Assembly: GCF_008000775.2 (NCBI RefSeq) | Contig: NZ_CP042905.2 | Coordinates: 1,140,001 to 1,172,000 of the forward strand | Length of the DNA stretch: 32,000 nt | Source of the DNA: Promethearchaeum syntrophicum | Lineage (GTDB): Archaea > Asgardarchaeota > Lokiarchaeia > Sigyniarchaeales > Promethearchaeaceae | Direction: 5' to 3' | Shown here: one piece after another, positions 1-32,000 of the stretch | How the letters are laid out: each line of letters starts with the position of its first letter | Position numbering within the stretch: position 1 is the stretch's first letter | Position numbers and translations under genes: made by a program | Notes under the pieces: generated by a model | The model's input: the letters and a program-made list of their open reading frames with translations, nothing else | Database searches by the model: none | Told to the model about the DNA's origin: nothing

Positions 1-3000
1 AGTTTTTCTACCTTCATCTAACCTGTCCGCCTGTTCAATTAGACCCGCTTCTCTTAATTTGATTGTTCCAGTTTTATAAAGCTCTACAGCTTTTGGATAG
101 GGGCATTCCAGAGATAATATTTTTCCTAAGCCGACTTCTTTTACATAAGCATTTACCACATCTTCAATTTTACTTAAATCACCTAAAACATTCTTTAATT
201 TTGATTCTTTCTTGGAAAGTACTTCAAGTTCTTTTTGGCGTTTTTCTCTTAATTCTTGCTCTTTGAGTTCTTTAATCCTTTGCGCTTCTTCCGCTTTCCT
301 TTCAATTTCTTCTTCATCTAACCGAGCTTTTTCTATTCTCTGAAATTCACGTTCGCGATGTTTCAGATCTTCAATAATTTTTCGTTCATAAGTTTTTCTA
401 CCTTCATCTAACCTGTCCGCTTGTTCAATTAAGCCAGCTTCTCTTAATTTAATTGTTCCAATTTTATAAAGCTCTACAGCTTTTGGATAGGGGCATTCCA
501 GAGATAATATTTTTCCTAAGCCGACTTCTTTTATATAAGCATTTACCACATCTTCAATTTTACTTAAATCACCTAAAACATTCTTTAATTTGGATTCTTT
601 CTTGGAAAGTACTTCAAGTTCTTTTTGACGTTTTTCTCTTAATTCTTTCTCTTTTAGTTCTATTAATCTTTGAGCTTCTTTAGCTCTTATCTCGATTTCT
701 TCTTCTCCTAATCTATATTTTTCTATTCTCTGAATTTCACGTTCGCGATGTTTCTCATCTTCAATAATTTTTCGTTCATAAGTTTTTCTACCTTCATCTA
801 ACCTGTCCGCTTGTTCAATTAGACCCGCTTCTCTTAATTTGATTGTTCCAGTTTTATAAAGCTCTACAGCTTTTGGATAGGGGCATTCCAGAGATAATAT
901 TTTTCCTAAGCCGACTTCTTTTACATAAACATTTACCACATCTTCAATTTTACTTAAATCACCTAAAACATTCTTTAATTTTGATTCTTTCTTGGAAAGT
1001 ACTTTAAGTTCTTTTTGGCGTTTTTCTCTTAATTCTTGATCTTTGAGTTCTATTAATCTTTGAGCTTCTTTAGCTTTTATCTCGATTTCTTCTTCTCCTA
1101 ACCTATATTTTTCTATTCTCTGAATTTCACGTTCGCGAAGTCTCTTATCTTCAATTATTTTCTGTTCATAAGTTTTTCTTCCTTCATCTAACCTGTCTGC
1201 TTGTTCAATTAAACCCGCTTCTCTTAATTTGATTGTGCCAATTTTATAAAGCTCTACAGCTTTTGGATAGGGGCATTCCAGAGATAATATTTTTCCTAAG
1301 CCGACTTCTTTTACATAAACATTTACCACATCTTCAATTTTACTTAAATCACCTAAGACATTCTTTAATTTTGATTCTTTCTTGGAAAGCGTTTCAAGTT
1401 CTTTTTGACGTTTTTCTCTTAATTCTTGCTCTTTGAGTTCTATTAATCTTTGAGCTTCTTTGGCTTTTATCTCGATTTCTTCTTCTCCTAACCTATATTT
1501 TTCTATTCTCTGAATTTCACGTTCGCGAAGTCCCTTATCTTCTTCGATTTTTCGTTCGTATGTTTTTCTACCATCATCTAACCTATCTGCTTGTTCGATT
1601 AGACCTGCTTCTCTTAATTTCTTTGTTCCTATATTATAAAGTTCTACAGCTTTTGGATATGGACATTCTAAGGACAAAATTTTACCTAAACCAACTCCTT
1701 TTGCATAATCATTAACAACATCTTCGATTTTACTAATATCACCTAAAACATCCTTTAATTTCGATTCTTTTTGAGAAATTGCTTCAAGTTCTTTTTGACG
1801 CTTATCTCTCAATTCTTTCTCTTTTAATTCTTGAATTCTTTGTGCTTCTTCCGCTTTCCTTTCAATTTCATCTTCATCTAACCGAGCTTTTTCTATTCTC
1901 TTTTTTTCGCGTTCACGAATCTTCTTATCTTCAAGAATTTTACTTTCGTAAGTTTTTCTTCCTTCATCCAAACGATTGGCTTGCTCAATTAAACCCGCTT
2001 CTCTCAATTTCTTTGTTCCAATATTATAAAGCTCAACTGCTTTTGGATACGGGCATTCTAAGAACAAAATCTTTCCTAAACCTACTTCTCTTGCATATTC
2101 GTTTACTACATCTTCAATTATACTAATATCGCCTAAAACATCTTTTAATTGTGATTCTTTTTGGGAAATTGCTTCAAGCTCTTTTTGCCGTCTCTCTCTT
2201 TGTTCCTTTTCTTTTTCTTCTTTTATTCTTAGAGATTCTTTAGCCTTTTGTTCAACCTCTTCTTCCTGTTTCTGAACATATTCTAAGTGTTTTCTTTTTT
2301 CTTCTTGATTTCTTTCAAAAATTAATAGTTTTTGCTTGTATGAGACTTCCCCATCTTTTAACAATTTTGAATGCTCATGAAATCCAATTTCGGATAATTT
2401 TTCACTACTTATTCGATATAATTCAATTGCTTCTGAATAACGGTTTTTTGCTTCAGTAAAATCTCCCTGTTGTTCCATAATATTTATTGCTTCTTCCATT
2501 TCACTTATTTTCGCAAGAATTTCTTTCAATTGATTATCTTTTTGAGTTAATTTTTCCAATTCATTCTGTCGTTTCGCTTTTGCTCTATTTAATTCTTCAT
2601 CTCTTAATTTTTGTGCTTCTTTTGCTTTTCTCTCGATCTCTTCTTTTTCTTGTTTGATATTTTCTAATCTTTGTTTTTCAAGTTCGCGAAGTTTCTCATC
2701 CTCAGTAATTTTTAGCTTGTATGTTTTACCCCCTTCTTCTAATCTGTCTGCTTGTTCAATTAAGCCTATTTCTCTTAGCTTATTTGTTCCAATATAGTAT
2801 AGCTCTACTGCTTTTGGATAAGGGCATTCTAAAGATAAAATTTTTCCAAGTCCGACTCGACTTTCATACCCACTTATAACTTCTTCAATTATACTTATGT
2901 CTTTAAGAACATCTTTTAATCGGGATTCTTTTTTAGATAATTCTTCTAATTCTTTTTGACGTTTTTCTTTTTCAATTCTTAATTTTTCATCCCTTAATAT

Positions 3001-3450
3001 TTGTGCTTCTTTAGCTTTCTTTTCAATCTCTTCTTCGTCTTGTTTAATTTTTTCTAATCTCTTTTTTTCTTCTACGCGCAGTTTTTCATCTTCAAAGATT
3101 TTTTGTTTGTACGTATTTTCTCCATCTGCTAAGCGATCAGCTTGGTCAAAGTATCCAATATCTCTTAGTTTTTTGCTTCCTTCTCCATAAGTTCTAATAG
3201 CATTTGGATATGGACATTCTAAAGATAGGATTTTGCCCAGATGAACTTGATTTTCATAATAATTAACTACATCTTCGATTTTACTGATATTTGACAATAC
3301 TTCCTTTAATTTCGCTTCTTTCTGAGAGAGAATCTCTAATTCCCTTTGACGTTTTTCTCGTTCCTCTTTTTCTTTGGATTCTCTTAGTTGTTGAGATTCT
3401 TTAGCTAGTTTCTCAATTGCTTCTTCATCTAAACGCTTTTTCATCAGGTT
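1..3450. repeat. In-frame tandem repeat array, 390-bp period, about 9 copies (1, 391, 781, 1171, 1561, 1951, 2341, 2721, 3111)
   Basis: The string agtttttcta/ccttcatcta/acctgtccgc recurs at 1, 391, 781 and 1171, and in diverged form at 1561 and 1951. Copies 1-4 differ by only a handful of bases over their first ~270 nt. Copies 5-9 diverge progressively, and the copy starting at 2341 is 381 bp. Confidence 0.9.
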
Positions 3451-4362
3451 TTCTTCTAGTTTTTTCTTTTCTGATTTTAGTTTTTCTCTTTGTTTAATGG
3501 TTAGGCTAATTTCTTCTTGAACTTCATTTGCTTCTTTTTGCCACCCAATTTTTTTGAAGATCTCTAAAGCTTCTTTATATGCATTCGTAGCTAAATCAAA
3601 TTGGTTTAAATTTCTAAATTGGATTGCTTCATCTAATAATGAAAGAGCTTTATCGCTTTTCGCTTTTTTAAGAAGTTCTTCCTTTTTATGTTCCATCTCA
3701 ATAGATTCTTGTAACCTTTTCTTTTCATCTTCTAATTTCCTTGATAGCTCTATTGTCTTTTGAGTTTCTTTTTGAGCTTCCCAAACTTTTTCGGCTTTTC
3801 TTTCATCATCTTTCAACTTTTTTTTATAATTTTGAAATTTATTTCTAGCATCATTTAATAATTCTAAAGTTCGGTTTACTTCTGCAGACCAGTTTATATT
3901 TTTAAAGTTTTCAAGTGCTTTCGTAAATGAATCTATACCTAATTGATAATCATCTTTTAATAAAGCTTTACTCCCCGTCTCTAAAAGATCATAGGCCTCA
4001 TTTGATAATTTTTCTTCAATTTCTTTCTTTTTCCTTAAAGCCTCTAATTTTTGATTTTTTTCTGCTGTCTTTCTATCTTGAAGTCGTTGACGAGCCGCTT
4101 CTAATTGTTTTTCTTTCTCTTTATTTTCAAGTTTTTTCTGTTCAATTTCCTTTTGTTTTCTAGCACGTTCTTCTTGAATTTTCACTTTTTTGTTAACTTC
4201 TTCAATCATAGATTTAATAGTCCTTACTCTTTCATCCCATCCCAGTTCAGTAGCCATATGTTTAGCTATCTCCAATTTTTGAAGACCTGAAGATATTTTT
4301 TTCTCTTGAATATCCAAATCTGCTTCGATGAGTAATAGATCAATTTTTTCTCGACTTGACAT
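1..4362 (-). CDS. Giant coiled-coil / TPR-like tandem-repeat protein, partial (3' end beyond the left window edge; at least 1,454 codons)
   Basis: ATG is the reverse complement of 4360..4362. Hand translation of the minus strand (codons aligned with position 1) gives MSSREKIDLLLIEADLDIQEKK... I checked every plus-strand triplet in that frame and found no TTA/CTA/TCA down to position 1. The sequence is E/K/R-rich heptad-like, interrupted by helical hairpins (e.g. VGLGKILSLECPYPKAVELYKTGTIKLREAGLIEQADRLDEGRKTY). It is missing from the ORF track only because it has no stop inside the window. Confidence 0.8.
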   Translation of the reverse strand, partial: MSSREKIDLLLIEADLDIQEKKISSGLQKLEIAKHMATELGWDERVRTIKSMIEEVNKKVKIQEERARKQKEIEQKKLENKEKEKQLEAARQRLQDRKTAEKNQKLEALRKKKEIEEKLSNEAYDLLETGSKALLKDDYQLGIDSFTKALENFKNINWSAEVNRTLELLNDARNKFQNYKKKLKDDERKAEKVWEAQKETQKTIELSRKLEDEKKRLQESIEMEHKKEELLKKAKSDKALSLLDEAIQFRNLNQFDLATNAYKEALEIFKKIGWQKEANEVQEEISLTIKQREKLKSEKKKLEENLMKKRLDEEAIEKLAKESQQLRESKEKEEREKRQRELEILSQKEAKLKEVLSNISKIEDVVNYYENQVHLGKILSLECPYPNAIRTYGEGSKKLRDIGYFDQADRLADGENTYKQKIFEDEKLRVEEKKRLEKIKQDEEEIEKKAKEAQILRDEKLRIEKEKRQKELEELSKKESRLKDVLKDISIIEEVISGYESRVGLGKILSLECPYPKAVELYYIGTNKLREIGLIEQADRLEEGGKTYKLKITEDEKLRELEKQRLENIKQEKEEIERKAKEAQKLRDEELNRAKAKRQNELEKLTQKDNQLKEILAKISEMEEAINIMEQQGDFTEAKNRYSEAIELYRISSEKLSEIGFHEHSKLLKDGEVSYKQKLLIFERNQEEKRKHLEYVQKQEEEVEQKAKESLRIKEEKEKEQRERRQKELEAISQKESQLKDVLGDISIIEDVVNEYAREVGLGKILFLECPYPKAVELYNIGTKKLREAGLIEQANRLDEGRKTYESKILEDKKIREREKKRIEKARLDEDEIERKAEEAQRIQELKEKELRDKRQKELEAISQKESKLKDVLGDISKIEDVVNDYAKGVGLGKILSLECPYPKAVELYNIGTKKLREAGLIEQADRLDDGRKTYERKIEEDKGLREREIQRIEKYRLGEEEIEIKAKEAQRLIELKEQELREKRQKELETLSKKESKLKNVLGDLSKIEDVVNVYVKEVGLGKILSLECPYPKAVELYKIGTIKLREAGLIEQADRLDEGRKTYEQKIIEDKRLREREIQRIEKYRLGEEEIEIKAKEAQRLIELKDQELREKRQKELKVLSKKESKLKNVLGDLSKIEDVVNVYVKEVGLGKILSLECPYPKAVELYKTGTIKLREAGLIEQADRLDEGRKTYERKIIEDEKHREREIQRIEKYRLGEEEIEIRAKEAQRLIELKEKELREKRQKELEVLSKKESKLKNVLGDLSKIEDVVNAYIKEVGLGKILSLECPYPKAVELYKIGTIKLREAGLIEQADRLDEGRKTYERKIIEDLKHREREFQRIEKARLDEEEIERKAEEAQRIKELKEQELREKRQKELEVLSKKESKLKNVLGDLSKIEDVVNAYVKEVGLGKILSLECPYPKAVELYKTGTIKLREAGLIEQADRLDEGRKT

Positions 4363-4441
4363 TATTATATTACCTTAAAATACATTAATTAAAAAATTCG
4401 ATTATGCTATCTACATTACAAAATTCTATTTTTAACTTAAA

Positions 4442-4702
4442 TTATAAATCTTGAGATTCAAGAAAATTGTCAGCTATCTCGCCACCGGTCTTTGAAAGAG
4501 AAAATTTATTATTATGATTTTCAATATATCCTTCTTTTTCTAACTTCTGTAATAAGCTAGCGATTTTAGATACATTCAGTTTAATTTTAATATCTGATCT
4601 TAGACTTAATGAAATCTCATCGATATTGACTGGTTCGCCTATATCATCTTCAATTACCCCTAAAGCAGCAATGACTGCATGTTCTATCTTCTTATCACCC
4701 AT
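4442..4702 (-). CDS. Small winged-helix-like DNA-binding protein (hypothetical)
   Basis: The ORF 4442..4732 begins with TTG, and the first ATG (MGDKKIEH...) is at 4702. The pattern ...NVSKIASLLQKLEKEGYIENHNNKFSLSKTG resembles a wHTH recognition helix plus wing. It is divergent from the downstream membrane-protein gene. Confidence 0.45.
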   Translation of the reverse strand: MGDKKIEHAVIAALGVIEDDIGEPVNIDEISLSLRSDIKIKLNVSKIASLLQKLEKEGYIENHNNKFSLSKTGGEIADNFLESQDL

Positions 4703-4791
4703 GTTTATTCCGAAGTTAATTATGAATGTCAACTTAAATATTTATTTTGTTAAGCATAAGGTTTTATTTGGCAATCGAATATTATAGTGAT

Positions 4792-7700
4792 ATGGCGAAA
4801 AAATCGTGTAGTAAACACTATAGGTACGTCGCAACTTGTCCGAATTGTAGGGCTGAAAATGACGCCAAAGAACCAGACAAGATTGTAGAGCCCGAAATAC
4901 CTTTATATGGAGATGTTAATGAGGGTGAAGATCGAGCTCCGCCACCAGATCGATTTCAATATATACGTCGTCTTCCTCCAGGTAGTAGAAAACGTTTATT
5001 AATTATCGGAGTGGTTATTGCTATAGTTATTGTGATTATTGGGCTATGGAGTATACCTCTATGGCTGGCTAAGATAAACTTACAACAACAGCTTTATGCA
5101 GTTAAAGGGGGTAATCTTGATTTCTGGGAATTATATACTCTAAATTTTTGGTCAACAAATTTTTTCTTTAATAAAATAGGGTTAATTGGAGCGTTAATTG
5201 GTTGTTTTATTATGTCAATTCCTCCTGAAAACACACTTCTTGCTCTTTTAGGGCGAAAATTTGGATGGGGTGTAATTTCTAAAAAAAAAGTATTCTTATT
5301 ATGGTGGACTGCTGGATTTGCACTTTTCTTTATAATTGGCCAAGCTATGGAAACTGGATATTTTGCATTATCCATGTATATGATCGAAGAAGGAGATACA
5401 TCATTTTCTTTTTTAAAAGCTATCAGTATATTGAATGGTAATTCAAACGTTTCTCAATTGGATGTATTTATCTATAAATCCGTAACTCTTCCGATAATCA
5501 ATTATATTTTAATTTTAATCGCTCTAAGAGTCATAATTTTAATAGTAAAATATTTCCTTTTAAAAGATGAATTCTTGATTGCAGCTCAAGTTAGTTTCTT
5601 AATAGAAATTTTCTTCTTGATGGGATTATTTGGAAAACCCCTTGATACATTAAATGGAATAGATTTTATACAGATATGGAGTATATACCTTGGTTTAATT
5701 ATTTTCCTTGGTGTGGGGATTGCCTTCATGATCATCGGAAAAAGGAGAAGAAGAATCAATATTACTCAATTTCCACGAAATATTCAAAAACAGGCAATTG
5801 TTAGTGCCCTTGCGATAATCATCATTATTTTAATCCCTGTTTTTAGTAGTATTCCAAAAAGTGTAGGGTTAACTCAACAAGAAATTTGGGAGGAAGTTGA
5901 ATGGGATGTAAAATATGAGAAACAAATTGACTGGACCCGACAAGCGGCAGGGATGGAAATTGGCACTAAAGAATTTTTCACCGTGAATGATATTAATGAT
6001 TATCCAGACAATGTCACTGTTGAAGATTTGGATCTCTTGAATGTCATTCGGCGATATGATAAACAAATCTCAGTAAAACAAATGGACCCTATTGCCCAAT
6101 TAACGCATGAGTCCCTCGCAGATAGTGATATCATATTTATTCCTAACGGAACAGGACAAGGAGAATATTGGGTTGCTCCTAAAACAATAAATGTTGATAT
6201 TCTTGATAATTCGGTAAAAATGCATACAGAATTCTATGACCATGTAGAAGGTTTTATTGCATTAGATACTTCCTCTGGGGGTATTGTCGATAATGCCGAA
6301 TTTGAAGCTATTTTTGGAGTTTCAAGTGATCATCCAATTTTCTTTGGTGAACGTGAAGAATCATTCGATACTAGTTCTGTTTTTGACACTACTACGTTTA
6401 TTGAAAAAATTGCGTATGAAAATGATATTTTACTAGGTAGTAATTGGAGTACAACTAACACTTATCGTTATGATATAACCAATGATCTTCCTGATGGGAA
6501 TCTTACTGGGTTACAAGCATTTTGGTTTACATTAGATATGGGTTTAACCTCATATGCACTTGATGGTCAGCTGAAAGAATATTTAATTAACAGAAATATT
6601 CGAACTCGTGTGGAATCCGTATTAATGCCAGGTCTTAGAATAGATGATGATCCGTATTTAGTGTTTGATCGAGAAAATGGGAAAATGTTTTATGCTGTAT
6701 CAATTTTTACCGATATCGAAATTGGCTCCTATACTATGTGTCCTATGTATCGTTTTATGGGTGTTGCTTTAATTGATGTTAAGAGCGGTGAAATATCTTG
6801 GTATAGAAATCCTGGATTACCTGCCTTTACTAATGACAATCTAGGATCTCTTTGGAGTTTATATGCAAATCTTTATCCATGGCAAGATCCTGAAATTTGG
6901 CTCATGAATCAACTTCGTTATCCAGAAACTCTATGGGAAAATCAATTAAAGGTCGATTATATTTATCACGTTACTGAACCAACCACATGGTTTGCTGAGA
7001 ATGATTTTTATGTACTACCTGACAATGGAGATGTGTTCTATATTGAAACGGATTTAGGAGATGGACTCGAATTTGTTGGTGTTCAACTTGTAAAATACAC
7101 TCGTGCTGAAGCATTAAAACTAGCTGGTCTTTACATAATAAGACAAGGAGAACATTTTGGGGAAACATTGTTTTATCAGACACTAAATTCTCTACAAGAT
7201 TTAACTGGACCAAATACCGCATCTGATCAATTTGAAACAGACGCAAGTGAAAGAATAACTCTTATAGGCGATAATAGGTTTGGTAATGTTCTTCTATATC
7301 CCCTCGCAGGTTCTCTTTATTATTTTATCCCCGTTTATTCTGTTTTAGAAGATTATGAAACGTTAGCTTTTATTGGACTTGTGAACGCTTTCAATAAATC
7401 CCTAATAGCATATGGAAATACATTAGCTGAAGCTTATAGTGATTTATCAATTAAACTTGATTTGACAACACCGGTAGAAACTTCATCTGATGATTTAGCA
7501 TTAAATTTGATTTCATATACTGAAGAAATTACCTATGGTGTTGATAATTGGGCAGAATTTAGAACTTTAATTGATTATTTCAATACTACAGAGACTCTTC
7601 CGATGCGAAACCTTACCTTAAACATGACAGTTCGTTCCGCAGTAAATATGAGTGTTAAAGTATCAAATGTGTTAATTCCTGGGATAGAATATGATTTTAC

Positions 7701-7920
7701 GCCCTTAACAACAGCTTTTAATTATACTCTCGCAACTTGGAATGATACAACAGGATTAAACCCTGGCGATTTAGCGGGAATTACAATTAAAATGAACACT
7801 GAAGAAAATTTGGACTCAGATATCTATGTTTATTATAAGTTTGATTTAATTGATATAGATGATCCAACAAAGATATTATCTACCGTCTGGTATTCCATTT
7901 TATGGAATGTAGATGTTTAA
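4792..7920 (+). CDS. UPF0182-family large polytopic membrane protein with an N-terminal zinc-knuckle extension
   Basis: About 1,040 aa. It has an N-terminal block of multiple hydrophobic helices followed by a large soluble region. The region contains LRYPETLWENQLKVDYIYHVTEPTTWF, which resembles the conserved YPEDLF...YHMTDP..FY signature I recall for UPF0182. N-terminal motif: CSKHYRYVATCPNC. The track start at 4747 is TTG, so I prefer the ATG at 4792 (MAKKSC...). Confidence 0.65.
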   Translation: MAKKSCSKHYRYVATCPNCRAENDAKEPDKIVEPEIPLYGDVNEGEDRAPPPDRFQYIRRLPPGSRKRLLIIGVVIAIVIVIIGLWSIPLWLAKINLQQQLYAVKGGNLDFWELYTLNFWSTNFFFNKIGLIGALIGCFIMSIPPENTLLALLGRKFGWGVISKKKVFLLWWTAGFALFFIIGQAMETGYFALSMYMIEEGDTSFSFLKAISILNGNSNVSQLDVFIYKSVTLPIINYILILIALRVIILIVKYFLLKDEFLIAAQVSFLIEIFFLMGLFGKPLDTLNGIDFIQIWSIYLGLIIFLGVGIAFMIIGKRRRRINITQFPRNIQKQAIVSALAIIIIILIPVFSSIPKSVGLTQQEIWEEVEWDVKYEKQIDWTRQAAGMEIGTKEFFTVNDINDYPDNVTVEDLDLLNVIRRYDKQISVKQMDPIAQLTHESLADSDIIFIPNGTGQGEYWVAPKTINVDILDNSVKMHTEFYDHVEGFIALDTSSGGIVDNAEFEAIFGVSSDHPIFFGEREESFDTSSVFDTTTFIEKIAYENDILLGSNWSTTNTYRYDITNDLPDGNLTGLQAFWFTLDMGLTSYALDGQLKEYLINRNIRTRVESVLMPGLRIDDDPYLVFDRENGKMFYAVSIFTDIEIGSYTMCPMYRFMGVALIDVKSGEISWYRNPGLPAFTNDNLGSLWSLYANLYPWQDPEIWLMNQLRYPETLWENQLKVDYIYHVTEPTTWFAENDFYVLPDNGDVFYIETDLGDGLEFVGVQLVKYTRAEALKLAGLYIIRQGEHFGETLFYQTLNSLQDLTGPNTASDQFETDASERITLIGDNRFGNVLLYPLAGSLYYFIPVYSVLEDYETLAFIGLVNAFNKSLIAYGNTLAEAYSDLSIKLDLTTPVETSSDDLALNLISYTEEITYGVDNWAEFRTLIDYFNTTETLPMRNLTLNMTVRSAVNMSVKVSNVLIPGIEYDFTPLTTAFNYTLATWNDTTGLNPGDLAGITIKMNTEENLDSDIYVYYKFDLIDIDDPTKILSTVWYSILWNVDV

Positions 7921-7975
7921 TTTTTTTTTTAAGGTTTTTAAACGATAAAACCTTCAATTTTTAATTCTTTATTTT
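7921..7975 (+). terminator. Putative archaeal terminator: T10 tract plus hairpin plus T-rich tail
   Basis: A T10 run (7921..7930) follows the TAA stop directly. Next comes aaggtttt (7931..7938), an 8-nt loop, aaaacctt (7947..7954), then T-rich sequence. Confidence 0.4.
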
Positions 7976-8040
7976 TTCTCAAATTATATCAAGTAATTTT
8001 TATCTATCTAACCATGGTTTCAACGAAAAAAATTATTCTC

Positions 8041-8661
8041 TTAAAATTTAATATCGTACTCATCATCTATGGTTATTTCCATTTCCGATCTCTCTTCTTC
8101 AAGTAATTCATTGGAAGTATTAAGATTTTTCTTACTTGATTTGATTTTTTTAGTGATCCATTTTTCATCAAAATTGAAAATTTTTTGTCCTTTGATAATT
8201 TGCGAGAAAAATTCACTCTCTATGGATTCAATATATGGATTATCTTTAAGTTTGACGATGAATTCTTTATGATCTTCTTCCTTACGGTGAATCGAAATCA
8301 AATAAATGATTTTTCCATCATCGGAAAGAGCAATGAATAAAACTTGAGGAAATTCTTTATCTAAGAAGTTTGCAAATGATTTTATAAACATATCATCCAA
8401 TGAGGAAAAATTCAAGGGTTTAACAACAATTTTTTCAAAAGAAATTTTTTTTATATTTAAGAATTTTGGATTGAATATTACAGAATATCCTAAGATTACT
8501 TCATTGGATTTTAAACGTTGTAATCGATGATAAATTGTACTGGTTTTCTTATTTAATTCATCAGCCAGCTTTTTCAGACTTTTTCGGGCATCATCTTCTA
8601 AATACTTCAGAATTTCAATATCCAGATCATCAATTTGTTTTTTCATTTTTATTTTTTCCAT
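8041..8661 (-). CDS. Lrp/AsnC-family transcriptional regulator with a long acidic C-terminal extension
   Basis: N-terminus LDIEILKYLEDDARKSLKKLADELNKKTSTIYHRLQRLKSNEVILGYSVIFNP is the typical Lrp/AsnC HTH. At 206 aa it is longer than the usual ~150 aa. Confidence 0.7.
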   Translation of the reverse strand: MEKIKMKKQIDDLDIEILKYLEDDARKSLKKLADELNKKTSTIYHRLQRLKSNEVILGYSVIFNPKFLNIKKISFEKIVVKPLNFSSLDDMFIKSFANFLDKEFPQVLFIALSDDGKIIYLISIHRKEEDHKEFIVKLKDNPYIESIESEFFSQIIKGQKIFNFDEKWITKKIKSSKKNLNTSNELLEEERSEMEITIDDEYDIKF

Positions 8662-8807
8662 AAATTTCTGTAAATTCTTTAATAAAAACTTGTAATTTCT
8701 CTAATAAAAATTTGTTTATTTATAATTTTAAGTTATGTTTTTTGCAATTTTTCTAAAATAAAAATAAGAAAGTTGAAAAGTTTGTAAAAAAAAGATGAAA
8801 AAAAATC

Positions 8808-10247
8808 TTATTCCTTTAAAATTTCCATTTTTCGAAGTTTTTCTTTAAATTTCTCGATATCTTGTAATCTTTCTCGTTTTGCTTTTTCGTGCGCCTCTAA
8901 TTCTTTAGGATCGATTTTAAATAAGGTAACCCCTTTTCCGATATTTTTCATCAGTTCTTCTAAAACATCTAGTTTATTTTTAACATTACTTAACTTTTGT
9001 AACCTTTGATTCTTGGCAGTCTCATATTCTTTAAGGTCTTCTTCATTAATTCTACTCAAAGGAATTTCATTAGAAATAGTATTTACTAATTCTTCAGCAA
9101 CATCCAGATGATTCTTAAGAACTTGGATTCTTGATCTCCTTTGGAATCTCTCTGCTTCATATTTTTGTAATTCTTCATTAGAAATATGCTCTAAACTTGG
9201 CGCTTCTTGAATTTCTTTCAAAAGCTGATTTGAAATATCGAACTTTGCTTTTATATTCTCTTTTGTTCTTTTTACCTCTGCTATTCTTTTTAATTTTTCC
9301 TGTTCATATTCCTTTTTATCTTCTTCAGCAATAGGTTTTAATGATACTCCTTTCATCTCAACAAAAAGTTGTTCTACTTTATTTAGTTTTGCTTGGATAC
9401 CAGTTAATTCTTCAAGTTTTTCTGTTTTATTCTTTGAAATTTTCTTTAAGTAATTATCTGCTATTTCAAATTTTTCTAAAAATTCAATTTTCATCTCTTC
9501 TGGTAGATCTGGTTTAATTTCTTTTGCAATCTCCTCAACTAGTTCAATGATAACCTCCATTTTAGTCTTAATTTTGCTAACATCCTTCATACGCCGTTTT
9601 CTATCCTTCGCGAGTTCTTTTAATTCTTTTTCGTCTACGGGATTTAGCTTTAACTCTTTGCTTGAGATTTCTTCTAAAATATTACCAAATTGATTTAAAT
9701 GAAAATTTGCTTCATTTAAAGTTTTTAATCTCTTTTGCTTTTCTTCCTCATATTTTTGTATTTCTTTCTGATCAATTTTTTCAAGTTGTTCAATTGGATT
9801 TTGTGAAATCTCCTCTAAGATTGTTGAGAAAGATTTCAATTTTTCAATTGCGTTTTGTTTTTCTTTCTGATATTTCTTTAGATCATCTTCATCGACTTTT
9901 TTAAGTTGTGGAGCCTGGCTAATCTCTTCTAGGAGAGTTTGAGTGTGATCAACAGTTTCTTTTAATTTTAAGAATTTTTCTCTTCTCTCTTGTTTATACT
10001 TTTCATATTCTCCTTTTTCTTTTAAATCAATTGCTTTTAGTTGTATTTTACCTTCCAATAATTCTTCCATCATATCTTTTGCATTATCGTACAATAGTTT
10101 AACGTCGTCAATCTTCTTCATTCTCTCTTTTCGTTTTTCTTCATAAATTTGCTTCTCATCCGCGTTAATCCCTACTAAATTCACTTTTTTTTCTAATAAT
10201 TCCTTCTGAAGATCCTTTATTTTTTTTTTTTCTTCTTCTTCGACCAT
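8808..10247 (-). CDS. Coiled-coil protein with about 10 degenerate 40-48-aa repeats
   Basis: 479 aa and E/K-rich. A unit like LLEEIsxxPxLxx(I/V)DxxELxKYExEKxxRLxxL recurs (e.g. LLEEISQAPQLKKVDEDDLKKYQKEKQ, ILEEISQNPIEQLEKIDQKEIQKYEEEKQKR, LLKEIQEAPSLEHISNEELQKYEAERFQR). Confidence 0.7.
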   Translation of the reverse strand: MVEEEEKKKIKDLQKELLEKKVNLVGINADEKQIYEEKRKERMKKIDDVKLLYDNAKDMMEELLEGKIQLKAIDLKEKGEYEKYKQERREKFLKLKETVDHTQTLLEEISQAPQLKKVDEDDLKKYQKEKQNAIEKLKSFSTILEEISQNPIEQLEKIDQKEIQKYEEEKQKRLKTLNEANFHLNQFGNILEEISSKELKLNPVDEKELKELAKDRKRRMKDVSKIKTKMEVIIELVEEIAKEIKPDLPEEMKIEFLEKFEIADNYLKKISKNKTEKLEELTGIQAKLNKVEQLFVEMKGVSLKPIAEEDKKEYEQEKLKRIAEVKRTKENIKAKFDISNQLLKEIQEAPSLEHISNEELQKYEAERFQRRSRIQVLKNHLDVAEELVNTISNEIPLSRINEEDLKEYETAKNQRLQKLSNVKNKLDVLEELMKNIGKGVTLFKIDPKELEAHEKAKRERLQDIEKFKEKLRKMEILKE

Positions 10248-10375
10248 TTTTAATTCACATGTTATTTGTTTTAATATGTTTGAAATTTAACCATTTTACC
10301 TTAAAAATAATTCTAATAATGGACAATATAATGGCGGATATTTTGAAAACAGAAATAATTTTTTTAAATCGCGAT

Positions 10376-11101
10376 TTATTCCCAATAATTTGGCTCGTCA
10401 CTATTTAAGGCTTCTGTGCTTCCAGTTTTCATGGTTTCTTCACACACCCCGCAAACGTAGTACTTAAATATCGTCATCACAATATGATTATGATTTATGG
10501 GTTTTTTTTTGTTCAAAATTGAGTAATATTCAATTTCTTCATCCTTGTAGTCTGTAGATACGGGATTTCCGTTAATATCCGTTATTTTCACAATACTTTG
10601 GATTTCTAGATTCCCCATTGAAGATCTAAAAGCGAGATTATCGTCCTCAATTGGTATGTTTTCTAAAATTTTTCCCGCCCAATCAGGAGTAAATTCCCTT
10701 ATATTTTCGGGAATTTTATTATTATTGACATCATCTATAAAATTTTGGAGGTTTTGTTGTAATTCTTTTATTGTAATCCATTCATTCTCTTTCCCATTTT
10801 CTTTTAGAGCAAAATCACTTAATTCATCAATTCTGGGGATAGTTTGAATAATATTTTCTTCGCTGTGATTAATTTGAAAGAGGGTATAGGATTCTGGATA
10901 ATCTTTTGTATCCTCATACAGATCATTTAAAAATTTTTGAAATTCTGTTAATATCATCTTATATTTCTGGTTATAGGTTGCAATTTGGGTTTTTATTTCT
11001 TCTTGGATTGATTTTATATCAAATTGAGCTAAAATTTCTTTTTTAGACCTCCCACAATAATAACAGACTTCCTTTTTAGCTTTTTTGATAATTTCAATCA
11101 T
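10376..11101 (-). CDS. Hypothetical protein with terminal CxxC pairs (possible split zinc ribbon)
   Basis: 241 aa with an ATG start. CYYC lies near the N-terminus and CGVC near the C-terminus, with an acidic middle. I recognise no family. Confidence 0.55.
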   Translation of the reverse strand: MIEIIKKAKKEVCYYCGRSKKEILAQFDIKSIQEEIKTQIATYNQKYKMILTEFQKFLNDLYEDTKDYPESYTLFQINHSEENIIQTIPRIDELSDFALKENGKENEWITIKELQQNLQNFIDDVNNNKIPENIREFTPDWAGKILENIPIEDDNLAFRSSMGNLEIQSIVKITDINGNPVSTDYKDEEIEYYSILNKKKPINHNHIVMTIFKYYVCGVCEETMKTGSTEALNSDEPNYWE

Positions 11102-11205
11102 TTTAAAATACCAGATTAATTGCTAATATTAACTTTTATTTCTCTTTCCAACGATTTCTAAAATTATGGGTGTTATTTTATACTTTTGTTTAGAATGATA
11201 ATAAA

Positions 11206-11862
11206 TTACACTCTTTTTCCAAATATTGCAGTTCCAATACGAACCATGTTTCCACCTTCCGCAATTGCAACTCTATAATCTCCAGACATTCCCATGCTTA
11301 AAATATCAAGATTATAATCTTTTTTGTATTTATCAAATAATGTTTTCATTTTTTTGAAAAAATTCTTTGAATTTTCATTAAAAGGGGGGATACACATTAA
11401 TCCTCGGAGTTTAAGGTTTTTTAAAGATTTAATATGCTCCACTAAGTCAAAAAGGTTCTCTTGGTTAATTCCGCCTTTGCTTATTTCAGCTCCGATATTT
11501 ATCTCAATTAAAATTGGCATTATTTTTTTTAATTCTGCACATGCATTATTTAACTTTTGTGCAAGTTTGATTGAATCAATTGATTGAATCATGTCAAAAT
11601 ATTGTGCAGCGAGCTTTACTTTATTAGATTGAAGGTGTCCGATGAAATGCCATTTTATCTCCTTCAAATTTTTTAATTTATTAATTTTTGGGATAGCGTC
11701 TTGAATATAATTTTCTCCAAAGTCTCTCTGTCCTAAATTATATGCCTCTTCAATGAGTTCAACTGGTTTTTTCTTGGAAACTGCAACGAGTTTTACATTT
11801 TCGGGAATTTTCAGGTTTTCTATGTTTTTTCCAATATTACTTGGTAAATTTTTATCTTCCAA
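11206..11862 (-). CDS. yggS: YggS/PROSC-family PLP-binding protein
   Basis: VKLVAVSKKKP (PLP lysine context), FGENYIQD, HFIGHLQSNK and C-terminal MVRIGTAIFG are all typical of YggS. The start codon is TTG, with no upstream in-frame ATG. Confidence 0.85.
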   Translation of the reverse strand: MEDKNLPSNIGKNIENLKIPENVKLVAVSKKKPVELIEEAYNLGQRDFGENYIQDAIPKINKLKNLKEIKWHFIGHLQSNKVKLAAQYFDMIQSIDSIKLAQKLNNACAELKKIMPILIEINIGAEISKGGINQENLFDLVEHIKSLKNLKLRGLMCIPPFNENSKNFFKKMKTLFDKYKKDYNLDILSMGMSGDYRVAIAEGGNMVRIGTAIFGKRV

Positions 11863-11907
11863 TTACAATCCTATCCATTTTCAGCAATTTATTAAATTCC
11901 ATAGAAG

Positions 11908-12525
11908 TTATTTCTTTTTTTGAAAAAAATAATCCAGAAATCCAAATTTATATTTTGAATCGAGCTCCAATCGATGAATAAATTTCTTCTGTTTTTCTAG
12001 AATATGCACATCTTTTAGCATGATTTCACATTCCTCTTCAGTTAAAAGAGTATGGATAACTTTTTCTCCATCAAAAATTTCAACATATTCACCCGGTGCT
12101 AGTTCTTCTGCACTTTTATGGAGATCGTCATCAATATCTAAAAAATTTATAAACCCAATACCACCAGGTTTAAGAATTCGAATCATTTCATTAACAGCTT
12201 GATGAATTTCTTTTTTAGTCATATGGAAAATAGTATTGTAAGAGTATACAGCATCAAAAGAATTATCTTCAAATGGAATTTCTTTCATATTTGCTTTTTG
12301 CAGGTTAATTTCAATATTATTTTCCTTAGCAAATTGCTTCGCTGACTCTAAGGAATCATCAGAAATATCAATTCCATATAAATCCTTATATCCGTATTTT
12401 GCTAAAAGCCCTAATTTAGGGTATCGCCCCCCTGCACCACAATCAAGGATTTTATTTCCAACTTCTTTCTGTTTTAAAAACCACAAAAAATCATATATTT
12501 CTGTTGTGAATTCATTTCGATTCAT
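11908..12525 (-). CDS. Class I SAM-dependent methyltransferase
   Basis: ILDCGAGGR (motif I), LYGIDISD (motif II acidic residue) and FDAVYSYNTIFHM match a Methyltransf_11/25-like layout. It lies 37 bp downstream of the nucleotidyltransferase gene. Confidence 0.8.
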   Translation of the reverse strand: MNRNEFTTEIYDFLWFLKQKEVGNKILDCGAGGRYPKLGLLAKYGYKDLYGIDISDDSLESAKQFAKENNIEINLQKANMKEIPFEDNSFDAVYSYNTIFHMTKKEIHQAVNEMIRILKPGGIGFINFLDIDDDLHKSAEELAPGEYVEIFDGEKVIHTLLTEEECEIMLKDVHILEKQKKFIHRLELDSKYKFGFLDYFFQKKK

Positions 12526-12562
12526 AAATCTAAACCTCTAATAACTCAATTATTAATTTTAA

Positions 12563-13285
12563 TTATAATTTCTTTTGAATTTGCTTTGCTAAATTTAAAT
12601 CATCAAGCGTATCAATTTCCATGCAAAATTCATTTACAATATCCAAAGGGATCAAATTTATTGTATCTGAGATCTCATTAAAAGCATTTTCAGCATAACA
12701 AGAAGTATTATTGTTTTTTACGAATTTCTCAATATTATTCATCCATAATTCAAAGTCTTCTTTAGTCCAATAATAAAGAGGGAGTAGGAATATGGCTTTT
12801 TCTCCAAATACGTCAATTCCAATTTTTGTTATTTTTCCATTTTGGATTAATCCCTTAAAATCCTTTTCAGGTAATGGGGTTGCTCGATCAACGATAGCGG
12901 AACTTTTTTTTTGTTTGACTATTTTTTGAATCACAGATTTTTCAAACACTAAATCTCCATGTAATAGAAGAATATCGTCATCATTGATTTCACTTCTCGC
13001 CAGCCACATTGAATAAATATAATTTGTAGATTCGAATTTTGGATTATTGGGATATATTACATCTAATTCGGGGAATTTTTCGTTTACATGATTAATTATT
13101 TTATCTTGTAAAGGACCAGTGGTGATAATATATTTTTTTACTCCGACTGATAATAATAATTCAATCTGGCGCTGTAAAATCGATTTTCCGTTTATTTCTA
13201 ATAAACATTTTGGCAAATTATCTGTTAAAGGTTTCAATCTGCGCGCTAAACCAGAATTTAAGATTAATGCTTTCATAGGTTTCAT
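12563..13285 (-). CDS. LicC/GlmU-type nucleotidyltransferase (candidate phosphonate or phospho-alcohol cytidylyltransferase)
   Basis: N-terminus KALILNSGLARRLKPLTDNLPKCLLEINGKSIL is the NTP-transferase signature (G-x-G-x-R-L...P-K). 240 aa. Confidence 0.75.
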   Translation of the reverse strand: MKPMKALILNSGLARRLKPLTDNLPKCLLEINGKSILQRQIELLLSVGVKKYIITTGPLQDKIINHVNEKFPELDVIYPNNPKFESTNYIYSMWLARSEINDDDILLLHGDLVFEKSVIQKIVKQKKSSAIVDRATPLPEKDFKGLIQNGKITKIGIDVFGEKAIFLLPLYYWTKEDFELWMNNIEKFVKNNNTSCYAENAFNEISDTINLIPLDIVNEFCMEIDTLDDLNLAKQIQKKL

Positions 13286-13300
13286 CTTTGATATTTATCT

Positions 13301-14470
13301 TTATAATAGTGTATGTAAAATTTTCCTTAATTTGTCTTCAGTTAATTTTCTGGGATTGTGCTTCACACGATCGGGAGTAAACCCTTCAGCGATTATCAAT
13401 TCAATTCCTTTCTTATCTATTCCAACTTCATGCAATTTAGTGGGTAAATTAAGAGTTGTCATCAAATTTGTTATCATCTGTGCAGCATTATCAGGTGAAT
13501 CTGCTCCAATCGCATCTGAGATTTTCCTTAACCGATCAGGGGCTTCATCTATGTTATTTTCAGTTTTTTCAGAATTGAATAAAAGAAATTGACTAAGTGT
13601 CAATGCACAAGCTAGTCCATGAGGGACATTGAAATGTAATGTAATTGGATAAGAGACTGAATGAACCGCAGTAGTTTTTGTATTGCTAAATGCTAAACCA
13701 GATAATAAACTTCCAAATGCTAGATTTTTTCGGATGTCAATATTTGAAGGATCTTTGAAAATCTCTTGGAGATTTGAAAATATAATAGGAATTGCTTGCA
13801 AAGCATAAATATCAGAAATCTTATTATGGTTTTTTGACCAATAAGCTTCAATAGCTTGACTGAATGCATCCAATCCCGTAATAACTGACATTTTTTTCGG
13901 TAAACTTTTGACTAGCGTTGGATCAATAATAGCACCTTTTGCATACATCTTAAGGTCAGATAAAGAATACTTTTTTTGCTTTTCTCCCAAATCCCAGACT
14001 GTAGCCCATCGAGTAACTTCAGAACCGGTTCCGGATGTTGTAGGTACTTCTATCAAAGGAATTCCATAATTTTCAAGAGTTTTACCTTCTTTAAGATACA
14101 GATTAATACTCCCTGGATTATTTCCTAATATTGCCATACATTTAGCAGTATCCATGGCGGATCCTCCTCCAATTCCAATTATTAAATTGTAATTCTTATT
14201 CCTGACTAAATTTGCTCCATTATCAATAATCTTTATCGAGGAGAAATATCCTTCTTTTTCAAAAATCTCAACTATAAAACCATCTTTTTCTAATAATTCA
14301 AGAATTTTTTCGGAAATTCCCAAAATATTTAGAAGGTTTTTATCAGTGACAATAAGTATCTTAGCATTTTTTATACTTTTTGTATATTTTTGAACAATCT
14401 CGGAAATATTTAGTAGTGAATTTATTCCAAATAGGACTTCCACCGGATTGTAATAAGTTTTCAATGTCAT
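13301..14470 (-). CDS. Group III iron-containing alcohol dehydrogenase (candidate phosphonoacetaldehyde reductase)
   Basis: GIGGGSAMDTAK and PTTSGTGSEVT motifs are present. It sits immediately downstream of ppd. The track start at 14479 is TTG, and the first ATG (MTLKTYYNP...) is at 14470. Confidence 0.8.
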   Translation of the reverse strand: MTLKTYYNPVEVLFGINSLLNISEIVQKYTKSIKNAKILIVTDKNLLNILGISEKILELLEKDGFIVEIFEKEGYFSSIKIIDNGANLVRNKNYNLIIGIGGGSAMDTAKCMAILGNNPGSINLYLKEGKTLENYGIPLIEVPTTSGTGSEVTRWATVWDLGEKQKKYSLSDLKMYAKGAIIDPTLVKSLPKKMSVITGLDAFSQAIEAYWSKNHNKISDIYALQAIPIIFSNLQEIFKDPSNIDIRKNLAFGSLLSGLAFSNTKTTAVHSVSYPITLHFNVPHGLACALTLSQFLLFNSEKTENNIDEAPDRLRKISDAIGADSPDNAAQMITNLMTTLNLPTKLHEVGIDKKGIELIIAEGFTPDRVKHNPRKLTEDKLRKILHTLL

Positions 14471-14503
14471 CTTTATCAATTTTCAATTTTTTTTTTTTTT
14501 ACT

Positions 14504-15631
14504 TTAATCTTGAAGAAATTTCATAAAATAGTCTTTATTTTGAATTGGAGTAGTGGTAGGTCTTCCCAAATCATCTCGTGAGCCTTTTTTGACTTTAATA
14601 ATTAACATTGATGGTCCTTTTCCATCTTCCTTGAACATCTTATTTAATGCAATTTTCAATTCTTCTTTATTATTTGCTTGATAAACTGAAGTATAGCCAC
14701 TTCCAAGACAAATTTCTTTGAAATTGATGGTATCTGAGACAGTAGGTTGTCCCCCTGTAGATTCATGAGCATTGTTATCAATTAATATATGGAAAAAGTT
14801 CTCTGGATGATAGTGTCCAATAGTAGTTAGTGCACCAAGCTGCATAATTAATGCGCCATCACCATCTAATACAACAGTTTTTTTCTTTGAATTCAATGCT
14901 ATGCCTAAAGCGATTGAAGAAGTGCATCCCATCGAACCTACTGTGTAGAAATCGCGTGGATTTTCTCCTCTCGCAATTCTTAACTCAAAAATTTCTCGAG
15001 AAGTTTTACCTGTTGTTGAAACAATAACCTCGTCACCAGTGAAGGATTCAATTATTGTTTTTAATGCTTCTTCCCTCGTCATTTCATAAGTAATTTCTTT
15101 TCTTTTTGTACTAGTAAAAGGTTCAATTATGTTTTTTTTTACAATCAAAGCATAGGGTTTTTTATTGTCCTTAAAGAAAATTGAAATTTTTTGTAGTACC
15201 TGCTCAAATTCTGATAGAGTTTCTGGTAAATAACTATAGGGAATTTCTAGTGCTTCTAAAATAGGTATCATAACTCTTCCCATTTTTTTATGTTGAGGTT
15301 CATCCTTCTTACCTGGTTCACCCCTCCATCCAATCATTAATAATATTGGTATAGAATATACTTCAAAATCTGCCAGAGAAGTAATAGGATTGACCGTTTT
15401 TCCAAATCCAGAATTTTGCATATATACAACTCCAACATTTTTTGTTGCTAAATGATAACCTGAAGCAATAGCCACTGCTTCACACTCATTACAAGCAATA
15501 ATATTTTTCAATTCATTTCCATTATTTTCATCTAAATAGGTCATCCACGCTTTAAAAGTTGAATCAGGAACACCCGTAAAGAAAGAAAAATTGTGTTTTT
15601 TAAAACCATTCCAAATTTCATTACAATTCAT
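14504..15631 (-). CDS. ppd: Phosphonopyruvate decarboxylase (ThDP-dependent)
   Basis: It has N-terminal FFTGVPDS and the ThDP motif GDGALIMQLGALTTIGHYHPENFFHILIDNN. At ~375 aa it is typical of Ppd/ComDE, and it lies 18 bp downstream of pepM. The track start at 15640 is GTG, and the first ATG is at 15631. Confidence 0.8.
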   Translation of the reverse strand: MNCNEIWNGFKKHNFSFFTGVPDSTFKAWMTYLDENNGNELKNIIACNECEAVAIASGYHLATKNVGVVYMQNSGFGKTVNPITSLADFEVYSIPILLMIGWRGEPGKKDEPQHKKMGRVMIPILEALEIPYSYLPETLSEFEQVLQKISIFFKDNKKPYALIVKKNIIEPFTSTKRKEITYEMTREEALKTIIESFTGDEVIVSTTGKTSREIFELRIARGENPRDFYTVGSMGCTSSIALGIALNSKKKTVVLDGDGALIMQLGALTTIGHYHPENFFHILIDNNAHESTGGQPTVSDTINFKEICLGSGYTSVYQANNKEELKIALNKMFKEDGKGPSMLIIKVKKGSRDDLGRPTTTPIQNKDYFMKFLQD

Positions 15632-15649
15632 ATTATTCACACCAGCACT

Positions 15650-16945
15650 TCAAATTGGTATTAAATCAAGTATTTCTTTAATCGAGATACAATATTTATC
15701 AGAAGCTTCTTTCGCTCTATGATTTGTTAAAATTGATTTTGCGGTTTTCAGCATATTCGGATATGCACTTCTGAGAAGCTGATTTGCATAAATTACAACT
15801 TTAATTCCTGCACTTATTAATTCTTCTTCAGTAATTTGGGAATATGTGCTTGGAACAACAACTAACGGAACTTTATCTTTTAAATTATTGTAATTTTTAC
15901 AAAAAGTTAGAATCTCATCAGGATTATCTTCTTTACTATGAATCATAATACCATCAGCTCCCGCCTTGATATATGCTTTAGCGCGTTTCAAAGCATCTTC
16001 TTGACCTTGTTTAAGTATAAGACTTTCAATTCGTGCAATAATCATAAAGTCTTTAGTTACTTGGGCTTTTTTTCCTGAATTGATTTTAGTAGAGAAGTTT
16101 TCAATGGTATCTTGACGTTGAACTACATCAGTTCCAAATAGAGAATTTCTCTTCATACCCACTTTATCTTCAATAATAACTGCTGAAATCCCCAATCTTT
16201 CTAAAGTTTTAACGGTATATAAAAAATGTTCAACTAATCCCCCATTGTCTGCATCAACAATCATTGGTTTGGTTGTTACATCGAGAATTTCATTAATTGT
16301 CCTTATTCTTGACGTAATATCGACGCACCCCGTATCCGGTTTACCTTTAGAGGTAGAATCTGTTAAACTACTCTCCCACATCCCATCAAACTCTCTAAAA
16401 GATTCTCCTTCATAAATACCCGTTAATTCCGCAATTCTTCCTGTTAATCCATTATGTGTTTCGAGTATTCTAACAATAGGTTTCATTTGAATAAGTGTTC
16501 TTAGTTTCTTAAGTCGCTTTTCTGGCGTGGTCCCTACTCCAAATTTATCTTTAATTAATTGTCCAGAGTTTAATCCTTCTGTGAATTCTGGTTCAATCAA
16601 ATTTCCATCCCATTCTTTTAAAACTTCTATTACCTGCAATCTAGTATTCTTTAAAGGACCTTCTTTCCAATCATCACCGTGGACTACATATTCTGGTTTG
16701 ATTTTTCTTAAATTCTCACTATAGTCTAAAGAATTCTGGGGGATTATTTCTGATACTCCTTGAATATTTTCAATGACCTCCTTTCTCTGTTGATAATTTA
16801 AAACGGGAAGTCGTTTGTATGTAGCAATCGCTTCATCTGTAAGCAACCCTATTATAACTTGACCGAGTTTCCTTGCTTCTTTAATGATTCGAAGATGTCC
16901 CGGATGTATGAAATCAGCTGAAAGTGCAACATAAACCTTTGTCAT
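15650..16945 (-). CDS. pepM: Bifunctional cytidylyltransferase (HxGH type) - phosphoenolpyruvate mutase fusion
   Basis: The N-terminal ~135 aa (YVALSADFIHPGHLRIIKEARKLG) show the TagD-like HxGH nucleotidyltransferase motif. The C-terminal ~290 aa contain ETHNGLTGRIAE, MWESSLTDS and VDADNGG. They also carry the PepM-diagnostic EDKVGMKRNS (EDKX5NS) at 16142..16171, verified at the nucleotide level. The track start at 16957 is TTG, and the ATG is at 16945. Confidence 0.85.
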   Translation of the reverse strand: MTKVYVALSADFIHPGHLRIIKEARKLGQVIIGLLTDEAIATYKRLPVLNYQQRKEVIENIQGVSEIIPQNSLDYSENLRKIKPEYVVHGDDWKEGPLKNTRLQVIEVLKEWDGNLIEPEFTEGLNSGQLIKDKFGVGTTPEKRLKKLRTLIQMKPIVRILETHNGLTGRIAELTGIYEGESFREFDGMWESSLTDSTSKGKPDTGCVDITSRIRTINEILDVTTKPMIVDADNGGLVEHFLYTVKTLERLGISAVIIEDKVGMKRNSLFGTDVVQRQDTIENFSTKINSGKKAQVTKDFMIIARIESLILKQGQEDALKRAKAYIKAGADGIMIHSKEDNPDEILTFCKNYNNLKDKVPLVVVPSTYSQITEEELISAGIKVVIYANQLLRSAYPNMLKTAKSILTNHRAKEASDKYCISIKEILDLIPI

Positions 16946-17033
16946 ATTTTCTATCAAGCAATCATTGAAAAAAAAGTTTCAACATTTATTGCATGGATCA
17001 AAGAATTTTAGGAATGAAAAATGATAGTAATAT

Positions 17034-17990
17034 ATGATTTCCTTTGACGATATTCAAAATGCTTATGAAAGAATTAAAAAAAATGTCAATCACACCCCAA
17101 TTGTAACTTCCAGAACTTTAAATGACATGACTAAAGCTCAAATATCCCTTAAATGTGAAAATATGCAAAGAGTAGGTGCATTCAAATTTAGAGGTGCGTA
17201 TAATGCCTTAAGCCAATTAAGTGAAGAGGAGAAGGAACGAGGTGTAATTACACATTCAAGTGGAAATCATGCTCAAGCTGTAGCTCTCGCATCGAAAATT
17301 CTCGGAATTCAAGCTACAATTGTAATGCCTAACACGTCCCCTTTGTGTAAAGTAAATGCAACAAGAAAAACGTATGAAGCCAATGTTGTATTTTGTCAAA
17401 ATTCTCAAGATTCAAGACGTCAAACAACTGAAAAATTAATCGAAAAAAACAATTATACTCTTATTCATCCATATGATAACGATAATGTAATTGCGGGAGC
17501 TGGAACCGCAGCTTTGGAATTTTTAAATGAAAAACCTAATTTAGATGTGATAATGGCCCCAGTTGGAGGGGGTGGGTTATTATCGGGTTCTTCAATTGCT
17601 GTTAAAGGATTTAATCCAAAAATTATAGTTTATGGAGCAGAACCATTGAATGCCGATGATGCTTATCGGTCATTCAATTCAGGACAAGTTGAAATTAATG
17701 AAGATCCAGATACCATAGCAGATGGATTGCGAACTACTCTCTGTGAAAGGACTTTACAGATAATAAAGGAGAATGTTGATGAAATTTTCTTAGTAAGTGA
17801 ACAAGAAATTATTGAAGCCATGGAGTTTGTGTGGACAAGAATGAAAATTATTATTGAGCCTTCCAGTGCTGTTCCAATTGCTGCAATTCTGTCTGGAAAA
17901 GTGCCCATTGAAAATAAGAAAGTTGGAATTATAATAAGTGGTGGAAATTTTAATTTATCTGAATTTTTTGATGAATTTAAAAAGTTATAA
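17034..17990 (+). CDS. Fold-type II PLP enzyme, serine racemase / threonine ammonia-lyase family
   Basis: KCENMQRVGAFKFRGAYNAL (PLP lysine), THSSGNHAQAVALAS and APVGGGGLLSG are present. 318 aa with no ACT regulatory domain. Confidence 0.8.
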   Translation: MISFDDIQNAYERIKKNVNHTPIVTSRTLNDMTKAQISLKCENMQRVGAFKFRGAYNALSQLSEEEKERGVITHSSGNHAQAVALASKILGIQATIVMPNTSPLCKVNATRKTYEANVVFCQNSQDSRRQTTEKLIEKNNYTLIHPYDNDNVIAGAGTAALEFLNEKPNLDVIMAPVGGGGLLSGSSIAVKGFNPKIIVYGAEPLNADDAYRSFNSGQVEINEDPDTIADGLRTTLCERTLQIIKENVDEIFLVSEQEIIEAMEFVWTRMKIIIEPSSAVPIAAILSGKVPIENKKVGIIISGGNFNLSEFFDEFKKL

Positions 17991-18019
17991 AATAGTGAAG
18001 ATCTTTTACAATCTAACTC

Positions 18020-18070
18020 CTCAATTTCATCATTGAGATTTTTAATTCGAGTTTTTATTTCTCCTTTTTT
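18020..18070 (+). terminator. Weak hairpin plus T-tracts downstream of the PLP-enzyme gene
   Basis: ctcaat (18020..18025) / attgag (18032..18037) is followed by atttttaattcgagtttttatttctcctttttt. Confidence 0.3.
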
Positions 18071-18112
18071 CCTGAGTTTTAAATATATTTACTCGATAAT
18101 GTTGATAGAGAG

Positions 18113-19378
18113 ATGAACCAAAAAAAATTGAAAAGATCCAAACCAGAACAGAAAGCTGAAGATCCCTACGATCTTAAATTAGAGAACTTTGTCTACGGTG
18201 ATACACCATCCCCCCGACCAGAGAAATATAAAGATCCTTTGCACATCTGGGATTCTATCGATGAAAAAACAGAATTCCTATATATTCACTATTTAAATAA
18301 GATAAAAAAATCTGGCAAATTACTTATTAACGACATCTACCATCAACATCCAAATGCGACTTTAATAAATTTATTCGAATTTCCTCCTAATTCGGTTGAA
18401 AATCTCCGCGATTTCCCAAAAAATTTAACCAATCTTAAAATGTTCGTAATTTACTCGAATAGTATTAAATCTATTCAAGGATTCCCCAAAGATCTTCCGA
18501 ATTTAAAAATTCTCAATTTAAAATCCTCGCAAATTTCTGATTTAACACCTCTTCCTGAAAATTTGCCGTCATTAGAGAGATTTTTTATCAGTAAATGCAA
18601 GATCATATCTCTTAAAGGAATACCCAAAGATTTACCTAAATTAGATAGATTTTTTGTAGATTCGATTCCCATTAAAACCTTAGAAGGAATTCCATCAATT
18701 CTTCCAAATCTTACACACTTGAAAATCAAAAATAATCCTATCAAATCCTTGAAATATCTACCCAAATCTCTACCTTCGGTTGAAAAAATCGAAATTTCAG
18801 GCACAGACATCACAAACCTTCAGTTCATGCCCCAACACATGCCTAAACTCAAGGAAATGATTCTTACCCATAACCACCTCATAACTCTCAAAGGTATGCC
18901 TCCCAATTTACCTTCTCTCACAAATCTGAATCTTCGGAATAATTCTCTTGCACATCTCAAACATTTGCCTAAGGTTGGACATATTGGTTGCATCATAAAT
19001 CTTAAGGATAATTCCATCCGTACCCTTCACGGGCTTGATGACCGATTTCTAAAACAGTTGTTGCATATGGCTAAAAATTTCAACTTATGCCCACAAGGGT
19101 TAAATCTTATTAAAGATCTGCGCCTCCGACATATTACTTTGGAAAAAGTTAATGAAGTAAAAAATTTCTACACAAAATCATCCCATGAGCTCGCCCAACA
19201 ATATGTTACCAACATAAAATCCCTCAATGACTGTGAAATTGACCGGTTAATTTGGGAAGCTGATTTAACTGATCGAAAATTGGTTGAAAATAATGTTCCT
19301 CCCGAAAACCTCGTTCTGAGTGCAATATCTCAGCGTTTAAAGATCCCTTTTAATTCTGATTTTTCTCTCTTAAAATAA
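18113..19378 (+). CDS. Leucine-rich repeat protein (nine exact 23-aa LRRs)
   Basis: Repeats start at aa 101, 124, 147, 170, 193, 216, 239, 262 and 285. Examples are FPKDLPNLKILNLKSSQISDLTP, LPENLPSLERFFISKCKIISLKG and MPPNLPSLTNLNLRNNSLAHLKH. There is no obvious signal peptide or TM segment. Confidence 0.8.
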   Translation: MNQKKLKRSKPEQKAEDPYDLKLENFVYGDTPSPRPEKYKDPLHIWDSIDEKTEFLYIHYLNKIKKSGKLLINDIYHQHPNATLINLFEFPPNSVENLRDFPKNLTNLKMFVIYSNSIKSIQGFPKDLPNLKILNLKSSQISDLTPLPENLPSLERFFISKCKIISLKGIPKDLPKLDRFFVDSIPIKTLEGIPSILPNLTHLKIKNNPIKSLKYLPKSLPSVEKIEISGTDITNLQFMPQHMPKLKEMILTHNHLITLKGMPPNLPSLTNLNLRNNSLAHLKHLPKVGHIGCIINLKDNSIRTLHGLDDRFLKQLLHMAKNFNLCPQGLNLIKDLRLRHITLEKVNEVKNFYTKSSHELAQQYVTNIKSLNDCEIDRLIWEADLTDRKLVENNVPPENLVLSAISQRLKIPFNSDFSLLK

Positions 19379-19413
19379 ATATTAAAAAAATGGGATATTG
19401 TGATAATGATGTT

Positions 19414-21057
19414 TTACATCATACCCGGAGGCATTCCGCCCATACCACCCATACCGCCTGGAGGTCCACCGGAAGATTTTCGGGCTTTAATCATATCATC
19501 TATTCGTAAAATCATGACTGAAAGTTCGGTAGCAGACTTGATTATTTGGTCAATGTTCGCCACTGGCTCAATTACTCCGCTAGCTCGATTATCGACCACT
19601 TTACCTTGATATATTTCCAATCCTGCAAATTCATTACCTGGTTTTGAGTGTTCTCCGCGGAGTTCTGCAATTATATTAATTGGATCTAATCCTGCGTTCT
19701 CAGCTAATGTGATTGGGATAATTTCCAATGCTCTAGCATAAGATTCAATAGCTATCTGCTCTTTACCTGATTGTTTGGAAGCCAAATTCAATAATCTTTG
19801 GGATAATTCCATTTCAACGGCTCCACCACCACCGACTATTGCATTTCTATCGTGAACCGAAGCAATAACACATAAAGCATCATGTAAGGTTCTTTCTGCT
19901 TCATCTAAACCCGCTGTGACTCCCGCTCTTAGCAAAATTGAAACTGCCTTTGGATTTTTACAGCCAGAAATAAAACACAAATCATCTCCTGCGATTTTTT
20001 TAAATTCAACCTTTTTAGCGAATCCTAGGTCTTTTTCTGTCAAACTGTTGATGTTCTCAACGATTTTGCCTCCAATAGCCTTCTGAATCTTTTCAAGATC
20101 AGATTTAGTCACAGATTTAACAGCAACAATGCCATATTTATGTAGGAAATGACTTACCGAATCTTCGATTCCTTTTTGATTGATGACTACATTTGCACCT
20201 GATTCTTTGATTTTCTCTGCATAGTGTTTTAAAATTGATTCTTCTTGATCTAAGAAGTTCTGGATTTCATTTGGATCGCTAATTTTTAAATCACTGGAAA
20301 ATTCAGTTTTCTTTATCTCGAAAGCTTGTGATATTAGAGCAATTTTTGCGTTATCTACGATTTTTAGCATCATTTGGTGAGTTGGTTCTTTTTCTAAGAT
20401 GATTCCATCGATTATTTGAGACTCTTTAATCGACTTTCCCTTCTTCTTGACAATCACGATATTTTTTACCTTTGCCATATTGTTCTTTTCAGATTTGACT
20501 TTTGAAAATGCATCTACGGCAAGATCTGAAAAGAATTCTTTATTTCCACTTATACCTTTACTATTCATAGTAGTTATTGCAATATTTTTTAGGATTTCAC
20601 GGTCTTTACTAGGATCGATACTTACTGCAATTTCATCTTTTAAGATTTCTCGAGCCCTTTTACCTGCTAAAGAATAACCACGAGCGACAATTGAAGGATG
20701 GATTCCTTGACTCATTAATTCATTAGAGACTGTGAGCAATTGACCGGCGATTATAACACTGCTTGTTGTTCCATCACCCACATTTGTATCTTGAGTTTTA
20801 GAAATCGTAACTGCCATTTTTGCACCTGGGTGTTCAACATCTAAATTTTCTAAGATTGTGGCACCATCATTAGTAACGGTTATATCTCCTAATGAATCAA
20901 CTAACATTTTATCCATACCTCTTGGACCGAGGGTGGATTTTACTGCTTCTGCAACTGCTTGAATAGCGACGATGTTTTTCGAACGAGCATCATTCCCTTT
21001 TGTATGTTCGGAGCCCTCTCTAAGTACCAAAATGGGCATTCCGCCGAGTTGTGACAT
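19414..21057 (-). CDS. ths: Thermosome subunit (group II chaperonin)
   Basis: LGPRGMDKMLVD, ITNDGATIL, VGDGTTS and GGGAVEMELS motifs are present. 547 aa with a C-terminal GGPPGGMGGMGGMPPGMM tail. Confidence 0.95.
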   Translation of the reverse strand: MSQLGGMPILVLREGSEHTKGNDARSKNIVAIQAVAEAVKSTLGPRGMDKMLVDSLGDITVTNDGATILENLDVEHPGAKMAVTISKTQDTNVGDGTTSSVIIAGQLLTVSNELMSQGIHPSIVARGYSLAGKRAREILKDEIAVSIDPSKDREILKNIAITTMNSKGISGNKEFFSDLAVDAFSKVKSEKNNMAKVKNIVIVKKKGKSIKESQIIDGIILEKEPTHQMMLKIVDNAKIALISQAFEIKKTEFSSDLKISDPNEIQNFLDQEESILKHYAEKIKESGANVVINQKGIEDSVSHFLHKYGIVAVKSVTKSDLEKIQKAIGGKIVENINSLTEKDLGFAKKVEFKKIAGDDLCFISGCKNPKAVSILLRAGVTAGLDEAERTLHDALCVIASVHDRNAIVGGGGAVEMELSQRLLNLASKQSGKEQIAIESYARALEIIPITLAENAGLDPINIIAELRGEHSKPGNEFAGLEIYQGKVVDNRASGVIEPVANIDQIIKSATELSVMILRIDDMIKARKSSGGPPGGMGGMGGMPPGMM

Positions 21058-21242
21058 GATTTTTCACTTTTTTTGTATATTTTTATTTTTAGAAAATAAA
21101 ATATTAGTATGGAAGTCTAAGTCATGAAAAATATTAAAATTTTCGAAAATAAAAAAAAAACCTATATTACTCAGATACCCAAGAGAAACCCAAGAAAGCA
21201 AAAAAAAATATTATATGAAGAAAAAAAATTTCATTTTATAAT

Positions 21243-21416
21243 TTAATCTATATCAAAACATTCATGCTCATGTCCATGTTCCATATTCAAGTGAACATGG
21301 AGATTTTTGCCATTCAAAATCTTTATATTTTTAAGATCATGACAATTATCATCCATAATGGGATGTTGATGAATTACCTGTTCCTTTTTTCTAACTCGTT
21401 TAAATAAATTTTTCAT
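21243..21416 (-). CDS. Small His-rich hypothetical protein (doubtful)
   Basis: 57 aa counted from the first ATG (the track ORF starts at a TTG at 21476). The C-terminus is HVHLNMEHGHEHECFDID. I see no family resemblance. Confidence 0.25.
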   Translation of the reverse strand: MKNLFKRVRKKEQVIHQHPIMDDNCHDLKNIKILNGKNLHVHLNMEHGHEHECFDID

Positions 21417-21628
21417 ATATAAATTTGAAAATTTGAAGTTATTAAGCCTCTTTGCTTCAATATATAAGTTTTTCAATCAATCCATAAAATAATAATAAGA
21501 AAACTTAAGAAAAATAAAGAACACTACAGAGATTATTGAATGAATTTCAATTTAAAAAATCTATATTACCCACATAGTGTTCATTTTTATATAACAAGAA
21601 TCTAATACAAATTTTAAGAGGTGTTTTT

Positions 21629-21973
21629 TTGGCTCAAATCGAATCAACTCAAATTCAATTCTTATTTCATGAAATAGAATCAAAATGTGAAAAGACGCAA
21701 AATATTTTTGACGAATTCTATTCAGATAAAAAACATGCTTCACTCGAAATCAATTCTATCAACGGAAAAAAAAAATCTGATTACCTAACGATGCAGTATA
21801 CGAAATATTTTGGTCAGGAAACAGGTTCTATTAAACTGATTAATTTTCAAAATGGCGCGATAATTTATCAAGATGGCAAATTAAAATGTGAGATTTCGGA
21901 TTTAAATTTAAGTGAGAAGGAATTTCTAAAAAAAATGCATTCGTTGATGCAACTTAATTTAAAGGTATACTAA
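21629..21973 (+). CDS. Hypothetical protein (TTG start preceded by an SD-like motif)
   Basis: aagaggtg (21616..21623) lies 5 nt upstream of the TTG at 21629. 114 aa, with no recognisable domain. Confidence 0.4.
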   Translation: MAQIESTQIQFLFHEIESKCEKTQNIFDEFYSDKKHASLEINSINGKKKSDYLTMQYTKYFGQETGSIKLINFQNGAIIYQDGKLKCEISDLNLSEKEFLKKMHSLMQLNLKVY

Positions 21974-22081
21974 TCCCTTTATTCATCAAACAGCCTAAAA
22001 TCAGTCCAATTTTTCTTATAGATCCTCTCCGAAGTTTTAATTATAATGAATATTTTCTAAAGATGGAATAGGATTTTACTT

Positions 22082-22852
22082 ATGAGTGAATATATTATTC
22101 TCTTTGCTGTTTTTATCTCATCCTTTATATATGGATTAATTGGTTTTGGAGACGCACTTATTTTAATTCCCATTCTAACTCTTTTCATTAACATTCAGTC
22201 TGCTGTTGTCTTGGTGAATTTTTGGGGTGTTGTCCCGAGTTTATTAAATTTAATCCATTATTTCAAATTCATCGACAAGAAATTTTTTATTCGGGGGGTT
22301 ATTACGGGAATCCCTGGAGTTCTGGTTGGGACGTTATTAATAGTTATATTGCCACTACGATGGATTGAATTAACTTTAGGATTGTTTGTTTTAGTGTATT
22401 CTACACTTAACATGGTGAAATATCTAAGTAAAAAGAAGCATGGAGAAAAAAAAATCGAAAAATTTGATGACTTAAAACTTCCAAATTCTGTCTTAATAGT
22501 AGGAGGATTTTCATATGGCTTCTTTGGAGCACTCATAGGCGCAGCAGGACCCATAAATATAGCTTTATTAGAAAACACAGGACATTATCGAGAAGAATTC
22601 ATTGGAAATTTTGCGGCGATTTCTACAGTTTTTGGCTTAATTAGGATTCCTATATATCTCACTCAACAGATATTCCCAACAGAATATCTATTAGCATTTT
22701 TTATTGCGATTCCAGTTATTTTTTTCGCTACAAAAATCGGACATTGGATTACTCCAAAAATTCCAGTACAATCCTTTCAATTAATTATTCACATAATGTT
22801 ATTTATTAGTTCGATACGAACAATTCTAATGACTACTATATTTTATGAGTAA
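22082..22852 (+). CDS. TauE/SafE (TSUP) family anion exporter, membrane protein
   Basis: 256 aa with about 7-8 hydrophobic helices. The N-terminus GLIGFGDALILIPILTLF is typical of the family, and the two halves look internally duplicated. Confidence 0.75.
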   Translation: MSEYIILFAVFISSFIYGLIGFGDALILIPILTLFINIQSAVVLVNFWGVVPSLLNLIHYFKFIDKKFFIRGVITGIPGVLVGTLLIVILPLRWIELTLGLFVLVYSTLNMVKYLSKKKHGEKKIEKFDDLKLPNSVLIVGGFSYGFFGALIGAAGPINIALLENTGHYREEFIGNFAAISTVFGLIRIPIYLTQQIFPTEYLLAFFIAIPVIFFATKIGHWITPKIPVQSFQLIIHIMLFISSIRTILMTTIFYE

Positions 22853-22867
22853 TCGTGATTTTTTTAA

Positions 22868-23584
22868 TTATAGTTCTAATTTAAAATAAAGCCTGCGATT
22901 ATTTTTTCCCTTATTTTGAATTTTTTGTATTGAAATTTTCCCTATTTCTCCTAAATGGGAAACGTGACAGCCCCCGTCAGGTTGTTTATCAAAGCTTTTA
23001 ATATCTACAATACGAACATGTTTTATATTTTTGGGCAACTCCATATTCAATTTCATTAGAGTAGAATCTTGTTCCATTTCATCTCGTGTAATATAATAAG
23101 TTTCTACTGAAAGATCTGAGCTAATAATTTCATTTGAGCGCTCAACGAATTTCTCCACAAGTTCTCTGTCAAAATTGGGAAAATTAAAATCAATTCTACC
23201 CTTTCCCATAGTCAAATTATTACCGGTTACTTTTACATTTCCTTCATTAAAAAATACTCCACTCAACACGTGGGCAGCAGTATGGTATCTCATTAATTCA
23301 AACCTTCTCTTCCAATCAAGAATGCCTAAAATTTTATCTCCAGTTTTCAATCCTAATTCGTCAACTTCATGAAATATTTCATTTTCTATTTTTCGAACAA
23401 AAATGACCTTGAATTCCTTATTATCCGATAATCTCCTGAATATTCCTAAATCATTATCAACACCCCCGGATTTAGGATAAAAAGCTGTTTGGTTTATTAC
23501 GATAAATTTTCCTTCTGATACGCTTTCAACCACTCCTTCAAATTCTTTTAAATTCATGTCTTGTAAATATAATATTTTCGTCAT
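22868..23584 (-). CDS. alaX: Alanyl-tRNA editing protein AlaX (AlaX-M type)
   Basis: HTAAHVLSG (HxxxH zinc motif) and DGGCHVSHLGEIG (CxxxH motif) are present. 238 aa. Confidence 0.85.
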   Translation of the reverse strand: MTKILYLQDMNLKEFEGVVESVSEGKFIVINQTAFYPKSGGVDNDLGIFRRLSDNKEFKVIFVRKIENEIFHEVDELGLKTGDKILGILDWKRRFELMRYHTAAHVLSGVFFNEGNVKVTGNNLTMGKGRIDFNFPNFDRELVEKFVERSNEIISSDLSVETYYITRDEMEQDSTLMKLNMELPKNIKHVRIVDIKSFDKQPDGGCHVSHLGEIGKISIQKIQNKGKNNRRLYFKLEL

Positions 23585-23672
23585 CTAAATCGATTTTATA
23601 TAATTTATATATCTTAATAAAAATTATCAGAGAAGGAAATAAAAGAAATTAAACGAAAATAAAAAATATTGA

Positions 23673-24569
23673 TTAAACTTGGTAATTCCATTCAAATTTT
23701 TTTGCGACAAGTCGCTGAATTTGCGAAATTAAAACGATTAAGGTTAAAATGCTAATAGGTAGAATTATATATATCAAATTTACTAAATCAAATAATGTTA
23801 AGATAACTAAAGTGGTTAAACTGGCTGCACCGCCTATAAACGACCATAAATTAATCAAAGGAGAAAAATATTTTTCAAAAACTTGCTCCTTTTCAATTTT
23901 TGATAAATAATGTCTGTCAATTGATGAATACATAGGAGAAGAAATATCTGGAAATTTGGTTAAATATTTAAATAAATTCTCTGGCTTGTTTAGAACTTTT
24001 TTTAAAAGAACAATCAATTTTGAAGATGATTTTTTAGAAAGTTTTTCGACCGCTTCTTTCTTTCCAGACAAAGCATTTAGATATTGAGATTTCGCTTTTT
24101 CAAACATAAGTTCTCCGATTGCTACAGAAATCGCCATTAAGATATAAAAAAGATAATATATTGAATTATTTTCTAATTGTGCCATAGAAAATGCCATACT
24201 AAGAGTCATTAATATAAAACCTATAATATCAGCATAGAAATCGTATTGTCCACCAAATTTTGAGAATTGATTTGTAAGCCTTGCAAGGCTACCGTCTACG
24301 CAATCTAATGTTTGTTTTACAAAAAGAAGAATGGCTGCCCAATATATCATACTTTGTGAGTAAAAATAGGCTGAAATTAACATAGTTATTAGTGATAATG
24401 TTGTAAAAAAATTAGGAGTGAGTTTAAGCTTTTTACCCAATAAAACCAACGGGAATCCCAAAGGTCGATAAAGAACTGAATTTATCACCTCACTAACTTT
24501 CTTGGTTGTTTTCTTATAATCCACTGATATACCAATCAAAGACTCGTTTAATTGAACCGTTAGCGCCAT
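23673..24569 (-). CDS. CDP-alcohol phosphatidyltransferase family membrane protein
   Basis: The complete signature D-x2-DG-x2-AR-x8-G-x3-D-x3-D is present as DCVDGSLARLTNQFSKFGGQYDFYAD (about 24228..24305). Multiple TM helices. Confidence 0.8.
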   Translation of the reverse strand: MALTVQLNESLIGISVDYKKTTKKVSEVINSVLYRPLGFPLVLLGKKLKLTPNFFTTLSLITMLISAYFYSQSMIYWAAILLFVKQTLDCVDGSLARLTNQFSKFGGQYDFYADIIGFILMTLSMAFSMAQLENNSIYYLFYILMAISVAIGELMFEKAKSQYLNALSGKKEAVEKLSKKSSSKLIVLLKKVLNKPENLFKYLTKFPDISSPMYSSIDRHYLSKIEKEQVFEKYFSPLINLWSFIGGAASLTTLVILTLFDLVNLIYIILPISILTLIVLISQIQRLVAKKFEWNYQV

Positions 24570-24817
24570 ACTAAATCACATAATCTTAACTTTCTAAAAA
24601 TTCTAATTAATTAAATATAGATTTGATTAAATAAATATTATTTGTTCTAAATTTTGAATAATGTTAGACTAATTAAAATGAATTTCTAATGTATTATTTA
24701 TATCTTTGTTGTAAATTTTTTAAAAAATTTTCCGAATTACTAAGGTTTTTCTTCATAATACCGATTAATTATTTTAGATTAAATGTAAAACGCTATAATC
24801 ATAATAATGGGATTTAA

Positions 24818-25138
24818 ATGAGTGAAATAACCAAATTTGTCGGAAAATCAAATTATGCTTTTGAAACAATGCTCCAAAAAATTTCCTCAATAACCAAAGT
24901 AAGTCCTGTGCTTCTTAAAAATTACGGAATTGCTTCGTTTAATGAATGGCAAAAGAAAACTGGATTGACAGTAAATTCTTTATCAAATATGAAACCAGAA
25001 GACAGATGTTCTCATATATATGATATGCTCGATTTGTTTAGAAATCGATTAGAAACCATAATCTATTCGGTTAAGGATCTTGACAAGTCTTTGTCAATTG
25101 CAAATATTACATACGAGATAATTTTTGGAAATCATTAA
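24818..25138 (+). CDS. Hypothetical protein
   Basis: 106-aa ORF with an ATG start and non-repetitive composition. I recognise no family. Confidence 0.4.
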   Translation: MSEITKFVGKSNYAFETMLQKISSITKVSPVLLKNYGIASFNEWQKKTGLTVNSLSNMKPEDRCSHIYDMLDLFRNRLETIIYSVKDLDKSLSIANITYEIIFGNH

Positions 25139-25147
25139 AAAAAAAAA
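25137..25147 (-). terminator. Oligo-T tract (T11 on the minus strand) downstream of glpK
   Basis: An A11 run on the plus strand lies 13-23 nt beyond the glpK stop at 25160. Archaeal termination typically occurs at oligo-T. Confidence 0.3.
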
Positions 25148-25159
25148 CAGAAATCTGAA

Positions 25160-26749
25160 TTATTCATCAAGGCTAAGCACTGCTTTCACAGCTTTCTTCC
25201 AATCTGATAATTTCTTCTTTCTTTTTTCTGGATCCATTTTTGGTTTGAATATTTGATAATTCTTTCTTAAATTTAATATTTCATTGATATCTTTCCAAAA
25301 TCCTACTGCCAATCCAGCCATATATGCTGCTCCTGTGCCTGTCATATCCGCCTCGGGCGCGCGTTGAACCGTTATGTTTGCAATATCTGCCAAAGATTGT
25401 AGTTCAATATCTGATTGAGAAACTCCACCATCGACTTTTAAGGTTGTTATAGGAATTTTAGTGTCATGTTCGATTCCTCCAATGATATCGTAAAGTCTAA
25501 AGGCTAATCCTTCTAAAACTGCCCTACAAACATGCTTACGGTGTGTCGATAATGATAATCCAAAGATAGTTGCTCGGGTTTTAGGATTAAAATAAGGAAA
25601 AGCAATTCCGGAGGGTGTGGGTATCACAATTACACCTTCTGTATCTTCAGTTTGAGCCGCAAATTCATTTAGAACCTTTGGTGTATCTACCAGTCCAATT
25701 CCCTCACCCAACCAATCAATAAGAGTTCCTGCAGTCATAATTTGCCCTTCTAACATGTAATTTATCTCTCCTTTAATACGCCAAGATATCAAGGGAAATA
25801 ACCCACGTTTAGAGAGTTTTGGTTTGGGACCTATACACATATCTACAAAAGCTCCCGAACCTTGAGATATTTTCGTTTCTCCTGGTTTAAAACAACAATG
25901 GCCGAATAGTGCTGCCATTTGGTCTCCAATACTTGCACCTATTGGAATTTCTGCTCCTTCAAATAATTCAGGTGCGGTTTTTCCAAAATCATCAGTATTA
26001 TCGAGTACACGAGGAAGAAAAGTATCATTAGATGGGATTTTGAAAAGCTTTGCATATATTTTATTCCATTCTAAGTCAAAAGGGTTGTAGAGTGCAGTCC
26101 CTGAAGCATTTGTGATGTCTGTAACATGCTTCGTTCCTCCCGTAAGCTTGTAAATGAACCAACTCTCTAATGTGCAGAAATGAAGTTCTCTATTTTTAGC
26201 TTTATTATAAATTTCTTCTCCAGAAAGTTCAGAATCTTGATAAATTATTTTTTCTCTCTCAAACAACCATCTTAATCTGCATAAGGCAAATTCTGGATTC
26301 AAATGAATCATTCCAGTAGTATTCATCATTGCAGAACCTGTTATTTTTCCGAGAACTCTCACAATCGATCTTAACGTTCTCCATGAAAATTGATTATCCA
26401 TCCTTTTGGCAACTTTTTCGGCTCTAACATCTGCCCAAGATATAAGATTTGTTATAGGCGTACCGGTTTTTTTATCCACAATACAAAAAGATGCCCTTTG
26501 GTTAGTAATTCCGATTGAAACAATTTGTTTGGGAGAATATTCTGGTTTTGCGAAGACTTTTCTAACAACAGAAAGTAAGGCTTGCCATAATACTTCCGGA
26601 TCATGTTCAATTGCACCATCTTCAGGAAAATTTGGCAAGGTTTTTTCATATTCTCTATCTACAATCGCACCTTCTTTATTAAAAAGCATTGCCCGGATTC
26701 CCGTTCCACCAGAATCTATTACTAAAATATATTTCTGATTTTCACTCAT
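25160..26749 (-). CDS. glpK: Glycerol kinase (FGGY carbohydrate kinase family)
   Basis: YILVIDSGGTGIR, AIEHDPEVLW, IGITNQRASF, KHVTDITNASGT and GDQMAALFGHCCF parallel canonical GlpK blocks. At 529 aa it carries an insertion around aa 115-180. Confidence 0.8.
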   Translation of the reverse strand: MSENQKYILVIDSGGTGIRAMLFNKEGAIVDREYEKTLPNFPEDGAIEHDPEVLWQALLSVVRKVFAKPEYSPKQIVSIGITNQRASFCIVDKKTGTPITNLISWADVRAEKVAKRMDNQFSWRTLRSIVRVLGKITGSAMMNTTGMIHLNPEFALCRLRWLFEREKIIYQDSELSGEEIYNKAKNRELHFCTLESWFIYKLTGGTKHVTDITNASGTALYNPFDLEWNKIYAKLFKIPSNDTFLPRVLDNTDDFGKTAPELFEGAEIPIGASIGDQMAALFGHCCFKPGETKISQGSGAFVDMCIGPKPKLSKRGLFPLISWRIKGEINYMLEGQIMTAGTLIDWLGEGIGLVDTPKVLNEFAAQTEDTEGVIVIPTPSGIAFPYFNPKTRATIFGLSLSTHRKHVCRAVLEGLAFRLYDIIGGIEHDTKIPITTLKVDGGVSQSDIELQSLADIANITVQRAPEADMTGTGAAYMAGLAVGFWKDINEILNLRKNYQIFKPKMDPEKRKKKLSDWKKAVKAVLSLDE

Positions 26750-26881
26750 AATGAGCTTAGTTGTTTTAAAAATTTTTAAAACTTTCTTTAGTTCTAAAAA
26801 TAACGAATAAAAAAATAGGAAAGTACAAAGTTATTAACATAAATTCGATTTGAAGATTGGATTACATTTAAAATTTTTAGT

Positions 26882-27400
26882 CTAATTTTCTTTTAAAGTG
26901 AATTTCCAAGCGCAATAATATTCTTCAGGATGAATATCAGGTGGGCAACAAATGCATTCGGTTTCTATTCGATCATCAATTGTTGAAGCGAAATAGCTGT
27001 ATTCAACAATACCCACAGATTTACAAGGAAAGTCTTCTAATCCTTTTCTAGTTCTTGCAGTTTGAACTCTACATTTATTCATATGGAATACACATGAATT
27101 ATCTGTTATGTCGATAATTTCCTGGACATTTATATTCGCATATAGGCGAAATTTTAAAGCTTTTATCAAACCAGGAATTCCTGGGTGTTCTTCAAGTTTC
27201 AGAAATTTTTTAATTTGTTTTGCTTCAATTTGTGTGAAACGCTGCCATCCAATTCTATCGTATTTCATTGCAGTGTCAATTCCTAATTCTGATTCAATTC
27301 CTTGGAACCAACAGCCATCATGAGCGAGCCAGTTTTTTGAAAGCATCTCAATATAATCCAGAAGTTCATCTCTACTAAGATCTTTCAGATCGATTCTCAT
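26882..27400 (-). CDS. Conserved-looking hypothetical protein with a C-terminal cysteine cluster
   Basis: 172 aa with NWLAHDGCWFQG near the N-terminus. Cysteines occur at ...NKCRV..., ...FPCKS... and ...ETECICCPPD... No family assignment is possible by eye. Confidence 0.55.
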   Translation of the reverse strand: MRIDLKDLSRDELLDYIEMLSKNWLAHDGCWFQGIESELGIDTAMKYDRIGWQRFTQIEAKQIKKFLKLEEHPGIPGLIKALKFRLYANINVQEIIDITDNSCVFHMNKCRVQTARTRKGLEDFPCKSVGIVEYSYFASTIDDRIETECICCPPDIHPEEYYCAWKFTLKEN

Positions 27401-27618
27401 ACATAACCAAATATTCTATTCTTAATAATTGTTATTTGTCGGAGATCATATTATTGGGTGGATAAAATCCTATTTTCGTGGTAATAAATAAGAATACTAT
27501 TATATTTGGAATAAATTTTTGTCGGTAGAAGTGTTAAGAAGGAAGTACAAGACTAGTTATATATTAATAAGAATAATAAAAACAAAAACTTTTACGATTA
27601 AAACGGGTTAAACACATA

Positions 27619-27969
27619 ATGGTAAAAATTGTTCTCTTTGCTTTTAATGGTGATCCAATGTGCTTTGTTCATGTTTTACTAAATGCTTTAGATATGCTGG
27701 AAAATGACTATGAAGTAAAAGTTGTAATTGAAGGGTCCGCTACTAAATTAATAAAAGAATTCCATGATAATCCCAATGCCCCATTTTTGGATTTATATAA
27801 AAAAGTTAAAGATCTAAAGTTAATAGATGCAGTTTGTAAGGCATGTGCAACAAAAATGGGCTCAATTAAAGAAGTTGAATTAGAAAACCTTCCAATAGTT
27901 GGTGATTTGAAGGGTCACCCAAAAATGACAACATATATTGAACAAGGATATAAGATAATTACTTTTTAA
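27619..27969 (+). CDS. Small DsrE/DsrF-like (sulfur-relay-fold) protein, tentative
   Basis: 116 aa. The pattern MVKIVLFAFNGDPMCFVHVLLNALDM...VKVVIEGSATKL resembles DsrE-like alpha/beta proteins, and conserved Cys residues are present. The assignment rests on recall only. Confidence 0.4.
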   Translation: MVKIVLFAFNGDPMCFVHVLLNALDMLENDYEVKVVIEGSATKLIKEFHDNPNAPFLDLYKKVKDLKLIDAVCKACATKMGSIKEVELENLPIVGDLKGHPKMTTYIEQGYKIITF

Positions 27970-27980
27970 AGGGAAAAAAT

Positions 27981-28619
27981 ATGATTACTCAATTTAGTTT
28001 TGTTTTAGGATTAGATAATATAGTATTAAATAATTATTGGAGAAAATATTTTGCTTATCTTAAAATTGGATGGGATGATGCTTCAATTCGACATTACTTA
28101 TCCAAAAAAGAATATATGATGCAAATTGCATCTTTTAATACAAGAACTGTAAGTTTTTCTGCAAGTTCTCGAAGAAATCGTTTTTATGAAATATATAATC
28201 GTCCAGATATGTTGGAACAAGATGTAGCTTGGGATGGTTCTATTGAAGCTATTAAAAAAATTAGCCAAAAATTTAAAATTTATATTATTTCTTCAAGATC
28301 CACAGAATTGAGAAAGAAAACTTTGGAAGTTATGAAAAAATTGGGATTTCCAATGGAAAATCTTACTTTATACTTTAAAAATCCAAATGAATCCCTTTCA
28401 ATATATCGAAAAAATAGTTTCAATGTTATTAAAGAAGAATATGTTGGTGGTGTAGGAGTATGTCTAAATATTAGTGATAGATATAACTATGAACGGATAG
28501 GGTATACTCCCATAGCATTCAGTTCTATTAATGATTATAAAAGTTTTGATGGTAAGATAGCGGTAATTTGCCAAAATTGGACAGACATATTACATTCTCT
28601 GTCAATGAATGGAAATTAA
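27981..28619 (+). CDS. Hypothetical protein, possibly a HAD/NT5C-like fold with a degenerate motif I
   Basis: 212 aa starting 11 bp after the previous stop. FVLGLDNIVLNNYW occupies the position of the hhhhDxDxxL motif but lacks the second Asp. KIYIISSRS...KKLGFP resembles HAD motif II/cap spacing. Confidence 0.4.
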   Translation: MITQFSFVLGLDNIVLNNYWRKYFAYLKIGWDDASIRHYLSKKEYMMQIASFNTRTVSFSASSRRNRFYEIYNRPDMLEQDVAWDGSIEAIKKISQKFKIYIISSRSTELRKKTLEVMKKLGFPMENLTLYFKNPNESLSIYRKNSFNVIKEEYVGGVGVCLNISDRYNYERIGYTPIAFSSINDYKSFDGKIAVICQNWTDILHSLSMNGN

Positions 28620-28648
28620 GATATTTAAGATTCGGAATGTGAAAAATT

Positions 28649-29563
28649 ATGAGTTTAGATAAAAAAGCAGATGAATTAGAATCAAAAATAAAAAAATTGA
28701 AAAAATCTAAGGATTATGAACAAATGATTCCAATTTTTATGGAACTTAAGGATATCTACAAGAAATTAAATTTCACTTTTCTAGCTAATAAAGCGGAAAC
28801 TGAAATGTACAAATATCAAAAACACATTGAACAATCAAAATTGAGTCAAAATTTTCTTGGAGATAAAAAATCTGAATTAAATCAAAGAAAAAAGCAAGAA
28901 ATAGTAAAAAAAATTCAGGAAACTACAGCAAAATTGCCAACTCCTCCATCAAATTTTCAAGATAATCAAACAAACAAGAATTTCAATCAAGATATCAAAA
29001 AAAGTCGGGCAGAAAAAATAAGAGATTTAAAACGAAAGAAAGAAATTGAACAGCAAAATGTTGATAAAGCTAATGCAATATTAGATAAAGCTCAATCTCA
29101 TATGAAAAAGAAAGATTTTGAGTTAGCTGCTAAATTTTATAATGAATCCTCTGATATTTTTAAAGAGATTGGTTGGAATCAACAAGCTTCTATGTTAAAA
29201 AAAGAAGCTTTACATATGCAGGAACTCCAGGAAGAATATCTAAAAAAAATGGAAATTATTAAATTAAAAAAACAAAAAGAACAGGAAATGTATGATACTC
29301 GTGCTTCTAAGATTATGGCTGAAAAAGAAGAAAAAATTCGATTAGAACAAGAAGCTTTAAATAAATTACCTCCCGAAATTCAACGTAAAATCGACTTAGC
29401 CAAAATTTTTCTTCAAAAAACTGAATTAATGGAATCAAAGGGAAAGATCGAAAAATCTCTCGTACGTTATAAATATCTTCTTGAATTATATGAAGATATT
29501 CCTGATACTAATGACCAAAAGGGAATGGTTTTGGAAAAGATAAAAGAATTGGAAAAAAAATAA
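28649..29563 (+). CDS. Coiled-coil / TPR-like protein, paralogous to the N-terminal part of the giant ORF
   Basis: 304 aa. DKANAILDKAQSHMKKKDFELAAKFYNESSDIFKEIGWNQQA aligns with DKALSLLDEAIQFRNLNQFDLATNAYKEALEIFKKIGWQKEA, which the minus strand encodes around 3540..3670. Confidence 0.65.
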   Translation: MSLDKKADELESKIKKLKKSKDYEQMIPIFMELKDIYKKLNFTFLANKAETEMYKYQKHIEQSKLSQNFLGDKKSELNQRKKQEIVKKIQETTAKLPTPPSNFQDNQTNKNFNQDIKKSRAEKIRDLKRKKEIEQQNVDKANAILDKAQSHMKKKDFELAAKFYNESSDIFKEIGWNQQASMLKKEALHMQELQEEYLKKMEIIKLKKQKEQEMYDTRASKIMAEKEEKIRLEQEALNKLPPEIQRKIDLAKIFLQKTELMESKGKIEKSLVRYKYLLELYEDIPDTNDQKGMVLEKIKELEKK

Positions 29564-29576
29564 ATTTCTAATATAT

Positions 29577-31520
29577 CTATTTTTCAAGTTTGTCAGGATC
29601 AAAAAGTCCATTATTAGGGATTGTATATTGATTCATACATACAGGGCATGAATTATGATGTTGGATCCACTGAACTACACAAGTATAATGAGTTAAAGCT
29701 CCACAAAATTCACATTTTACAAAATTATCTTCAGCAACATTTACCGATCGCCTACAAATGGCACATGTACCTGATCTTAATCCATTTTCATTTAATTGAG
29801 ATTCTAATATTTTAACAAGATTTTCTTTTTCCTTCAAATATTTTTCCTTGAGATCTTCAATTTCTAAAATTTTATTATTAAATTTTTGAATTTTATTGCG
29901 TAAATCCTTTTCAGATAATCGTTCAGGTTTGAGAAAATCAGTAGAATCATATTTTTGTATATTATCTCCAAGGGAGTTTGCATTTAAAGTATCAAAAAAT
30001 TCTTGTTCTTTCTCCAGAACATTATTGAATTGGTGAAAAATTGAGATTATTAGACCCTTTAATGAAAATTTTGCACGATTTAAAATAACTGTATAATCAT
30101 CATCCCACTTATCTTTAATTGAAGTAATATTGACTCCTTTTTTCCTAAATCGATTGAAAGTATTATCTATATCATTTTTCATACTTGATATTTTCTCTTG
30201 AAAATCATCTATTATCCCCTTTAATTCATCTATCTTAGGTATACTCTCTGGAATATAAGGAGCAGTAATTTTTTGATAATCTTTTAGAAGTATTTCCATA
30301 TTAGTTATATTCTCCCGAGATAATCTCTCTAATTTTATCTTATCGCTATCGACTTGGATCGAGTTGGAATATTGTTCAAATTCTTCCAATTGCCTACTAA
30401 TTTCGCCTCTAAGTTGTTTTAGCATCTGGTACGATTTTTTAAGAACATCTGGCCAAGGATTCATTAAATTAGAAATATTTTTTAATCTTAGTTCTATTTG
30501 ATCGATAATTTCAAACAGTATTTTTCCATGTTCTTGGAGAATTTGATTAGCAGTATGAAAATCTCCATGATATTCGCTAGTAATTTCTTCTTGTTTTCGA
30601 TTTAGCAAATCTAACATAGTACGTGGAATTTCTTTAAGTGGATTGACATCATCATCTCCAGAATACCCGATTTCATATTCTTTTGCTGCTTGTGACATCA
30701 ATTGGTTTATAATATCATGGGAAAATAACTCAAGTTGTCTTTTTATTTGATTTTTCTTAACTTTTTCCATTTTTGAGTACAAATTTTCTGTTTTTAAAAC
30801 CTTAAGTTCAAAAAGTAGGAAAAAAAGTTCTAATCTAAATGGTTTATCTTTAATACTTGGTTGGTTTATTAAATCTGACATGGTAAAGATCTCAGAAAGA
30901 ACAAATTTTGATGATTTTAAGTTTCTAATTAAATAATCTACTTCTTTAAAATTCTTTAACCAAGGATATTTCTCAAAATTCAGGAAAAATTTAGATTCCT
31001 TAAGAAAAGCAAAAGAATACCAAATTTGAGGCTTATTCTCATAGGGGAGCTTGGGAGCTATGGAAAATTGCTTCGAATTTTTATCGTAATCACTGAGTTG
31101 AATCCATTTACTTAATAAAATTGTAAGATTTTTCTGACATCGATCATTCAATTGTTGAAGTTCTTTTATTGTTCTAGAAAAGATTGTATTTTCTTTATAA
31201 ATTAATCTTATCGAGCGTAATTTAGGAAGTAGCAAAGAAATCGAATTTTCTATAGTTGAAATCTCTGAGAATATAAGTTCAGGGATCGAGGTATAATCAT
31301 TAGAATTTAGATTTGTTAATAATAAATTAATACTCTGTAAATATTTAAAAATACGATTAGTAAAATTAGGTTTTATTTCACGTTCGATTTTTTTTAATTG
31401 TGATAGTGATGCTATCCTTTTATTTCCTTTATCATCAATTATTCTGGCTAAAATTTCATTTAATGTACTGAAAATTTTCCAATTATTGTTAATAATGTAA
31501 AATAACTGGTTATTGTTCAT
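29577..31520 (-). CDS. Large helical protein with a C-terminal C4HC3 RING/PHD-type zinc finger (candidate E3-ligase-like)
   Basis: 647 aa. The C-terminus is CAIC-x13-CEFC-x4-H-x2-C-x10-CPVC (aa 586-628, nt 29637..29765). It includes C-VVQW-x6-CPxC, which resembles the RING-H2 tail. The preceding ~580 aa are helical, partly coiled-coil, with no TM segment. Confidence 0.75.
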   Translation of the reverse strand: MNNNQLFYIINNNWKIFSTLNEILARIIDDKGNKRIASLSQLKKIEREIKPNFTNRIFKYLQSINLLLTNLNSNDYTSIPELIFSEISTIENSISLLLPKLRSIRLIYKENTIFSRTIKELQQLNDRCQKNLTILLSKWIQLSDYDKNSKQFSIAPKLPYENKPQIWYSFAFLKESKFFLNFEKYPWLKNFKEVDYLIRNLKSSKFVLSEIFTMSDLINQPSIKDKPFRLELFFLLFELKVLKTENLYSKMEKVKKNQIKRQLELFSHDIINQLMSQAAKEYEIGYSGDDDVNPLKEIPRTMLDLLNRKQEEITSEYHGDFHTANQILQEHGKILFEIIDQIELRLKNISNLMNPWPDVLKKSYQMLKQLRGEISRQLEEFEQYSNSIQVDSDKIKLERLSRENITNMEILLKDYQKITAPYIPESIPKIDELKGIIDDFQEKISSMKNDIDNTFNRFRKKGVNITSIKDKWDDDYTVILNRAKFSLKGLIISIFHQFNNVLEKEQEFFDTLNANSLGDNIQKYDSTDFLKPERLSEKDLRNKIQKFNNKILEIEDLKEKYLKEKENLVKILESQLNENGLRSGTCAICRRSVNVAEDNFVKCEFCGALTHYTCVVQWIQHHNSCPVCMNQYTIPNNGLFDPDKLEK

Positions 31521-31590
31521 TTATTTCTCAAATTTTTAAAATATTACATCATCAAAAACTTTTTGGATAATCAAAATGTTAATCTTTTGA

Positions 31591-32000
31591 ATGAATCAGA
31601 AAATTTGCAAAGAAAAAAGAGAAACAAAACTGTCTTCTCAATATATCGCGCAATATAAAAATTCTTCTCGAGGATTAATTTTTGCTTTAATTGTTTTAAT
31701 AGGGAATGGTTTACATCCGATTATTAATAATTTACGGCCAGAAGAATTTATTTCTACAATATTTGTACTGCAAATGTCATTATGGGAATTTTTCTGTGCT
31801 TTTATCGTTCTTTTACTCCAAAAAAGAAACAAGAAAGAAAAATCAAAAAGTCCAATTTCTAAAAATTCAAGTCAAATATGCTTTTCAAAAAAAAATATAA
31901 TATTTAGAATGCTGATTGTTGGTTTACTTTTTTCGATCGCTACTTATGGGTACGTTGAAGGATTAAAAGAAGCTGGTTCAATTTCTGGATCTATAGCATT
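31591..32000 (+). CDS. EamA/DMT-like transporter, partial (5' part; runs off the right edge)
   Basis: An ATG at 31591 follows an in-frame TGA, and hand translation is open to 32000. Sequence: MNQKICKEKRETKLSSQYIAQYKNSSRGLIFALIVLIGNGLHPIINNLRPEEFISTIFVLQMSLWEFFCAFIVLLL...MLIVGLLFSIATYGYVEGLKEAGSISGSIA. It contains three hydrophobic helices. It is not in the ORF track because it is truncated. Confidence 0.45.
   Translation, partial: MNQKICKEKRETKLSSQYIAQYKNSSRGLIFALIVLIGNGLHPIINNLRPEEFISTIFVLQMSLWEFFCAFIVLLLQKRNKKEKSKSPISKNSSQICFSKKNIIFRMLIVGLLFSIATYGYVEGLKEAGSISGSIA

Follow-up and report, generated by a model that had tools for sequence, protein, structure and literature searches.

A giant tandem-module protein of Promethearchaeum syntrophicum, probably a long rod of charged helices and three-helix knobs

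The product of DSAG12_01611 of Promethearchaeum syntrophicum MK-D1 has its closest described counterparts among all-alpha proteins. The TPR (Pfam clan CL0020; TPR_1, TPR_2 and TPR_12) is a helical hairpin with the helix-B signature A-x3-Y/F-x2-A. The MIT domain (PF04212), known from Vps4, spastin, MITD1 and NRBF2, is an isolated three-helix bundle of about 75 residues, equal to 1.5 TPR, and in principle the two kinds of unit are difficult to tell apart. In spectrin, helix C of one bundle continues unbroken into helix A of the next, and the bundles abut at a 106-aa period with heptad packing. Golgins and other long coiled-coil tethers are large, all-alpha, E/K-rich, rod-like cytoplasmic proteins that end in a short basic segment and require heptad periodicity. 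ER/K single alpha-helix (SAH) domains occur in myosin VI/X and caldesmon.

The gene lies at the edge of the window, the whole stretch of 32,000 nucleotides that was analysed. The features of the locus are as follows.

1..4362, minus strand: codons 1-1454 of 2,547 of DSAG12_01611; stop-free frame, 1454/1454 identity, dN/dS 0.15 against a 71%-identical orthologue
3502..4362, minus strand: N-terminal region, aa 1-287; TPR-like hairpin, then divergent module copies at aa 48-170 and 171-286 (iterated module HMM; sub-threshold Pfam TPR_1 match at aa 247-268)
4..3501, minus strand: nine CPY-type modules of 127-130 aa each, aa 288-1453 (HMM tiling, AlphaFold2)
2344..2724, minus strand: third CPY-type module, aa 547-673, 127 aa; TPR-like turn variant (sequence; best Pfam TPR_2 stretch at aa 628-649)
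4..1953, minus strand: modules 5-9, aa 804-1453; lineage-specific amplified block (identity matrices, comparison with orthologue P0001, dS, Tandem Repeats Finder array)
4363..4441, no strand: AT-rich spacer of 79 bp separating DSAG12_01612 from DSAG12_01611 (sequence reading)
4442..4702, minus strand: DSAG12_01612, conserved 86-aa partner gene, directly upstream and co-directional (orthologues in loci L002-L005; weak winged-helix similarity)
4747..7920, plus strand: DSAG12_01613, UPF0182 / COG1615 protein, divergent, start codon uncertain (Pfam PF03699, E 1.1e-10)

The minus-strand frame opens with an ATG at 4362..4360, and translation of the reverse complement gives 1,454 codons with zero stops; the remaining five frames over the same positions contain 49-155 stops each. 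At the ~31% G+C of the region a random codon is a stop in about 8% of cases, which puts the chance of an open frame of this length, by arithmetic, at the order of 1e-51. The translation is 100% identical to residues 1-1454 of the DSAG12_01611 product (QEE15784.2 / WP_369019542.1 / A0A5B9D9F8; P0079 in the family set), a protein of 2,547 aa. The window holds its N-terminal 57%, and 1,093 further codons lie past position 1. The open frame is thus confirmed as part of a real gene. The first-pass annotation had correctly described a giant stop-free ORF running out of the window and had guessed an Asgard host, but its view that the gene had been missed was mistaken. DSAG12_01611 is already annotated in MK-D1, though unstudied: the public genome annotation calls it a hypothetical protein and Imachi et al. 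(2020, Suppl. Table 3) list it as 'Tetratricopeptide repeat protein' with an RPKM of 254. It was absent from the supplied ORF track because the ORF lister leaves out frames that run off the window end. Since the RNA-seq table of Imachi et al. (2020) is very flat (114-533 RPKM in ~115 genes), this RPKM says little beyond presence.

The array of modules is regular. Tandem Repeats Finder reports a 390-bp period over window positions 1..2249 (5.8 copies, 88% matches, 0% indels), and a module HMM tiles aa 288-1453 with nine modules, the number and period first proposed. Iteration of the HMM adds two more, divergent N-terminal copies within aa 48-286, and tiling of the full protein yields 18 modules over aa 48-2343, all ~116-130 aa long and 12 of them CPY-type. 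In the CPY-type module, a ~100-residue helix leads through a 10-residue loop (GLGKILSLECPYP) into a 17-residue helix. LECPYP occurs eight times in the window part (aa 381, 511, 768, 898, 1028, 1158, 1288 and 1418). The invariance claimed for this motif therefore stands inside this protein; it fails across the family, which retains just P-Y and a few aromatic residues. The sequence of the knob, the globular part of the module, is strongly conserved, and this includes the 10-residue loop and a following motif, Y-x-x-K-L-x-x-D-x-K-L-R-E. One copy had been singled out as carrying a TPR-like helix in place of LECPYP, and the module at aa 547-673 does have a canonical TPR-like turn, QQGDFTEAKNRYSEAIELY, instead of loop and LECPYP. 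A QQGDFTEAKNRYSEAIELY-type variant occurs at the equal position in orthologues P0001 and P0002; the variant is therefore old. Modules 5-9 are mutually 78-95% identical at the protein level, all five have modules 5/6 of P0001 as their best match, and the amplified block carries on beyond the window as modules 10-12. Where recent copies differ, they do so mainly in the spacer, and the knob is nearly invariant.

A search of 1.84 billion proteins yields about 210 representatives of the family at E<=1e-3. All named strong and mid-range matches that were looked up belong to Promethearchaeota/Lokiarchaeota, and only the weakest are generic fungal TPR proteins; as far as the named hits show, the family appears to be confined to Lokiarchaeota (NCBI Promethearchaeota). 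Complete orthologues of 1,554-2,417 aa, with equal neighbours, are found in other genomes, although relatives' genes are often broken up in metagenome assemblies. A first-pass HMM finds 7 to 13 strong CPY-type matches per orthologue, and module number appears to be evolutionarily adjustable; modules 1-4 are kept as positional orthologues. Between repeats dS is 0.14-1.0 and dN/dS 0.12-0.40, which together with the value of 0.15 between orthologues indicates purifying selection. The C-terminal tail (…EERKKRRREARKKLLGD) is conserved and basic. No signal peptide or TM segment is present over the full 2,547 aa (maximum 19-residue Kyte-Doolittle mean 0.97), which extends the first-pass observation on the N-terminus to the whole protein and suggests a cytoplasmic location.

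An AlphaFold2 model of three modules (aa 994-1323) has a pLDDT of 90.6 with helices at 59-158, 169-185 and 189-288, and a model of the bundle alone has a pLDDT of 89.1 and a pTM of 0.70. Each module is confidently predicted to form one continuous helix of ~100 residues and one of 17 residues. The knob is predicted, with the same confidence, to be a three-helix '1.5-TPR'/MIT-like bundle, in which the short helix packs with the last part of the long helix before it and the first part of the long helix after it. In TPR terms, the final ~20 residues of the long helix would take the role of helix A, the short helix PYxxA(I/V)xxY that of helix B, and the opening ~25 residues of the next long helix would cap the bundle. 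Between knobs, ~50 residues, of which 50-60% are Glu/Lys/Arg, form an exposed helix in the model. The molecule would resemble beads on a rod, with a knob every ~11-12 nm and a length of about 200 nm if extended, a figure that is arithmetic from 0.15 nm per helical residue. The product is thus probably a rod of about 200 nm with 18 three-helix knobs along long charged helices, and this structural description as a whole is held with good confidence.

Searches of Pfam, NCBIfam and the PDB returned no specific match for the module, in line with the earlier statement that no characterised family contains it, and no solved structure in the PDB was found to match. TPRs come nearest. The hairpin carries the helix-B signature (PYPKAVELYKTG; family consensus PYxxAIxxYxxA), and G-W and a capping helix come after it. 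Taken as a whole, the 2,547-aa protein exceeds the whole-protein Pfam cut-offs of both TPR_12 (32.9 bits against 30.1) and TPR_2 (31.0 against 27), with no individual stretch reaching Pfam significance. The module profile matches consensus-designed TPRs (7obi, E 2e-4), and fungal TPR-like proteins form the weak end of the exhaustive search. Unlike in TPR arrays, the motifs are never adjacent; a ~100-residue helix separates single hairpins, so no TPR superhelix or groove would form, and the A-B turn of CPY-type modules is lengthened by 10 inserted residues. Foldseek's best superpositions of the knob are three-helix bundles, all statistically weak (E >= 0.4 throughout): the designed 8xyv_A (rmsd 3.0 over 89 columns), the MIT structures 2v6y, 4niq and 4a5x, and BAG domains. 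The spectrin likeness raised by the first-pass annotation holds for topology, an elongated modular rod with helices unbroken between bundles, and goes no further. In the present protein the bundles lie ~50 exposed residues apart, and one of the three helices in each has just 17 residues; Pfam spectrin has no match in the window part or the full protein, and Foldseek against 5j4o gives E 5.7 and TM 0.15-0.20.

The E/K/R-rich stretches had been read as coiled coil, a reading that analysis of 114 family spacers does not support. Their hydrophobic residues recur at a 3.5-residue period no more than in shuffles (mean z 0.12, 6% with z>2), and the best a/d occupancy of short central stretches equals the shuffle mean. 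With no heptad periodicity, a charged single alpha-helix or spacer appears to fit better. The E/K/R fraction is 0.4-0.6. As in ER/K SAH domains, there is an excess of attractive charge pairs at i+3/i+4 (mean z 1.46) and a deficit of like charges at i+4 (z -0.8 to -3.4); the salt-bridge enrichment is modest, copies 5-7 reaching z 0.1-0.9 only. Spacer length is kept (about 52-60 aa), its sequence is variable and the least conserved within the module, and distant homologues tolerate 1-2.5 Pro/Gly per spacer. The spacers would then be ER/K-type single alpha-helices, semi-rigid rods without heptad coiled coil. They differ from known SAH domains in occurring 17 times, each continuous with bundle helices at both ends, in their strong hydrophobic residues (~20-25%, above textbook ER/K helices), and in that single-helix behaviour is here predicted. 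The alternative is a true coiled coil: a parallel or antiparallel homo-oligomer that would build a filament, or a tether of the golgin or intermediate-filament kind, in which the hairpins would be stutters or hinges. The hydrophobic content, the dimensions and rod form, and the very long, unbroken helices (100 residues in AlphaFold2) favour it, and an AlphaFold2 monomer run also draws coiled-coil strands as lone helices, so that the two look alike. However, the missing periodicity, the charge pattern towards intrahelical i/i+4 pairs, the Pro/Gly and the variable spacers argue against it, and we regard it as unlikely. Golgins have nothing like the regular globular knobs.

The best overall explanation, to which we give about an even chance, is an all-alpha cytoplasmic knobbed rod acting as a long multivalent spacer or scaffold. 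Lying in the cytoplasm or beneath the membrane, such a rod would keep many partner copies, or a polymer, at set intervals, with the conserved basic tail as a possible anchor. The scaffold function itself is put forward tentatively, by analogy. Its weakest step is that we infer the knobs to be protein-binding sites like TPR and MIT units; a lone TPR hairpin lacks the canonical peptide groove, which makes the 'binding knob' an analogy.

In one variant of the scaffold, the knobs would be MIT-type and have as ligands the MIM helices at the C-termini of Asgard ESCRT-III subunits, templating, measuring or recruiting ESCRT-III polymers. Two family members, P0018 (34.5 bits) and P0007 (30.5 bits), pass the PF04212 cut-off of 30, and the model is among the precomputed matches of many paralogues. 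MIT domains of Sulfolobus Vps4, yeast Vps4, MITD1, NRBF2, ULK3 and spastin recur in weak Foldseek matches (TM up to 0.53 on target), but all with E >2. By hhalign the knob places PYxxAIxxY on helices 1-2 of the VPS4A MIT domain, in register on into helix 3, yet at a probability of just 24% (10% against CTPR3). The protein itself has no MIT match at E<=0.05, TPR models outscore MIT wherever both match, and the near-equivalence of the two units further blunts the case. Its 18 copies per chain are fused to no AAA ATPase or kinase, and no ESCRT genes adjoin the giant gene in five loci. This variant is accordingly improbable. An equally slim prospect is a rod with no specific partners, a charged polyampholyte 'bristle', entropic spring or crowding or condensate-forming protein, whose knobs only stabilise helices and set stiffness. 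The extreme, balanced composition of the full protein (568 K+R vs 566 D+E; E 17%, K 16%), the freely variable copy number and a spacer constrained in composition and length only would suit it; the strongly conserved knob, with its loop and downstream motif, shows more constraint than a stiffener needs, and the positional orthology of modules 1-4 is maintained. Very hard to credit is an assembly artefact or a spurious frame. Contig L001, an independent assembly of DRR199588, the RNA-seq data set of MK-D1, supports the gene by its identity to window 1872..5821, although it ends exactly where copy identity reaches about 80% or more, and relatives' genes often fragment in metagenomes. The genome is reported closed at 52x coverage, the copies are distinguishable (5-26% of DNA positions differing) and under selection, and complete orthologues exist elsewhere; any error would be confined to the exact number of near-identical copies among modules 6-11.

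The giant gene lies in a conserved setting; nothing about its function can be read from the conserved genes around it. UPF0182, the small wHTH-like gene, the giant gene, the RHH gene and the 106-aa gene follow one another in this order even in loci with only 25-30% protein identity. DSAG12_01613, listed as COG1615/arCOG06128 by Imachi et al. (2020, Suppl. Table 3), has a homologue at the equal position in four other loci. Orthologues of DSAG12_01612 likewise keep their position in L002 (56% identity), L003 (36%), L004 and L005; its match to Pfam HTH_45 (E 9e-4) is below the cut-off. In the AT-rich spacer that follows, TTTTTAATTAA, about 25-35 nt before the ATG, is a possible archaeal TATA-like element.

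The minus strand of the window is open from an ATG at position 4362 to position 1, with no in-frame stop in 1,454 codons against 49–155 stops in each of the other five frames. A random open frame of this length would be expected with a probability of the order of 1e-51 (calculated, ~31% G+C), and the giant ORF (window 1..4362) proposed in the first-pass annotation thus stands. An exhaustive HMMER search with a profile of its repeat module recovered a protein of 2,547 aa encoded on a 4.32-Mb contig (P0079), which cluster look-up names 'hypothetical protein DSAG12_01611 [Promethearchaeum syntrophicum]' (QEE15784.2, WP_369019542.1, UniProt A0A5B9D9F8). The window ORF is identical to it at 1454/1454 positions (BLASTP). 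This identity places the window in the closed MK-D1 genome and shows that the gene continues for 1,093 codons past window position 1, in agreement with the earlier suggestions of an Asgard host and of a gene leaving the window. The gene had also been described as missed. However, DSAG12_01611 is already annotated, and it is absent from the ORF list only because the lister drops ORFs that run off the window. In attempts at leftward extension, a scan of genome contigs returned solely a 71%-identical Promethearchaeum sp. MAG contig and a scan of metagenome contigs returned none. The only exact match to the 86-aa neighbour was a 3.95-kb contig built from RNA-seq reads.

Substitution patterns are those of a protein under constraint, with dN/dS of 0.12–0.40 (dS 0.14–1.0) among modules 5–9 and of 0.15 between the giant gene and its 71%-identical orthologue (P0001). 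The module copies differ at 5–26% of DNA positions and are therefore distinguishable. As judged from sequence, the gene is real, and any doubt would concern only how many of the most similar copies there are. Searches of the accessible literature, by locus tag and accession and on giant Asgard proteins, single alpha-helix, and MIT or TPR in work on Asgard ESCRT, turned up no study of the family, only an annotation line in Imachi et al. 2020. DSAG12_01611 is thus a real and conserved gene that is already annotated yet unstudied. Since the gene was known, this is an ordinary annotation gap; the architecture, however, is unusual and undescribed.

Tandem Repeats Finder reports a 390-bp period over window 1..2249 (5.8 copies, 88% matches, no indels), and LECPYP occurs eight times in the window ORF at a spacing of 130 aa, as expected from the ~130-aa modules first noticed. 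The ninth window module (aa 547–673, window 2344..2724) lacks LECPYP and carries a canonical TPR-like turn, so the variant copy singled out earlier is also present. An HMM started from the nine modules of the window and refined iteratively with 45 homologues shows that one module of 116–130 aa tiles whole proteins of the family. In the full MK-D1 protein it finds 18 modules over aa 48–2343, arranged as follows.

Modules and C-terminal region of the DSAG12_01611 protein, from HMM tiling
N-terminal modules: 2, divergent
CPY-type modules: 12, aa 288–1842, 11 with CPY and 1 TPR-like variant
C-terminal modules: 4, TPR-type
C-terminal region: last ~200 residues, closing with a basic tail …IIEERKKRRREARKKLLGD

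Charge is balanced in the full protein (K+R 568, D+E 566), and there is no hydrophobic segment (maximum 19-residue Kyte-Doolittle mean 0.97). The product is probably cytoplasmic, and a secreted or surface protein was set aside.

AlphaFold2 modelling of aa 994–1323, using an alignment of 22 three-module fragments, gave a mean pLDDT of 90.6 and a pTM of 0.43, with helices at model residues 2–28, 39–55, 59–158, 169–185, 189–288, 299–315 and 319–329. From these spans, each module would consist of a ~100-residue helix joined through a 10-residue loop (GLGKILSLECPYP) to a 17-residue helix. A second model, restricted to the compact part of the module or 'knob' (111 aa, 48 sequences), has a pLDDT of 89.1, a pTM of 0.70 and helices at 2–39, 50–66 and 70–110. 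The knob would form where the terminal part of a long helix packs with the short helix and with the opening part of the long helix that follows, and ~50 residues of each long helix would remain exposed between knobs as a spacer. At 0.15 nm per helical residue, the modelled knobs would lie ~11–12 nm apart, and the 18 modules would span roughly 200 nm if extended. The whole is predicted, with high model confidence, to be an 18-module all-alpha protein resembling beads on a rod.

The family consensus (…AE…YE…kG.f…cPYxxAIxxYxxA…L…GWxxEA…I..YxEKLxKDxKLRExE) includes A-x3-Y-x2-A, the signature of TPR helix B. TPR profile models recognise the 34-residue helix-turn-helix motif in the full-length protein, which exceeds the Pfam whole-protein cut-offs only through summed weak stretches (TPR_12 32.9 bits, cut-off 30.1; TPR_2 31.0 bits, cut-off 27); the window fragment alone stays under them (TPR_2 23.3, TPR_1 16.4). 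Against PDB, the module profile matched designed consensus TPR proteins (7obi, E 2e-4; CTPR-rv4, E 2.2e-4) and nothing else meaningful. However, TPR proteins repeat every 34 residues, whereas the module period here is 116–130 aa, and the AlphaFold2 models show single hairpins between 100-residue helices and no right-handed superhelix of at least three adjacent motifs with a ligand groove. The alternative fold is that of the MIT domain. The knob model is an asymmetric three-helix bundle of the MIT kind (~75 residues), and it superposes on MIT domains with TM scores of 0.44–0.53 normalised to target, but at E > 2 (Foldseek). Neither model had a Foldseek match in PDB better than E 0.4; the weak matches are three-helix bundles, including designed proteins, BAG domains and at least eight MIT-domain entries. 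The MIT profile (PF04212) has no match in the MK-D1 protein at E<=0.05, and only the distant homologues P0018 and P0007 exceed its cut-off. With hhalign, the module profile reached 23.9% probability against the VPS4A MIT domain and 10% against CTPR3. The modelled knob is best described as a TPR/MIT-like '1.5-TPR' bundle, assignable to neither family and never part of a contiguous TPR solenoid.

A likeness to eukaryotic spectrin or golgins, raised in the first-pass annotation, is one of analogy and not homology. The ~106-aa three-helix spectrin repeat was found neither by profile, with no spectrin family among the Pfam matches, nor by fold (Foldseek against spectrin 5j4o, E 5.7, TM 0.15–0.20); the spectrin reading was rejected on these grounds, and the architecture offers no evidence for homology to either group. 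Pfam matches to DUF4904 (39.9 bits), Bc2l-C_N (30.8), WisP CCD, Ntox14 and Tn916-Xis were set aside as spurious because no stretch is individually significant and the scores come from summed repeats. All NCBIfam matches fall far under their cut-offs.

The spacers were originally read as coiled coil. Among 114 spacers from 31 family members, however, Fourier power at period 3.5 does not rise above the shuffled level (mean z 0.12; z>2 in 6%), and heptad a/d periodicity over tens of residues was not seen; in short central stretches, the occupancy of the heptad register is likewise at the shuffle mean. The coiled-coil reading, no better than shuffles on either count, was set aside and is probably wrong. 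The spacers have an E/K/R fraction of 0.4–0.6, with strong hydrophobic residues at ~20–25%. The MK-D1 protein has an excess of attractive i+3/i+4 charge pairs (mean z 1.46) and a deficit of like-charge i+4 pairs (z −0.8 to −3.4). These are the sequence features of an ER/K single alpha-helix (E/K/R-rich, i/i+4 opposite-charge pairs, no hydrophobic seam), with a signal that is moderate and not extreme. Distant homologues carry 1–2.5 Pro/Gly per spacer, and spacer length is steady at about 52–60 residues across the family. Recent copies differ mostly in the spacer, with the knob almost invariant. The flat 3.5-residue periodicity, charge pairing, tolerance of Pro/Gly, steady length and divergence of the spacer favour an ER/K-type single alpha-helix or spacer, under constraint of composition and length, over a heptad coiled coil. 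Oligomers are nonetheless compatible with the hydrophobic content and with models computed for a single chain.

Window modules 1–4 are positional orthologues of modules 1–4 of P0001, with the best identities on the diagonal (75, 88, 65 and 77%). Modules 5–9 are mutually 78–95% identical and all find their best match in P0001 modules 5/6, which by sequence is a lineage-specific amplification. Strong CPY-type modules in a first-pass HMM number 7 in P0001 and 8, 11 and 13 in three other orthologues (P0005, P0004 and P0003), next to the 12 of MK-D1. Of 1.84 billion representative proteins searched, only 210 matched the module at E<=1e-3, and for 147 of these the match reached E<=1e-10. All of the named strong and mid-range matches that were looked up belong to Promethearchaeota or 'Candidatus Lokiarchaeota', a single phylum out of 20 in the Asgard kingdom in current NCBI taxonomy; the weakest are fungal TPR-like proteins, similar only in the TPR part. 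A search of a word-indexed protein database with the module profile gave short fragments only, and a search with the C-terminal 682 aa gave nothing beyond close relatives and fragments. Neither a word-indexed protein search nor the scan of genome contigs brought up the 100%-identical MK-D1 protein or genome; exhaustive HMMER alone recovered the protein. From these matches, the family is apparently specific to Lokiarchaeota.

The genomic context is also conserved. In MK-D1 and in four more loci (L002, L003, L004 and L005/L006), whose giant proteins range from 71% identity down to about 25%, the order is a divergent UPF0182 gene, a small protein of 86–131 aa, the giant gene, a convergent RHH gene and a protein of 106–107 aa. 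The small upstream protein, also conserved (56% and 36% identity to orthologues), is weakly winged-helix-like (HTH_45, E 9e-4, under cut-off). Across the lokiarchaeal phylum, the giant gene itself is conserved. A subfamily of paralogues with a ~116-aa period is placed elsewhere; one member is the giant repeat protein P0061 (2,119 aa, with knobs of the TPR type). The P0061 gene (CP070831.1, locus L007 6001..12360) lies directly upstream of ThiF (E1-like) and close to UQ_con (E2). This subfamily may be tied to the Asgard ubiquitin system, or the proximity may be chance.

In Supplementary Table 3 of Imachi et al. 2020 (PMC7015854), DSAG12_01611 is listed as 'Tetratricopeptide repeat protein' with an RPKM of 254 and no eukaryotic-signature-protein flag. 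Its neighbours there are a putative nickel-responsive regulator (01610), a hypothetical protein (01612), COG1615/arCOG06128 (01613) and Lrp/AsnC (01614), a set that agrees with the gene content of the window. The contig found through the 86-aa neighbour (L001, Logan DRR199588_297; 3,950 bp) is identical to window 1872..5821. It was built from DRR199588, an MK-D1 gene-expression run (PMC7015854), so RNA-seq reads span the first 830 codons of DSAG12_01611; the assembly ends where identity among the module copies rises to about 80% or more. RPKM in the published table is very flat (114–533 across ~115 genes, ribosomal proteins 205–349); it shows that signal is present but says nothing of regulation, and this flatness makes the read coverage weak evidence of expression. 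The same contig crosses two divergent genes and both intergenic spacers without a break. The unbroken contig and near-flat RPKM suggest a high uniform background in DRR199588, possibly genomic DNA.

The basic tail is conserved among family proteins that are only ~25% identical (RREERRKRI / EERKKRRREARKK; aa 2520–2547 of the MK-D1 protein and homologues). Possible roles are binding to membrane or nucleic acid, or acting as a docking helix. An ESCRT-III MIM1-like motif ((D/E)xxLxxRLxxL(K/R)) was sought by eye in the tails of family members and showed no consistent register.

Although cultured Lokiarchaeota possess an actin cytoskeleton and extend long protrusions, to our knowledge few of their structural or scaffold proteins have been named so far. 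The molecule predicted with confidence here is very elongated and regularly beaded, and no solved structure matches it. By analogy with TPR and MIT units, the knobs may bind partners, in which case the protein would act as a multivalent spacer or scaffold, perhaps held in place by its basic tail. A more specific role as a molecular ruler or tether is a long shot: each of the ~18 evenly spaced MIT/TPR-like knobs would hold one subunit of a polymer of the cytoskeleton or of membrane remodelling (lokiactin filaments or ESCRT-III), the basic tail or the neighbouring UPF0182 membrane protein would provide the anchor at the membrane, and the spacing or length of structures would be set in the cell body or protrusions. 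Such a protein would parallel giant scaffolds of eukaryotes (nebulin, spectrin or the golgins), having evolved independently in a prokaryote. If the knobs did bind a polymer or membrane factor, the closest cellular relatives of eukaryotes would have a lineage-specific route to order over long distances. If the protein is merely charged filler, it would still be a clean natural case of TPR-like bundles on single-helix spacers, useful to protein designers.

Several other genes in the window merit mention. Two ORFs at 8808..10247 (minus strand, 479 aa) and 10376..11101 (minus strand, 241 aa) correspond to hypothetical proteins DSAG12_01615 and DSAG12_01616 and have no Pfam match at E<=0.01. These are followed by a five-gene cluster of the phosphonate-biosynthesis type (11908..16957, minus strand), identified by Pfam.

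15650..16957, minus strand: PEP phosphomutase-cytidylyltransferase fusion
14504..15640, minus strand: TPP-dependent decarboxylase, annotated as phosphonopyruvate decarboxylase
13301..14479, minus strand: Fe-alcohol dehydrogenase
12563..13285, minus strand: nucleotidyltransferase
11908..12525, minus strand: SAM methyltransferase

KEGG K01841/K09459 are given for this cluster in Supplementary Table 3 of Imachi et al. 2020 (PMC7015854), and its presence suggests phosphonate-modified lipids or glycans in MK-D1. An LRR protein (LRR_4, LRR_8; 18113..19378, plus strand) adjoins a thermosome subunit (Cpn60_TCP1, E 5e-164; 19414..21057, minus strand). Further along, a 647-aa protein (29577..31520, minus strand) carries at its C-terminus a RING finger (zf-RING_2 in Pfam, 29.2 bits, cut-off 27.3), by its sequence a eukaryote-like E3-type domain in an Asgard genome.

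Follow-up and report, generated by a model that had tools for sequence, protein, structure and literature searches.

The 32-kb window analysed here, a stretch of the genome of Promethearchaeum syntrophicum MK-D1, contains a cluster of five tightly packed genes on the minus strand. Gene starts follow an independent call made on L001, an identical contig, and the features are as follows:

11908-16957, minus strand: whole cluster of five genes
15650-16945, minus strand: bifunctional cytidylyltransferase-PEP mutase (CyTase-PepM), Fom1-like, 431 aa, ATG start (Pfam and NCBIfam)
16556-16936, minus strand: CyTase domain of the first protein, approximately residues 4-130 (Pfam CTP_transf_like, E 5e-15)
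15653-16528, minus strand: PepM domain of the first protein, approximately residues 140-431 (Pfam PEP_mutase, E 3e-53)
14504-15631, minus strand: phosphonopyruvate decarboxylase (Ppd), ThDP-dependent, 375 aa (TIGR03297)
13301-14470, minus strand: group III Fe-alcohol dehydrogenase (Fe-ADH), predicted phosphonoacetaldehyde reductase yielding 2-hydroxyethylphosphonate (HEP), 389 aa (Pfam and context)
12563-13285, minus strand: LicC/PntC-fold nucleotidyltransferase (NTase), a second, stand-alone predicted cytidylyltransferase, 240 aa (Pfam and fold)
11908-12525, minus strand: class I SAM-dependent methyltransferase, 205 aa (Pfam Methyltransf_11, Methyltransf_25)

An earlier note on this DNA had described five co-directional genes 15-37 bp apart, and all five minus-strand ORFs were found in place, with intergenic gaps of 18, 33, 15, and 37 bp in cluster order that are consistent with a single transcript. 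The same-strand run goes on past the methyltransferase to YggS, after a 45-bp gap, and then to a 241-aa hypothetical protein, after a 104-bp gap. Each motif quoted in that note lies where it had been placed, and the proposed end of the cluster at 11908 holds; the other bound, 16957, corresponds to an upstream TTG, whereas the gene call starts at the ATG at 16945. The host, described there as probably Asgard, is borne out by the NTase, whose sequence matches a P. syntrophicum protein at NCBI with 100% identity.

The first gene product scored 382.5 bits against TIGR02320 (cutoff 319.55, E 9e-115), and far under the cutoffs of its sister families, which led us to reject its identity as a phosphonopyruvate hydrolase (152 bits vs 374), a methylisocitrate lyase (94 vs 354), or a carboxyPEP mutase (51 vs 420). 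It carries the motif EDKVGMKRNS (nt 16142-16171, residues 263-272 in the 435-aa ORF), an instance of the EDKX5NS signature that sets PepM apart from other enzymes of the isocitrate lyase superfamily (PMC6697681), as well as WESSLTDS (16355-16378) and VDADNGG (16238-16258). By family the protein is a true PEP mutase, as the earlier note had argued, and is predicted to catalyse conversion of PEP to phosphonopyruvate; its PepM domain shares approximately 36% identity with a PepM of known structure (5unc). The top PDB match is the CyTase domain of Fom1 (5x3d, E 4.5e-47), to which the N-terminal domain aligns without gaps at 72 of 127 identical positions (57%), and the HxGH motif of this domain is present as HPGH (residues 18-21, nt 16895-16906). 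According to PMC6697681, which cites Cho 2017, the Fom1 CyTase domain was shown to produce CMP-HEP, and 23.6% of the Ppm proteins known are fusions to PF01467 (PMC6697681). As PF01467 domains fused to PepM are also found in AEP/AEPT clusters (PMC8942020), we infer specificity for HEP from the identity to Fom1 together with the adjoining Fe-ADH. The same identity to a CMP-HEP-producing domain suggests that the endpoint of the pathway is most likely an activated donor; the HEP core that had been proposed is retained, with free HEP a less likely final product. The interpretation in the earlier note had made no use of the CyTase domain.

The second gene product matched TIGR03297 at 446 bits (cutoff 312.5, E 9e-134) and contains the ThDP motif GDG-x26-NN, in agreement with its previous assignment as Ppd. 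Sulfopyruvate decarboxylase was rejected as an identity, with 136 bits against a cutoff of 221.5 for the beta (ComE-like) subunit and 82 against 148 for the alpha subunit. In 78 of the 81 related loci, the gene immediately after PepM encodes a Ppd. The third gene product, also identified previously as an Fe-ADH, was recognized by the Pfam families Fe-ADH (E 2e-39) and ADH_Fe_C (E 2e-42); its top NCBIfam model, TIGR03405 (Phn_Fe-ADH), scored 253.2 bits, under the equivalog cutoff of 423.7, so that it is gene context that supports the predicted substrate. Of the metal and NAD(P) site, GGGS, D204, H273, and H287 are invariant among orthologues, while the fourth metal-ligand position is occupied by Gln208 rather than His, Gln being the majority state (50 of 67 orthologues). 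The slot following Ppd holds an orthologous Fe-ADH in 66 of the 81 loci and an Aminotran_5 protein (AEPT) in five, all Clostridium-type, and in no case are both present. This mutual exclusion backs HEP as the core, as does the result, consistent with the earlier note, that no AEP transaminase (PhnW-type Aminotran_5) was detected by Pfam among the ORFs of the 32-kb window.

The fourth gene product was assigned by Pfam to NTP_transferase and NTP_transf_3, and its AlphaFold model (pLDDT 95.2) returned as its top two full-length Foldseek matches LicC (1jyk) and PntC-AEPT (6pd2), each with an E value of approximately 1e-17 and a TM score of 0.84. In a sequence alignment, His109 occupies the position of the amine-contacting Glu104 of Tde-PntC and Asp105 of LicC, and is a His in 30/30 homologues; the adjoining metal Asp (D111) is retained. 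The NTase gene immediately follows that of the Fe-ADH in eight related loci (L002, L083, L084, L085, L087, L088, L011, and L021). That one small product should need two cytidylyltransferases is a point that we counted against our main explanation of the locus.

Comparison of the neighbourhood in related MAGs, which the earlier note had suggested, recovered a unit of four genes in Asgard relatives: CyTase-PepM, Ppd, Fe-ADH, and, as its conserved fourth member, the NTase. This cassette is present in Promethearchaeum MAGs, Ca. Lokiarchaeum ossiferum, and a Heimdallarchaeaceae MAG, with PepM identities of 70-92%, and the order fused PepM, Ppd, Fe-ADH is repeated in about 65-66 of the 81 bacterial and archaeal loci, across many phyla. 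The methyltransferase behaves differently. It is missing from the interval that separates the NTase from YggS in L002, L085, and L088, the last of which retains a remnant of approximately 100 bp of its 5' end, and its orthologues in other Lokiarchaeia (56-64% identity) occur in four contexts, all without pepM. Its top PDB match is a protein of unknown function (2p8j, E 7e-49). Its decay or absence in sister genomes and the siting of its orthologues elsewhere suggest that it is probably an accessory passenger rather than a dedicated tailoring enzyme. Of the tailoring genes proposed earlier, the NTase is part of the cassette, whereas the methyltransferase probably lies outside it.

Downstream sequence of at least 6 kb is available for 51 of the Fe-ADH loci, of which 26 contain LicD (PF04991) or a TagF-like Glyphos_transf protein (PF04464), and this frequent proximity of the trio to LicD/TagF-like transferases points to decoration of surface glycoconjugates. 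In one MAG locus, L087, which clusters with the Heimdallarchaeaceae sequence in a neighbour-joining tree, the four-gene cassette lies amid LicD, GT1/GT2, epimerases, NeuB, a CMP-sugar synthetase, and sulfotransferases, and LicD is also present at the Heimdallarchaeaceae locus L084. Neither LicD nor glycan genes were found in the cassette neighbourhood of L. ossiferum. In the 32-kb window of MK-D1, we found no transferase for CMP-HEP, and Pfam detected no LicD, which we also counted against our main explanation.

Taken together, the enzyme families, their motifs, the gene order, and conservation of the cassette across loci lead us to consider it fairly likely that the locus encodes a working cassette for the early steps of phosphonate synthesis, of the Fom1/Fom2/FomC type, that supplies CMP-HEP for cell-surface decoration. 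In the proposed pathway, the PepM domain would convert PEP to phosphonopyruvate, and Ppd would decarboxylate this to phosphonoacetaldehyde, pulling the unfavourable mutase equilibrium forward. Fe-ADH would then reduce phosphonoacetaldehyde to HEP, which the Fom1-like CyTase domain at the N terminus of CyTase-PepM would couple with CTP to give CMP-HEP. CMP-HEP may in turn serve as donor for a phosphonyl transferase encoded beyond the window, LicD/TagF-like in relatives, so that HEP would probably become attached to the cell surface as part of a glycoconjugate.

Among the closest known systems is early fosfomycin biosynthesis in Streptomyces wedmorensis (Fom1 CyTase-PepM, Fom2 Ppd, FomC Fe-ADH), whose first protein has the same domain architecture as that of MK-D1 and which shares with MK-D1 the three-enzyme logic leading from PEP through phosphonopyruvate, phosphonoacetaldehyde, and HEP to CMP-HEP. 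It differs in that the MK-D1 window lacks the Fom3 radical-SAM methyltransferase, the Fom4/HppE epoxidase, and the FomD hydrolase, and thus a route to fosfomycin, while it contains the additional LicC/PntC-fold NTase, in an anaerobic Asgard archaeon. Methylphosphonate synthesis in Nitrosopumilus maritimus provides an archaeal pepM-ppd-Fe-ADH route via HEP, but there it needs the O2-dependent MpnS, which is missing from the MK-D1 window, and the MK-D1 PepM is a Fom1-type fusion. Pnt clusters with PntC (Treponema denticola Tde1415, Atopobium rimae Ari1348; Rice et al. 2019, PMC6697681) share nucleotidyl activation of a phosphonate for surface tailoring as well as the PntC/LicC fold of the stand-alone NTase; however, they use AEPT and activate AEP, where MK-D1 has Fe-ADH in place of AEPT and the invariant His in place of Glu104. 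There is also precedent for Ppm neighbourhoods that encode a pair of cytidylyltransferases, of which one is a Ppm fusion (PMC8942020). The outcome predicted here has a counterpart in the HEP conjugate of Stackebrandtia nassauensis, cited in PMC8942020 and an example of a bacterial exopolysaccharide bearing HEP, with HEP derived from a PhpC-type Fe-ADH and attached to polysaccharide, whereas in the archaeon MK-D1 the product is predicted from genes and the window contains neither the acceptor nor the transferase.

The same early steps could instead feed a phosphonolipid head group, with CMP-HEP used by a CDP-alcohol-type phosphotransferase or the HEP hydroxyl acting as acceptor for CDP-archaeol. 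Such a product would fit the CDP-alcohol phosphatidyltransferase gene encoded on the minus strand at 23673-24569, approximately 6.7 kb from pepM, which keeps its synteny in L085 and L088 and passes no curated lipid synthase cutoff (top model archaetidylinositol-phosphate synthase, 52 bits vs 180), and in Burkholderiales there are clusters in which phospholipid genes accompany two PntCs (PMC8942020). However, a thermosome subunit, an LRR protein, a TauE exporter, and an AlaX-like gene separate it from the cassette, near which it is missing in L. ossiferum, Heimdallarchaeaceae, and L087; the MAG loci L084 and L087 have LicD instead, in L087 together with glycan genes, and we regard a phosphonolipid as unlikely. 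Quite improbable, in our view, is an amino-phosphonate (AEP or N-methylated AEP) whose transaminase would be encoded elsewhere, with activation by the NTase, methylation by the methyltransferase, and Fe-ADH relegated to a side branch or salvage. The exclusive occupancy of the slot after Ppd, the window without a transaminase, the invariant His where PntC/LicC have their amine-contacting Glu/Asp, and the sister genomes that do without the methyltransferase all argue against it, set against the phosphocholine and AEP cytidylyltransferases that head the structural matches of the NTase, the weak likeness of the methyltransferase to phosphoethanolamine N-methyltransferases (E ~1e-10), and the choline-kinase-like gene that adjoins its L. 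ossiferum orthologue.

A diffusible bioactive phosphonate, either an antibiotic (fosfomycin-like or otherwise derived from HEP) or, as in Nitrosopumilus, methylphosphonate, would share the opening enzymes, as fosfomycin biosynthesis begins with homologues of Fom1, Fom2, and FomC, and HEP is also the compound from which phosphinothricin, dehydrophos, and methylphosphonate are made (PMC8942020). The genes that would have to follow are lacking: Pfam searches of the 32-kb window found no Fom3, Fom4, FomD, or MpnS/HEPD cupin, and the window contains no NRPS or ATP-grasp genes. In relatives, the cassette is accompanied by LicD, TagF, and glycan genes. MpnS and HEPD require O2, whereas MK-D1 is a strict anaerobe, and we consider a diffusible product very improbable.

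The cell-surface HEP cassette that we favour is new for Asgard archaea, and our literature search found no paper on Asgard phosphonates; the chemistry itself is already known. The novelty that the earlier note had attached to the product was overstated, as HEP and CMP-HEP have been described before and the trio is widespread and named in public annotation. As both cultured Asgard strains, P. syntrophicum MK-D1 and Ca. L. ossiferum, have the cassette, the prediction is testable. More tentatively, and with the odds in our estimation against it, the NTase with its invariant His may define a new hydroxy-phosphonate-specific branch of PntC that acts alongside the Fom1-type domain, with HEP displayed on envelope glycans, proteins, or lipids of Asgard archaea, both cultured strains included. 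If true, this would constitute the first instance of a C-P compound among the archaea most closely related to eukaryotes, together with a new cytidylyltransferase specificity.

ORF calling on the window, which is AT-rich (G+C ~30%), revealed five minus-strand genes at 11908-16957, all in the same direction. Their starts were taken from an independent gene call on L001, a 15-kb contig identical to this locus (Logan assembly, run DRR199588). As the version of gene 1 beginning with the ATG at 16945 matched one Logan contig, this start was adopted; a TTG start, yielding a 435-aa protein, gave no exact protein match and was rejected.

Genes of the five-gene run, in order of transcription
15650-16945, minus strand, cytidylyltransferase-PEP mutase fusion (CyTase-PepM), 431 aa, ATG start
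14504-15631, minus strand, phosphonopyruvate decarboxylase (Ppd), start from the L001 gene call
13301-14470, minus strand, iron-dependent alcohol dehydrogenase (Fe-ADH), start from the L001 gene call
12563-13285, minus strand, nucleotidyltransferase, 240 aa, start from the L001 gene call
11908-12525, minus strand, methyltransferase, start from the L001 gene call

The intergenic gaps are 18, 33, 15, and 37 bp, in agreement with the tight spacing described in the earlier note, and the motifs quoted there were found in place (EDKVGMKRNS at 16142-16171, together with WESSLTDS, VDADNGG, and GDG-x26-NN). The run extends past the methyltransferase to a gene for a YggS-family PLP protein, 45 bp away, and then, after a further 104 bp, to one for a hypothetical protein of 241 aa. 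The latter (10376-11101, minus strand) carries Cys pairs at its N- and C-terminus (CYYC and CGVC), has no Pfam or NCBIfam match, and is conserved in Promethearchaeum loci, where counterparts of 62-90% identity lie after YggS.

Gene 1 contains a CTP_transf_like and a PEP_mutase domain and passes the PEP-mutase equivalog model TIGR02320 (382.5 bits; cutoff 319.55), while curated models for phosphonopyruvate hydrolase, methylisocitrate lyase, and carboxyPEP mutase score far under their cutoffs, identifying the mutase as a true PepM and answering a refutation test that the earlier note had set. The best solved match of its N-terminal domain is the CyTase domain of Fom1 (5x3d; E 4.5e-47), with 72 of 127 residues identical, no gap, and the HPGH motif present. 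A passage of PMC6697681, citing Cho 2017, describes the formation of CMP-HEP from 2-hydroxyethylphosphonate (HEP) and CTP by Fom1. For gene 2 the phosphonopyruvate decarboxylase equivalog model scores 446 bits (cutoff 312.5), whereas two sulfopyruvate decarboxylase models reach 136 and 82 bits, well below their cutoffs; the product is thus a Ppd, as the earlier note had it. A catabolic role for the cassette was rejected, as PepM and Ppd together indicate the biosynthetic direction. Gene 3 encodes a group III Fe-ADH whose top NCBIfam model is the phosphonate-associated TIGR03405, at 253 bits against a cutoff of 423.7; as it misses this cutoff and its solved structural relatives are generic alcohol dehydrogenases, its predicted role rests on context. 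The usual second metal ligand of Fe-ADHs is His. At this position (residue 208 in the numbering of the 392-aa ORF) Gln is found in 50 of 67 phosphonate-linked Fe-ADHs, including that of MK-D1; no variation occurs at the three remaining ligand positions.

The AlphaFold model of the fourth gene product, the nucleotidyltransferase, is confident (pLDDT 95.2), and its top structural matches are the phosphocholine cytidylyltransferase LicC and the PntC domain of Tde1415, an AEP (2-aminoethylphosphonate) cytidylyltransferase, at a TM-score of 0.84 each. In those enzymes the substrate amine or ammonium is contacted by an acidic residue, Asp105 of LicC and Glu104 of Tde-PntC (PMC6697681), whereas sequence alignment places His109 of the cassette enzyme at this site, invariant in 30 of 30 homologues, with the adjoining metal-binding Asp kept. 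This substitution would suit a hydroxy-phosphonate or another uncharged substrate. Asgard and DPANN homologues of the nucleotidyltransferase and fused PepM occur on contigs of equal size in at least 10 cases (e.g. 31,177, 46,880, 68,641, and 466,756 bp, and 6.27 Mb in Ca. Lokiarchaeum ossiferum). The presence of two cytidylyltransferases in one PepM neighbourhood, as well as triple fusions, is known (PMC6697681, PMC8942020).

Conservation was assessed across 81 loci with fused PepM (59-92% identity) from Bacteroidota, Marinimicrobia, Patescibacteria, Clostridia, Proteobacteria, Woesearchaeota, Thermoplasmatota, and others. In 78 of these loci the gene after PepM is a Ppd, and in 66 an orthologous Fe-ADH comes after the Ppd, while in five Clostridium-type loci the Fe-ADH slot is occupied by an Aminotran_5 protein of the AEP transaminase type; none of the 81 loci has both. 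Of the evidence at hand, this mutual exclusivity speaks most strongly for the Fe-ADH as the mark of an HEP branch. Downstream sequence was sufficient in 51 Fe-ADH loci, and 26 of them have a gene of the LicD family or the TagF-like glycerophosphotransferase family nearby. Within Asgard archaea the conserved unit comprises four genes, the trio and the 240-aa nucleotidyltransferase, and is kept in three Promethearchaeum MAGs, the complete L. ossiferum genome, a Heimdallarchaeaceae MAG, and GCA_030603365.1. In the last of these the cassette is surrounded by LicD, GT1 and GT2 glycosyltransferases, sugar epimerases, NeuB, a CMP-sugar synthetase, and sulfotransferases, and LicD is likewise present at the Heimdallarchaeaceae locus. 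The flanking PALP (17034-17990) and YggS (11206-11862) genes were rejected as pathway members, being syntenic only within the genus and not beside the cassette in L. ossiferum, Heimdallarchaeaceae, or GCA_030603365.1. In L. ossiferum, a 323-aa NTP_transferase (8692-9663 of its locus) and an MFS transporter (7380-8705) are divergent from pepM; MK-D1 has neither.

The methyltransferase, which the earlier note had counted among the tailoring genes, does not belong to this unit. It is absent between the nucleotidyltransferase and YggS in the three Promethearchaeum MAG loci, and in one of them (L088, 14407-14504) the 145-bp spacer keeps ~100 bp encoding the first 22-33 residues of the methyltransferase in two frames, a deletion scar. 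This remnant implies that the gene was ancestrally at that spot in the genus and was later deleted there. Other Lokiarchaeia carry orthologues of it (56-64% identity) in four distinct gene contexts, all of them lacking pepM; the gene is probably a passenger. Its nearest solved relative, 2p8j, is of unknown function; no DhpI match was obtained at E < 1e-3, arguing against a DhpI-like phosphonate O-methyltransferase, and similarity to PEAMT-like N-methyltransferases is confined to the SAM-binding core. In L. ossiferum (CP163304.1, 8001-10570 of locus L089) an orthologue (62%) has as neighbours another class I methyltransferase and an APH/choline-kinase-like gene, a setting suggestive of a module for phospho-base methylation that has no connection to pepM.

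The closest PepM proteins are those of Promethearchaeum MAGs (88-92% identity), followed by Ca. L. ossiferum (75%) and the Heimdallarchaeaceae MAG (70%), bearing out the suspected Asgard host, which is the cultured strain MK-D1. In a rough neighbour-joining tree without support values, the Lokiarchaeial PepM sequences cluster together, close to other Asgard-like and DPANN sequences. The window also encodes a thermosome subunit, an LRR protein, and a 647-aa protein (29577-31520, minus strand) with a RING finger at its C-terminus (zf-RING_2, E 1e-6), here an Asgard instance of a eukaryote-like domain of the ubiquitin-ligase type. At 1-4362 (minus strand) lies a giant E/K-rich protein of >1454 aa that extends past the left window edge and contains long near-identical tandem repeats, e.g. 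KESKLKNVLGDLSKIEDVVNAY.KEVGLGKILSLECPYPKAVELYK.GTIKLREAGLIEQADRLDEGRKT; a Pfam search with it gave nothing but sub-threshold TPR-like matches. A 479-aa E/K-rich coiled-coil-like protein (8808-10247, minus strand) with a ~40-residue periodic motif and no Pfam match is syntenic in two Promethearchaeum MAG loci.

We propose that the four genes, which may be co-transcribed, represent the early-step module of Fom1, Fom2, and FomC joined to a PntC-type nucleotidyl activation. The PepM domain would convert PEP to phosphonopyruvate, Ppd would decarboxylate this to phosphonoacetaldehyde and CO2, the Fe-ADH would reduce the aldehyde to HEP, and the Fom1-like domain would activate HEP as CMP-HEP, from which a transferase encoded outside the window would move the phosphonate onto a surface glycoconjugate. 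One rival to HEP as the product is an amino-phosphonate, made with a transaminase encoded remotely. Another is a diffusible natural product, although Fom3, Fom4, FomD, MpnS, and HEPD are all absent from the 32-kb window.

A phosphonolipid head group, attached by a CDP-alcohol phosphatidyltransferase, is possible but unsupported. Such a gene (23673-24569, minus strand) lies 6.7 kb from pepM and is syntenic at ~5-7 kb in the genus. However, it is missing at other Asgard loci, and the genes between it and the cassette are unrelated. Its product passed no curated lipid-synthase model, the best being archaetidylinositol-phosphate synthase (52 bits; cutoff 180).

The earlier note read the locus correctly, yet it is less novel than was claimed, as the early-step module is known, fusions are common, and relatives of the cassette proteins are already named in public annotation. 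Of known Ppm (PepM) proteins, 23.6% are PF01467-Ppm fusions (PMC6697681); 8.5% of the neighbourhoods surveyed belong to the HEP branch, and Ppm occurs in 1.6% of archaeal RefSeq genomes (PMC8942020). A cold-seep survey counted phosphonate BGCs in six archaeal phyla, with no more detail (PMC11051675). Among the phosphonates of marine organic matter, HEP is a major one (PMC8942020). No description of Asgard phosphonate biosynthesis emerged from literature searches that paired phosphonate terms with the names Asgard or Lokiarchaeota; the cassette is therefore a new example of an established type.

The Asgard envelope mediates the syntrophic cell contacts on which models of eukaryote origin centre, and to our knowledge its chemistry is almost unknown. 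Our reading makes a cheap and concrete prediction for two cultured Asgard strains, namely that envelope hydrolysates should give a C-P signal, and that this should be HEP. With both a Fom1-type and a His-variant PntC-type cytidylyltransferase among its four genes, the cassette also offers a compact system in which to ask why two enzymes of this kind are encoded in many pepM clusters. If the prediction is true, HEP producers would gain anaerobic sediment archaea, comprising Asgard archaea and, by homology, DPANN.

Follow-up and report, generated by a model that had tools for sequence, protein, structure and literature searches.

A putative phosphonate gene cassette encoding two unrelated nucleotidyltransferases in the Asgard archaeon Promethearchaeum syntrophicum

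Gene organization of the locus

The window analysed here, a 32-kb stretch (32,000 nucleotides) of the P. syntrophicum genome, contains a run of five genes on the minus strand. In the direction of transcription, these genes encode a bifunctional cytidylyltransferase-PEP mutase (CyT-PepM; 15650..16957), a phosphonopyruvate decarboxylase (Ppd; 14504..15640), an Fe-dependent alcohol dehydrogenase (Fe-ADH; 13301..14479), a LicC-type nucleotidyltransferase (NTase; 12563..13285), and a class I SAM methyltransferase (11908..12525). The PepM, NTase, and methyltransferase genes and the HPGH motif of the PepM protein are all located, on this strand, at the coordinates given by an earlier reading made without database searches (referred to below as the sequence-only reading). 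The first four genes probably constitute a conserved phosphonate cassette, present in the window as a single copy. The run is bordered by a gene for YggS (11206-11862) and a gene for a divergent PALP enzyme (17034-17990); both were considered as pathway members and rejected, because they belong to ordinary housekeeping families and their conservation next to the cassette is limited to the closest genomes.

All ORFs of at least 100 aa outside the cluster were scanned, except a thermosome-like ORF (19414-21057; Cpn60_TCP1) and short ORFs nested in larger genes. No radical-SAM/B12 enzyme, HppE-like protein, MpnS/HEPD-like protein, or aminotransferase was identified among the scanned ORFs of the 32-kb window, in agreement with the sequence-only reading, which had listed the same enzymes (Fom3 as the radical-SAM type) as missing. 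The window also contains no FomD hydrolase, resistance kinase, choline kinase, or LicD. Neither in the window nor in Lokiarchaeum ossiferum is the cassette flanked by a gene for LicD, TagF, or a glycosyltransferase. The window does contain a divergent CDP-alcohol phosphotransferase (CDP-OH_P_transf; 23673-24569), located 6.7 kb from the cassette.

CyT-PepM, Ppd, and Fe-ADH

The CyT-PepM protein (435 aa) consists of an N-terminal HxGH cytidylyltransferase domain (approximately 16538-16957; Pfam CTP_transf_like, 5e-15) and a C-terminal PEP mutase domain (approximately 15653-16504; PEP_mutase, 3e-53), and its score against TIGR02320 (382 bits) exceeds the cut-off of 320. The N-terminal domain matches the structure of the Fom1 cytidylyltransferase domain of Streptomyces wedmorensis (PDB 5x3d; E = 3.7e-47, residues 8-134 aligned), with roughly three-fifths of the aligned positions being identical, and the PEP mutase part matches PDB 5unc and 1m1b (E about 1e-40). 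The nucleotide-binding motif HPGH was located in the translation at residues 18-21 (16895..16906); when 65 related cytidylyltransferase domains were aligned, its H18, G20, and H21 proved to be kept in 90% of them or more. A regular-expression search located EDKVGMKRNS at 16142..16171, a match to the EDKxxxxxNS motif, by which true PEP mutases are told apart from the rest of the isocitrate lyase family and which serves as the criterion for Ppm in PMC6697681; the motif is present in all 69 PepM ORFs of the related loci. The motif, the 5x3d match, and the family score bear out the Fom1-like architecture proposed by the sequence-only reading, and the HxGH domain is predicted, by similarity to the assayed Fom1 domain, to have CTP:HEP cytidylyltransferase activity (HEP, 2-hydroxyethylphosphonate).

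Ppd (378 aa) carries TPP_enzyme_N/C domains and scores 446 bits against TIGR03297 (cut-off, 312.5). Fe-ADH (392 aa) contains the Pfam domains Fe-ADH and ADH_Fe_C, and its top NCBIfam model is TIGR03405 (Phn_Fe-ADH), with a score of 253 bits, which is under the cut-off of 424. It shares with the phosphonoacetaldehyde reductases PhpC, FomC, and DhpG both the broad Fe-ADH family and the position of the gene directly 3' of that for Ppd, but falls below the TIGR03405 threshold. From its family and context, Fe-ADH is a predicted phosphonoacetaldehyde reductase of the PhpC/FomC type.

The order of the two-domain protein, Ppd (Fom2), and Fe-ADH (FomC type) resembles that in the fosfomycin cluster, from which the window differs by lacking Fom3 (B12 radical SAM), Fom4/HppE, FomD, and the resistance kinase. 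The fosfomycin cluster is not known to have a LicC-type transferase.

The LicC-type nucleotidyltransferase

The second transferase (240 aa; Pfam NTP_transferase and NTP_transf_3), which was assigned to a distinct and tightly conserved subfamily termed A1, is most closely related among solved structures to LicC (1jyk; 1.7e-23) and PntC (6pd1; 1.3e-19), with full-length sequence-profile matches at an identity of only about 23%. Its AlphaFold (AF2) model has a mean pLDDT of 94 and shows the GT-A nucleotidyltransferase fold, matching LicC 1jyk (E = 8e-18; TM, 0.84/0.88) and PntC 6pd2 (TMq, 0.85) in a Foldseek search. The sequence profile and the structure search of the model thus agree with the LicC-type assignment of the sequence-only reading.

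The signature SGLARRLKPLTDNLPK (residues 11-26; 13208..13255) is a variant of GxG(T/S)Rx(4-8)PK (as defined in PMC6697681), in which the catalytic Arg16 and Lys26 are present and the second Gly is replaced by Ala; either Gly or Ala is found at this position across the A1 family. S11, G12, R16, and K26 are kept in at least 98% of 79 family sequences, R16 and K26 being invariant. In a profile alignment to 6pd1, Asp111 of an invariant His109-Gly-Asp111 segment (12953..12961) aligns with the metal-binding Asp, and His109 aligns, by sequence profile rather than structure superposition, with Glu104 of Tde-PntC, which corresponds to Asp105 of LicC. Glu104 and Glu196 of Tde-PntC make the acidic contacts with the amine of AEP (PMC6697681). 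The equivalent of Glu196 is retained as Glu199 in the same type of alignment, whereas the pair of acidic contacts is broken by His109. The aromatic box that LicC uses for a quaternary amine was not found in the NTase either, the region of its TNEWF segment being aligned with an invariant PEKDFK containing two invariant lysines. The residues assigned to the pocket by this alignment include His109, Lys141, Lys144, and Glu199.

The NTase therefore shares with PntC (Tde1415 and Ari1348) and Streptococcus pneumoniae LicC the GT-A fold, the signature Arg and Lys, the metal-binding acidic residues, and a position adjoining ppm, and differs from them in its low identity and in the two replaced pocket elements. 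Judged from these residues, the pocket appears to be unlike those of PntC and LicC, and the substrate may be a charged compound different from HEP.

Conservation of the cassette among archaea and bacteria

Matches to the NTase family were obtained in at least 563 genome stretches, and the neighbourhoods of the best 80 of these loci were compared. PepM, Ppd, and an ADH were found in 69, 65, and 68 of the 80 loci, respectively; where PepM was not found (11 loci), the contig is short or truncated in 6 cases. The hosts include archaea (Asgard, DPANN, Methanosarcinales, Thermoplasmata, and Bathyarchaeia) and bacteria (Clostridia, Bacteroidales, Spirochaetes, Chloroflexi, and Patescibacteria). The NTase, CyT, and PepM domains are encoded by a single ORF in 44 loci, and NTase-CyT (two loci) and NTase-ADH (one locus) fusions were also found. 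The sequence-only reading had grouped both transferases with PepM and had proposed a survey of their co-occurrence; the association with PepM, Ppd, and ADH, often by fusion and in two domains of life, supports this grouping. Because both transferases are so linked to phosphonate genes, the nucleotide-activated HEP that had been proposed is a sensible prediction. The outcome that the sequence-only reading had named as refuting for the LicC-like enzyme, sugar-1-phosphate specificity and no co-conservation with pepM, did not arise.

The triple fusion was tabulated previously (Rice et al. 2019, Nat Commun 10:3698; PMC6697681) as a PF12804/PF00483-type NTase, a PF01467 HxGH cytidylyltransferase, and a PF13714 PEP mutase with EDKx5NS, which is the composition found here. 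The same study recorded clusters in which a ppm-fused transferase is accompanied by a second transferase one or two genes away, and counted the triple-fusion architecture without an assay or a tie to the ADH (HEP) branch (PMC6697681). The pairing of the two transferases is thus a known architecture, and the statement of the sequence-only reading that the combination is not a known pathway was too strong. The N-terminal domains of bacterial triple fusions are 43-49% identical to the NTase of the window, which, on sequence grounds, is the free-standing form of this domain; here and in other archaeal loci with the HxGH fusion, it is encoded by a separate gene located after the ADH gene.

An Fe-ADH, adjacent to the NTase gene in the 68 loci mentioned above, is the recurrent partner of this family, a context that strongly supports the predicted phosphonate role of the dehydrogenase. 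No AEP transaminase was found across the 80 loci, the sole recurrent aminotransferase cluster appearing DegT-like (sugar type) from its sequence. In this respect, the family differs from the AEP-specific PntC, members of which are LicC-like enzymes that make CMP-AEP (PMC6697681).

In seven loci, a GT-A-type NTase is attached to the C-terminus of PepM in place of the HxGH domain and the separate NTase is kept, indicating that a second transferase has been retained through non-orthologous replacement. A reverse sample comprised 23 complete sets of CyT-PepM, Ppd, and ADH genes with flanks. The LicC-type gene was present in only 4 of them, which argues for an accessory second activator with an extra role; given this figure, its substrate could also be one outside those considered here.

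With regard to the Pnt scheme (Ppm, Ppd, a branch enzyme, an NTase, and a transferase), genomic coupling of the NTase to ppm was observed at the frequencies given above. Genes near the NTase gene in the 80 loci include those for GT2 (23 loci), LicD (17-20), TagF-like proteins (10-26), Bac_transf (11), and CDP-OH_P_transf (7), whereas the only phosphotransferase near the cassette in the window is the divergent gene at 6.7 kb. When loci with the LicC-type gene were compared with those lacking it for enrichment of these transferases (55 versus 11 loci with adequate flanks), the Fisher p values were 0.43 for LicD, 0.73 for TagF-like, and 1.0 for CDP-OH.

The methyltransferase gene

The methyltransferase (205 aa) belongs to Pfam Methyltransf_11/25/31 (E down to 5e-22) and carries the SAM motif LDCGAGG (12427-12447). 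Its best PDB match is 2p8j (E = 7e-49), a protein without an assigned function. It resembles DhpI of the dehydrophos pathway in its class I fold and its position beside phosphonate genes, but is not detectably nearer to DhpI than to any generic class I enzyme: its 58 PDB matches at E ≤ 0.01 do not include DhpI.

A methyltransferase gene of this type was found beside the cassette in none of the 80 related loci. In two sister Promethearchaeum sp. genomes of similar divergence, yggS is located directly 3' of the NTase gene. In seven of the nine contexts in which the methyltransferase was found, there are no phosphonate genes, and orthologues unlinked to such genes share 56-64% identity with it in other Lokiarchaeia and 39-46% in Clostridia and another Asgard genome. 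No conserved partner gene was found in the contexts surveyed. In L. ossiferum, the orthologue is located next to a second methyltransferase gene and an APH gene resembling those of choline kinases, and in two other Lokiarchaeia an FGGY kinase gene is found at a distance of 2-3 kb from it; neither pattern is general.

The sequence-only reading had counted the methyltransferase as a member of the tailoring set and had suggested DhpI-like O-methylation of the phosphonate. Neither proposal is supported by this distribution or by the matches to solved structures. The gene is a neighbour, probably co-transcribed in this genome, but does not belong to the conserved members of the cassette, and its product should not be read as a phosphonate tailoring enzyme. 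It probably landed, as a lineage-specific neighbour, between the NTase gene and yggS, and the cassette would not require it.

Proposed pathway and alternative explanations

The following route may be proposed for the cassette. PEP would be converted to phosphonopyruvate by PepM and then to phosphonoacetaldehyde by Ppd, as the assigned families of these enzymes suggest. The aldehyde would be reduced to HEP by Fe-ADH, in line with its family and context, and the Fom1-like HxGH domain would then cytidylylate HEP to give CMP-HEP, as suggested by the similarity of this domain to the sole assayed domain of this kind. Because the NTase is fused to CyT-PepM in 44 loci and keeps its catalytic residues, it appears to be a second activator of the same pathway. 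As an accessory enzyme, it probably acts on HEP or a close intermediate of the route rather than on a sugar phosphate and would provide an activated phosphonate for a transferase whose gene is located elsewhere in the genome. The transferases in related loci are of the LicD-like, TagF-like, or CDP-alcohol type, and the end product would thus most likely be a cell-surface glycan or lipid decorated with a phosphonate; as the cassette lacks an adjoining transferase gene both in the window and in L. ossiferum, this destination is drawn only from other organisms. Taken as a whole, an HEP cassette with two activators, surface decoration as its predicted outcome, and a bystander methyltransferase is the best explanation, which we consider somewhat better than an even bet. 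The presence of two activating enzymes for one small substrate weighs against it. In fosfomycin biosynthesis, the Fom1-type domain alone suffices. A bolder reading, in which the two transferases catalyse two undescribed activations, the Asgard envelope or lipids are decorated with HEP (possibly methylated in this organism), and His109 and PEKDFK reflect a substrate specificity that is new among phosphonate nucleotidyltransferases, seems rather unlikely; if it is true, the two enzymes might act on two different intermediates of the route from PEP to HEP or might provide two acceptors with differently activated donors.

Instead of a surface decoration, the cassette might yield a small-molecule phosphonate in free form, cytidylylation being only transient as in fosfomycin biosynthesis. 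In favour of this alternative are the very close relationship of CyT-PepM to Fom1 and the missing LicD, TagF, or glycosyltransferase neighbours in the window and in L. ossiferum. NUDIX and MFS transporter genes, which could serve in the hydrolysis of a CMP-conjugate and in product export, are located beside the cassette in L. ossiferum and a Thermoplasmata locus, and B12-radical-SAM genes of the Fom3 class adjoin it in DPANN loci. However, Fom3-, FomD-, HppE-, and MpnS-like genes are absent from the 32-kb window, most related loci are situated within glycan or teichoic-acid-type gene sets, and the divergent CDP-alcohol phosphotransferase gene lies 6.7 kb from the cassette, so that we regard a free product as improbable. 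Much less credible still is the view that the LicC-type gene merely happens to lie beside the phosphonate genes and encodes a common NTase of glycan or lipid synthesis, with a sugar-1-phosphate, phosphocholine, or inositol phosphate as its substrate. This view is consistent with the NCBI name ('sugar phosphate nucleotidyltransferase'), the top NCBIfam matches (IPCT-DIPPS, AglF, and archaeal GlmU), and the third Foldseek match (a glucose-1-phosphate thymidylyltransferase), but every NCBIfam score is far under its cut-off (e.g. 73 versus 580 bits), LicC and the phosphonate-specific PntC are nearest by both profile and fold, and the family is fused in frame to CyT-PepM in more than half of the loci and located beside phosphonate genes in approximately 70 of the 80, in two domains of life. 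The gene should therefore not carry the sugar-phosphate name.

The remaining alternative concerns the methyltransferase, which may be a genuine tailoring enzyme of one sub-lineage that O-methylates HEP or CMP-HEP or methylates an acceptor, giving a product beyond that of the cassette itself. Its gene is on the same strand as the NTase gene, from which it is separated by a 37-bp gap, and is preceded by GAGG 9 nt before the ATG; the spacer contains no obvious terminator, although promoters and terminators can be read only weakly in this AT-rich genome. The same order of NTase and methyltransferase genes recurs in one related strain, with 85% identity for the methyltransferase and 81% for the NTase. 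These features suggest that the methyltransferase could be a local add-on step. Unrelated class I methyltransferase genes adjoin the cassette and a CDP-OH transferase gene in two further loci, and HEP-phosphonoglycans of Glycomyces and Stackebrandtia reportedly carry SAM-derived O-methyl sugars. Nevertheless, close gene spacing is usual throughout this minus-strand run, and the absence from all 80 loci, the sister genomes in which the NTase gene abuts yggS, the orthologues without phosphonate neighbours, and the functionally unassigned top structure make such a role quite unlikely.

Occurrence in Asgard archaea

In a literature search, no characterization of the second transferase, of CMP-HEP transferases, or of Asgard phosphonates was found beyond Rice et al. 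2019 and Li & Horsman 2022, and no mention was found of a C-P compound made by P. syntrophicum or L. ossiferum. The cassette type is widespread and already catalogued; its occurrence in Asgard archaea is what is new. It predicts that P. syntrophicum, the first Asgard archaeon to be cultured, and the related L. ossiferum synthesize a C-P compound. It also raises the question of why many phosphonate clusters keep two unrelated NTases, even when one of them has been replaced by a non-orthologous enzyme. Hundreds of genomes, including those from the gut, the rumen, and sediments and those of DPANN archaea, carry the cassette, and the window contains a clean minimal four-gene version of it, free of surrounding glycan genes.

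Gene organization and members of the cluster

The phosphonate gene cluster in the window is an archaeal, split-gene member of a known, widespread, and biochemically unsolved cassette, and this membership is new; no mention of phosphonates in Asgard archaea was found in our literature search. The genes form a tight run on the minus strand (11.2–17.0 kb of the window), with spacers of 9, 24, 15, 37, and 45 bp from CyT-PepM to yggS. In CyT-PepM (435 aa; 15650–16957), CTP_transf_like is the N-terminal and PEP_mutase the C-terminal domain. The protein scores 382 bits against the curated PEP-mutase model TIGR02320, above the cut-off of 320, and contains EDKxxxxxNS, the mark of true PEP mutases; its N-terminal domain matches the crystallized cytidylyltransferase domain of Fom1 (5x3d; E = 3.7e-47). 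It is followed by genes for a phosphonopyruvate decarboxylase (Ppd; 378 aa; 14504–15640; TIGR03297, 446 bits, cut-off 312), an Fe-alcohol dehydrogenase (Fe-ADH; 392 aa; 13301–14479), whose best family is the phosphonate-associated one (253 bits against a cut-off of 424), a GT-A nucleotidyltransferase of the LicC type (NTase; 240 aa; 12563–13285), a class I SAM methyltransferase (MTase; 205 aa; 11908–12525), and a YggS-family protein (11206–11862), all on the minus strand. The G+C content is ~30% across the whole window and does not shift at the cluster. The NTase matches a P. syntrophicum protein at 100% identity, and a Logan contig from run DRR199588 carries an identical locus. The domains described in the sequence-only reading were confirmed at their positions, its placement of the HPGH motif (residues 18–21 of CyT-PepM; 16895–16906) was exact, and, as it had stated, neither Fom3-, HppE-, or MpnS/HEPD-like proteins nor an aminotransferase was found in the 32-kb window.

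Conservation of the LicC-type NTase with phosphonate genes

When one genome per species was scanned, at least 563 stretches were found to encode relatives of the NTase, and the best 80 of these loci were searched with the window proteins by tblastn and blastp. PEP mutase, Ppd, and Fe-ADH were found in 69, 65, and 68 of the 80 loci, respectively; the 11 loci that lack PEP mutase include 6 short or truncated contigs. The archaeal sources are two Promethearchaeum MAGs, Lokiarchaeum ossiferum, Woese-/Nanoarchaeota, Methanosarcinales, Thermoplasmata, and Bathyarchaeia, and the bacterial sources are Clostridia, Bacteroidales/Prevotella, Erysipelotrichaceae, Spirochaetes, Chloroflexi, and Patescibacteria. 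The LicC-type, HxGH, and PEP mutase domains are fused in a single ORF of ~668 aa in 44 loci, every one of them bacterial; other fusions join the NTase with the HxGH domain (two loci) or with ADH (one locus). In seven loci (L010, L017, L021, L028, L038, L076, and L078), the PEP mutase lacks the N-terminal HxGH domain and carries a different, C-terminal GT-A-type transferase domain, and a separate LicC-type gene is kept, indicating that one transferase has been replaced by a non-orthologous one and that a second transferase is thereby retained. The LicC-type gene is thus very strongly tied to phosphonate genes, and the lack of co-conservation with pepM that the sequence-only reading had named as grounds for refutation is not observed for this enzyme. 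The view of that reading that the combination fits no known pathway does not hold, because the pairing of two transferases has already been inventoried: an inventory of Ppm fusions gives 33% fused to PF12804, 23.6% fused to PF01467, and 42 'triple fusion' proteins with both, and clusters with a ppm-fused transferase and another 1–2 genes off were also recorded (Rice et al. 2019, PMC6697681). No report on the function of the second transferase was found in our literature search.

A reverse sample consisted of 80 metagenome loci picked by similarity to CyT-PepM (59–72% identical), in which Ppd was found in 64, ADH in 55, and the LicC-type gene in 9 (11 at relaxed coverage). Of the 23 loci in which the CyT-PepM/Ppd/ADH triad is complete and both flanks extend for at least 1.5 kb, four contain the LicC-type gene. 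CyT-PepM/Ppd/ADH is thus the common core, and cassettes that also have the LicC-type enzyme, that of the window included, form a subtype.

Substrate pocket of the LicC-type NTase

LicC and the phosphonate-specific PntC are the nearest solved structures to the NTase by single sequence, family profile, and predicted fold. Fourteen homologues, 49–82% identical to the window NTase, align as a closely knit family in which many residues are invariant. The catalytic motifs are conserved in at least 90 and 98% of 65 HxGH-domain and 79 LicC-type sequences, respectively, and neither transferase has the look of a dead domain. The pocket was read from profile alignments to Tde-PntC and LicC against the residue roles of Rice et al., so that the correspondences hold at the level of sequence profiles. 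Invariant Glu199 aligns with Glu196 of PntC and Asp192 of LicC, and invariant His109 (HGD motif) aligns with the other substrate-amine contact, Glu104 of PntC and Asp105 of LicC. The subfamily thus keeps the equivalent of PntC Glu196, whereas it has His109 at the Glu104 position; compared with LicC, it has His109 in place of Asp105 and an invariant PEKDFK in place of the aromatic-box stretch TNEWF. At the profile level, the pocket of the subfamily thus matches neither PntC nor LicC. The two lysines of PEKDFK could accommodate a substrate with more negative charge, and the pocket is compatible with, though no proof of, a non-amine substrate such as 2-hydroxyethylphosphonate (HEP). Two LicC-like enzymes (PntC) have been shown to make CMP-AEP (Rice et al. 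2019, PMC6697681).

Position of the methyltransferase gene

Among solved structures, the MTase comes closest to 2p8j (E = 7e-49), a protein of unknown function from structural genomics. In strain MK-D1, its gene lies on the same strand as the NTase gene, 37 bp downstream, with GAGG ahead of the ATG, and is thus probably co-transcribed with the cassette; where an archaeal genome is compact, co-transcription argues only weakly for shared function. The NTase gene is also immediately upstream of the MTase gene on a 1-kb contig of a related strain (85% identical). That the MTase performs a genuine local tailoring step is nevertheless unlikely: it does not adjoin the cassette in any of the 80 loci, where two weak matches (34%; L010 and L045) are kilobases away and belong to different subfamilies, and yggS directly follows the NTase gene in two sister Promethearchaeum MAGs, whose NTases are 87 and 84% identical. 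Within the genus, the adjacency is therefore polymorphic, being shared by a sub-lineage. The nearest homologues on usable contigs, in L. ossiferum (62% identical), three other contigs, one annotated Lokiarchaeota (56–64%), an Asgard MAG (39%), Dethiothermospora (41%), and Oceanirhabdus (46%), reside in neighbourhoods unrelated to the cassette. The L. ossiferum orthologue (L002, 10001–12570) adjoins an APH/choline-kinase-like gene and another methyltransferase gene, and an FGGY kinase gene lies 2–3 kb from the orthologue in two other Lokiarchaeia (L003 and L088); these contexts suggest that it was in the lineage of MK-D1 that the gene came to lie beside the cassette. Outside one narrow lineage, the MTase is a bystander. 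The sequence-only reading was correct in its observations and partly correct in its interpretation; a place of the MTase in a tailoring set is not supported, and neither is an unknown combination.

Surroundings of the cassette and proposed pathway

ORFs of the 80 genome loci were clustered and the recurrent clusters annotated. Neighbours include GT2 glycosyltransferases (23 loci), LicD (17–20), TagF-like CDP-glycerol glycerophosphotransferases, some fused to YidC (10–26), Bac_transf (11), NAD-epimerases (18), CDP-alcohol phosphotransferases (7, and 8 of the 80 metagenome loci), sulfatases (5), and an extra stand-alone HxGH transferase (10, nearly all archaeal and mostly DPANN). This set reads as a signature of cell-envelope decoration; Rice et al. 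(2019, PMC6697681) proposed a Lic-like tailoring logic whose last step is a LicD-type transfer onto glycans of the cell surface. In four DPANN loci (L011, 4331–5800; L012, three copies; L015, from 768; L018, from 14033), the cassette adjoins genes for B12-binding radical-SAM enzymes, the class to which Fom3 belongs, which hints at C-methylation of CMP-HEP beyond Streptomyces.

The cassettes of P. syntrophicum and L. ossiferum are 'naked'. The sole candidate acceptor enzyme in the window, 6.7 kb from the cassette, is a divergent CDP-alcohol phosphotransferase (23673–24569, minus strand; best NCBIfam, archaetidylinositol-phosphate synthase, 52 bits, cut-off 180), near a GlpK-like FGGY kinase (25160–26749, minus strand); it could be the acceptor enzyme for CMP-HEP.

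We infer that PepM would convert PEP to phosphonopyruvate, Ppd would yield phosphonoacetaldehyde, Fe-ADH would reduce this to HEP, and the Fom1-like domain would form CMP-HEP. The LicC-type enzyme would be a second, accessory activator whose substrate is HEP or a sibling intermediate in the route, and a transferase encoded elsewhere would use the activated phosphonate to decorate a glycan or lipid. What the sequence comparisons show is family membership, intact motifs, co-conservation, and fusion; the catalytic steps, the substrate of the second transferase, and the destination are all inferred. We consider this scheme as a whole moderately probable. A live alternative is a small-molecule product with transient cytidylylation instead of surface decoration: genes for a NUDIX hydrolase, an MFS transporter, and a third GT-A-type nucleotidyltransferase flank the cassette in L. 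ossiferum (L009, 3033–6028) and a Thermoplasmata locus (L021, 4463–7392), and this trio could be a module that hydrolyses the CMP-conjugate and exports the product, whereas the envelope-related neighbours accord with decoration. The ADH (HEP) branch accounts for 8.5% of ppm neighbourhoods, and for most of its families no product is known (Li and Horsman 2022, PMC8942020).

Other features of the window

Eukaryote-like proteins typical of Asgard genomes are encoded in the window, namely a 647-aa protein with a C-terminal zf-RING_2 domain (29577–31520, minus strand), a 421-aa leucine-rich-repeat protein (18113–19378, plus strand), and an ORF of at least 1458 aa with weak TPR matches that runs off the left end (1–4374, minus strand). 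A thermosome gene is also present. The regions 26882–27400 (minus strand) and 27619–28619 (plus strand) encode DUF6125 (E = 2e-76), DsrE-like, and weakly HAD/acid-phosphatase-like proteins, with no link to the cluster. A 479-aa Lys/Glu-rich protein without a Pfam match (8808–10247, minus strand), which has an orthologue in the sister MAG L007, contains in its translation internal repeats of ~45 aa of the form '..LEEIS..P.L.K.D..E..KYE.EK..R', and a 22-bp tandem repeat (2.1–2.7 copies; 8669–8726) lies between its gene and that of an AsnC-type regulator.

Follow-up and report, generated by a model that had tools for sequence, protein, structure and literature searches.

A candidate RING-type E3 ubiquitin ligase with a long helical rod in Promethearchaeum syntrophicum and related Asgard archaea

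A 647-residue protein of Promethearchaeum syntrophicum MK-D1, with a long helical region and a C-terminal RING finger, is best explained (at a probability of roughly 0.6) as an Asgard RING-type E3 ubiquitin ligase in which a heptad-bearing helix probably pairs two chains and a rod would serve for substrates or anchoring. The initial annotation of this DNA had proposed a eukaryote-like E3-ligase architecture and had noted that RING domains, rare in prokaryotes, count among the eukaryotic signature proteins of Asgard archaea. The DNA does come from an Asgard archaeon, and the core of the ligase reading is supported by a Pfam zf-RING_2 match, by a predicted RING fold, and by RING-H2 relatives. 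Thus, judging from sequence and structural models, ubiquitin ligation is the most likely function.

The gene and its product

The gene lies on the minus strand of the window, that is, the whole stretch of 32,000 nucleotides that was analyzed. The gene and the parts of the protein, in their order from the N-terminus, are as follows:

29577..31520, minus strand: gene of the RING-finger protein, complete, 647 aa (ORF listing; ATG start, stop codon at 29577-29579)
29988..31520, minus strand: N-terminal helical rod, aa 1-511 (AlphaFold)
29916..29987, minus strand: linker, aa 512-535, modeled at low confidence (pLDDT <50 at 512-530 in model 2 and at 509-535 in model 1)
29787..29912, minus strand: amphipathic 42-residue helix, aa 537-578, directly before the RING (AlphaFold, both models)
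29631..29768, minus strand: RING finger, aa 585-630 (Pfam zf-RING_2, phmmer against PDB, Foldseek, ligand conservation)
29580..29630, minus strand: conserved C-terminal tail, aa 631-647, with the motif [YF]632-x2-P635-[ND]-x2-[LI]639-[FY]640

The ORF listing, with an ATG start, agrees with the initial reading of a 647-aa product, and both AlphaFold models consist mostly of helix, as had been expected from the sequence. The protein is identical to record P0001, which NCBI names 'RING finger domain-containing protein [Promethearchaeum syntrophicum]'; the call of a RING domain is consequently not new. By gene order in Supplementary Table 3 of Imachi 2020, it corresponds to DSAG12_01637 of strain MK-D1, which is entered there as hypothetical with an RPKM of 145 and is not among the eukaryotic signature proteins (Imachi 2020). 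The gene is real and transcribed. A search of the literature found no paper describing this family, and a promoter and terminator scan of the gene gave results at chance level, using bacterial models that are not applicable to an archaeon.

The RING finger

Residues 586-628 (CAICRRSVNVAEDNFVKCEFCGALTHYTCVVQWIQHHNSCPVC), 43 residues within the last 62 of the protein, contain eight RING ligands (C586, C589, C603, C606, H611, C614, C625, and C628) in a spacing compatible with a cross-brace. This spacing, first read from nt 29637..29765 as C-x2-C-x13-C-x2-C-x4-H-x2-C-x10-C-x2-C, matches the ORF translation exactly. In the family alignment of 42 members, whose overall identity to the query is 12-36%, all eight ligands are invariant in every member, and their spacing recurs across the whole family. 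Pfam zf-RING_2 (PF13639) scores 29.2 bits against the query, compared with a gathering cutoff of 27.3 (E = 1.1e-6), and the Pfam scan finds it in 42/42 members. Given the invariant ligands, the recurrent spacing, and the score above cutoff, the C4HC3 pattern is no chance arrangement. Following the standard cross-brace scheme, C586, C589, H611, and C614 are proposed to form zinc site 1 and C603, C606, C625, and C628 to form site 2.

When the finger is compared with PDB sequences by phmmer, the best match is RNF126 (2.6e-6), and AMFR, Arkadia, EL5, and RNF165 are also found. It had been noted at the outset that the third and fourth ligands are C-x2-C instead of C-x-H; in the RNF126 alignment, the canonical His position is A608, and the pair is supplied by C603-x2-C606. 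The tail of the finger, H-x2-C-x3-W-x6-C-P-x-C, had been called RING-H2-like, and it does align position by position with ligases of this type, RNF126 among them. A His as the fourth ligand in C-x(1-3)-H, which marks the canonical RING-H2 (C3H2C3) finger, is absent from the query. On these alignments, the finger is of RING-H2 lineage, with C-x-His replaced by a C603-x2-C606 zinc knuckle to give the C4HC3 set. The same swap is seen in other Asgard RING proteins, which are fused to PKD or TPR modules. As a recurrent feature, it is of use in delimiting an archaeal subtype of RING.

The predicted structure is of the same kind. In Foldseek, the AlphaFold RING matches the RING-H2 domain of EL5 (1iym) with a probability of 1.00, a TM of 0.71-0.76, and an rmsd of 1.5-2.0 A over 47-53 columns, with further matches to the RINGs of Ring1B and PCGF. 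The model resembles cross-brace RING-H2 domains and no zinc ribbon, the distinction on which the initial reading had hinged. The C-terminal 45 residues are thus predicted to adopt a two-zinc cross-brace RING fold and presumably bind zinc.

The surface that would bind an E2 is also well conserved. Among the 42 members, position 588, between ligands 1 and 2, is I or V in all, W618 is kept in 40, and P626, which follows ligand 7, is kept in 41; in AlphaFold model 2, W618 is borne by a central helix of RING type (612-622). On the other hand, an Arg/Lys linchpin after the last Cys, which is common in active RINGs but not universal, is missing: the query has M629, and the family mostly has Q (14), H (12), or N (10) of 42. 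I588 and W618 are the equivalents of I30 and W58 of the Caldiarchaeum small RING finger protein (srfp), residues that are functionally required there since their mutation impaired that RING E3 (PMC5654768). The linchpin position of the archaeal srfp is occupied by R69 (PMC5654768).

Comparison with known RING proteins

With the RING-H2 E3s (RNF126, EL5, Arkadia/RNF111, and AMFR/gp78), the query shares the second half of the finger, the central helix, and the hydrophobic E2-contact triad. It differs from them in having a C4HC3 rather than a C3H2C3 set, in lacking the Arg/Lys linchpin, and in carrying an unrelated 580-aa helical region. Small RING finger proteins are encoded in ubiquitin operons of Caldiarchaeum subterraneum and of Asgard archaea, including the Helarchaeial RING E3 (PMC5654768; bioRxiv 10.1101/2023.07.25.550441). 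Both they and the query are archaeal RINGs of RING-H2 lineage, the Caldiarchaeum srfp is likewise irregular around C3/H4, where it has an additional Cys (PMC5654768), and genomes related to the query carry the same ubiquitin/E1/E2/JAB gene set. However, the query is a protein of 647 aa with a rod, has its gene at a distance from the ubiquitin genes in MK-D1, and has no R69-type linchpin; its window contains no ubiquitin, E1, E2, or JAB/Rpn11 gene as an srfp operon would. In the sister clade described below, moreover, the gene and a proteasome beta paralog form a unit of their own.

Prok-RING_1 (PF14446, prokaryotic RING finger family 1) matches 20/42 members (best E = 2.6e-6) but not the query at E <= 1, whereas zf-RING_2 is universal in the family and the better match. 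The variant RINGs of Nse1/NSMCE1 and Slx1, together with PHD fingers, have ligand types identical to those of the query and a similar spacing; NSMCE1 was found by phmmer at E = 0.006, and SLX1_C is weakly matched in 17/42 members. These scores are nevertheless far under the family thresholds, the helix and E2-contact residues are RING-H2-like, and no Nse1 or Slx1 domain was found in the N-terminal region; in Nse1 of SMC5/6, the C4HC3 RING comes after tandem winged-helix domains.

A resemblance to Bre1/RNF20 and to the RING-bearing HOPS/CORVET subunits had been suggested initially. The layout stands, but no homology of sequence or fold is detectable in the N-terminal region, and no Bre1, Vps, or clathrin-repeat Pfam match occurs in the family. 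Bre1/RNF20, RNF8, Vps11/Vps18, and the query all have a long helical region and a C-terminal RING, and the helix before the RING of the query has a heptad seam. The Bre1 and RNF8 RINGs are C3HC4, and no Bre1-related family appears among the Pfam matches of the 42 members or in the PDB searches. Vps11 and Vps18 combine a beta-propeller with an alpha-solenoid, and neither is present in the query; in place of the architecture of Vps11, Vps18, and Vps8, with an N-terminal propeller and a solenoid of clathrin-heavy-chain type ahead of the RING, the models of the query have helices of 30-66 residues and no propeller.

The rod, the linker, the heptad helix, and the tail

In the AlphaFold models, the rod begins with helix bundles (15-142) and a mixed segment with short strands (143-250), followed by the long helices 253-281, 294-316, 321-353, 357-422, 430-460, and 466-514. 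Model 2 has 10-residue block means of pLDDT of 84-98 over aa 11-420, and about 45 full-length relatives show conservation along the entire rod. The initial annotation had recognized no match for the N-terminal ~580 aa, and Pfam, PDB HMM, and Foldseek searches give none that is significant. For the N-terminal region, Pfam has no match in any of the 42 members, and HMM searches of Pfam, NCBIfam, and PDB return coiled-coil noise only; for the rod, neither HMM nor Foldseek comparison finds a significant match in PDB. Spectrin repeats are a weak Foldseek match (probability 0.63, TM 0.45), so that a rod of spectrin-repeat type at aa ~290-514 is plausible but weak as a reading of the model. A cullin-like stalk was considered and rejected; CUL1/CUL5 chains are in the Foldseek list only at a probability <= 0.13 with an rmsd >20 A.

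The low pLDDT of the linker (aa 512-535) suggests that it is probably flexible. In helix 537-578, the heptads are kept in the family, with a hydrophobic fraction of 0.73 at a/d versus 0.17 elsewhere, which makes it a candidate coiled-coil dimerization element on both sequence and model. Within the C-terminal tail, P635 is invariant (42/42), and of the 42 residues at position 640, 26 are F and 12 are Y; the pLDDT of the tail is <50 in AlphaFold model 2, a monomer. By analogy, the aromatic residue of the tail might act as in dimeric RINGs, but this is a hypothesis only.

The family and its genomic context

Full-length relatives form at least 50 clusters, and all of the named ones are from Asgard archaea except for one MAG labeled Bathyarchaeota. 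Both Asgard archaea in culture, P. syntrophicum MK-D1 and Lokiarchaeum ossiferum, have a member, and the family extends to Hodarchaeota, which are placed near the eukaryotic stem. Related loci were sought with a 15-member family alignment as the query. When the 42-member alignment was used as a profile, only the same 16 close relatives came up, and the RING region by itself gave no word matches in a homology search. The loci have the synteny anchors asd and LysE in common, and each type of context corresponds to one clade in the tree; these two observations suggest that all context types belong to one orthologous family. The MK-D1 clade and a sister clade linked to the proteasome may thus be orthologous, sharing ~20% identity, architecture, and a loose synteny, although paralogy is possible.

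In MK-D1, the gene has these neighbors within the window:

27981..28619, plus strand: gene for a phosphatase-like protein of the HAD superfamily, 212 aa (Acid_phosphat_B in Pfam, E = 1.2e-5, slightly under cutoff)
28649..29563, plus strand: gene for a Lys/Glu-rich helical protein, 304 aa, convergent with the RING gene (sub-threshold TPR-like matches)
31591..32000, plus strand: start of an EamA-family transporter gene, divergent, leaving the window (open frame; 51% identity to its L003 homologue)

In loci L001-L006, the RING gene and a homologue of the Lys/Glu-rich gene meet tail to tail; the pair is about 3 kb apart in L007 and co-directional and adjacent in L009. The Lys/Glu-rich gene is thus a conserved syntenic partner, and perhaps a functional one. 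Pfam gives it weak TPR or MIT matches only, and a MIT domain was discarded as a candidate, being a single sub-threshold match in one homologue. Homology with the coiled-coil genes that, in L017 and L019, run convergently toward the RING gene was also dismissed, as BLASTP found none. The RING gene has a HAD-like homologue nearby in L001-L007 and L009-L011, at <=5 kb even in rearranged loci. The transporter frame is 51% identical to its homologue in L003 (E = 4e-29), which has Pfam EamA, and DSAG12_01638 is listed as an EamA-like transporter (Imachi 2020 table).

Pfam scans of essentially all ORFs of the window agree with the initial remark that it holds no ubiquitin, E1, or E2 gene, and no ubiquitin or proteasome genes adjoin the RING gene in MK-D1 or its nearest relatives. 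A ubiquitin-like conjugation machinery, on which the ligase reading had been made to depend, is present elsewhere in the genome: MK-D1 has a ubiquitin-like protein (DSAG12_00424), a UBCc-type E2-like protein (DSAG12_00996), and COG0476 E1-like genes, such as DSAG12_00904 and DSAG12_01100; the three kinds of gene are all transcribed (Imachi 2020 supplement).

The sister clade has a different context. In all five of its loci, the RING gene has a proteasome beta-like gene on the same strand 39-132 bp upstream, and in L017 and L019, a ubiquitin/ThiF/UQ_con/JAB cluster lies 1.6-2 kb downstream. This cluster stands apart as a unit and includes a membrane-anchored RING-like gene of its own; consequently, the long RING protein is not needed to complete the ubiquitin operon there. 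For the MK-D1 copy, a link to the proteasome would follow by extension from these relatives. L016 and L020 also have proteins with weak precomputed Prok-RING_1 matches in the vicinity of the RING gene.

Proposed function and alternatives

In the favored model, the RING surface, comprising I588, the W618 helix, and P626, would dock an Asgard UBC-type E2 charged with a ubiquitin-like protein, and the finger would in this way exert its putative ligase activity. The heptad helix 537-578 would probably pair two chains, as in coiled-coil RING ligases, so that the 647-aa protein is probably dimeric. The rod, of ~510 residues, would choose the substrates or tether the ligase to a partner, for which the proteasome is a candidate because the sister-clade orthologues stand operon-like behind a proteasome beta paralog and near a ubiquitin-E1-E2-JAB cluster. 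A bolder version of the model, which must be considered doubtful, takes the family as an Asgard invention and holds that the dimeric E3 docks by its novel rod on the proteasome via a catalytically dead beta paralog without Thr1, the one encoded immediately upstream in the sister clade, and prefigures the large scaffold-type RING ligases of eukaryotes.

Other explanations have to be weighed against this model. RINGs of HOPS/CORVET Vps11/Vps18, GATOR2, and alpha-COP serve in complex assembly without ubiquitin transfer, and the finger could likewise be a non-catalytic structural or assembly module for a rod-based multi-subunit complex. Such a role would be compatible with the lack of an Arg/Lys linchpin in the query (Q, H, and N being commonest in the family), with the absence of an E2 or ubiquitin neighbor in MK-D1 or close relatives, with the presence of a GATOR2 RING among the Foldseek domain matches (9lvk_B, probability 0.75), and with the large conserved rod, which suggests a scaffold. 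However, a purely structural finger would not need three E2-contact positions to stay near-invariant in a very divergent family. Furthermore, the proteins closest to it in sequence are RING-H2 ligases with catalytic activity, and genes of the proteasome and of the ubiquitin system accompany the gene in the sister clade. A structural role is unlikely.

The remaining explanations change either the modifier or the nature of the finger. MK-D1 also has Urm1 (DSAG12_01053) and MoeB/ThiF-type E1s, and Ufm1 homologues have been reported in Asgard archaea (PMC12962969), so the protein might be an E3-like adaptor for a Urm1/SAMP-type or Ufm1-like modifier. The cluster neighboring the gene in L017 and L019 is, however, of ubiquitin type with a UQ_con E2. 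A RING E3 is not known to be required for Urm1/SAMP conjugation, and the ligase for Ufm1 is not known to be of RING type. Weak Pfam matches to FYVE_2, C1_1, and Rubicon-homology domains in some members could instead indicate a zinc-dependent binder of nucleic acid or lipid unrelated to conjugation, but they are far weaker than the RING matches and concern a minority of members; these readings, taken as one, are very improbable. It had also been left open whether the finger is of RING or PHD type. The RING half of that description holds in both sequence and predicted fold, while the PHD half does not, since the PHD score is below the Pfam cutoff and the structural matches are RINGs. A PHD-type C4HC3 reader of a peptide or modified tail, e.g., of archaeal histones, acting without an E2, could draw on the ligand formula, which fits the PHD consensus, on weak Pfam PHD matches in 27/42 members (best E = 0.0018), and on histone-fold genes near the RING gene in L016-L018. 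Yet PF00628 gives the query 11.2 bits against a cutoff of 24, while zf-RING_2 passes, and the best domain-level matches in Foldseek are RINGs, not PHDs. In addition, the finger has the RING-type central helix 612-622 with W618, and the Trp that PHD fingers typically place two residues ahead of the seventh ligand is missing, position 623 being Asn in 37/42 members. A PHD finger is accordingly very improbable, and the RING-type ligase is retained as the preferred reading.

Implications

Work on the ubiquitin systems of Asgard archaea has until now relied on small RING proteins encoded in operons. In the present family, which is large and strongly conserved, the N-terminal rod is the obvious specificity element; consequently, these rod-bearing proteins would offer a concrete handle on the targets of Asgard ubiquitylation and on whether the proteasome is fed by it. 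If the ligase does dock on the proteasome, ubiquitylation would be coupled directly to degradation. This would be evidence that the archaeal ancestors of eukaryotes already had substrate-selective, proteasome-associated ligases and specialized non-catalytic beta subunits.

The RING gene and its existing annotation

The gene under study in MK-D1, the first cultured Asgard archaeon, lies on the minus strand at 29577..31520, starts with ATG, and encodes 647 aa, as the initial annotation had it. The proposed zinc-finger motif also stands, residues 586-628 reading CAICRRSVNVAEDNFVKCEFCGALTHYTCVVQWIQHHNSCPVC (nt 29637..29765) with the spacing C-x2-C-x13-C-x2-C-x4-H-x2-C-x10-C-x2-C. A short opposite-strand ORF (29621..29815) has no support. 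The RING call is already in NCBI public annotation, where an identical protein (P0001) is found. The gene order in the window agrees with that of DSAG12_01617-01638 (Imachi et al. 2020, Supplementary Table 3; PMC7015854), which makes the gene DSAG12_01637, listed there as a "hypothetical protein" with an RPKM of 145 and without a flag as a eukaryotic signature protein (ESP); the only two RING proteins in the ESP table are DSAG12_00657 and DSAG12_03879. A literature search found no paper that discusses the DSAG12_01637 protein. The surrounding genes fit an archaeal chromosome and include those for thermosome, a leucine-rich-repeat (LRR) protein, phosphonate biosynthesis, AlaX, a CDP-alcohol phosphatidyltransferase, a glycerol-kinase-like protein, DUF6125, DsrE, and a HAD-like protein.

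A RING-H2-like domain with a ligand swap

The finger had been described as RING/PHD-type, and Pfam, PDB sequence matches, and Foldseek all favor RING. Pfam zf-RING_2 matches the query at 29.2 bits (cutoff 27.3, E = 1.1e-6), and PHD reaches 11.2 bits, below its cutoff of 24. The closest PDB sequences are active RING-H2 ligases: RNF126 (2.6e-6), AMFR, Arkadia, EL5, and RNF165. When aligned with RNF126, the canonical third ligand corresponds to C606 and the canonical fourth-ligand His to A608; consequently, C603, three residues upstream of C606, would supply the C-x2-C knuckle, and the C4HC3 formula would reflect this swap within an otherwise RING-H2-like domain. The second half, H-x2-C-x3-W-x6-C-P-x-C, is typical of RING-H2, but the C-x2-C knuckle is not. 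In AlphaFold models made before and after the use of a 42-member family alignment, the C-terminal domain superposes on the EL5 RING-H2 (1iym; Foldseek probability 1.00, TM 0.71-0.76, rmsd 1.5-2.0 A, 47-53 columns), and the Ring1B and PCGF RINGs match likewise. The low overall Foldseek E-values arise because a 45-residue domain sits within a 647-residue query. A cross-brace zinc arrangement is predicted, as follows from the structural match.

The C4HC3 motif is present, with essentially fixed spacing, in all family members found. Across the 42 aligned sequences (12-36% identity to the query), only the eight ligands and P635 never vary; W472, E505, I601, Y612, W618, and P626 are conserved at 90% or more. 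A homologue at 93% identity (P0002), from a 2.2-kb metagenome contig, has Phe as its second zinc ligand (CAIF for CAIC). No other ligand change was seen in the family, and this one probably stems from a mistake in assembly or sequencing or marks a copy in decay. After the RING comes a conserved tail, [YF]632-x2-P635-[ND]-x2-[LI]639-[FY]640, whose aromatic position is 12 residues past the last Cys. In dimeric RINGs such as MDM2, BIRC7, and RNF4, a tail aromatic contacts donor ubiquitin; the likeness is no more than a lead.

E2-contact positions are also kept: I/V588 in 42/42, W618 in 40/42, and P626 in 41/42. Their counterparts in a small RING protein of Caldiarchaeum include I30 and W58, mutation of which impaired ubiquitylation in vitro (PMC5654768). 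However, its linchpin R69 (the Arg or Lys after the last Cys in many active RINGs), which was also tested (PMC5654768), has no counterpart here, this position being M629 in the query and most commonly Q, H, or N in the family.

The N-terminal rod

The description of the protein as helical holds, since both models are nearly all helix up to residue 578. Remodeling with the 42-sequence alignment raised the pLDDT from 66.9 to 85.6 (pTM 0.65), and for residues 11-420 the means of 10-residue blocks are 84-98. AlphaFold predicts the following elements:

Residues 15-142, helical bundles
Residues 143-250, mixed segment with short strands
Residues 253-281, 294-316, 321-353, 357-422, 430-460, and 466-514, very long helices
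Residues 512-535, low-confidence linker
Residues 537-578, single 42-residue helix running into the RING

This last helix has a conserved heptad seam (hydrophobic 0.73 at a/d versus 0.17 elsewhere). In the secondary-structure output it is a separate element beyond the linker, which suggests that it may pair as an intermolecular coiled coil beside the RING. The comparison with the layout of Bre1/RNF20 and of HOPS/CORVET subunits survives as an analogy, the protein having lacked the tested hallmarks of those families.

Family and gene neighborhoods

When 1.84 billion representative proteins were searched exhaustively by HMM, at least 50 family representatives appeared at E < 1e-30; of those listed, about 45 (636-805 aa) are full-length, their alignments spanning residues ~10 to ~645. 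Named cluster members are labeled Lokiarchaeota, Lokiarchaeia, Promethearchaeia, Promethearchaeota, or "archaeon"; one MAG is labeled Bathyarchaeota, and a Hodarchaeota protein falls within a divergent branch. Genome loci came from Promethearchaeum spp., Lokiarchaeum ossiferum, Harpocratesius repetitus, and other MAGs of Promethearchaeota. No full-length relative from bacteria or eukaryotes was among the matches listed. Among RING-only relatives with the same ligand spacing are a PKD-domain protein of Hodarchaeota, TPR proteins of Asgard archaea, and one fungal protein; given its presence in other Asgard RING proteins, the C-x2-C variant is a recurring Asgard RING subtype.

In MK-D1 and relatives down to ~30% identity, the RING gene lies between a divergent EamA transporter gene and a convergent gene for a Lys/Glu-rich TPR-like protein, followed by the HAD-like gene and, sometimes after intervening genes, DUF6125. 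In the window these are:

26882-27400, minus strand, DUF6125 protein
27981-28619, plus strand, HAD-superfamily, acid-phosphatase-B-like gene
28649-29563, plus strand, Lys/Glu-rich helical protein, 304 aa, convergent with the RING gene

The gene order described above is kept in six loci (L001-L006). In the rearranged L009, the HAD-like, Lys/Glu-rich, and RING genes are adjacent and co-directional, and in L010 and L011 the HAD-like gene is retained 5 kb upstream of the RING gene. In these three loci the HAD-like gene stays within a few kb of the RING-family gene despite altered orientation and intervening genes. Because synteny of the whole region can explain most of this conservation, the neighborhood is weak evidence for a functional link. 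Homologues of the Lys/Glu-rich protein span 194-484 aa, their neighborhood kept across genera, and give only sub-threshold TPR-like Pfam matches and, in one homologue, an MIT-like match. DUF6125 is unusually conserved, at 69-73% identity between genera where the adjacent RING protein is at 29-36%.

The context signal is stronger in a sister clade, where in 5/5 loci (L016-L020) the RING gene is preceded, at a distance of 39-132 bp and on the same strand, by a proteasome beta-like gene of ~205 aa. In L017 and L019, a ubiquitin cluster follows 1.6-2 kb downstream:

L016:7248-7868, proteasome beta paralog
L017:7269-7883, proteasome beta paralog
L018:9359-9961, proteasome beta paralog
L019:2438-3055, proteasome beta paralog
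L020:603-1220, proteasome beta paralog
L017:11658-16080, ubiquitin cluster
L019:6916-11934, ubiquitin cluster

Two rescanned copies of the beta-like gene match Pfam Proteasome (E = 3e-46 to 3e-51), and three scanned copies score 188-214 bits with NCBIfam arc_protsome_B, just below its cutoff of 224. Canonical beta subunits carry the catalytic Thr1 in TTTVGIK, whereas the paralog begins PGAxGVAIKCKDGVV, with Ala at that position; consequently, to judge from its sequence, it is probably non-catalytic. The cluster encodes a ubiquitin-like protein (PF00240, E = 2-3e-5), a ThiF-type E1, a UQ_con E2 (E = 4.6e-27 in L017), and a JAB protease, and ends with a multi-pass membrane protein bearing its own C-terminal RING-like finger. 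That finger, CIFC...CPNCxHPAH...CSRC, is likewise C-x2-C-x4-H, lacks the Cys usual at +3 after His, and is preceded by a low-complexity linker of Pro/Thr/Arg/Lys-rich repeats.

In an NJ tree each context type forms its own clade, and asd lies 0-8 kb from the RING-family gene in most lineages. Both observations would fit a single orthologous family whose region has been syntenic since ancient times; alternatively, the MK-D1 and proteasome-linked clades may be paralogues.

Other genes in the window

1-4374, minus strand, open frame of at least 1458 aa running off the window start
4747-7920, plus strand, 1057-aa protein with an N-terminal Cys-pair motif, CSKH...CPNC
11908-16957, minus strand, phosphonate biosynthesis cluster, here in an Asgard genome
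18113-19378, plus strand, LRR protein
19414-21057, minus strand, adjoining thermosome subunit

The first frame, reflected in a strongly negative skew of both GC and AT there, has scattered sub-threshold TPR-like matches and no other recognizable domain; the only significant Pfam match of the 1057-aa protein is a partial UPF0182. The phosphonate cluster comprises a PEP phosphomutase fused to a cytidylyltransferase domain, a phosphonopyruvate-decarboxylase-like TPP enzyme, an Fe-alcohol dehydrogenase, a nucleotidyltransferase, and a methyltransferase. A second thermosome gene likewise has an LRR gene, three genes off (DSAG12_01256 and DSAG12_01259; PMC7015854).

Interpretation

The best-supported explanation, with a probability of about 0.6, is that the DSAG12_01637 product is a RING-type E3 ubiquitin ligase. 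In this model, the conserved I588/W618/P626 surface would recruit E2~ubiquitin, the heptad helix would probably dimerize the protein, and the conserved rod would bind a substrate or partner, for which the proteasome is a candidate on the sister-clade evidence. The partners of such a ligase had been sought in the window, but their absence there is uninformative because the machinery genes are dispersed in MK-D1: the published ESP and gene tables list a ubiquitin-like protein (DSAG12_00424, RPKM 324), a UBCc-type E2 (DSAG12_00996, RPKM 341), and COG0476 E1-like genes (PMC7015854).

A RING that serves assembly rather than catalysis is unlikely; the missing linchpin in the query would favor it, but such a role would have to be reconciled with the retained E2-contact surface. 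Urm1 is also present in the ESP table (PMC7015854); involvement with a different modifier or ligand is quite improbable beside the ubiquitin cluster of the sister clade. A PHD-like reader, to which the C-x2-C knuckle and the sub-threshold Pfam match might point, is the least probable, given the superposition on EL5.

Archaeal E1/E2/RING cascades and Asgard RING proteins are already established (PMC5654768; bioRxiv 10.1101/2023.07.25.550441). What is new is a large, conserved, Asgard-restricted family, its confidently modeled N-terminal rod without a recognizable relative, the C-x2-C ligand swap, and the sister-clade link to a ubiquitin cluster and to a proteasome beta paralog that lacks Thr1. 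Although unsurprising to specialists, the family offers a good lead for experiments, with two of its hosts in culture.
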